Shown here one piece after another: positions 1-32,000 of a DNA stretch of 32,000 nucleotides. Origin of the DNA: Dehalococcoidia bacterium (GTDB lineage Bacteria; Chloroflexota; Dehalococcoidia; Lucifugimonadales; Australimonadaceae); NCBI GenBank assembly GCA_965219425.1, contig OZ244741.1, forward strand, positions 949,324 through 981,323. Direction: 5' to 3'. A model generated the notes under the pieces. That model saw only the letters and a program-made list of their open reading frames with translations, was not told where the DNA came from and made no database searches. A program made the position numbers and the translations under genes. Every line of letters begins with the position of its first letter. The first letter of the stretch is position 1.

Positions 1-662
1 GGGACGCGCTTCGGCTCAGCCTCCAGATCGGCGTCACGAGCACGCTGTTCGCGGTGCTGCTGGGCGTGCCGCTCGCCTGGTGGCTCTCCCGCAAGCGGAG
101 TTGGCTGAGAGACGCGCTATCGACCGCCGTGCTGGTCCCCATGGTGTTGCCGCCAACGGTGCTGGGCTACTACCTGCTCCAGGCTGTCGGTAAGAACTCG
201 GCGGTCGGCTCGGTTCTCGACTCGGCGTTCGGGTTCAGCTTCGTGTTCGGTTGGAGCGGCGCCGTGCTCGCCGCGTTTCTCGTCTCCACGCCCTTTCTCG
301 TGCGCACGGCGCAGGCGGGATTCGAGACTGTGGACCCCAACCTAGAGGACGCCGCGCGGACTCTGGGACGAACGGAGCTGAGCGTATTCCTCACCGTGAC
401 GCTTCCCGTCGCGTGGCGGGCCGTGATGGCTGGCGTCGCCCTGGCGCTGGCGCGCGCAATCGGCGAGTTCGGCGCAACCCTGATGGTCGCCGGCAGCATT
501 CCGGGGCGCACGCGGACGATGCCCATCGCCATCTACGAGGCGGTCCAGACAGGCCAGACCAGCGAGGCGCAGGCGCTCGCGGCCATGCTGACCCTTGCAG
601 CTCTCGGACTGCTGGCGGCGGTCGGCCTCGGGGCCCGCGGCAGAGGCTTGCTATGGCGTTAG
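1..662 (+). CDS. modB: Molybdate ABC transporter permease ModB; 5' end cut by window edge, codon phase starts at nt 3
   Basis: The frame stays open upstream of the listed ORF to the window edge (DALRLSLQIGVTSTLFAVLLGVPLAWWL). It has the CysTW/ModB-type permease signature ARAIGEFGATLMVAGSIPGRTRTMPIAIY and is followed by an overlapping ModC-like ATPase gene. Confidence 0.85.
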   Translation, partial: DALRLSLQIGVTSTLFAVLLGVPLAWWLSRKRSWLRDALSTAVLVPMVLPPTVLGYYLLQAVGKNSAVGSVLDSAFGFSFVFGWSGAVLAAFLVSTPFLVRTAQAGFETVDPNLEDAARTLGRTELSVFLTVTLPVAWRAVMAGVALALARAIGEFGATLMVAGSIPGRTRTMPIAIYEAVQTGQTSEAQALAAMLTLAALGLLAAVGLGARGRGLLWR

Positions 663-1714
663 AAGCCGCCGCCAACACGCAAGCGGGGGCGTTCCGCGTG
701 GCGATTGACCTGCGGGTGGAGCCTGGAACGACGACAGCGATTCTTGGGCCGTCAGGCTCTGGAAAGACCCTAACTTTACGCACTATCGCTGGACTGACAA
801 GGCCGACAGACGGCAGGATATGGAGCGACGGCGAACCGCTCTTCGACAGCGGAGCCAATGTCAATCTGCCGCCACGCAAGCGCCGCGCAGGGTTCGTTTT
901 CCAAGACTACGCGCTGTTCCCGCACCTCACGGTGGCTGGAAATCTGGTGTACGGGTTCCCGGGCCCCAAGCAGTCCGCTCAGTCGCGGGTGGCGGAGCTC
1001 GTTGAACTCCTCGGGCTGGGAGGGCTCGAATCGAGGCGGCCGTCACAGCTGTCCGGCGGTCAGCGGCAGCGGGTCGCGCTGGGGCGCGCGCTCGCCTCCG
1101 ACCCCGCCTTCCTATTGCTCGACGAACCATTCTCGGCCCTCGACGCCCCGACGCGGACCGCGTTGACCGAGCAGCTACTGGAGCTGGAATCGCGTGTCGG
1201 AGCCCCCACGGTCCTGGTGACCCACGACCTCGCGGAGGCGCACGTGCTTGCACAACAGCTCGTGGTGCTGGACGACGGCGTGATCTTGCAGTCGGGACCG
1301 CGAGACGAGGTGTTCGGTCGGCCGTCGTCTCCCAGGGTCGGCGAGCTGGTGGGCGTACGGAACATCCTGCAGGGCACGGTCAGCGCCGTGCAGGACGGCG
1401 TCGCTACGGTCGACGCGGCGGGAATCGAAATGCAGACGCCCGCCCAAGGACTGTCGGCGGGTGAGCAGGTGACGGCCGGGGCGCGGGCAAGGGATCTGGT
1501 CGCCCTACCCGCCCCCGACGGCAACGCGAGCCTGGTCAGGGAGATCGATGCGGGGCTACGGCGGACGCTGGTGTTGGAGCTTCGGGGCGGAGCGCTCGCT
1601 TACGCGGAGTTGACGCCGGAGGTCGAGCGCCTGATTGGACGGAACACTCCCGAGTCCTGGCGCCTGTCGGTCGCCCCCGGCGCGGGCCTCGTCTGGCGGA
1701 CGCTGCCGGTCTAA
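653..1714 (+). CDS. modC: Molybdate ABC transporter ATP-binding protein ModC with C-terminal TOBE/Mop-like domain
   Basis: The ATG at 653 (MALEAAANTQ) overlaps the modB stop by 10 nt. It has Walker A GPSGSGKT, signature LSGGQRQRVALGRAL and Walker B LLLDEPFSALD, plus a C-terminal extension of about 120 aa typical of ModC. The 251-652 part of the listed ORF is out-of-frame overlap with modB and is not counted. Confidence 0.85.
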   Translation: MALEAAANTQAGAFRVAIDLRVEPGTTTAILGPSGSGKTLTLRTIAGLTRPTDGRIWSDGEPLFDSGANVNLPPRKRRAGFVFQDYALFPHLTVAGNLVYGFPGPKQSAQSRVAELVELLGLGGLESRRPSQLSGGQRQRVALGRALASDPAFLLLDEPFSALDAPTRTALTEQLLELESRVGAPTVLVTHDLAEAHVLAQQLVVLDDGVILQSGPRDEVFGRPSSPRVGELVGVRNILQGTVSAVQDGVATVDAAGIEMQTPAQGLSAGEQVTAGARARDLVALPAPDGNASLVREIDAGLRRTLVLELRGGALAYAELTPEVERLIGRNTPESWRLSVAPGAGLVWRTLPV

Positions 1715-1720
1715 GCGTAT

Positions 1721-1750
1721 GCGGCGCGCCTCTGGCATCCGGCGCGCCGC
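1721..1750 (+). terminator. GC-rich hairpin just downstream of modC (GCGGCGCGCC-N10-GGCGCGCCGC); no clear T-tract
   Basis: Perfect 10-bp inverted repeat read directly from the sequence, 7 nt after the modC stop. The absence of a U-tail makes an intrinsic-terminator call tentative. Confidence 0.4.
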
Positions 1751-1845
1751 AACGCGCATCTCATTGATGACGCCTCTGGACTACGCTCAGCGCGATTGAG
1801 GGGCGGATGCGCGGGGCTGCTAGGCTGAGGAAGGAGATAGGCCAG

Positions 1846-2748
1846 ATGCAAGAGGCGATGTCCGGGAACCGAATCCTCCGCTGGACGCTGTTCGGGCCGA
1901 TTGCGGCGCTCTTCGGCGCGCTCGCAATCGCTGTCGTGGGCGCCATCATTACCGGCGCCGAGCTTGGCTTGGTGACCGAGAACGTCGAGTCCGCGTCTGC
2001 AAGCTCCGGAAACTTCCTCGGCCGGGTCGGCGACATCTTCCCGCTGGGGTTCGCCTTCAGCGCGGGCATGGTCTCATCGGTCAATCCCTGCGGCTTCGCG
2101 ATGCTCCCCGCCTATCTAGGGCTGTACCTAGGCGATCAGCAGGCCCCAAACCAGAACCTGGCGGCAAGGCTCCAGCGCGCGTTGCTCGTCGGAACGACAG
2201 TGACGGCAGGGTTCGTTCTGATGTTCGCGGCCGTGGGCGTCCCGATTGGCCTCGGGGCGCGCGGCCTGGTGGACTTCTTCCCATGGGTCGGACTGACGAT
2301 AGGCGTCCTCCTGATCGTCGTGGGAGCGTACCTCCTCTCCGGCGGCAAACTGTATAACAACCTCGCCATGCGCCTCTCCGCCCGGGTGGGGAACGCGAAT
2401 AACAACAGCGTCCGCGGCTACTTCACGTTCGGCCTGGGCTACGGGACCGCCTCGCTCAGCTGCACGCTGCCCATCTTCCTGGCGGTGATCGGCGGCACGT
2501 TCACAGCCGACACCTTCCTCGACTCGATGCTGCAGTTCCTGCTGTACGGGCTGGGCATGGGATTCGTAATCCTCGCGCTCACGGTGGGAATGGCCGTCTT
2601 CAAGACCGCCATGGTCGGCGGTCTGCGCAAGGTCCTTCCCTACGTGGGAACAATAAGCGCGGTCATGCTCCTCATATCGGGCGCGTTCATAGTCTATTAT
2701 TGGCTGACGCTTGGCGAGCTGCTGGAGCGTATCCAGAACGCCTTCTAA
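1846..2748 (+). CDS. Cytochrome c biogenesis CcdA / DsbD-family transmembrane thiol-disulfide transfer protein
   Basis: Polytopic membrane protein with the two family Cys motifs, VNPCGFAMLPAYLG and SLSCTLPIFLAVIG. The start at 1846 is chosen because of the GGAAGGAG Shine-Dalgarno just upstream; the ORF opens at 1807. Confidence 0.75.
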   Translation: MQEAMSGNRILRWTLFGPIAALFGALAIAVVGAIITGAELGLVTENVESASASSGNFLGRVGDIFPLGFAFSAGMVSSVNPCGFAMLPAYLGLYLGDQQAPNQNLAARLQRALLVGTTVTAGFVLMFAAVGVPIGLGARGLVDFFPWVGLTIGVLLIVVGAYLLSGGKLYNNLAMRLSARVGNANNNSVRGYFTFGLGYGTASLSCTLPIFLAVIGGTFTADTFLDSMLQFLLYGLGMGFVILALTVGMAVFKTAMVGGLRKVLPYVGTISAVMLLISGAFIVYYWLTLGELLERIQNAF

Positions 2749-2769
2749 CAACTTCCAGGACTCCGCTAT

Positions 2770-3399
2770 ATGACATCCGATGCGCGGCAACGCCGCAGAG
2801 AAGGGTCGCGGCGCGCCCGAGCGTCGCAAGAGCGCAGGGCCGACGGCCAGAGGCGCAAGCAGAAGAGGGGCGCGCTCTACGCCATCGTCGGCGTGGTGGT
2901 GATAGCGGCCGCGATCGCGCTATTCATCCTGCTGCGGGGCGGCGGAACGGAACTAGGGTTCAGTGTGCCGCTGCTGCCCGCCGCCCATGAGCCGCCGTAC
3001 ATCTATCACCAGGACGTCGAGGTCGACGGCGCTCTCGCGCGCATCCCGCCGACCTCCGGGCATCATTTCGATGTCCCGCACCAGGGCTGGGGATACTTGG
3101 GCGAGCCGTTGGTCCCCGAGCGCGTGGTCCACAACATGGAGCACGGCGGCGTGGTCATCTGGCACCAGCCGGGCAATCCTGAGCTTGCAGGCGCGGTGAA
3201 CCAGCTCGTGCGCGCGACTGGCGCCCAGTGCGTCGTCGCGGGCTCTTACTCCGATATGTCCTACGAAGTCGCGGCGACAGTCTGGGGCCGAGTGCTGCCC
3301 TTGGAGAGCTTCGACTCGGACCAGATTCTCGAGTTCGTGGACACCTACCGCGGGAGTCAGGGGCCGGAAGCCGGCCTCTGCTATAGAGAACCCTACTAG
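2770..3399 (+). CDS. DUF3105-like membrane-anchored protein
   Basis: Basic N-terminus plus a single TM helix (LYAIVGVVVIAAAIALFILL). Motifs PPTSGHH and VVHNMEHGGVVIWHQPG match my memory of the DUF3105 family. The start lies 21 nt after the CcdA-like gene. Confidence 0.6.
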   Translation: MTSDARQRRREGSRRARASQERRADGQRRKQKRGALYAIVGVVVIAAAIALFILLRGGGTELGFSVPLLPAAHEPPYIYHQDVEVDGALARIPPTSGHHFDVPHQGWGYLGEPLVPERVVHNMEHGGVVIWHQPGNPELAGAVNQLVRATGAQCVVAGSYSDMSYEVAATVWGRVLPLESFDSDQILEFVDTYRGSQGPEAGLCYREPY

Positions 3400-3498
3400 C
3401 CCACGCCGACTCCGGAGCCGCCCCTGACCTTCCTCCTACTGCGAGAAGGAAGGATGCCCCCTAGCCTCCTAGCCATGGATGCGGCCTACGCCGCTTCC

Positions 3499-3538
3499 CT
3501 CCTCGCAAGGAGACTGCGGGGAGTCTCCCTGCGAGGAG
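3499..3538. repeat. Long imperfect inverted repeat (19-bp arms, 2 mismatches) between convergent genes; probable bidirectional terminator or REP-like hairpin
   Basis: CTCCTCGCAAGGAGACTGC gg GGAGTCTCCCTGCGAGGAG read directly from the sequence. It lies between the DUF3105 stop (3399) and the FtsX permease stop (3548). Confidence 0.5.
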
Positions 3539-3547
3539 GAGAAGCCA

Positions 3548-6500
3548 TTACTCGTCCATCCTGAGCGCTTCCGCCGGATAGACGTTGGACGCCTGCCGCG
3601 CAGGCAGATACGTCGTGAGGAGAGAGGCGCCGTATGCGACCACCACCACGAGAATGATCGTGTCCCATGGGATGGTGTACTTCACCCCGTCGAAGGTCTC
3701 GCCAATCTCCTGGACGATGCTCGCCGACAGCCCGAATCCAAGACCGAGACCCAGCGCAATGCCCAACAGCGCGATGAACGAGGACTCGATCAGGAACGAA
3801 AGCTGCACCATGCCGCGACGGAAGCCGATGGCGCGCAGCACGCCGATCTGCACGCGGCGTTCCACGACGGCGCGCGCTGCAATCACACCAAGGGCGGCGA
3901 TGCCAACCACGAGACCCAAGCCCATGAAGCCCTGGATGAGCCGGTTGAAGGCGAGGTTCAGGGCGGTGAACTCCCGCACGGTTGTCTCGAGCGGTTCTGC
4001 TTGCACCCCGTGTTCGAGGAACTCATCTTCGAGCGCGTCTGCGACCTCCTCCGCGCGCGCCGGATCGCGCAACACAATCTGGTAGGTCAGGAACGGCAGC
4101 TCCACCGGCGCGAGCTCCTGCAGAGTCCCGAGTCCGGTGATGACGGTCGGGGCGAAGAATGCCTGGTCCGCTACGACCCCTATCACGCGCAGCTCCACCA
4201 CTTGCTCCCCTGCAGCGTCAGACACCTCCAGGTACACTTCCGGCAGCTCGCCGCCATCCCGCTGGAAGCCCTCGAGCTGGAACGCCAGGTCCGACCCTCC
4301 GGCGTCGAAGTCCGACGCTGCGGGGACCATCTCCGCATTGACAACGACAACATCCTGCTGCTCCACGAGCGCGCGCCAGATAGCGCGGTCGGAGGCGTAA
4401 CGCTCGTCCTTCAGACTGAACCCATAGGTGACGATTTCCGCGTACCTTTCGTCGATGCCCGTAACGAACCAGTCTTCCGGCTCCTGCTCCGTGTCCAGCT
4501 GCCGGATGCGGATGGGCAGACCGCTCGTTCCGCCGATGGCTGCGAATTCGCTCGCGTCCAACGACGGCGACTCGTCGAGGCGAGCGCCGAAGTCGTCGAT
4601 GGGATTGGTGAAGCTGACCCTCGCGGCAATGTCGATCCCCCCGGAGAACTTGCGAGTGTCGTCCAGCGAGGAAGCAAACGCCGCGTTGATGAATCCCACA
4701 ACCGCCAGTGTGAAGATGACCAGCGAGAACATGGCCAGCGTCATCCCGGTGCGGAAGCGGCTTGCCATCGGATACGCCGTCGCGGTGCGAATGATGGGAG
4801 AAAGCGAACGCCCCTTGCCCGCCAGGGCCGTCACCGCGCCCACGAGAAGCGGCGAGTTGTACATCACCACCCAAACTGCGCCGACCACAACGGTCACTCC
4901 GGAGAGAATGAACAGCTCGATTCCCTCATCCAACCTCGGCAGACCGAGCGCCTCCGGGTCTATCGGAATCATCCAGAGTGCTACGAGCAGTACTCCGGCA
5001 ACCGTGTAAGCGATGGGCTCCGGCAGGAGGCCGACGTGCCTGAGCACGAGAGGCGTCCCCACGAGGACGAGGGATACGCCGAGCAGGAATACTCCCATCT
5101 GCTCCTGCCCGATGCCTGCGTTCGTCACCACCACACCGAGGAGCGCCATCAGGTAACCCGCTAGGAAAAGGGCCCACGCCAATTTGACGACGGCGCACGG
5201 GGCGCTGACGAGCCACAGTCGCAATGCGCGGAGCGGACGCATGCTCCGCAGCGCCCGCGCGCCATCTGCGTAGCAGCGGATCACTGCCGCCCACGACTCG
5301 CGCAGGGCGTGGCCTTCACTCGGCGGCTCCGGTATGTCGCGCACCGCGCGGACGATGTTGAGCGCGCTCACCCTGCCCGCCGAGACGATGACCACCAGGT
5401 AGGTGACCACCATCCCCAGCGTGTACGCGAGAAGCAGGCTCTGCCACCGGAACGCGAACGTGATGTCGAAGTCCTCCAACACCTCGCCCAGCGCAGCCGC
5501 CATTATGCGCACCATCACGGCGCCGACGGCGATGCCTAGCAGGCTGCCTACCGCGGCCGCCGCAAGGGAGTAGACCGCGCCCTCGAAGGTGAAGAGGCGG
5601 ACGATATGCCCGCGCTGCGCGCCCACCGCTCGCGCGATGCCTAGCTCCTTCTTCCGCTCAGCCGCCAACATCACGAAGATCAGCGCGATGAGCAGAATGC
5701 CCGCCATGATCGAGAAGGTGCCGAACAGCAGGAAGACGCTTGCGAACCCCGCGCCAACGGAGTCGGCCTGCTCGATAGCGTCCCTCTTCGGGGTTTCGAA
5801 TCCCAACATGCGCTCCTCGCGCACGTCTTCGAAGGCCTCCAGCACGGCGTCGGTGTGCTCCGCTCCCCCAACGGGGCCTCCTTCGTTCGATATGTAGACG
5901 TAGTTAATCTTCCCCTGCTCGCCCAGCGTCTCCTGCAAGACGCTGAGGCGCATCACCGCCGAAGGAGAAAAAGACGGATTCGTCCCTCCCTTGGCGAACA
6001 CTCCGGCCACGCGCGTCGTCACCGGCGTCTCGTCGAAGAAGAGCGCGACCTCGTCGCCCAGCCCGGCGCGCAAGTCGTCGGCAGCCGACTCGCTCAGGTA
6101 GACCTCGCCATCGCCGAGCGCGTCCAGCGGCAGCTCTCCTCCGTCCGTGTCGCGATAGCCGCCGAGCAAGCCCGTCCGAGCGGGGTCGAGACCCCGCAGC
6201 TGAAGCCTCGGCACGTTCCGCTGCGATTCTAGCGACACCGCCGGGACCCCAAGGGAGATGGCGGGCGCGACGACATCCACCGGCGCGTTAGCCAGCGCCT
6301 CGCGGATGGCGTCAGCCGTTGCCTGCGGGATGTATTCCGGCTCCCCGGAAGCTGTCCTCGTCTCCGAGGAGACATACTCGTCCAGCTCGCCGAGCTGTCC
6401 AACCGCCTGGACCCGAATCGAGTGGGCAAGCGTGTCGCCGGTAGCGAACGACGCGGAGAAGAGGAGCGTCGCCAGCATCAAGCCGACGACGATGAGAACT

Positions 6501-6655
6501 GTCTGCGCGCGCCGCCGCGGGATGTTTCGCACCGCCATCTTCAGCACGACGAGATTGCGCAGCGCGAAAAAGGCCGTTATCGCGCCGGTGACGAGGAACA
6601 CAATGGTCAGCGCGGCAGTGAGCGTGCCTATGGGAATGCCGAAGAGCGTCTCCAT
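3548..6655 (-). CDS. ABC transporter permease, FtsX/MacB family, double-module (1035 aa)
   Basis: Very long ORF with two blocks of clustered TM helices, each preceded by a large soluble (extracytoplasmic) domain. The start is 4 nt downstream of the stop of the cognate MacB/LolD-type ATPase gene. The long ORFs on the opposite strand are shadow ORFs. Confidence 0.8.
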   Translation of the reverse strand: METLFGIPIGTLTAALTIVFLVTGAITAFFALRNLVVLKMAVRNIPRRRAQTVLIVVGLMLATLLFSASFATGDTLAHSIRVQAVGQLGELDEYVSSETRTASGEPEYIPQATADAIREALANAPVDVVAPAISLGVPAVSLESQRNVPRLQLRGLDPARTGLLGGYRDTDGGELPLDALGDGEVYLSESAADDLRAGLGDEVALFFDETPVTTRVAGVFAKGGTNPSFSPSAVMRLSVLQETLGEQGKINYVYISNEGGPVGGAEHTDAVLEAFEDVREERMLGFETPKRDAIEQADSVGAGFASVFLLFGTFSIMAGILLIALIFVMLAAERKKELGIARAVGAQRGHIVRLFTFEGAVYSLAAAAVGSLLGIAVGAVMVRIMAAALGEVLEDFDITFAFRWQSLLLAYTLGMVVTYLVVIVSAGRVSALNIVRAVRDIPEPPSEGHALRESWAAVIRCYADGARALRSMRPLRALRLWLVSAPCAVVKLAWALFLAGYLMALLGVVVTNAGIGQEQMGVFLLGVSLVLVGTPLVLRHVGLLPEPIAYTVAGVLLVALWMIPIDPEALGLPRLDEGIELFILSGVTVVVGAVWVVMYNSPLLVGAVTALAGKGRSLSPIIRTATAYPMASRFRTGMTLAMFSLVIFTLAVVGFINAAFASSLDDTRKFSGGIDIAARVSFTNPIDDFGARLDESPSLDASEFAAIGGTSGLPIRIRQLDTEQEPEDWFVTGIDERYAEIVTYGFSLKDERYASDRAIWRALVEQQDVVVVNAEMVPAASDFDAGGSDLAFQLEGFQRDGGELPEVYLEVSDAAGEQVVELRVIGVVADQAFFAPTVITGLGTLQELAPVELPFLTYQIVLRDPARAEEVADALEDEFLEHGVQAEPLETTVREFTALNLAFNRLIQGFMGLGLVVGIAALGVIAARAVVERRVQIGVLRAIGFRRGMVQLSFLIESSFIALLGIALGLGLGFGLSASIVQEIGETFDGVKYTIPWDTIILVVVVAYGASLLTTYLPARQASNVYPAEALRMDE

Positions 6656-6659
6656 CGCC

Positions 6660-7367
6660 CTACTCTCCCTTGCCGTCTGCCGAGACTAGCTCGTCGCTTT
6701 CGATGTGCCCGTCCCGCATTCGCACGATGCGTCCGGCGCGAGAGCCAACCGTGTTGTCGTGCGTAACGAGCACAAACGTCTGCTCCCGTTCTTGATTGAG
6801 CTGGCAGAGCAGGTCCATGATGTGAGCGCCGGTCTCGCTGTCCAGAGCGCCGGTCGGCTCGTCCGCCCAGACGATGGCCGGGTCATTCACGAGGGCGCGC
6901 GCGATGGTGACGCGCTGCTGCTGCCCCCCGGACATCTCTGCGGGGCGCTTGCCTGCCTGGTCCGCCAGCTCCACCATCTCGAGCACTTCCATAGCGCGGG
7001 CGCGGGCCTTCGACTGACCCTCGCCCGCGAGCAGCAGCGGCAGCTCGACGTTCTCCGCGCCCGTGAGCACAGGCAGAAGATTGTAGGACTGGAACACAAA
7101 CCCCATGTTCAGCGCGCGGTACTGCGTGCGCTCCCTATCGGACATGTCGTGGATCGACGCGCCGTCGATGATCACTTGACCGCTGGTCACGTCGTCAATG
7201 CCCGAGAAGGTGTTCAGCAAGGTCGTCTTGCCCGACCCGGACGGGCCCATGATTGCGACCATCTGGCCCTTTTCGATTTCCAGGCCGATGCCCTGTAGGG
7301 CGTGAACCTCAATCTCTCCAGCGTGGTAGGTCTTGTACACATTCTCGGCTTCGATAATATTCGTCAC
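6660..7367 (-). CDS. ABC transporter ATP-binding protein (MacB/LolD-like)
   Basis: Walker [13 protein letters not shown]-loop, signature [15 protein letters not shown], Walker [12 protein letters not shown] and H-loop THD. The length of 235 aa is typical. Confidence 0.9.
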
Positions 7368-7507
7368 TCAAACCGCCTCTATTTCTGATATGAACGAGTC
7401 TATCCGACGCCTGCCTGCCGTCCAATAGCCGAATGTCTCGGACGGGAGCGGGTTCCCGACAAGGGTCTGGGCGGGTGGGAGTCCGTGGGCTGTCCGCGAG
7501 TAGGCTG

Positions 7508-7524
7508 TTAACATTCCCTTAAGC
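7508..7524 (+). promoter_or_regulatory. Candidate Pho box: TTAACA-N5-TTAAGC direct repeat with 11-bp phasing, upstream of the response regulator gene
   Basis: Hexamers read at 7508-7513 and 7519-7524. A -10-like TACAAT sits at 7545-7550, 50 nt upstream of the ATG at 7600. The pattern resembles the Bacillus-type PhoP site (TT[ATC]ACA repeats spaced by about 5 nt). Confidence 0.3.
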
Positions 7525-7599
7525 GTCGAGCAACAGTATGGCCATACAATGGCGGCGTGGCCCCTACTAAACGCTGGTCAGGCCTGGGAGCACAGCACA

Positions 7600-8289
7600 A
7601 TGACGAGCCGCTCCGTTCTGGTCGTTGAAGACGAAGAGAATCTCCTCGAAGCGCTGAAATACAACCTCGAGCACGAGGGCTATAGCGTCCTCACCGCGGA
7701 GGATGGCGTCACCGGCCTTGAGACGGCGAGGTCGGCCTCGCCGGACCTCGTCGTGCTGGACGTGATGCTCCCTCAGATGGACGGCCTGGAAGTCTGCCGT
7801 ATCCTCCGGCGCGAGAAGGACATGCCGATCTTGATGCTGACCGCCAAGGGCGAAGAAATCGACGTAGTCGTCGGCCTGGAGCTCGGCGCCGACGACTACG
7901 TCACCAAACCGTTCAGTATGCGGGAGTTGATGGCGAGGGTGCGGGCAATGCTGCGCCGGCCCCGTCAGACGGCCCTCGGCCGGCTCAGCGAGCCGCTGCG
8001 CTCCGGCTCCCTCGAAGTCGACGTCGAGGCCCACCACGCATCCCTGAACGGACAGGAGATCAAGCTCAAGCCGCGCGAGTTCGAGCTGCTCGCTCTCTTC
8101 ATGAAGAATCGCGGACGCGCCTTCACCCGAGACCAGATCCTCTCCCATCTGTGGGGGCACGACTACATCGGCGACGTCCGCACCGTCGACGTGCATGTCC
8201 GGTGGCTTCGCGAGAAGGTCGAAGCCGACCCCGCCACCCCCGCCAGAATCATAACGATACGGGGCGTCGGCTACCGCTTCGAGGGCTAA
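7600..8289 (+). CDS. OmpR/PhoB-family response regulator (PhoB/PhoP-like by context)
   Basis: Receiver domain (VLVVEDEENL, phospho-acceptor DLVVLDVMLP, conserved K in TKPF) plus a winged-helix output domain (TVDVHVRWLREKV, IITIRGVGYRF). A GGGAG SD lies 9 nt before the ATG at 7600. It is adjacent to a PhoR-like kinase and the pst operon. Confidence 0.85.
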   Translation: MTSRSVLVVEDEENLLEALKYNLEHEGYSVLTAEDGVTGLETARSASPDLVVLDVMLPQMDGLEVCRILRREKDMPILMLTAKGEEIDVVVGLELGADDYVTKPFSMRELMARVRAMLRRPRQTALGRLSEPLRSGSLEVDVEAHHASLNGQEIKLKPREFELLALFMKNRGRAFTRDQILSHLWGHDYIGDVRTVDVHVRWLREKVEADPATPARIITIRGVGYRFEG

Positions 8290-8301
8290 AGGAGCCGGCG
8301 C

Positions 8302-9675
8302 ATGGGCGGACGTAGATGGCTCCTGACCCTCGCCGGCTCGCTCGCCGCCCTACTCGCAGCGGCTGTTCTGGCTTTCGCCGCATCGCAACCGCTGATTGGC
8401 GCGCTCGTGCTCATTGGAGCGTTAGCCGCGATGACGAGGGCTATTGCCGCACACCGCGTCGGCGGAGCGGCGCGGGCTGAGGCTGCGGCCGTCGGCGAGG
8501 CGATGGCGAGCGTGGCGTCCGGCGACTTCGCTGCCAGGCCCGGCCTTCTATCGTCCGAGCCGCTCAGCGCGCTCCAAGCCCCGTTCGACGCCATGGCCGG
8601 GTCCATCGCAGCCCTCTTCAGCCAGCTGTCGGACCAGCGAAGTCAGCTCGAGGCCGTGCTCGACACGATGGCCGACGGCGTGGTCGTGGTCGATGGCGAG
8701 AACAGACTCTCGTTGGCGAACCCAGCCGCTCAGGACCTCCTTGGGATCGGGAGCGTATCGGGCGAGCGGCTCAGCACAGCTTTCCGCGACCACGAGTTGC
8801 AGGGCCTGGTGACAGTCTGCCGCCGGCAGCACGCGCAGCAGCGCGCAGAGCTGCACCTCCCCAGCGTGCGGCGGACCGTCAGCGCAACGGCGACGCCGTT
8901 GATATCGTCGCCCGGAGCCCCCGAGGCGTCGGTCTTGCTCACCCTCCACGACCTCACGACCCTTCGTCAGCTGGAGACGACCCGCCGCGAGTTCGTCGCG
9001 AACGTCTCCCACGAGCTGCGCAGCCCGTTGGCCTCCGTGAAAGCGATGGTGGAGACGCTCGAAGGGGGCGCCATCAGTGACGAGGCCGTCGCCGCCGACT
9101 TCCTCCAACGCGCGCATCGCGAGGTCGACCGTATGAGCGCGATAGTAGACGACCTACTGGAGCTCTCCCGCATCGAGAGCGGCCAGTCCAAGCTGCGGAA
9201 AGAGATCGTCTCGCTAGCCGCCATCGCCATGGGAGTGCGCTCGACGTTGGAGCCGCGCTCCAGTTCGTCCGGAATCGAAGTCGAGGTCTCCGCTCATGCG
9301 GACTGGCCTGTCCTCGGCGACGAGGGAAAGCTGCGGCAGGTCGTCTCGAACCTCCTCGACAACGCGCTGAAGTTCACGCCTCAGGGAGGCCGCATCGAAA
9401 TCTCCATCGGCGAGAACCCCACCGGCGACGCAGTCCGGGTGGAGGTCCGCGACAACGGCGACGGCATATCGCCCGAACACCTGCCACACCTCTTCGAGCG
9501 CTTCTACAAGGCGGACCGCTCCCGCCACGGCAAGGGGACCGGCCTCGGGCTGGCCATCGTCAAGCACATCGTCGAGTCTCACGGCGGCGAGATCGGGGTC
9601 GAGAGCGAGCTGGGAACCGGGAGCACGGTCTGGTTCACCATCCCCCGTCCGGCACGCCTCCTAACCCCTCGTTAA
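8302..9675 (+). CDS. Sensor histidine kinase, PhoR-like (2 TM, HAMP-like linker, PAS, HisKA, HATPase_c)
   Basis: Two N-terminal TM helices with almost no external loop. PAS-like segment LEAVLDTMADGVVVVDGENRLSLANPAA, H-box FVANVSHELRSPL, N-box LLDNALKF and G-boxes DNGDGI / GTGLGLAIVKH. An AGGAG SD lies upstream. Confidence 0.85.
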   Translation: MGGRRWLLTLAGSLAALLAAAVLAFAASQPLIGALVLIGALAAMTRAIAAHRVGGAARAEAAAVGEAMASVASGDFAARPGLLSSEPLSALQAPFDAMAGSIAALFSQLSDQRSQLEAVLDTMADGVVVVDGENRLSLANPAAQDLLGIGSVSGERLSTAFRDHELQGLVTVCRRQHAQQRAELHLPSVRRTVSATATPLISSPGAPEASVLLTLHDLTTLRQLETTRREFVANVSHELRSPLASVKAMVETLEGGAISDEAVAADFLQRAHREVDRMSAIVDDLLELSRIESGQSKLRKEIVSLAAIAMGVRSTLEPRSSSSGIEVEVSAHADWPVLGDEGKLRQVVSNLLDNALKFTPQGGRIEISIGENPTGDAVRVEVRDNGDGISPEHLPHLFERFYKADRSRHGKGTGLGLAIVKHIVESHGGEIGVESELGTGSTVWFTIPRPARLLTPR

Positions 9676-9746
9676 CGCCCGCCTAACCCTAAACTCCCCG
9701 CGCGCGTCGGAGACTGCCTCCTGAGAACGAACTCAAGGAGGTCCTT

Positions 9747-10010
9747 TTGAAGGCGCCCGATATCACGAACCCCATCGGCCCGATGCGCCCCCCTCTGCTC
9801 AGTCGAGTAGGAACGATGCTGGCCAAGCGTTTGTTCGGACTAAGCGAGACCAGGGAATGCGAGGCCAGCGGCTCACAAGCCTGCTTGCTCGACGAGGAGG
9901 TCTCCATGCTGAGCTATGGCCTGCTGTTCGCCGAGAGTGCCTGGCTTTGCTCGACCTGCGGATGGATTGGGGCTGGCCAGCGCGTCGTCGGATGGCCCTC
10001 GGACTCGTGA
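9747..10010 (+). CDS. Hypothetical small ORF (87 codons, TTG start) in the kinase-pstS spacer; coding status uncertain
   Basis: Strong SD AAGGAGG 5 nt upstream of the TTG at 9747, and G/C-biased third positions in the first half. There are no recognisable motifs, and the region could equally be untranslated leader or regulatory DNA. Confidence 0.25.
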   Translation: MKAPDITNPIGPMRPPLLSRVGTMLAKRLFGLSETRECEASGSQACLLDEEVSMLSYGLLFAESAWLCSTCGWIGAGQRVVGWPSDS

Positions 10011-10053
10011 ACCCGTTTTCTCAGGAACACCGTTTTTCTCGGGAACACAAAGT

Positions 10054-10070
10054 TTAACCGTCCATTAATA
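10054..10070 (+). promoter_or_regulatory. Candidate Pho box: TTAACC-N5-TTAATA direct repeat (11-bp phasing) upstream of pstS
   Basis: Hexamers at 10054-10059 and 10065-10070. Further TTAAC-like motifs follow: TTAACG at 10088-10093 and GTAACG at 10102-10107. The same hexamer type occurs upstream of the regulator gene. Confidence 0.3.
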
Positions 10071-10134
10071 AAGGCTCCGGTCGGGCGTTAACGTCGCGTC
10101 CGTAACGTTTGGAGTGAACCAACGGACGGGAGGA

Positions 10135-11073
10135 ATGATGATCGCTAGTAGATATCTCCGGTTGAATGGCTTGGCCCTCTTTGCGGCGGTCCTCATCGCG
10201 GCCTTCGCGGCGTGCTCAGACCCCGCCCCGGACACAGGACTCGGTGGGACCATCCAGATCGATGGCTCTTCCACCGTCTTCCCCGTCACCCAAGCCGTCG
10301 CCGAAGAGTTCCGTAAGGAACAGCCCAACGTCCAAGTCAACGTCGCCGTCTCCGGCACCGGCGGTGGCTTCAAACGCTTCACCGTCGGCGAAACCGACGT
10401 CTCCAACGCCTCCAGACCCATCAGGGACTCCGAGGCCGAAGCCGCCGCCTCCAACGGCATCGAGTTCATCGAGATGCGCGTCGGCGCCGATGGCCTCTCC
10501 GTCATGGTCAACCCCGCCAACGACTTCGTCGATTGCCTCTCCATCGCCGAGCTCAACGAAATCTGGAAGCCCGGCTCAACCATCAACAACTGGCAACACG
10601 TTCGCTCAGGCTTCCCCGACCAGCGCCTGCGCCTCTACGGACCCGACACCGACTCCGGAACGTTCGACTACTTCACCGAAGAGGTCAACGGCGAGGCCCA
10701 GGTCTCCCGAGCCGACTACACCGCCTCCGCCGACGACAACGTCCTCGTCCGGGGCATCGCCGGCGACCGCGGCTCCCTCGGCTACTTCGGCTACGCCTAC
10801 TACCAAGAGAACAAGGACAGCCTCAAGGTCATCGGCGTCGACAACGGCGACGGCTGCGTCGTGCCCGAACCCTCCACCATCGAGGACGGCTCCTACACCC
10901 CACTCTCACGTCCTCTCTTCATCTACGTCAACGTCAAGAGCATCGAGAAGCCCGAAGTCCTCGCATTCGTCGAGTACTACATGGACAACGGCTACCAGCT
11001 CACCGGCGAAGAGGGCTACGTCCCCGTCGACCAAAGCGTCTACTCCGCCAATAAGGCCGCAGCGGGTCTCTAG
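10135..11073 (+). CDS. pstS: Phosphate ABC transporter substrate-binding lipoprotein PstS
   Basis: Lipoprotein signal with lipobox (LIAAFAAC). PstS family motifs GSSTVFPVTQAVAEEF, VSGTGGGFKRF, DVSNASRPI and LGYFGYAYY. The start at the ATG-ATG pair 10135/10138 follows GGGAGG; the ORF opens at 10114. Confidence 0.9.
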   Translation: MMIASRYLRLNGLALFAAVLIAAFAACSDPAPDTGLGGTIQIDGSSTVFPVTQAVAEEFRKEQPNVQVNVAVSGTGGGFKRFTVGETDVSNASRPIRDSEAEAAASNGIEFIEMRVGADGLSVMVNPANDFVDCLSIAELNEIWKPGSTINNWQHVRSGFPDQRLRLYGPDTDSGTFDYFTEEVNGEAQVSRADYTASADDNVLVRGIAGDRGSLGYFGYAYYQENKDSLKVIGVDNGDGCVVPEPSTIEDGSYTPLSRPLFIYVNVKSIEKPEVLAFVEYYMDNGYQLTGEEGYVPVDQSVYSANKAAAGL

Positions 11074-11094
11074 AAGAAGCGTTTCCTGGGGGGA

Positions 11095-11136
11095 CTGTGG
11101 TCTTCCTCCCACCGGGCAAACCCGGTTTGGCCACAG
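11095..11136 (+). promoter_or_regulatory. Nested hairpin in the pstS-pstC spacer (CTGTGG...CCGGG-CAAA-CCCGG-TTTGG-CCACAG); possible attenuator or mRNA-processing stabiliser
   Basis: Inverted repeats read directly from the sequence. The inner 5-bp stem is followed by TTTGG. The position between pstS and pstC is where differential expression within pst operons is commonly set. Confidence 0.35.
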
Positions 11137-11264
11137 CCCTCTGTCATCCCCTTGCAAACACTACAGAGCAGAGGCCTGGGAGGAGGATGAAGCCGACGGC
11201 CGGCGCAAGTGGCCGTCGGCTCCAATTACAGCGAAGACAGCACTAGACGAGCCGGGGATGAGTG

Positions 11265-12248
11265 ATGGACACTACCGCACGAGATGGCTTCGCAGCACCA
11301 ATCGGACAGCGCCGCAGAGCCGTGCAGCTGAACCGCAACCGCAAGCGCGGGGCGCTGCAGGGCCGCATCGTCCATTGGCTCTTCTTCGCCTGCGCCGTCA
11401 TGTCCGTCATCACAACCGGCGGGATCGTGGCGAGCCTGCTGAGTCAGTCCCTCGGATTCTTCGGCGAGATTGCCCTCTGGGACTTCCTGTTCGGCACAAC
11501 CTGGTCGCCCATCCTGAAAGACGCAGAGGGCAACCGGCACTATGGGGTCCTGCCGCTGGTTAGCGGCACGCTCCTCGTCGCGTCCATTGCGGCGGCCGTG
11601 GCCGTCCCCGCGGGGTTGGCCATCGCGATCTACCTCTCCGAGTACGCGCCCGACAAGATGCGGCGGACCATCAAGCCGATCTTGGAAGTGCTCGCGGGCA
11701 TCCCCACCGTCGTCTACGGCTACTTCGCCCTAACGTTCGTCACTCCGCTCCTGCAGAACATACCCATACGCATCTTCCGGGAGGACTTGCTGGTCTTCAA
11801 CGCGCTCAGCGCCGGGTTGGTGATGGGCCTGATGATTATCCCGATGGTCTCCTCGCTAAGCGAGGACGCCATGGTCGCGGTGCCGAGATCGCTCCGGAAC
11901 GCCGCGTACGCCCTCGGCGGGACACGCTTGGAAGTATCGCTCCGCATCGTCGTGCCCGCCGCTCTCTCAGGCATCATCGCTTCTTTCATCCTCGCGTTCT
12001 CCCGGGCCATCGGCGAGACGATGCTCGTGACGCTCGCCGCCGGCGCTACTCCTCGCCTCACCTTCAACCCGATCGAAAGCATCCAGGCCATGACGGCGTT
12101 CATCGTGCAGCTCGCGCTCGGAGAAACCCCGCATGGCTCACTGGAGTACAACACCATCTTCGCGGTCGGCCTGCTCCTATTCGCCTTCACCCTCGGCATG
12201 AACGTGCTCGGCCACTTCCTGGTCCGCCGCTTCCGTGAGGAGTACTGA
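11265..12248 (+). CDS. pstC: Phosphate ABC transporter permease PstC
   Basis: Six or more TM helices and the EAA-loop region [28 protein letters not shown] typical of PstC. The start is ATG 11265 (or GTG 11262), preceded by GGGGA. Confidence 0.9.
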
Positions 12249-12249
12249 T

Positions 12250-13137
12250 ATGGCCAAGACAGAGATCACCGCTCTGCTGGACCCGCGCCTCGCGGTGCGC
12301 AAGCGCATCGGCGCGTTCGCCTACGTTATCTTCATCGCCGCCATCTTCCTGGGGTTGGCCGGGCTGACCGCCCTGCTGGTGCGCGTGCTGTGGGAGGGCG
12401 TCCCTTGGCTCAGCGTCCACTTCATCACGGACTACCCTTCCCGCTTCCCTGAACAGGCCGGCATGAAGTCGGCAATCTTCGGGACAATATGGATCATGGG
12501 GCTGACCGCTCTGTTCACCATCCCGGTGGGCGTCGGAGCGGCCGTCTACCTGGAGGAGTACGCGCCCAAGAACTGGCTAACTCGCATCATCGAGGTCAAC
12601 ATATCCAACCTGGCGGGAGTGCCGTCCATCGTCTACGGACTGCTCGGCCTCGCGGTCTTCGTGCAGATCCTATCGATGGGGCGAACGGTGGTTGCGGGCG
12701 CGCTCACGATGTCGCTGCTCGTGATGCCGATTGTCATCATCGCCTCCCGAGAGGCGATACGCTCCGTTCCCTCGACCTACCGTGAGGCGGCGTACGGCCT
12801 CGGCGCGACGAAGTTCCAGACCGTGAAGGACATCGTCCTGCCCCAAGCGACCCCAGGCATAATGACCGGCACCATCCTCGCCATGTCGCGGGCCATCGGA
12901 GAGGCCGCCCCGATGGTCGCCATCAGCGCGCTCGTCTTCCTCACGTTCATCCCAACCGACCCGCTCGACGAGTTCTCCGTGATGCCCATCCAGATATACA
13001 ACTGGGTCAGCCAGCCCCAAGCGGGCTTCAGGGGCATCGCCGCCGCAGGCATCATCATCCTCCTCGGAGTCCTGCTCTCAATGAACGCCGTGGCGATCTA
13101 CATCCGCAACCGCACGCAGAAGAGGTCTGAGGAATGA
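12250..13137 (+). CDS. pstA: Phosphate ABC transporter permease PstA
   Basis: The ATG at 12250 is 1 nt after the pstC stop. It has the PstA-type EAA loop [28 protein letters not shown]. The ORF opens at 12235 inside pstC. Confidence 0.9.
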
Positions 13138-13925
13138 CAACTACAACGGACGTCACCGCCACGAACACGACCCTCAGCGTCGCGAACCTCGATATGTACT
13201 ACGGCTCGTTCCAGGCGCTGCGGGACATCAGCCTGGAAGTACAGCGAAACACGGTGACCGCTCTCATCGGCCCCTCCGGGTCCGGCAAGAGCACCCTGTT
13301 GCGCTGCTTCAACCGCATGAACGACCTCGTGCCCGGCGCTCGCATAGAAGGCCAGGTGCTCTTCAACGGAGAGGACATCTACCACCCTAGCGTCGACCCC
13401 ACGGAGATTCGGCTCCGCGTCGGCATGGTGTTCCAGAAACCCAACCCCTTCCCGAAGTCCATCTATGACAACGTCGCCTTTGGACTCCGCATCAACGGTT
13501 TCAGGGGCAACATGGATGAAGCCGTGGAGAGGTCCCTCCGCAAGGCCGCCCTCTGGGACGAAGTGAAGGACCGCCTCAAGGCGAGCGGCTTGACCCTCTC
13601 CGGCGGGCAGCAGCAGCGCCTGTGCATCGCTCGCGCCGTCGCCGTCCAGCCCGACGTCATCCTCATGGACGAGCCGGCCTCATCCCTCGACCCCATCTCG
13701 ACCCTCGCGATCGAGGACCTCATGCGCGAATTGAAGCGTGACTATACAATCATCGTCGTAACGCACAATATGCAGCAGGCGGCGCGCGCCTCCGACTGGA
13801 CCGCGTTCATGACGATGGGCGAGGATCGGGCGGGATATCTCGTCGAAGTCGGCTCCACGCACGACATCTTTACCAACCCCAAGGACGAGCGGACCGAGGG
13901 CTACATCACCGGCAGGTTTGGCTAA
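13134..13925 (+). CDS. pstB: Phosphate ABC transporter ATP-binding protein PstB
   Basis: ATGA overlap with the pstA stop. Walker [10 protein letters not shown], PstB-specific [20 protein letters not shown], signature [14 protein letters not shown] and Walker [12 protein letters not shown]. Confidence 0.95.
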
Positions 13926-13939
13926 GGGGGAGACCCATC

Positions 13940-14620
13940 ATGTTTCACGCGCGATCATCCCGGTCCGAGTTTGACCACTCTCTCCAACAGCTCCAAGACA
14001 GCCTCCTCGGTCTTGGAAGCATGGTTGAGAAGGCGATTGCCAAGGCTGTCGAGGCGCTCAAGGACCGCGACTTGGACATGTCGCGGCAGGTCATCCGCGA
14101 GGACGACGCCATCGACAGCAAGCGGACCGAGCTGGAAGAGCGGGTCGTCGACCTGATCGCCAGCCAGCAGCCCGTCGCCTTTGACCTGCGCACGCTCATC
14201 ACCACGCTTCACATTTCGATGGAGCTGGAGCGCATCGGCGACTACGCCGAGGGCATCGGCAAGATCAGCCTGATGATGGGCGATCAGCCGCCCGTCAAAC
14301 CCCTCGTGGACATCCCCCGCATGGCGGAGAAGTCCTCGGCGATGCTCCGCGCCTCCCTCGACGCGCTGGTCAAGCGTGACACTGAGCTGGCCTACCAGGT
14401 CCTCGCGGACGACGACGAGGTCGACGCGCTCTATGACCAGGTCTACCACGAGCTGCTGTTGCTCATGCTGAAGGACCCCAAGGTCATCGAGCGAGCAACG
14501 TACCTCCTGTGGACGGCCCATGACTTGGAGCGCATCGGCGACCGGGCGACGAACATCGCCGAGCAGGTCGTCTACTTGGTTACGGGGAAGATGGTCCCGA
14601 GCCTGACCTCGAAGTACTAG
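13940..14620 (+). CDS. phoU: Phosphate signalling complex protein PhoU
   Basis: Two PhoU repeats with the conserved E(L)ERIGD motifs (MELERIGDYAE and HDLERIGDRATNIAE). 226 aa, immediately downstream of pstB. Confidence 0.95.
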   Translation: MFHARSSRSEFDHSLQQLQDSLLGLGSMVEKAIAKAVEALKDRDLDMSRQVIREDDAIDSKRTELEERVVDLIASQQPVAFDLRTLITTLHISMELERIGDYAEGIGKISLMMGDQPPVKPLVDIPRMAEKSSAMLRASLDALVKRDTELAYQVLADDDEVDALYDQVYHELLLLMLKDPKVIERATYLLWTAHDLERIGDRATNIAEQVVYLVTGKMVPSLTSKY

Positions 14621-14626
14621 GCCCCG

Positions 14627-16132
14627 TCAGTCCGCTACGATGGGCTGCGCGACTATCCACAGGCTCAACATCGTGTAGCCCGTCATCAGCGCCATCATCG
14701 GCAGCTGCGACCGTAGCGCAAGCGCCCGGCTCGCGAAGGTCCGTCCGGCAATGACATGAGCGGCGTACACCGCGGCGATGTGCCCGATGACGATGGCCGC
14801 CACGCCCGCGACCCACGCAAAGCGCGCGTTCACGACTCCGATGTCGATGGCGTAGCCGGCCGTGCCGAACAGGTTCCACCCCACGCCCAACGGGTCAGAC
14901 GCAAGGGGAACGATGCGCTGTCCCTGGATGAGCAAGAAGCTCAGGAAGTGGGCGACGTGGTACGCCAGCGCGATGGGCGCGAGCGAGACGGCAAACCGGC
15001 CGATGAGGTCGCCTACGGACTCCTCGGACCGGCCGAGGCGCCGCATCAGCAGCGCAGTCAGAGCGAAGGCTCCGAACAGCAGCGCCGGCGCCAGCAGCAG
15101 ACCGAAGGTCCTGATGCCGGTGAACGCGTGCACCCCGAGCCACGAGAAGGCCCCGAAAGAGTCCGCGAGGAACGACGCCCACAGCGGCGTCTCTGAAAAG
15201 CCGTCGAACGAGACCGTCGACAGCATCAGCGCCAGGAACGCCGCGCCCGAGAACGTCAGCCGATCGCCCGTCAGCAAGCCGCTCCCCCACGGCCGCAGGT
15301 TCCACTCCCGCTGCGCGGGCGGCGCCATCGAGTAAGCCTCGTAGTCGTCCACCACCTGCCCCTGCCCGCCGGGCGCGGGCGCCCGGACCTCCAATGGAGC
15401 GAACCGCGCAAAGAAGGCCATCGCGATGGAAAGCGCCTCTCCGTGCTTCAGCCACGTGTCCCTGCCGTAGACGTACATCCCCGCGAAGGTGACGCCCGTA
15501 TAGGCCAGCGCGAGCGTTGCAACCCGCGACGGTCTCCCGGAGTCGGGCCACGCCACCTCGGCCCACGCGAAGACGAGGAACAATGCGACCGCAGGCCAAG
15601 CGCTTAGCTCCGACGGGTACTCGACCCCTCGGTTCAGGCGCCCGCCGGTAAGCCGCTGCCAAAGGGCCTCCGCCCAGCCGAAGAGCACCTTCCAAGGGTT
15701 GATCAGCGCCCACAGGTTCCCAACGAGTCCGCTGACGTAAGCGAGTCCCACCCAGAAGACGACCCAGGTCATAGTCGGCACGAGGTTGCGGTTCGGGTCC
15801 GAGCTCCCTGCGAACCCGGCAACCAGGTACGTAACGAATACGACGACAGACGCCAGTTTGACAGCGAAGAGAAAGCGGCCGTCCGCGAGCAGGCGGCCCG
15901 CCCGTCGGCGCAACAGATTGGCCCTTGGATAGTCCCCGCCTGTCCCGCCCCGCGCGAACAGAACGATTACGACGAACGACAGGGCGACCGCTATCCCCGC
16001 CCCGATGACGTAGAACGACAACGGGACGGGGAGATCATAGCGCTCGCCGAAACCGTGGGCGTACGCAGTGCCCGGCGCCGCCGCGAACAGCAGCAGCGGC
16101 CCGGCAATCGCGATTGCTCTCCTCCGGCTCAT
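14627..16132 (-). CDS. Hypothetical polytopic membrane protein (501 aa) with cleavable signal peptide and predicted mature N-terminus HGFGERYDLPVPL
   Basis: Signal peptide MSRRRAIAIAGPLLLFAAAPGTAYA followed by HG. About 12 hydrophobic segments. The start is 7 nt after the stop of the upstream lipoprotein gene, with GGGGGA as SD. I could not recall a named family. Confidence 0.7.
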   Translation of the reverse strand: MSRRRAIAIAGPLLLFAAAPGTAYAHGFGERYDLPVPLSFYVIGAGIAVALSFVVIVLFARGGTGGDYPRANLLRRRAGRLLADGRFLFAVKLASVVVFVTYLVAGFAGSSDPNRNLVPTMTWVVFWVGLAYVSGLVGNLWALINPWKVLFGWAEALWQRLTGGRLNRGVEYPSELSAWPAVALFLVFAWAEVAWPDSGRPSRVATLALAYTGVTFAGMYVYGRDTWLKHGEALSIAMAFFARFAPLEVRAPAPGGQGQVVDDYEAYSMAPPAQREWNLRPWGSGLLTGDRLTFSGAAFLALMLSTVSFDGFSETPLWASFLADSFGAFSWLGVHAFTGIRTFGLLLAPALLFGAFALTALLMRRLGRSEESVGDLIGRFAVSLAPIALAYHVAHFLSFLLIQGQRIVPLASDPLGVGWNLFGTAGYAIDIGVVNARFAWVAGVAAIVIGHIAAVYAAHVIAGRTFASRALALRSQLPMMALMTGYTMLSLWIVAQPIVAD

Positions 16133-16139
16133 CGTCCCC

Positions 16140-16565
16140 CTACCGGGGGCGGACCTCCAGTGTTGCGATGGTGATGTCGCCGCCGTCGTCCGAGTGGTCT
16201 CCGCCGCTTGCTTGATGCCCGCTGCCGTCGCCGACGTCCGACAGGTGCAGGGCGATTACGAAGCTGCCGGTGGCGCCGGCCTCGAATGTGATCTCCCCGT
16301 TGCCGTTGGCGTCCACCCTGGCCCGTAGATCGTAGCCGTGGACGTGGAACACGCCGGCTATGTCGGCGGACACGTTCAGCGTCACGCCGTCGCCCTGCTT
16401 CACGACGAACGTATCGCTCTCGCCCTCTAGCTCTCCGCCCATGACCGACAACTCAAAGGACAAGGACTCCTTGCTCCCGCCGCCGCACGCCGCGAGCCCT
16501 AGCGCGACCACGAGGACCGCGAGGAGGGCGGGTAGTAGTCTGTTCAGCGTATGCTCCGGTTTCAT
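16140..16565 (-). CDS. Cupredoxin-like domain lipoprotein (141 aa) with His/Asp-rich C-terminal tail
   Basis: Lipoprotein signal MKPEHTLNRLLPALLAVLVVALGLAAC. Its body VVKQGDGVTLNVSADIAGVFHVHGYDL...ITFEAGATGSFVIALH resembles the cupredoxin-like (EfeO N-terminal type) fold pattern. The tail is DVGDGSGHQASGGDHSDDGGD. The start ATG at 16565 overlaps the upstream gene's stop by 4 nt. The longer listed ORF (to 16961) is an out-of-frame extension over the upstream gene. Confidence 0.65.
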   Translation of the reverse strand: MKPEHTLNRLLPALLAVLVVALGLAACGGGSKESLSFELSVMGGELEGESDTFVVKQGDGVTLNVSADIAGVFHVHGYDLRARVDANGNGEITFEAGATGSFVIALHLSDVGDGSGHQASGGDHSDDGGDITIATLEVRPR

Positions 16566-17119
16566 GTTCTCCGACGCTTGGCCCGGCCCCTTTGCCGGAC
16601 GGCCCCCCACGCCAGCCAGACGATGGGCAGGACCAGCCCCAGCCCGGCGATGAGCGCCGTCCAGGGAAAGCCCCTTCCCGAAATGACCGTCACCGGCAGC
16701 GTGAGCGTCTCGGGGCCGCGCTCGGAATCGATATTGATCACAATCTCCCACTGCCCCTCGGCTTCGGGGTCGAAGGTGGCCGAGTAGTCGTTGGCCGTGA
16801 CGAGAAAGGCGCGGGTCGCGGTCTTGGGGCCGAGCCGCGCGCCTTCTCTCGCCGCCGACACCACGACGCGCGGGCTGTAGCCAAGCTCGGCTTCCGGGGC
16901 GCCCGGCTCGAACGTCACCGCGACTTCGAGGAAGCCGACCAAGGGCACGGCGGTGACCCACAGCTCATAGGGACCCTTGGCGCCCCGGAACAGGTCGACC
17001 TCGAGCTCGTGTTGTCCGTGGGCATGCGCCGGAGCAGCGCCCGCTACGAGTATGAGCGCCGTCAGCAACACGGCTCGAACGAGGGTTGACCCCCGGGCTT
17101 GCGGCCCGCTCTCCTTCAC
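16562..17119 (-). CDS. Hypothetical secreted protein with C-terminal membrane anchor (185 aa), predicted mature N-terminus HGQHELEV
   Basis: Signal peptide ending AAPAHA followed by HGQHE. A beta-rich middle domain is followed by a C-terminal TM helix (WTALIAGLGLVLPIVWLAWGAV) and a basic tail RQRGRAKRRRT. It is the first gene of a translationally coupled triplet. Confidence 0.65.
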   Translation of the reverse strand: MKESGPQARGSTLVRAVLLTALILVAGAAPAHAHGQHELEVDLFRGAKGPYELWVTAVPLVGFLEVAVTFEPGAPEAELGYSPRVVVSAAREGARLGPKTATRAFLVTANDYSATFDPEAEGQWEIVINIDSERGPETLTLPVTVISGRGFPWTALIAGLGLVLPIVWLAWGAVRQRGRAKRRRT

Positions 17120-17138
17120 ACCGTCACCTCAAATCGCT

Positions 17139-17224
17139 TCCGTCATTCCCGCGCAGGCTCCGTCATTCCCGCGCAGGCGGGAACCTCGCGTCCTCCATCA
17201 GGGCGGATTTCAGACCCGCCCCAC
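17139..17224. repeat. REP-like hairpin elements: duplicated TCCGTCATTCCCGCGCAGGC (20-bp period) ending in hairpin TTCCCGC-GCAG-GCGGGAA, then hairpin GGGCGG-N9-CCGCCC
   Basis: Direct and inverted repeats read from the sequence at 17139-17183 and 17201-17224, in the spacer between two minus-strand genes. Confidence 0.7.
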
Positions 17225-17233
17225 CTCACTCCC

Positions 17234-17640
17234 ACCTCTCCCCCGTCTGCGGGGGAGACTGAGAAGGGGCCGTCTCCGGGGGAAGACCCTAACCTCTCCC
17301 CCGTCTGCGGGGGAGACTGAGAGGGGGCCGTCTCCGGGGGAAGACCCTAACCTCTTCCCCGTCTGCGGGGGAGACTGAGAAGGGGCCGTCTCCGGGGGAA
17401 GACCCTAACCTCTCCCCCGTCTGCGGGGGAGACTGAGAGGGGGCCGTCTCCGGGGGAAGACCCTAACCTCTTCCCCGTCTGCGGGGGAGACTGAGAGGGG
17501 GCCGTCTCCGGGGGAAGACCCTAACCTCTCCCCCGTCTGCGGGGGAGACTGAGAGGGGGCCGTCTACGGGGGAAGACCCTAACCTCTCCCCCGTCCGCGG
17601 GGGAGACTGAGAGGGGCCCGTCCGGTGGAGGACTGAGGAG
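17234..17640. repeat. Tandem array A: 58-bp unit x about 7 (CCTCTCCCCCGTCTGCGGGGGAGACTGAGAGGGGGCCGTCTCCGGGGGAAGACCCTAA), each unit with hairpin CTCCCCC-GTCTGC-GGGGGAG
   Basis: The GTCTGC landmark recurs ending at 17250, 17308, 17366, 17424, 17482, 17540 and 17598, an exact 58-bp period. Units differ by only 1-2 nt, and the last unit is degenerate. Confidence 0.95.
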
Positions 17641-17644
17641 GGCT

Positions 17645-18052
17645 TCAGCCGAGAAGGAGCGCGGTTCGGGGTGGCGGAGTGTCGTCGATGGGCAAGAAGC
17701 CCACCAGCCGCGTCGGACGATGGCCGGCGACTCGCACCAGCACCGGCGCCGACGCTAGCAGCAGGAGTGCGGCGAAGGCCGCGGGCGCGGCCATGCCGGG
17801 CGCGAACGAGCTGTCGTTCGCCGGCGGAACCGCGAACACGTCGCCGCCTCCCTCGCCGTCCAGCTCGTAGGAGTGCAGGTGGAAGGGGCCATGCCCGCCC
17901 AGTTGGACGTGGGCATGGTTGGGGAGAAGCTCTACGAACACCAGGGAAAGCAGCGGCCCGTACACGGGCAGCAGCAGCGCGTAGACGAAGGCAACTGCCA
18001 CGACGAGGCGGGCGCGGCCGCCGCGGAACGTATGTCTGATTATCGGGGCCAT
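17645..18052 (-). CDS. Hypothetical small membrane protein (135 aa) with His-rich loop NHAHVQLGGHGPFHLHSYE between two TM helices
   Basis: Strong G/C third-position bias in this frame, with two hydrophobic helices flanking the His-rich segment. The start at ATG 18052 (MAPIIRH) is preferred over the ORF opening at 18154. No family was recognised. Confidence 0.5.
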   Translation of the reverse strand: MAPIIRHTFRGGRARLVVAVAFVYALLLPVYGPLLSLVFVELLPNHAHVQLGGHGPFHLHSYELDGEGGGDVFAVPPANDSSFAPGMAAPAAFAALLLLASAPVLVRVAGHRPTRLVGFLPIDDTPPPRTALLLG

Positions 18053-18176
18053 GAGTGGGGCTGGTGCTTCGGGTGGTCTCGAGTTCTCATTACCGGCGAT
18101 GGACTCCGCGATGTCAAGCGTCCGGGCGTGTCGTCTATACTCTAGAGACCCCACGAGTCAGGCTGATTCTGCGAAT

Positions 18177-18229
18177 CGGTTCGTGGCGAGCCCGCTCAAT
18201 TCGGTTCGTGGCGAGCCTGTCGAACCACC
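18177..18229. repeat. REP-like element, family 2: CGGTTCGTGGCGAGCC duplicated (25-bp period) and closing hairpin GGTTCG-N12-CGAACC
   Basis: Read directly from the sequence. It has the same core (GGTTCGTGG[CT]GAGCCTGTCGAACCAC) as the tandem array at 26148-26357. It ends 14 nt before the EVE gene start. Confidence 0.7.
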
Positions 18230-18242
18230 CTAGAGGTCTGCG

Positions 18243-18707
18243 ATGACGAGCTATTGGCTGTTCAAGTCCGAGCCTACCACCTACTCCTTTGACGACCTCG
18301 TTGCCGACGGCGTCTCCGAGTGGGACGGCGTGCGCAACTTCCAAGTCCGCAACTGGCTGCGAGACGCAATCAAGCCGGGCGACCGCGTCCTCTTCTGGCA
18401 TTCGAGCGCGAAACCTATCGGCGTAGTAGGGACGGCTACCGTCGTCCGCGAGGGATACCCCGACCACACGGCGTGGGACCCGGACTCGGACCACCCCGAC
18501 CCCAAGAGCACACCCGACAACCCCATCTGGTGGATGGTCGACATCCAAGCCGACCAGAAGTTCAACGACATCGTCACCGCCGACGAGCTCCGGGAAGAGC
18601 CGGCCTTGGCCGACATGGTGGTGCTCAAGCGCGGCAACCGCTTCTCGATCACGCCGGTTACGGAAGCGGAATTCGCGGTCGTGGTGCGCATCGGGCAGAG
18701 CAAGTAG
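18243..18707 (+). CDS. EVE domain-containing protein (PUA-like fold, THYN1/DUF55 family)
   Basis: Characteristic N-terminus YWLFKSEPTTYSFDDLVADGVSEWDGVRNFQVRNWLRDAIKPGDRVLFWHS and C-terminal FSITPVTEAEF. 154 aa is the typical standalone EVE size. Confidence 0.85.
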   Translation: MTSYWLFKSEPTTYSFDDLVADGVSEWDGVRNFQVRNWLRDAIKPGDRVLFWHSSAKPIGVVGTATVVREGYPDHTAWDPDSDHPDPKSTPDNPIWWMVDIQADQKFNDIVTADELREEPALADMVVLKRGNRFSITPVTEAEFAVVVRIGQSK

Positions 18708-18721
18708 TCCGGGCCCGTCCC

Positions 18722-19696
18722 CTACCCTGCGAACTGCGGCGCCACCTCTTGGGCGAAGCGCTCCATCATCCCCCGGTCGAACGGGCGCGGCGTCATCAAG
18801 ATGAAATGGTCCACGCCGGCGTCGACCCACCTCCCCACCTGCTCGGCGACCTCCGTGGACGAGCCTAGGAACATGCTGTCGCGCACCTGGTCCTCGGGGC
18901 TCGCGTAATAGGAAGTGCGCTGGGTGGCTAGGCTCGCGCCCCGAGCTACGGTCGCCTCTACCGCCGACTTATCGTCGGTCAGCTTGATCTGAAGCTGGAC
19001 CGAATGGCGCATGGATGAGAAGTCGCGGTTGGTCTCGTCGCACACGGCCTGCATACGGGCGAGGTTGACCTTCGCCTCCTCCAGCGGCGCGATCTGGTTG
19101 TAATCGTCGGCGTGCTTGGCGGCGATTCGGAGGGTCCTATCGCCGCGTCCGCCGACGATGATGGGCGGGTGCGGCTGCTGGACCGGCTTCGGCATCTGGG
19201 GCGCCTCGTCCAGGCTGTAGTACTTGCCCTGGAAGTTCGCTGGCTCGTCCTGCCAGATGGCCTTGATAACGGAGAGCGCCTCGTCCAACCGCTCGGCGCG
19301 TTCGGCGAAGGGCGGGAACGGCATGCCGTGGACGTCGAACTCATGCTTGACGTTGCCTGAGCCGATGCCCAGCTCGGCCCGCCCGCCGGACGCGTGGTCG
19401 ATGGTGTTGACGATCTTGGCCGTCATCACGGGGTGGCGGAGGTTGTTATTGATGACCAGCATGCCCAAACGGAGGCGCTTCGTGTGGCCCGCCATCGCCG
19501 CCATGACCGTGAGCCCTTCGAGCCGCGCGGGCGTCGCGCCACGGCCCGGGGTAATCTGCATGAGATGGTCCGACGGATAGAAACCGTGGAAGCCAAGCTC
19601 ATCGCACGTCTGACATATCTCTAGAAAGTCGTCCCAGCCGAGCCCCGAACTCCCCCCAACGCTGAATAGGACCTTGCCCACGGGTCGCCTCCTCAT
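18722..19696 (-). CDS. Luciferase-like monooxygenase (LLM) class oxidoreductase, probably F420-dependent; paralog 1
   Basis: LLM hallmarks: YPSDHLM, RLGMLVINNNLRHPVMTAKIVNTIDHASGGRAELGIGSG, PKPVQQPHPPIIVGG and RIAAKHADDYN. About 58% identical by eye to the gene at 20698-21666. Confidence 0.8.
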   Translation of the reverse strand: MRRRPVGKVLFSVGGSSGLGWDDFLEICQTCDELGFHGFYPSDHLMQITPGRGATPARLEGLTVMAAMAGHTKRLRLGMLVINNNLRHPVMTAKIVNTIDHASGGRAELGIGSGNVKHEFDVHGMPFPPFAERAERLDEALSVIKAIWQDEPANFQGKYYSLDEAPQMPKPVQQPHPPIIVGGRGDRTLRIAAKHADDYNQIAPLEEAKVNLARMQAVCDETNRDFSSMRHSVQLQIKLTDDKSAVEATVARGASLATQRTSYYASPEDQVRDSMFLGSSTEVAEQVGRWVDAGVDHFILMTPRPFDRGMMERFAQEVAPQFAG

Positions 19697-19891
19697 CGAT
19701 CACGGAGCGCCTTCCTGAGTGTGCGGCGCCGCAGAGGATGATAGCGCGTCGCCCGTCCCAAGGCGATTACGAGGACGCAGTTAGGCCCCCACGGAACGCG
19801 ATCAGCTACCAGAGAATCTAGGTCTCCTTCCGCGGCGCCTCCCACTTGTCAAGGCAAAGGCGGTTGCCGCGAAGCGTGCGCTTCAGCTTCC

Positions 19892-20290
19892 TTATCCGCG
19901 TGCGGGGATAGAGACCTCGAGCTCGGTGTGGCGGGCAAGCGCTTCGAAGTCAGCGTCGCTATGCAAGACCGGCATGGCGACGCGTATGGCTATGGAGGCA
20001 ATGAGACAGTCCATCAACGTTCGGACTGTCTCCCCCTGCCGTCGGCAACGACGATAGAGTGCGGCGGCATCGTCAAAGTCCGTCGCCTGAGTCGGGATTA
20101 CCGCCGCTCGAGCAAGAAGCCGCCGAAGGCTCAGCAAGTGCGACTCGTCCCGCGCCCCGGCGAGCACTTCCATCCGCACCGCATCGCAGATGGCGACCTC
20201 GTGCGCCAGCAGGTCGTCAACTGCCGCGCAAACCGTGGAGCCTGTGTTCCGGAGAAACTCTATCCACGCCGAGGTGTCAATCAAGACCAT
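19892..20290 (-). CDS. vapC: Type II toxin VapC (PIN-domain ribonuclease)
   Basis: N-terminal [14 protein letters not shown] with the catalytic Asp. Conserved acidic residues follow (MEVLAG, MDCLIA, HSDADFE). It overlaps the upstream VapB gene by 10 nt. Confidence 0.85.
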
Positions 20291-20490
20291 GACAAACGGC
20301 TGGAGCGCAGAGCGTCAAGGTCGCCCTCCCAACCGGTCCCGCGGAGGGCGCGGGCCTCGTCGAGGGACGCGGGTTCGGCCGCCAGCGCACGTAGGGCGAA
20401 GTTGACCGCCTCGCGCTTAGTGGCGAGCTGGTAGCGCCGCATAACCTCCGCGCACGCCCGATCGTCGATATCAATGTTGGTGCGCGCCAT
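20281..20490 (-). CDS. vapB: Type II antitoxin VapB (ribbon-helix-helix / Rv0623-like type)
   Basis: [37 protein letters not shown] is the classic VapB N-terminus. The start at ATG 20490 is preferred over the ORF opening at 20508. Confidence 0.8.
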
Positions 20491-20574
20491 ACACCTACCA
20501 TACACCAAACCGGCAGGATGCTCAAGCTATGGGCGCTTCGCCTCCGCCCGATGGAGACCTTTGCGCAACCCTTG

Positions 20575-20697
20575 GAGAGGGATTCATTTTTCCTCCTCCC
20601 CCTCCAAGGGGGAGGACTAAGGAGGGGGCCGCCCTGAGCCTGTCGAGGGGTCCTCCGACACGGGCGGGGCAACGCCCCGTGCGAGGGTTGAAGCGCC
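20575..20697. repeat. Composite REP-like element: hairpin CTCCCCCT-CCA-AGGGGGAG followed by a GAGCCTGTCGA...CGGGGC-AAC-GCCCCG segment
   Basis: Inverted repeats read directly from the sequence. The first half resembles the 58-bp array hairpin and the second half resembles the family-2 core. It lies between the LLM paralog 2 stop and vapB. Confidence 0.6.
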
Positions 20698-21666
20698 CTA
20701 CACGAACGCAGGGGCCACTTCGGACATGAACGTCTCCAACGGCTCGCGGTTGAAGGGACGCGGGGTGGTCAGGATGAAGTGGTTCACGCCGGCTTCCATC
20801 CAGCGGCCCACCTGCTCGGTGACCTCGTCCGGCGAGCCGATGAGACGCGAGTTCGCGACGTGCTCGCGGAGGTCGGCGTAGCCGGGGGCGACGTTGTGAG
20901 CGCCGTAGTTGAAGCTGGCCACGGCGCCGTCTATAACGGCTTCGGCCTCCGCCCTGCTCGATACGAACGTAAAGGGGACCTGGACGGAGAAGCGCATGTT
21001 CGTCAAATCGCGGCCAGTCTCGGCGGCGACGGCCCGGAAGCGCTCGATGTTGCGGGCGACTTGGCGGACGGGAGCTATCTGGTCCCAATCATCCGCGTGC
21101 TTGGCGGCGACGCGCATCGTCCGGCCGCTGATGCCGCCGACGATGATGGGCGGGTATGGCTGCTGGACGGGCTTCGGCATCTGCGGGGCTTCACGCAGGT
21201 TGTAGTGCTCGCCGTGAAAGGTGGCTGGCTCGTCGGTCCAGATGGCGCGGATGACGGAGAGCGCCTCGTCCATCATGGCGATGCGCTCGGCGGGCGGCGG
21301 GAACGGGAAGCCGTGCACGCGGTGCTCAGGCTCCGACCAGCCGGCGCCCAGTCCGAACTCGGCGCGTCCATTCGAGGCGTGGTCGATGGTGTTGAATATC
21401 TTGGCGGTCATCACCGGATGGCGAAAGAGATTGTTGGCGACGAGGACGCCGAGGCGGAGCGTCTTGGTGTAGCCGGAGATCGCGGCCATCGCCGTGAGGG
21501 AGTCGAGGCGGTCGGGCGAGGGCCCCTTCCCGCCTTGAACGGTCATGAGGTGGTCGGAGGGGTAGAAGGCGAAGTAACCCGTCTCCTCGCAAGCCGTGCA
21601 GACGTCGAGAAACCCTTGCCAGCCGAGTCCCGAGCTTCCGCCGATGGAGAAGAGTGGAGTGTTCAT
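20698..21666 (-). CDS. Luciferase-like monooxygenase (LLM) class oxidoreductase, probably F420-dependent; paralog 2
   Basis: Same motif set as paralog 1: YPSDHLM, RHPVMTAKIFNTIDHASNGRAEFGLGAG, PKPVQQPYPPIIVGG and AAKHADDWDQ. The start at ATG 21666 (MNTPLFSIGG) is chosen by alignment with paralog 1; the ORF opens at 21708. Confidence 0.8.
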   Translation of the reverse strand: MNTPLFSIGGSSGLGWQGFLDVCTACEETGYFAFYPSDHLMTVQGGKGPSPDRLDSLTAMAAISGYTKTLRLGVLVANNLFRHPVMTAKIFNTIDHASNGRAEFGLGAGWSEPEHRVHGFPFPPPAERIAMMDEALSVIRAIWTDEPATFHGEHYNLREAPQMPKPVQQPYPPIIVGGISGRTMRVAAKHADDWDQIAPVRQVARNIERFRAVAAETGRDLTNMRFSVQVPFTFVSSRAEAEAVIDGAVASFNYGAHNVAPGYADLREHVANSRLIGSPDEVTEQVGRWMEAGVNHFILTTPRPFNREPLETFMSEVAPAFV

Positions 21667-21797
21667 GGACAGGGATGATAGCCGCTGGCGCGGCGGTTGA
21701 GGGGCCATGCTCGTTGATGTAGGGTTCCGAGAGTTGCGCGGCGGCGCTTGCGGCCCGATTAGGCGGCGAGCGCGCCTTCGTGCGTCACGGAGGAGAG

Positions 21798-23042
21798 ATG
21801 ACGAGTAAGAGGCGGCTGGGGCTGGCGATGGTCGGTATCGGCGTCGGCGGGACGGAGATGCTTCCGGCGATGGAGGCGATGCCAGAGTTGAAGCTGGTCG
21901 CCGGGTGCGACGTCAACGAGGACACCCTCAACCAGTTCAGCGCCCGCTATAGCGCCAAGGGCTACGGCGACTACGACGAGATGCTCGCCGACCCGGAGGT
22001 CGAAGCTGTCTGGGTGTCGACGCCCAACCGGTTCCACGCGGAGCACTCGATTCGGGCGATGGAGGCGGGGAAGCACGTCGTCGTCGAGAAGCCCATGGCC
22101 CTGGACCTCGAAGACGCGGAGAAGATGGTGGAGACGGCGAACCGGACAGGCGTGAAGTTCCTGGCCGGGCATACGCGGTCCTTCACCCCGCCCGTCCGAA
22201 CGATGTGGAAGATCGTCCAGTCGGGAGAGATTGGCCGGGCGCGGGCAATCAACGCCTTTGCCTACACGGACTGGATGCTCCGGCCTCGCACCTGGGAAGA
22301 GCTCGACATGGCCCAGGGCGGAGGGCTGCCGATGCGCCAGCTGCCCCACCAGATCGACAGCGTCAGGCTGCTGGGCGGCGGCATGGTGAAGAGCGTGCGC
22401 GGCGCCACGGGACAGTGGATGCCCGAGCGCTCCATTCCCGGCTACTACGCGGCGTTCTTGGAGTTCGAGGACGGCGCGACGTCCCTGGTCTGCCACAACG
22501 GCTACGGCTACGTGATGGGCGCGGAGTTCGTCACGTGGGGCCACGACCGCCAGCGCTACACCGCCGAGGAGCGCGTCGAAGTGCGGCGGCAGATGCGGGA
22601 GGGCGAGCGCGACGAGTCGGCCGACAAGCAAGCGCTCCGCATCGGCGGGATGCAGGAGCGCGAGGTCTTCAAGGCGGAGAACGAGGAATTGTGGGTTCCG
22701 GAAGACCTCGGATTGCTCATCGTAAGTTGCGAGCGCGGCGACATACGCCACGGCCCGACGGGCCTGATCCTGTACGACGACCGCGGCACGCACAAGATCG
22801 ACCTCCAGATCGACCGCGACATGGGCCCTGGCTATCGAAGGGCGGAGCTCGAAGAGCTGTACGACGCGGTCGTCGACGACCGGCCCATCTTCCACACGGG
22901 CGAGTGGGGCCTGGCGACGCTGGAAGTCGTGTTGGGCATTGTCCAGTCGGGAGCGGAGGGCCGCGAGATTCAGATGCGGCGCCAGGTCCCGGTGCATGAG
23001 CGTTACGGAGAGGCGAGGAACTTCTCGCCAATCTCGGTCTAG
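21798..23042 (+). CDS. Gfo/Idh/MocA-family NAD(P)-dependent oxidoreductase, long form (about 415 aa), phthalate 4,5-cis-dihydrodiol dehydrogenase-like; paralog 1
   Basis: Rossmann GxGxxG (MVGIGVGG), EKPMAL, AGHTRSF, and the subfamily block YTDWMLRPRTWEELD..GGG..RQLPHQIDSVRLLGGG that I associate with the phthalate dihydrodiol dehydrogenase-like branch. A GGAGGAG SD precedes the ATG at 21798. Confidence 0.8.
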   Translation: MTSKRRLGLAMVGIGVGGTEMLPAMEAMPELKLVAGCDVNEDTLNQFSARYSAKGYGDYDEMLADPEVEAVWVSTPNRFHAEHSIRAMEAGKHVVVEKPMALDLEDAEKMVETANRTGVKFLAGHTRSFTPPVRTMWKIVQSGEIGRARAINAFAYTDWMLRPRTWEELDMAQGGGLPMRQLPHQIDSVRLLGGGMVKSVRGATGQWMPERSIPGYYAAFLEFEDGATSLVCHNGYGYVMGAEFVTWGHDRQRYTAEERVEVRRQMREGERDESADKQALRIGGMQEREVFKAENEELWVPEDLGLLIVSCERGDIRHGPTGLILYDDRGTHKIDLQIDRDMGPGYRRAELEELYDAVVDDRPIFHTGEWGLATLEVVLGIVQSGAEGREIQMRRQVPVHERYGEARNFSPISV

Positions 23043-23049
23043 CTGGAGA

Positions 23050-23512
23050 GAACTCCCTCTCCCCTGTCTGCGGGGGAGAGTTAGAGACCCCCTCCACCAT
23101 CCTGGGGGAGGGCTGGGGAGGGGGCCCGTCTGCGGGGGAGACTGAGAGGGGGCCGTCTGCGGGGGAACACCCTAACCTCTCCCCCGTCTGCGGGGGAGAC
23201 TGAGAGGGGGCCGTCTGCGAGGGGATACCCTAACCTCTCCCCCGTCTGCGGGGGAGACTGAGAGGGGGCCGTCTGCGGGGGAACACCCCAACCTCTCCCC
23301 CGTCTGCGGGGGAGACTGAGAGGGGGCCGTCTGCGGGGGAACACCCTAACCTCTCCCCGTCTGCGGGGGAGACTGAGAGGGGCCCATCTGCGGGGGAACA
23401 CCCTAACCTCTCCCCCGTCTGCGGGGGACACTGAGAGGGGGACGTCTGCAGGGGAACACCCTAACCTCTCCCCCGTCTGCGAGGGAGACTGAGAGGGGGG
23501 GCCGTCCGCGAG
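23050..23512. repeat. Tandem array B: 58-bp unit x about 7 (CCTCTCCCCCGTCTGCGGGGGAGACTGAGAGGGGGCCGTCTGCGGGGGAACACCCTAA); same family and orientation as array A but with its own variant
   Basis: Unit starts at 23176, 23234, 23292, 23350, 23407 and 23465, plus an irregular leading unit from about 23055. The consensus differs from array A at 2 of 58 positions (GTCTGC vs GTCTCC; GAACAC vs GAAGAC). Confidence 0.95.
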
Positions 23513-23548
23513 CGAGGTAGGAAAGAGCACAGATAAGGGGAGCGAGTC

Positions 23549-24808
23549 ATGACCACGACTGAAGCAAAGCCACTGAAACTCGGAGTGATCGGCATCGGAG
23601 TCGGCGCGGCGGAGATGCTGCCGCCGATGGAGCGAGCCTCCTACATCGACCTGTTCGCCGGCGCGGACGTCAACCCGGACGTTCGCGAGCGGTTCAAGGC
23701 GCGCTACGAGGAGGCCCGCGTCTACGAGAGCGCCGAAGACCTGGTGAACGACCCGGACGTCGAAGCCGTATGGATTTCGACGCCCAACCGGTTCCACGCC
23801 CCAATGACCGTTCTCGCCGCCAACCACGGCAAGCACGTCGTCGTCGAGAAGCCCATGGCCCTCGACATCCGCCAGGCCGAGGAGATGGTCGAGGCGTGCG
23901 AGAAGAACGGCGTGAAGCTGGTGGCGGGCCACACCCAGAGCTTCCAGCCCCACGTCCGCCTCATGCGCCAGATCGTCGCCTCCGGCGAGCTCGGCCAGCT
24001 CGGTGCCGTCAACGCCATCGCCTACACCGACTGGGTGATCCGCCCCCGAACGGCCGACGAGCTCGACCCGGAACAGGGCGGAGGGCTCGTCTACCGGCAG
24101 ACGCCGCACCAAATCGACAGCATCCGCCTCATCGCCGGCGGGAAGGTGCGCAACGTGCGGGGGGCCTACGGGCAGTGGATGAAGTACCGCTCCATTCCCG
24201 GCTACTACGCCGTCTTCCTGGAGTTCGAGAACGGCGTCACCGGCGTCGCCATCCACAACGGTTATGGCTACTTCGTCGCTTCGGAGCTCGTGCCCTGGGG
24301 GGACGCAAACACGCGCTACACGCCCAGCGAGCGGAACAACATCCGCAAGTCTATGGCGGCGGGCACCCGCCCCGAGGACGCCGAGAAGCTGTCGCTCCGC
24401 ATCGGCGGAGAGGCCGAGTCGGCAATCTTCCGCAGGGAGCGCGGGCCGGAGAAGTGGAAGCCCAACGACCTCGGCATCGTCATCGTTAGCTGCGAGTTCG
24501 GCGAGCTCCGGCAGGGCCCCGAGGGACTCTACAAGTACACCGACGACGGCCTCACCGAGCTCATCGTCGACTCGGACCCGCTGCACCGCGACCAAGAGCT
24601 GGAGGAGCTCTTCAACGCCGTCAGGCTCGACCGCCCCGTCTTCCACAGCGGCGCGTGGGGAATGGCGACCCTGGAGGTCGGCCTCGCCATCAAAGAGTCC
24701 ACCAAGACCCACGAGCAGATCGAGCTGACTCACCAGATCGAGATGCCCGCGGCCTACGACACCGAGTACAAGGTCGAGGTCCTCGAAGAGCGGAAGATCG
24801 ACCACTAA
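23549..24808 (+). CDS. Gfo/Idh/MocA-family oxidoreductase, phthalate dihydrodiol dehydrogenase-like; paralog 2
   Basis: GVIGIGVGA, HVVVEKPMAL, AGHTQSF and YTDWVIRPRTADELDPEQGGGLVYRQTPHQIDSIRLIAGG. GGGGAG SD. About 65-70% identical by eye to paralog 3. Confidence 0.85.
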   Translation: MTTTEAKPLKLGVIGIGVGAAEMLPPMERASYIDLFAGADVNPDVRERFKARYEEARVYESAEDLVNDPDVEAVWISTPNRFHAPMTVLAANHGKHVVVEKPMALDIRQAEEMVEACEKNGVKLVAGHTQSFQPHVRLMRQIVASGELGQLGAVNAIAYTDWVIRPRTADELDPEQGGGLVYRQTPHQIDSIRLIAGGKVRNVRGAYGQWMKYRSIPGYYAVFLEFENGVTGVAIHNGYGYFVASELVPWGDANTRYTPSERNNIRKSMAAGTRPEDAEKLSLRIGGEAESAIFRRERGPEKWKPNDLGIVIVSCEFGELRQGPEGLYKYTDDGLTELIVDSDPLHRDQELEELFNAVRLDRPVFHSGAWGMATLEVGLAIKESTKTHEQIELTHQIEMPAAYDTEYKVEVLEERKIDH

Positions 24809-24820
24809 ACGAGGAGCGCC

Positions 24821-26086
24821 ATGGCCGAGAAACCTATCAAGCTCGGCGTCATCGGCATCGGGGTCGGCGCGGTCGAGATACTTCCGGCGATGGAAGCCTC
24901 GCCGCTCGTCGACCTCGTGGCGGGGGCCGACATCAACCCCGAGGTCCGGGCTCGCTTCAAGGAGCGCTACCCGGACACGCGGGTCTACGCGAGCGCCGAG
25001 GAGCTGTGCGCCGACCCCGGCGTCGAGGCCGTCTGGATATCGACGCCGAACGTCTACCACGCCCCGATGACCATCCTGGCCGCGAACCACGGCAAGCACG
25101 TCGTCGTCGAGAAGCCGATGGCCATCAACCTCCAAGAGGCGGAGGCGATGGTCGAAGCGGCGGATCGCAACGGCGTCAGGCTCGTAGCGGGCCACACGCA
25201 GAGCTTCCACCCGCGCTTCCGGCTCACCCGGCAGATCGTCCGGTCCGGCGAGCTGGGGGAGCTCGGGGCCATCAACATCTTCTCGTACACGGACTGGGTG
25301 ATCCGTCCGCGAACGCCCGAGGAGCTTGACCCGCATCAGGGCGGCGGCCTCGTCTACCGGCAGACGCCGCACCAGATCGACACGATCCGCCTCATCGGCG
25401 GCGGCAGGTTGCGCAGCGTGCGGGGCAGCTACGGACAGTGGATGAAGGAACGCCCCATTCCCGGCTATTACGCGGCGTTCCTGGAGTTCGAGAGCGGCGT
25501 GCCGGCGGTCGCGATTCACAACGGCTACGGCCACTTCATGATTTCGGAGTTCACGCCATGGGACTCGCGGAACGGCCCCCAGTTCGACCACAGGGAGCGT
25601 GAGCAGATCCTGCGGAACATGCGCGCAGGCACGCGCCAAGAGGAAAAGGAGAAGCTGTCGCTCCGCATCGGCGGCGACAGGGAGCGTGAGATTTTCCGCC
25701 CCGGCGGGGTCAGTGGAACGGGCGGCGGCATGATCAGCGCCTACGACGTGGGTGTCTGGGTCGTGTCGTGCGAGAAGGGCGAGATACGCCAAGCCCCTTA
25801 CGGCATCTATGTCTACACGGACGACGGGGTACGCGAGATAACCCTCGAAAGCAGCGGCGTCGGCCGCGACCAGGAGCTCGTCGAGCTCTACAACTCGACG
25901 GTCTTGGGCAAACCCCTCTTCCACAGCGGCGAGTGGGGCATGGCCACCCTCGAAGTCGGCCTCGCCATCTTGGAGTCCGGCAGGACGCACAAGCAGATCC
26001 AGCTGACGCGCCAGATCGAGATGCCCGACGAGTACGACGTCGAGTACAAGGTGACGCCCGCCAAGGACGAGCTGGTTAGCCTTTAA
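24821..26086 (+). CDS. Gfo/Idh/MocA-family oxidoreductase, phthalate dihydrodiol dehydrogenase-like; paralog 3
   Basis: GVIGIGVGA, HVVVEKPMAI, AGHTQSF and YTDWVIRPRTPEELDPHQGGGLVYRQTPHQIDTIRLIGGG. GAGGAG SD, 12 nt after the paralog 2 stop. Confidence 0.85.
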   Translation: MAEKPIKLGVIGIGVGAVEILPAMEASPLVDLVAGADINPEVRARFKERYPDTRVYASAEELCADPGVEAVWISTPNVYHAPMTILAANHGKHVVVEKPMAINLQEAEAMVEAADRNGVRLVAGHTQSFHPRFRLTRQIVRSGELGELGAINIFSYTDWVIRPRTPEELDPHQGGGLVYRQTPHQIDTIRLIGGGRLRSVRGSYGQWMKERPIPGYYAAFLEFESGVPAVAIHNGYGHFMISEFTPWDSRNGPQFDHREREQILRNMRAGTRQEEKEKLSLRIGGDREREIFRPGGVSGTGGGMISAYDVGVWVVSCEKGEIRQAPYGIYVYTDDGVREITLESSGVGRDQELVELYNSTVLGKPLFHSGEWGMATLEVGLAILESGRTHKQIQLTRQIEMPDEYDVEYKVTPAKDELVSL

Positions 26087-26147
26087 GGAGGGGGCCTGCG
26101 CCCGGCCCTGTCGGCCCCGTCGCTCTCGTAGCAAGCGCCGCCCGGCG

Positions 26148-26357
26148 AATCGTGGCGGGTTCTTTGGCAAACCTGTCGAACCACGGGCGAACGCCCTCAG
26201 GCGACCGCCCCACTGGTTCGTGGTGAGCCTGTCGAACCACGGGCGAACGCCCTCAGGCGAACGCCCCACTGGTTCGTGGTGGGCCTGTCGAACCACGGGC
26301 AAACGCCCTCAGGCGACCGCCCCCACTGGTTCGTGGTGAGCCTGTCGAACCACGGGC
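26148..26357. repeat. Tandem array C: 56-57-bp unit x about 3.5 (CCTGTCGAACCACGGGCGAACGCCCTCAGGCGACCGCCCCACTGGTTCGTGGTGAG), hairpin TGGTTCG-N12-CGAACCA spanning unit junctions
   Basis: CCTGTCGAA recurs at 26172, 26228, 26284 and 26341. It shares its core with the single elements at 18177-18229 and 20640-20697. Confidence 0.9.
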
Positions 26358-26445
26358 GAGCATGACGCTCCACAGCCGCAGGCGCCCCGCGCGCGGGGTA
26401 TACTCCGGCCAAAGACAAGTCGAACGCGAATAGGAGGAGCAAACG

Positions 26446-27528
26446 ATGACTATCTCGGTTTCACACGGCGGCGGGTCGACGGTGCTGACGGCGGACGCGC
26501 CCAGCGACGAGGCGCTCATCGGCACGGTCGACGGGGTCGTCCGGATCGTGCGTGGCGCGGCAGGCTGGACGGCGACAGAGCGCACGTTGCAGGGGCTGCA
26601 CATCCACGCGCTGGTGCAGGACCCCCAGAGCGGCGTCTGGTTCTGCGGCGTCGAGCACGGCGGCGTCTACGCCAGCGAGGACGACGGCCGCACCTGGTCG
26701 AAGCGCAACGACGGCATCACGGAGCAGGACATCTACAGCCTCTCCGTCGCAGAGGTCGACGGCAAGACGCGCGTATTCGTGGGCACGGAGCCGGCCCATC
26801 TGTTCATCAGCGATGACCTGGGGCGGACGTGGACGGAGAAGCCCGCCCTCCACGCCCAGGAAACCGGCGAGTGGAGGTTCCCCGGCCCGCCCCATATCGC
26901 GCACCTGAAGCACATCAGCTTCCGCCCCGGCGACACGAGCACCGTGTACGCCAGCATCGAGCAGGGCGGCCTCTACCGCTCCACCGACGGCGGCGACACC
27001 TTCGACGAGATCCCCGGCATGTACAACGACGTCCACCGGCTCGTATCGAACCCGTCGGACGCCAACCGCATGTTCGTCACCGGCGGCATGGGCCTCTGGC
27101 TCTCCCGCGACTACGGCGCGACGTGGGAGAACGTGTTCAGCAGAGGAAGCGAGTTCGGCGGCTACCCCGACCAGCTCGTCTTCAAGCCGAGCGACCCCTC
27201 CTACATGCTCATCACTGCGGGACAGGAGAGCCCCGGCTCATGGCGCCGCGACCGCACGGCGCAGACTCGTATCTCCCGCAGCCGCGACGCAGGCGAGACC
27301 TGGGAGGTGCTGAGCGCCCCCGGCTTGGACGACAAGTTCGTCCCCAGTGTCGAGGCGATGACCCTGGAGGAGAGCGGCTCCGTCGTGCAGGTCTTCGCCG
27401 CCACCTCCCACGGCGAGGTCCTCTGGTCCGAGGACGGCGGCGATTCTTGGCGGAAAGCCGTCGCCGGCCTCGCCCCAGTCTCCAAAGGCGGCCACTACCA
27501 CGCCTTCGCAAGCGACCCGCGCGCGTGA
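26446..27528 (+). CDS. BNR/Asp-box repeat beta-propeller protein (sialidase-fold / Ycf48-like), no signal peptide
   Basis: Six Asp-box motifs (SxDxGxTW-like): SEDDGRTWS, SDDLGRTWT, STDGGDTFD, SRDYGATWE, SRDAGETWE and SEDGGDSWR. A TAGGAGGAG SD lies upstream. Confidence 0.8.
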   Translation: MTISVSHGGGSTVLTADAPSDEALIGTVDGVVRIVRGAAGWTATERTLQGLHIHALVQDPQSGVWFCGVEHGGVYASEDDGRTWSKRNDGITEQDIYSLSVAEVDGKTRVFVGTEPAHLFISDDLGRTWTEKPALHAQETGEWRFPGPPHIAHLKHISFRPGDTSTVYASIEQGGLYRSTDGGDTFDEIPGMYNDVHRLVSNPSDANRMFVTGGMGLWLSRDYGATWENVFSRGSEFGGYPDQLVFKPSDPSYMLITAGQESPGSWRRDRTAQTRISRSRDAGETWEVLSAPGLDDKFVPSVEAMTLEESGSVVQVFAATSHGEVLWSEDGGDSWRKAVAGLAPVSKGGHYHAFASDPRA

Positions 27529-27555
27529 GTGGGACGTAACCCCGGCCAAGCAAGA

Positions 27556-27591
27556 GAGGCCCCGGCCATGCGCCGGGGCCTCTTCATTTGG
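27556..27591. terminator. Intrinsic terminator (bidirectional candidate): GAGGCCCCGGC-CATGC-GCCGGGGCCTC followed by TTCATTTGG
   Basis: Perfect 11-bp GC-rich stem plus a T-rich tail on the plus strand, 28 nt after the BNR gene stop. On the minus strand the stem is followed by TCTCTTGCTTG. A second hairpin, GTTGGATG-CC-CATCCAAC, sits at 27616-27633. Confidence 0.7.
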
Positions 27592-27695
27592 ATGCAGCAT
27601 GCGGGTCCCGTACGTGTTGGATGCCCATCCAACTTTGCAGTGGGCGTTGCTTGTCGGGGCAAGGCCGGAGCCCGGTTATCCGCGCCCCTCAGTCC

Positions 27696-27899
27696 TCAGC
27701 CCTCATCGTCATCGTCGTCTTCGGAGCCGTCGTCCCACTCGCCGCACCAGTCGGTCGAGCGCACCCAGGGCCAGATCGCGACGCCTGCCTCGTTGACGTG
27801 TGGAGGGTTGGAGCGGCAGAGCCCCGCGTATTCGCTGAAGGCGGGGTCCATACGCCCATCGAGGTATATACAGGTGGCGCAGGTGTGGTCGTCGTCCAT
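27696..27899 (-). CDS. Hypothetical small four-Cys protein (67 aa) with poly-acidic C-terminus
   Basis: AAGGAG SD 10 nt upstream of the ATG at 27899. Cys pattern C7-x2-C10 ... C28 ... C52 (HTCATCIYL, GLCRSNPP, DWCGEW) and tail DDGSEDDDDDEG. No named family was recalled. Confidence 0.55.
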   Translation of the reverse strand: MDDDHTCATCIYLDGRMDPAFSEYAGLCRSNPPHVNEAGVAIWPWVRSTDWCGEWDDGSEDDDDDEG

Positions 27900-27947
27900 G
27901 TGGTAGTTGCTCCTTGTAGCAGGTGAGGTCCGTAATGGGGCAGCGTC

Positions 27948-27978
27948 AAACGTTCAAATGCGCCCCGCCCGTCACCGG
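27948..27978. repeat. Left copy of perfect 31-bp direct repeat AAACGTTCAAATGCGCCCCGCCCGTCACCGG (orphan copy of the SDR gene 3' end)
   Basis: Identical to 28507-28537. On the minus strand it reads PVTGGAHLNV followed by TGA. Confidence 0.95.
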
Positions 27979-28025
27979 GGCCTCTTGCTACTGCCCACTA
28001 AGGCTGATACGCCTTCGGCCCAAAG

Positions 28026-28343
28026 TTACGCATATGAGTCGATTTCGTCGACGCATGACTGTGTATGAGGATCGTAATTGCTTGAGGTATACCACTCGCC
28101 TTCGCGGACTGACACGTCCGAGAGCTTATCAATGTCGATGCGTCGCCAATTGTCTTCGGAACCAGTCGGAGCAAGCCCGCTCTTGCTATCGCCTCCGAAC
28201 TGATAGAAGAACGCCCGGTAATGGCCATTCTTCGTTCCTATGACATGCGGGCACATCTCCCGGCGACGACCATCGTATGTCGCGCTGATCTGCCGCTTCC
28301 CAAGGATAGCGTCCCGAATGGTGATGTAATCGTTGTGCGCCAT
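28026..28343 (-). CDS. Hypothetical 105-aa protein, WYL-like / SH3-type beta-barrel suspected, encoded in the low-GC insert
   Basis: The ORF has a GGGGGA SD. The pattern ISATYDGRRREMCPHVIGTKNGHYRAFFYQFGG...NWRRIDIDKLSDV resembles the WYL-domain logic (beta-hairpins followed by W-R-x-[FI]-x-[IL]-[DS]-[KR]-[IL]). This is a memory-based, weak assignment. Confidence 0.5.
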   Translation of the reverse strand: MAHNDYITIRDAILGKRQISATYDGRRREMCPHVIGTKNGHYRAFFYQFGGDSKSGLAPTGSEDNWRRIDIDKLSDVSVREGEWYTSSNYDPHTQSCVDEIDSYA

Positions 28344-28504
28344 CGAGTTATATCCCCCTATCCCACCAGCTTGGGCTGCTTGGCCGGCTTACGCCCCAGA
28401 TGCTGTCGCTTCAAGGATAGTGTTGCGGAAAGCGCGGAAAGCTACGAGACGTGTTGCGGTGCCTCGTTGGGAGTGGCCATGCTCATACGGCGAGTATACC
28501 GCCC

Positions 28505-29257
28505 CTAAACGTTCAAATGCGCCCCGCCCGTCACCGGCAGGATCGCGCCGGTGATGTGCTTCGCGGCGTCGGAGGCAAGAAAGGCGATGGCTTCCGCTAC
28601 GTCCTCGGGCTCGCCGATCTTGCCCAGCGGCACGCGCCTCGCCATCGCCGCCTCGACCTCCGGCGTGATCTCCCCAACCATGGGGGTGGCCGTGGGGCCG
28701 GGAGCGACGCAGTTGACCCGAATGCCGTCGCGGGCGTGGTCAATCGCCATCGCCTCGGTCAGGTTGTGGACGCCGGCCTTGGCGGCCCCGTAGGCTGCCC
28801 GCCCCGCCGGGCCCCGGAAGCCGGATATTGCCGAAACGTTGATGACGACTCCTCCGCTGCCGCGCCGCTTCATGTCCAGCACCGCCGCCCGCGCTACGAG
28901 GAACGTGCCCGTGAGGTTGGTGTCGAGGGTGTCTCTCCAACGCTGAGGCGGGAGGTCCGCCACGGAGCCGGTGGCGCGGATGCCGGCGGCGTTCACCGCG
29001 ATGTCCACGCCGCCGTAGAGCGCGGCCGCCTGCTCGAAGGCCTGGCCGACCTCCTCCGAGGACCGGATGTCCGTGCTCACGAACGTCCCCTCCCCGCCCG
29101 CCTCGCGTATCGCCGTGAGCGTCGCCTCGCCCGCCTCGACGTTGCGGGAGAGCCCCACGACGTTCGCGCCCTCGGCGGCGAGGAGGACTGCCGCAGCCTG
29201 ACCGATGCCGGAGCCGAAGCCGGTCACGACCGCGGTCTTGCCGTCGAAGCGTCCCAT
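28505..29257 (-). CDS. Short-chain dehydrogenase/reductase (SDR) family oxidoreductase, FabG-like
   Basis: TGxxxGIG cofactor motif (VTGFGSGIGQA), NVSA, catalytic YGAAKAG (YxxxK) and PGPTATPM. The start ATG shares one nucleotide with the upstream gene's TGA (TGATG). Confidence 0.9.
   Translation of the reverse strand: MGRFDGKTAVVTGFGSGIGQAAAVLLAAEGANVVGLSRNVEAGEATLTAIREAGGEGTFVSTDIRSSEEVGQAFEQAAALYGGVDIAVNAAGIRATGSVADLPPQRWRDTLDTNLTGTFLVARAAVLDMKRRGSGGVVINVSAISGFRGPAGRAAYGAAKAGVHNLTEAMAIDHARDGIRVNCVAPGPTATPMVGEITPEVEAAMARRVPLGKIGEPEDVAEAIAFLASDAAKHITGAILPVTGGAHLNV
28507..28537. repeat. Right copy of perfect 31-bp direct repeat (functional 3' end of the SDR gene)
   Basis: Identical to 27948-27978. 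It encodes PVTGGAHLNV followed by TAG at 28505-28507. Confidence 0.95.
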
Positions 29258-30030
29258 CAGAGCGCCGGGAGCGGGTCGATCTTGCCCGCGGCGATCTCGG
29301 CGATGCGCGCCTCGTCAGGCGCCAGTCCGTACATTTCGGAGCGCATGCGGAGCCGTTCCGTGCATATCTCCATCAGCATCCGCAGGAGAGTCTCCAGCTC
29401 CTCGGGGTCGTCGAGCTCATTCTCGACGCTCTCGGCGCCGTGCTCGCCATGCCCGACCTCGTCGTCGTAGACAATCCGCGACGCCCCCTTGATTCGGAGC
29501 AGCAACGGGTCGTCCGTCTCGAGCGCCGCGCCTGCGTGGAATATCCCCGCGCCGCCGCCCTCGGCAAAGTTATAGGCGATGTGGGCCATCCGCTCGTCCT
29601 CGGCGATGAGACGGCTCCGCATCGCCTCGATGCGGGCGTCGCCGGGAAGGCGCAGGCCGTCCAGGTCCCTCATCAGCACCGGCTGCCCGGTGATGTCCTC
29701 TAGGATGTCGGCGAAGAGCCGAAAGTGCGTGAACTCTTGGCGCAGCGCCTCGAGCTGGTACTCCAGAGTGTCCCTGCCCTCCTTGGTCTCGGCGGCGGGA
29801 AGCCGGTCCCGCACGTTGTCGATGATCCACTGCATGCGGCTGTGGGGCCGGGCGAGCAGACCGGGGCCGCGCAGCTCGCGGTAGCACTGATGCCGGATCC
29901 AGTGGACGTGGTCCAGGGGCCGGTGGGGCGCGGTGAGGAAGTTGCGGGCGATCTCGGCCTCGCCGGCCCAGAAGCGCTGCCCCAGGGCGCGGATCCGGCT
30001 CTTCAGGTCGGCGGCGGTTGCGGTGGTCAT
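29257..30030 (-). CDS. Hypothetical ferritin-like (putative di-iron carboxylate) protein, paralog 1 (257 aa)
   Basis: Spacing of candidate ligands typical of four-helix-bundle di-iron proteins: GEAE (helix A), QEFTH = ExxH (helix B), FAEGGG (helix C), DDEVGHGEH = ExxH (helix D). AGGAG SD. About 45% identical by eye to the upstream paralog. Family not identified. Confidence 0.6.
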   Translation of the reverse strand: MTTATAADLKSRIRALGQRFWAGEAEIARNFLTAPHRPLDHVHWIRHQCYRELRGPGLLARPHSRMQWIIDNVRDRLPAAETKEGRDTLEYQLEALRQEFTHFRLFADILEDITGQPVLMRDLDGLRLPGDARIEAMRSRLIAEDERMAHIAYNFAEGGGAGIFHAGAALETDDPLLLRIKGASRIVYDDEVGHGEHGAESVENELDDPEELETLLRMLMEICTERLRMRSEMYGLAPDEARIAEIAAGKIDPLPAL

Positions 30031-30060
30031 GACGCTCTCCTGAGCGGGATTCTGAAGGGT

Positions 30061-30840
30061 CTAGCTCACAGCGTGGACGTTAAGAGGCGTGATGCGCCCG
30101 TCTGTGATCTCGGCGATGCGTGCCTCGTCCACGGGGAGACCGAACATCTCGTAGCGCATGCGGAGGCGCTGCTGGCAGATGACCACGACAATCTCCCTCG
30201 CCTCGGCCCACTCCTCCTCCGAGTCCAGGCTGTTGCCGAGCTCCGACGCCCCATGCTCGCCGTGCTCGGTCTCGTCCTCGAAGACGATGGCGCAGGCGGC
30301 GGCAATCCGGTCGGAGAGCGGATCGCCGCCGATCTTGCGCCCCTCATGGAAGAACGACGCGCCCCCGCCCTCGGTGAAGCCGATGGCGGCCTCGCCGACA
30401 CGCCCCCTGTCCTCGCGGGCGGACTGGCGCACCTGTTGGAGCTTCGCGTCCTCCGGCAGCTGCCAGCCGCGCAGCTTCTCCAGGCGCACGGGCTCGCCGA
30501 CGGCGTCCTCCAAGATATCGGCGAAGAGGCGGTAGTGGGTGAACTCCTCGCGCAGCACGCGGATGTCGCGCTCGAATTCGTTCCGCTGGGCCTTCGTTTG
30601 CGCCTCGGGCAAGGTCTGGGCAAGCCTTTCGATGAGGCCACGGATGATGCCGTCCGGGTGCCCGGCGAGGCCGGAACCGAACATCTCCTTGTAGACCTGC
30701 AAGCGCAGCCATCGCGCCTGCTCCTCGGTGGAGCGCGGCTCGCCCCAGAACTGACGGCATATCTCCGCTTCGCCCGCCCAGAAGCGCAGGGCTAGTTCGT
30801 TCATCTCGCCGGCCAGCTCACGTTTACGCTGTTCGTCCAT
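30061..30840 (-). CDS. Hypothetical ferritin-like (putative di-iron carboxylate) protein, paralog 2 (259 aa)
   Basis: Same conserved blocks: RFWAGEAEI, LREEFTHYRLFADILED, FTEGGGA, FEDETEHGEHGA, RLRMRYEMFGL and DEARIAEI. A strong AGGAGG SD lies 6 nt upstream of the ATG at 30840. Confidence 0.6.
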   Translation of the reverse strand: MDEQRKRELAGEMNELALRFWAGEAEICRQFWGEPRSTEEQARWLRLQVYKEMFGSGLAGHPDGIIRGLIERLAQTLPEAQTKAQRNEFERDIRVLREEFTHYRLFADILEDAVGEPVRLEKLRGWQLPEDAKLQQVRQSAREDRGRVGEAAIGFTEGGGASFFHEGRKIGGDPLSDRIAAACAIVFEDETEHGEHGASELGNSLDSEEEWAEAREIVVVICQQRLRMRYEMFGLPVDEARIAEITDGRITPLNVHAVS

Positions 30841-30990
30841 GCGCCCCTCCTAGCGGGGCTAGCCTACGACGGGCGGGCGCAGCCGGGCAAGCGCGCCGGA
30901 CATCCCCTGTCTTTCGGGATGACGCAACCCACCGCGCGCCGCCCGCAAACTACGCTCTGCCCTACCTCGCGCTGACGTATCCTCCCGCCC

Positions 30991-31533
30991 ATGACCACTG
31001 AGGAGCTGATCATCGCCGCCGTACGCGTCGCGGGCGCGCTGCTGGTCCTGCGCTGGGCGTTCGCCGGCGCGCTGTTCGCCATCGCCATTGACCTGTCCGA
31101 CCTCTTCATGATGAACCTGCTCGACCTGGGCGGCGTTCGCAACTACCAGGCGTTCGACAAGTGGCTGGACCTCGCGTACATGGCGACGTTCCTCTGGGTC
31201 GCGACGCGCTGGCAAGGGCCCCCGAGAACGATTGCGATAGCCCTGTTCGCCTACCGCATGGCGGGAGTGCTCGCGTTCGAGGTGGTAGGCAACCGCTGGG
31301 TCCTGCTCGCATTCCCCAACGTGTTCGAGTTCTGGTTCGTGTTCGTGGCGGGGGCGCGCCTATTCGCGCCGGCATACGAGCTCACGTGGCGGCGGTCGCT
31401 CGCGTGGCTCGTCCCGGTCGCCCTGCTGAAAGAGGCGCACGAGTACACCTTGCACGGCGCGCGGTGGCTGGACAACTACCGCGCCGTGGACGTGGTGGTG
31501 GACTTTTGGCGGTGGCTCAGGAAATTGCTGTGA
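30991..31533 (+). CDS. Hypothetical integral membrane protein (180 aa, about 5 TM helices)
   Basis: The ORF shows hydrophobic periodicity and aromatic-rich helices (FEFWFVFVAGARLF). No family was recognised and no clear SD is present. Confidence 0.5.
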   Translation: MTTEELIIAAVRVAGALLVLRWAFAGALFAIAIDLSDLFMMNLLDLGGVRNYQAFDKWLDLAYMATFLWVATRWQGPPRTIAIALFAYRMAGVLAFEVVGNRWVLLAFPNVFEFWFVFVAGARLFAPAYELTWRRSLAWLVPVALLKEAHEYTLHGARWLDNYRAVDVVVDFWRWLRKLL

Positions 31534-31551
31534 AGGTGTCTCCGGACGGCG

Positions 31552-31872
31552 TTACCCGGACAGCCGTGCGCTGACCAGCCTGTTCAGACTGACCCCTTCC
31601 TCAGCAGCTCGCAGCACGAGCTCACGATGTGTCTCTGGCGGAACGCGCACCATGAATCGCCCGCTGTAGGTGCGGTCCGCCAGCGGCGCCGGAGGCGATT
31701 CCCCGCTACCCTGCATGTCTTCGAGGATGCTGCTGACCAGCTGGCGGATGCCGGCGAAAGCCTCCTCGGGAGCGGGGGCCAGCCAGCTGAGTGACGGGAA
31801 CTCCGCGCACAGGCCAATGTGCGAGTCGTCCTCAGGCGACCAGGTCACGCGATAGGTATAGCGGTCAGCCAT
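31552..31872 (-). CDS. hicB: HicB-family antitoxin (N-terminal HicB fold plus C-terminal ribbon-helix-helix)
   Basis: YTYRVTWSPEDDSHIGLCAEFPSLSWLAPAPEEAFAGI is the typical HicB N-terminal domain. SGRFMVRVPPETHRELVLRAAEEGVSLNRLVSARL is the typical RHH tail. Confidence 0.75.
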   Translation of the reverse strand: MADRYTYRVTWSPEDDSHIGLCAEFPSLSWLAPAPEEAFAGIRQLVSSILEDMQGSGESPPAPLADRTYSGRFMVRVPPETHRELVLRAAEEGVSLNRLVSARLSG

Positions 31873-31880
31873 CGTGCCCC

Positions 31881-32000
31881 CTAGCCCAGCAAGGCCAGCA
31901 CCGCGTCGTGGAGGAGGCCATTCGTGGAGATGGCGTTAGGGGCGTATATCGAGTGCTCGGCTCCGAGGCCTGAGAAGCGTCCGCCGGCCTCCTCGATGAT
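31881..32000 (-). CDS. Inositol monophosphatase family protein (possibly histidinol-phosphatase HisN-like), C-terminal 39 codons only; the gene continues beyond the window
   Basis: The minus-strand frame, open to the window edge, reads IIEEAGGRFSGLGAEHSIYAPNAISTNGLLHDAVLALLG then stop (TAG at 31881-31883). EEAGG...NG.LH is the conserved IMPase-family C-terminus. It is not in the ORF track because it has no in-window start. Confidence 0.55.
   Translation of the reverse strand: MIEEAGGRFSGLGAEHSIYAPNAISTNGLLHDAVLALLG

Follow-up and report, generated by a model that had tools for sequence, protein, structure and literature searches.

Two versions of a variable slot most likely recombined to leave a 31-bp direct repeat around a WYL-domain gene in a Dehalococcoidia genome

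Results

A perfect 31-bp repeat encloses a small unit of low G+C content

The window, i.e. the whole 32,000-nucleotide stretch of contig OZ244741.1 analysed here, comes from a Dehalococcoidia bacterium. The locus studied lies between a short-chain dehydrogenase (SDR) gene and a convergent gene encoding a BNR/Sortilin-type repeat protein, with two small open reading frames in between (Table 1). Searching the window with the 31-mer AAACGTTCAAATGCGCCCCGCCCGTCACCGG returned two exact copies, confirming the perfect direct repeat reported in the initial annotation. No third match was found in the 32 kb, even with 3 mismatches allowed, and there were 0 in 100 shuffles. Copy 1 is joined to the intact SDR gene and forms its genuine end (...PVTGGAHLNV plus the T of TAG); the stop codon there reads T-AG across the repeat boundary. 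Copy 2 is orphaned, as had been proposed: it encodes the same ten residues followed by TGA, the same stop as in the single-copy allele of strain L002 described below.

The extra unit amounts to 559 bp in total (528 bp plus one 31-mer) and contains one small gene. The G+C content of the 528-bp insert is 56.1% versus 71.4% for the SDR gene, and GC3 is 0.63 in the insert ORF versus 0.90 in the SDR gene. Earlier hand counts of 50% and 71% agreed with 100-nt windows (0.49-0.52 and 0.73, respectively). The single ORF has the same orientation as the SDR gene, as annotated, and encodes a WYL domain; the insert contains no transposase or other recombinase. Likewise, no recombinase Pfam family was detected within 10 kb on either side of the locus in L001, a contig near-identical to the window.

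The non-coding parts of the insert were also inspected. The 163-bp stretch upstream of the WYL ORF begins with AGGGGCGG, which comes right after the T of the SDR stop codon. No Rfam family matched the insert, this stretch included, and consensus scans of the stretch returned neither a sigma-70-like promoter nor a terminator. The 163-bp and 47-bp non-coding parts had no match at any other WYL-family locus compared. No inverted repeat paired the two insert ends, and no attC core sites (RYYYAAC ... GTTRRRY) were found at 27940-28030 by visual inspection or in the fold of this region. A 13-nt imperfect repeat, TTAG(T)GGGC(G/A)GTA, at the two cargo ends was not significant (741/5000). A dif/Xer (IMEX) type of site was also considered. 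Part of the 31-mer, GGGGCGCATTT, resembles the XerC arm of E. coli dif, but the sequence adjoining it is unlike a XerD arm, and the site is intragenic.

Table 1 Coordinates of the features of the locus in the window
Feature	Position	Strand	Remark
BNR/Sortilin-type repeat protein gene	26446..27528	+	Right slot border, convergent with SDR gene
Resident bidirectional terminator hairpin	27555..27584		Between Cys gene and convergent BNR gene
T' copy 2, AAGAGGCCCCGG	27573-27584	-	Left arm of resident hairpin (gene orientation)
Cys-rich ORF, 67 aa	27696..27899	-	Cargo of C unit; no Pfam or NCBIfam match
Five SNPs co-segregating with the extra unit	27840..27942		Window identical to L001, L002 differs
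Repeat copy 2 (B31), orphan	27948..27978	-	Same ten codons, then GA, giving TGA
T' copy 1, AAGAGGCCCCGG	27975..27986	-	W unit end
Unique part of extra unit (W unit), 528 bp	27979..28506	-	56.1% G+C
Stand-alone WYL-domain protein, 105 aa	28026..28343	-	AlphaFold model, pLDDT 91
Non-coding stretch, 163 bp	28344..28506	-	Upstream of WYL ORF; starts with AGGGGCGG
SDR (short-chain dehydrogenase) gene, 250 aa	28505..29257	-	Left border of variable slot
Repeat copy 1 (B31)	28507..28537	-	Last 30 nt of SDR coding sequence plus first stop-codon base

Near-identical strains carry the locus with and without the extra unit

Two assemblies from close relatives were compared with the window. L001 (ENA ERZ25072590 contig_12, 288 kb) has the same arrangement, with 1 base different in 590 bp. 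L002 (ENA ERZ25067264), the flanks of which are ~98% identical, has the 31-mer once and is exactly 559 bp shorter, while the window and L001 have it twice; its Cys gene sits directly behind the SDR gene. The empty site anticipated by the initial annotation therefore exists in L002. The difference between L001 and L002 was confined to a short tract comprising a single SDR-gene SNP, the indel and the five SNPs listed in Table 1, which lie within ~105 bp; beyond these five SNPs, ~1.8 kb were free of any difference. As the two strains differ only in this short tract, the allele appears to spread by homologous recombination. Judged from these sequences, the end of the SNP tract probably marks the edge of an allele tract exchanged in this way.

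Slot contents between the SDR and BNR genes vary among relatives

Comparison with related genomes indicated that the SDR-BNR gap is a small variable slot in this Dehalococcoidia group. Four states were found: a bare slot of ~105 bp (L187, L188 and L190), a slot with a gene of 109/122 aa on the other strand (L184-L186 and L191), the Cys gene alone (L002), and the WYL and Cys genes together (window and L001). An integrase was absent from all seven related slots examined, and a second copy of the 31-mer was present in none of the sister-species slots.

Both ends of the insert resemble the native slot

A second pair of repeats was found at the locus. The 12-mer AAGAGGCCCCGG occurs at the end of the W unit and in the left arm of the resident terminator hairpin; elsewhere in the 32 kb, its only match, with 1 mismatch, lies on the opposite arm of the same hairpin. 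The two copies are 402 bp apart and are interleaved with the 31-mer pair, the copies of which are 559 bp apart, so that the units read [31-mer, WYL gene, arm][31-mer, Cys gene, arm, rest of terminator]. T' copy 1 overlaps repeat copy 2 by 4 nt, CCGG, which form the novel junction. Taken together with the 4 nt that open the repeat, the last 10 nt of the insert (GCAAGAGGCC-CCGG) correspond to the left arm of the local terminator hairpin. Since the insert ends are native-like and a second repeat pair is present, the 31-bp repeat is one of two interleaved pairs. By its sequence, this arrangement is what would remain if the slot had been duplicated in tandem, each copy with its own contents.

The right end of the insert was compared with the sister species. 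GCAAGAGGCCCCGG (27975-27988) matched the terminator arm of L187/L188 at 13/14 positions, and AAGAGGCCCCGG matched the resident copy at 12/12. GCAAGAGGCC is identical to the bare-slot terminator arm of L187 and L190, where it lies directly before (T/C)CGG, and was found nowhere else in ~170 kb of related DNA; the insert end resembles the sister species more than it does the resident copy (TGAAGAGGCC). At the other end, the insert starts after the T of the stop codon with AGGGG, as in L184-L187 (TAGGGGG); in the C allele, the sequence is TGACGCC. L190 reads TGA GGGGGG rather than TAG GGGG, which weakens the argument from the left junction.

Both breakpoints lie at stem/loop borders of predicted hairpins. 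CCGG is common to the terminator arm and the SDR 3' end, and an imperfect patch of 14/18 identities, revealed by manual comparison, lies at the borders of two hairpins. The similarity of the terminator arms is partly generic: L021, another Dehalococcoidia MAG, has a hairpin with this 12-mer stem at a locus unrelated to the slot. A local alignment of the whole insert with the bare slot was not significant alone (112/1000 shuffles); the argument depends on the match being at the very end of the insert. No significant remnant of an ancestral spacer was detected in the left part of the insert (53/1000 and 410/1000 shuffles).

The cargo is a stand-alone WYL-domain protein

In a Foldseek search of the PDB, all ten top-ranking hits of the cargo model were WYL domains of DriD, PafBC and BrxR, with query-normalised TM-scores of 0.53-0.62. 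The predicted fold is the Sm/SH3-like beta-barrel of solved WYL domains. The Pfam WYL model (PF13280) scored 13.2 bits (E = 0.095), below its gathering cut-off of 21.8. None of the Pfam, NCBIfam, PHROG and PADLOC models covered the cargo at threshold, the WYL matches from Pfam and PADLOC being weak. The cargo shares its fold with DriD, PafBC and BrxR. Unlike them, it is a lone 105-aa domain with an N-terminal helix, devoid of HTH or WCX domains, and it has a conserved Cys/His set (C31, H33, C68 and C97).

Residues C31, P32, H33, W66, R67 and C97 are invariant in the family. The window copy has an arginine at position 68 (codon 28140-28142) in place of a near-invariant family Cys, and the substitution may impair it. 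An exact look-up of the window protein gave no match owing to R68; L001 carries the C68 version. The similarity between the insert and a 70%-identical homologue (L004) ended at the ORF limits, and no conserved non-coding ends were found among family members. The cargo was acquired horizontally; it is probably an accessory protein with a link to defence that binds a ligand or ssDNA.

Discussion

The 31-bp repeat was most likely left behind when two forms of the slot recombined by accident, rather than by a mobile element of a new kind. We give a probability of roughly 0.55 to a heterologous tandem duplication that stacked a W allele and a C allele. W-allele DNA (SDR-TAG-WYL gene-terminator) would have recombined with a C-allele chromosome (SDR-TGA-Cys gene-terminator) by homology-facilitated illegitimate recombination or, following the same logic, by unequal crossing-over. 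At the illegitimate junction, the W terminator would have been joined by its left arm (...GCAAGAGGCC-CCGG) to the SDR 3' end (CCGG-TGACGGG...) through a 4-nt microhomology; the second exchange would have been ordinary homologous recombination, placed in the SDR gene or farther upstream. On the right, the 31-bp repeat would then end at the limit of W/C homology, at the second base of the stop codon; on the left, it would end at the illegitimate junction. The repeat would now be passive and no recombinase site: it would permit precise loss of the 559 bp by recombination or slippage, and the whole allele would move between strains via the flanking homology.

The C allele was seen in L002, in addition to bare alleles and alleles with other cargo. 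The W-only parent allele is one that we infer, as are the order of events and the route of DNA entry. A W-only allele would carry CAGTAGCAAGAGGCCCCGGCGC, in which the WYL unit continues into the terminator loop. Such a parent (SDR-WYL-terminator-BNR) was not found in the collections searched, the WYL protein being present at 90% identity or more on just two contigs in the protein collection.

The proposed events can be compared with a known process. PMC6382021 describes homology-facilitated illegitimate recombination with junctions of 3-10 bp microhomology as documented in transformable bacteria (transformation of Acinetobacter baylyi, Streptococcus pneumoniae and Pseudomonas stutzeri), citing de Vries & Wackernagel 2002, Prudhomme 2002 and Meier & Wackernagel 2003. 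As in homology-facilitated illegitimate recombination, continuous homology is found on one side (the SDR gene), the other junction is short and GC-rich (CCGG, within the 3-10 bp range), and neither a dedicated recombinase nor element ends are involved. Unlike in the products of that process, the junction here lies upstream of the anchor end, so that 31 bp are duplicated and no resident DNA is deleted. Unlike in the transformation experiments, the events are deduced here from natural alleles of an uncultivated organism and the donor allele is a predicted one.

The initial annotation had interpreted the locus as a classic case of site-specific integration with attL and attR. Its description of an insert of foreign DNA with one gene and no recombinase was borne out, as was the empty site that it asked for; the integration reading itself was not, and we consider it unlikely. 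Such a reading would make the 559-bp unit an integrative element, decayed or minimal and similar to CIMEs, with its integrase acting in trans or lost; attP would have contained the final 31 bp of the SDR gene, and attL and attR would be the two 31-mers. In agreement with it, perfect direct repeats span a gene 3' end and restore the reading frame, an empty site with one copy exists in L002, and the composition of the insert is foreign. Elements that keep attL and attR in the absence of integration genes are, moreover, a described class (PMC5704250): CIMEs are decayed, cis-mobilizable elements that retain both sites at a gene 3' end (PMC5704250; ICEberg 2.0, PMC6323972). Two family members lie in islands: L087 in a classical tRNA island, where 45-bp repeats accompany a truncated integrase, and L011 in a Gloeobacter island with 33-bp repeats that end at the T of a stop codon.

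The unit resembles CIMEs in its direct repeats that include the target-gene end, the absence of integrase or transfer genes and the empty site in relatives. It departs from them in that the insert ends are native slot sequence, in its size of just 0.56 kb, in having no known integrase-bearing cognate or tandem partner, and in the other slot alleles being devoid of repeats. An element would carry its own sequence next to the cores, but here the insert ends match the native slot on both sides of the repeat. In L001 there is also no integrase within 10 kb, and the slot differs between sister species with no repeats involved. Arm sites would lie in the non-coding parts, for which no counterpart was seen near other family members. 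No other occupant of the site or copy of the core was found in the window, in JGI metagenome contigs or in IMG/VR, the latter two searched with a 26-nt repeat core (0 matches). The same evidence argues against a mini-cassette mobilised in trans through attL/attR, one of the two forms the integration had been thought to take; for the other, a remnant of a larger island, no support was found.

An unrelated fragment might instead have been captured, either at a staggered chromosome break or through double illegitimate recombination. If a 31-nt stagger had been filled in, the repeat would be a target-site duplication, and the fragment would have ended in its own generic terminator. The 4-nt microhomology CCGG at the right junction and the absence of inverted repeats and recombinase are compatible with such a capture; terminators with the AAGAGGCCCCGG stem exist elsewhere in Dehalococcoidia (L021), and other family members have target duplications of variable length, from 31 to ~170 bp. 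Two coincidences would however be required, namely the identity of GCAAGAGGCC to the slot arm at the exact end of the insert and AGGGG at its exact start. Neither would a capture predict that the repeat boundary falls exactly at the W/C homology limit, and we regard it as quite improbable.

We attach very little probability to a new class of recombinase-less mini-cassette of the WYL gene that circularises and re-inserts at gene ends by short homology, using host recombination only. It would account for the duplicated neighbour-gene ends around family members of Dehalococcoidia, Acidobacteria, Gloeobacter and others: besides this locus, at least 4 independent contexts show family genes enclosed by direct repeats. 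These include L067 (MAG OZ220679.1; 86 bp at 87% identity, at a DinB gene 3' end, 504 bp from copy to copy), the acidobacterial L116, L109, L170 and L151 (at the 5' end of an E1-beta gene, copies 452-1074 bp apart), L162 (168-bp repeats) and L011 (33-bp repeats). The enrichment is weak, however: 6 repeat pairs enclosed the gene, where 3.8 would be expected given all pairs in these loci (1.36 Mb), and a family-wide repeat-generating mechanism was rejected on this count. The inserts have only the ORF in common, and the predicted 105-aa WYL beta-barrel has no catalytic fold. More than 150 loci, the majority, are devoid of a flanking repeat, duplicated gene ends being seen at 3-5% of loci, and ~34 loci represent one vertically inherited insertion. 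Known vehicles, integron cassettes (L049, L145) and ColE1 plasmids, suffice for the mobility of the family. Some of the enclosing pairs are REP-like hairpins (L115, L119 and L033), terminators (L093) or attC sites (L145).

Finally, an assembly artefact, in which the repeat was collapsed or duplicated by the assembler, is barely credible: short-read Logan contigs of run ERR13605531 do break inside the 31-mer with a 30-nt overlap, but a k=31 graph breaks in this way at a true 31-bp repeat or polymorphism, the two independent long contigs (window source and L001) have the same structure with 1 nt different, which answers the assembly duplication named by the initial annotation as a possible refutation, and a third assembly has a clean single-copy allele (L002).

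Several points count against the stacking of two slot alleles: the W-only parent was not found, the terminator-arm similarity is partly generic, the alignment of the whole insert is not significant alone, L190 differs after the stop codon, and no spacer remnant could be shown. In addition, duplicated ends of adjacent genes flank further family members as direct repeats (L067, the acidobacterial E1-beta group, L162 and L011), and a family-linked mechanism could be at work instead.

A perfect repeat that restores a gene 3' end, together with an empty site, is no proof of an att site; comparing the insert's own ends with the alleles of sister species altered the reading here. If the proposed origin is true, the locus would document in a natural population how microhomology-mediated recombination stacks two alternative accessory genes; the process is known mainly from transformation experiments, and the case here is in uncultivated Dehalococcoidia.

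The cargo belongs to an uncharacterised, widespread family of stand-alone WYL proteins with conserved Cys/His residues, possibly a defence or regulatory component. The window unit resembles integron gene cassettes as a single small-ORF unit of ~0.5 kb. Unlike them, it has no attC, array or IntI, and its flanking repeat is target-gene sequence. The family does spread as integron cassettes, in L049 (Luteimonas flava, in an array of five attC sites) and L145, both followed by a canonical attC (GCCTAAC...GTTAGGC); it repeatedly adjoins OLD-family nucleases, for example in L087, L146 and Gloeobacter L011, and is also found on small ColE1 plasmids.

A 31-bp repeat flanks an insert that is absent from a close strain

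A scan of the window allowing up to three mismatches found the 31-mer AAACGTTCAAATGCGCCCCGCCCGTCACCGG at two positions only, and a shuffled-sequence control contained no match. One copy forms the true 3' end of the SDR gene (...PVTGGAHLNV) together with the T of its TAG stop codon; the other is an orphan in which the next bases, GA, make TGA. The 528 bp between the copies have a G+C content of 56.1%, against 71.4% in the SDR gene, and GC3 is 0.63 in the enclosed 105-aa ORF against 0.90 in the SDR gene. The repeat scan, ORF calls and G+C counts confirmed in every detail what the initial annotation had described, namely perfect repeats, an orphan copy and a low-G+C insert with a single ORF.

The window comes from a 3.70-Mb contig, and its relatives are MAGs labelled Dehalococcoidia. 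An exact-protein look-up returned three contigs with the identical SDR protein. The near-identical strain L001 (ENA ERZ25072590, 288 kb) has the order SDR/105-aa/67-aa as in the window, with one base different over a 590-bp region. In the close strain L002 (ENA ERZ25067264, 33.5 kb), the 67-aa gene lies directly behind the SDR gene. BLAST aligned L002 10721-15597 with window 27978-23125 and L002 8364-10751 with window 30895-28507; the 31-mer is precisely what the two alignments have in common, and L002 lacks 559 bp. Two short Logan contigs, one ending and the other beginning within the 31-mer, overlap by 30 nt, as a k=31 assembly graph does at such a repeat. The empty site that had been predicted is therefore real, an allele with a single 31-mer and 559 bp fewer, and an assembly artefact is excluded by the same structure in L001, the clean shorter allele in L002 and the Logan breaks expected for k=31.

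The sequences of L001 and L002 match for kilobases to the left and right of a short tract that contains all their differences: the indel, a single SNP in the SDR gene, and five more in the ~105 bp that follow the orphan repeat. These five also show that L002 did not arise from the longer allele by a simple, recent deletion. Separately, a dense run of SNPs sets the window apart from both L001 and L002, between which there is no difference at this place. It sits in the 259-aa gene and just beyond, the neighbouring 257-aa and SDR genes being almost identical, and looks like a separate imported recombination tract.

Coordinates of features in the window and in compared loci
Locus	Feature	Position	Strand	Remarks
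Window	Tandem array, 58-bp unit	17234-17622		
Window	Tandem array, 58-bp unit	23125-23499		
Window	Tandem array, 56-bp unit	26172-26359		
Window	BNR-repeat gene	26446-27528	+	ORF call; convergent with SDR gene
Window	Cys-rich 67-aa ORF	27696-27899	-	ORF call
Window	31-mer, orphan copy	27948-27978		
Window	105-aa ORF (WYL-family cargo)	28026-28343	-	ORF call
Window	SDR gene	28505-29257	-	ORF call
Window	31-mer, SDR 3' end	28507-28537		
Window	257-aa gene	29257-30030	-	
Window	259-aa gene	30061-30840	-	
Window	Dense SNP run	30082-30985		
L184	109/122-aa slot gene	3814-4143	opposite	...LIRLT...AEYA...GVV.EVYS...MRQ.Y.G.S....FRKG
L191	109/122-aa slot gene	3593-3961	opposite	same motif
L087	tRNA-associated island	489-10312		Solirubrobacterales MAG OZ241364.1
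L087	WYL and OLD-type genes	5962-8570		
L011	WYL and OLD-type genes	6001-8027		
L146, L152, L081, L035, L153, L165, L080, L027, L079, L039	WYL and OLD-type genes			
L049	Family gene and attC array	6001-9346		Luteimonas flava NZ_JAZHBM010000003.1
L145	Family gene with attC-like sites	540-1204		
L067	Insert with duplicated DinB_2 gene end	5856-6443		Dehalococcoidia MAG OZ220679.1
L116	Insert with duplicated E1-beta gene end	688-1825		acidobacterial
L109	Insert with duplicated E1-beta gene end	5268-6431		acidobacterial
L170	Insert with duplicated E1-beta gene end	559-1668		acidobacterial
L151	Insert with duplicated E1-beta gene end	5948-6434		acidobacterial
L011	Island with 33-bp repeat	5039-9835		Gloeobacter kilaueensis CP003587.1

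The insert ends match the native slot between the SDR and BNR genes

Comparison of relatives drawn from the SDR and BNR protein clusters revealed four states of the variable slot between these genes: bare, occupied by a 109/122-aa gene, Cys gene only (L002), and WYL plus Cys genes (window and L001). The bare slots belong to sister species with ~92% DNA identity (L187, L188 and L190) and read SDR stop, ~45-nt spacer, terminator hairpin GCAAGAGGCC[T/C]CGG-loop-CCG[A/G]GGCCTCTCTTGC, BNR gene. The 109/122-aa gene fills the slot in L184-L186 and L191, and its product matched no Pfam family. The five nucleotides that precede the terminator arm in the L184 and L191 slots, CAGTA, recur at the end of the window's WYL unit, which could be chance. 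Neither a second 31-mer copy nor a recombinase was found in the sister-species slots.

After the T of the stop codon, the insert starts with AGGGG; L184-L187 have TAGGGGG at this point, and the allele with the Cys gene alone (C allele) has TGACGCC. A weak point of this argument is L190, which has TGA GGGGGG instead of TAG GGGG. At its other end the insert has GCAAGAGGCC, which together with the first four bases of the orphan 31-mer (CCGG) forms the left arm of the slot terminator (T'). L187 and L188 match it at 13/14 positions, and the resident terminator arm, located 402 bp downstream, at 12/12 (AAGAGGCCCCGG); within ~170 kb of related DNA, GCAAGAGGCC otherwise occurs only in the terminator arm of L187 and L190. 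The similarity of the arms is significant solely through its position at the exact terminus of the insert. Terminator stems of the AAGAGGCCCCGG type are also present at another locus of a related MAG (L021), so part of it could be generic.

Read against the sister alleles, the insert ends are not foreign, and the locus therefore resolves into two interleaved repeat pairs in the order B31-W-T'/B31-C-T', where B31 is the 31-mer and W and C are the units with the WYL and Cys genes. Judged from sequence, this order is the signature of a tandem duplication in which the two units differ in contents. The duplicated interval begins 31 nt ahead of the SDR stop and extends to the terminator's left arm. 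The sole novel junction, between T' and B31, falls at a CCGG microhomology of 4 nt that is part of a longer, imperfect match (14/18, CCGGCGCATGGCCGGGGC versus CCGGTGACGGGCGGGGC, compared manually), and both breakpoints coincide with stem/loop borders of predicted hairpins.

The cargo belongs to a stand-alone WYL-fold family

The 105-aa cargo protein reached the threshold of no Pfam, NCBIfam or PHROG model, its WYL matches being weak (Pfam E = 0.095, PADLOC E = 0.0097). Its AlphaFold model (pLDDT 91) has an N-terminal helix and a beta-barrel, and the ten best PDB matches were the WYL domains of DriD, PafBC and BrxR; the protein shares the WYL fold by structure, although its sequence score is under the Pfam threshold. 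A protein-collection search recovered 122 relatives of ~104-106 aa, annotated at source as 'hypothetical' or 'WYL domain-containing' at most, and the cargo belongs to a family of small proteins that is widespread but uncharacterised. C31, P32, H33, G36, K38, W66, R67 and C97 are invariant and C68 nearly so. The sole difference between the window and L001 in the 590-bp region changes this codon (window 28140-28142) from Cys (TGC, C68) in L001 to Arg (CGC, R68), and the window copy may have lost a putative Cys/His metal site. The nearest relative beyond the species (P0002, 70% identical) is encoded between tatA and an MFS gene in another Dehalococcoidia MAG, and the DNA similarity of that locus to the window ends at the ORF borders.

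The family is scattered across many phyla and absent from the phage collection. Small ColE1-type plasmids from E. coli and Shigella carry its gene, which in Luteimonas flava (L049) and in L145 is a true integron cassette. Five attC sites of roughly 60 bp each (GCCTAAC...GTTAGGC or variants) follow it in L049, and two attC-like sites of ~130 bp flank it in L145. An OLD-family ATPase/TOPRIM nuclease (best PADLOC match 'Old') adjoins the family gene in at least 12 loci, which belong to several phyla; L087 and L146 have another WYL gene between the two. Such clusters of two or three genes may be a defence module. L087 contains a classical tRNA-associated island with a perfect 45-bp repeat of a tRNA 3' end at its borders; a truncated tyrosine integrase (194 aa) sits mid-island, as if two elements had been joined in tandem. 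On the side without the integrase are the family gene, the second WYL protein, the OLD-like nuclease and an RNase T-like exonuclease. In ~34 loci, mostly acidobacterial, one conserved pair of ORFs flanks the family gene, which is fixed at this place; in those inspected, the downstream ORF starts MQLTYLEAIRQGIWEEMDRDP, like a 2-oxoacid dehydrogenase E1-beta subunit gene.

Stacking of two slot alleles is the most likely origin of the locus

The locus behaves like a product of illegitimate recombination, most likely through stacking of two alleles. In this scenario a W allele, of the order SDR-TAG-WYL-terminator, would have met a C allele, SDR-TGA-Cys-terminator, in one cell, and the two would have been joined by one illegitimate, microhomology-mediated junction, the other exchange being an ordinary homologous one on the SDR side. 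This would explain why the repeat ends exactly inside the stop codon, the point at which the W and C alleles stop being homologous. An equivalent route, indistinguishable from the first, would be a looped-out circle re-entering via the 31-bp homology. The W+C allele would then have spread by flanking homology, since L001 and L002 differ just in a short tract. We infer the existence of a W-only allele, the order of events and the route of DNA entry; no W-only allele was found in the protein collection or in the slots of the related SDR/BNR cluster contigs searched. The proposed stacking shares its logic with homology-facilitated illegitimate recombination, for which junctions of 3-10 bp are known from transformation experiments (PMC6382021), and equally with unequal crossing-over. 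On this reading, the locus is a new instance of known processes.

A family-specific mechanism that places the WYL gene between duplicated ends of neighbouring genes was kept as a more novel but unlikely alternative, as several other family members sit in such a position. L067 has two copies of a DinB_2 gene 3' end, 86 bp long, 87% identical and 504 bp apart. The gene itself lies upstream, the downstream copy is frameshifted, and the single-gene, low-G+C insert (0.49 versus 0.66) encodes a family member 59% identical to that of the window. In four acidobacterial loci (L116, L109, L170 and L151), an orphan duplicate of the E1-beta gene 5' end and its upstream region flanks the insert; identity in these four loci, inspected out of ~34, is 87-98% in the coding part and ~75% upstream. 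L162 has a 168-bp duplication, and in L011 a perfect 33-bp direct repeat bounds a 4.8-kb, partly low-GC island. The L011 repeat ends at the stop-codon T as in the window (T|AA at the intact gene, T|GA at the orphan copy); besides the family gene, the island encodes an OLD-like nuclease and a Uma2 endonuclease, but no integrase was found in it. However, a control that took in every repeat pair of the same family loci (1.36 Mb) gave 6 enclosing pairs against 3.8 expected, which is therefore not strong evidence for such a mechanism.

Integration at an att site, proposed in the initial annotation, is not the best reading, as both insert ends match native slot sequence and the sister slots vary without a second 31-mer or a recombinase. 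What stands of that proposal is a real insertion polymorphism of foreign DNA, seen in the L001/L002 comparison and in G+C; an att-type mobile element is not supported, given the native-like ends and with no recombinase found within 10 kb in L001. The locus resembles CIMEs (PMC5704250) in its repeats at a gene 3' end and in having no integrase, but its ends are not element-specific and no cognate integrase was found. Relatives of the gene are integron cassettes, whereas the window unit has no attC and is therefore not one. A transposon was rejected, there being no inverted repeats and no transposase.

Other features of the window

Upstream of the SDR gene lie two tandem paralogous genes (257 and 259 aa) that start ...RFWAGEAEI... 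and both contain E..GHGEHG; they matched no Pfam or NCBIfam family, and the stop of the first overlaps the SDR start. A G+C-rich 58-bp unit forms two tandem arrays (6.7 and 6.5 copies, 94-96% matches), and a 56-bp unit a third (3.3 copies). A CRISPR identity was rejected, and the arrays look like REP-like intergenic repeats. The 56-bp unit holds CCACGGGCGAAC...GGTTCGTGGTGAG and is found again upstream of the WYL homologue in L004.
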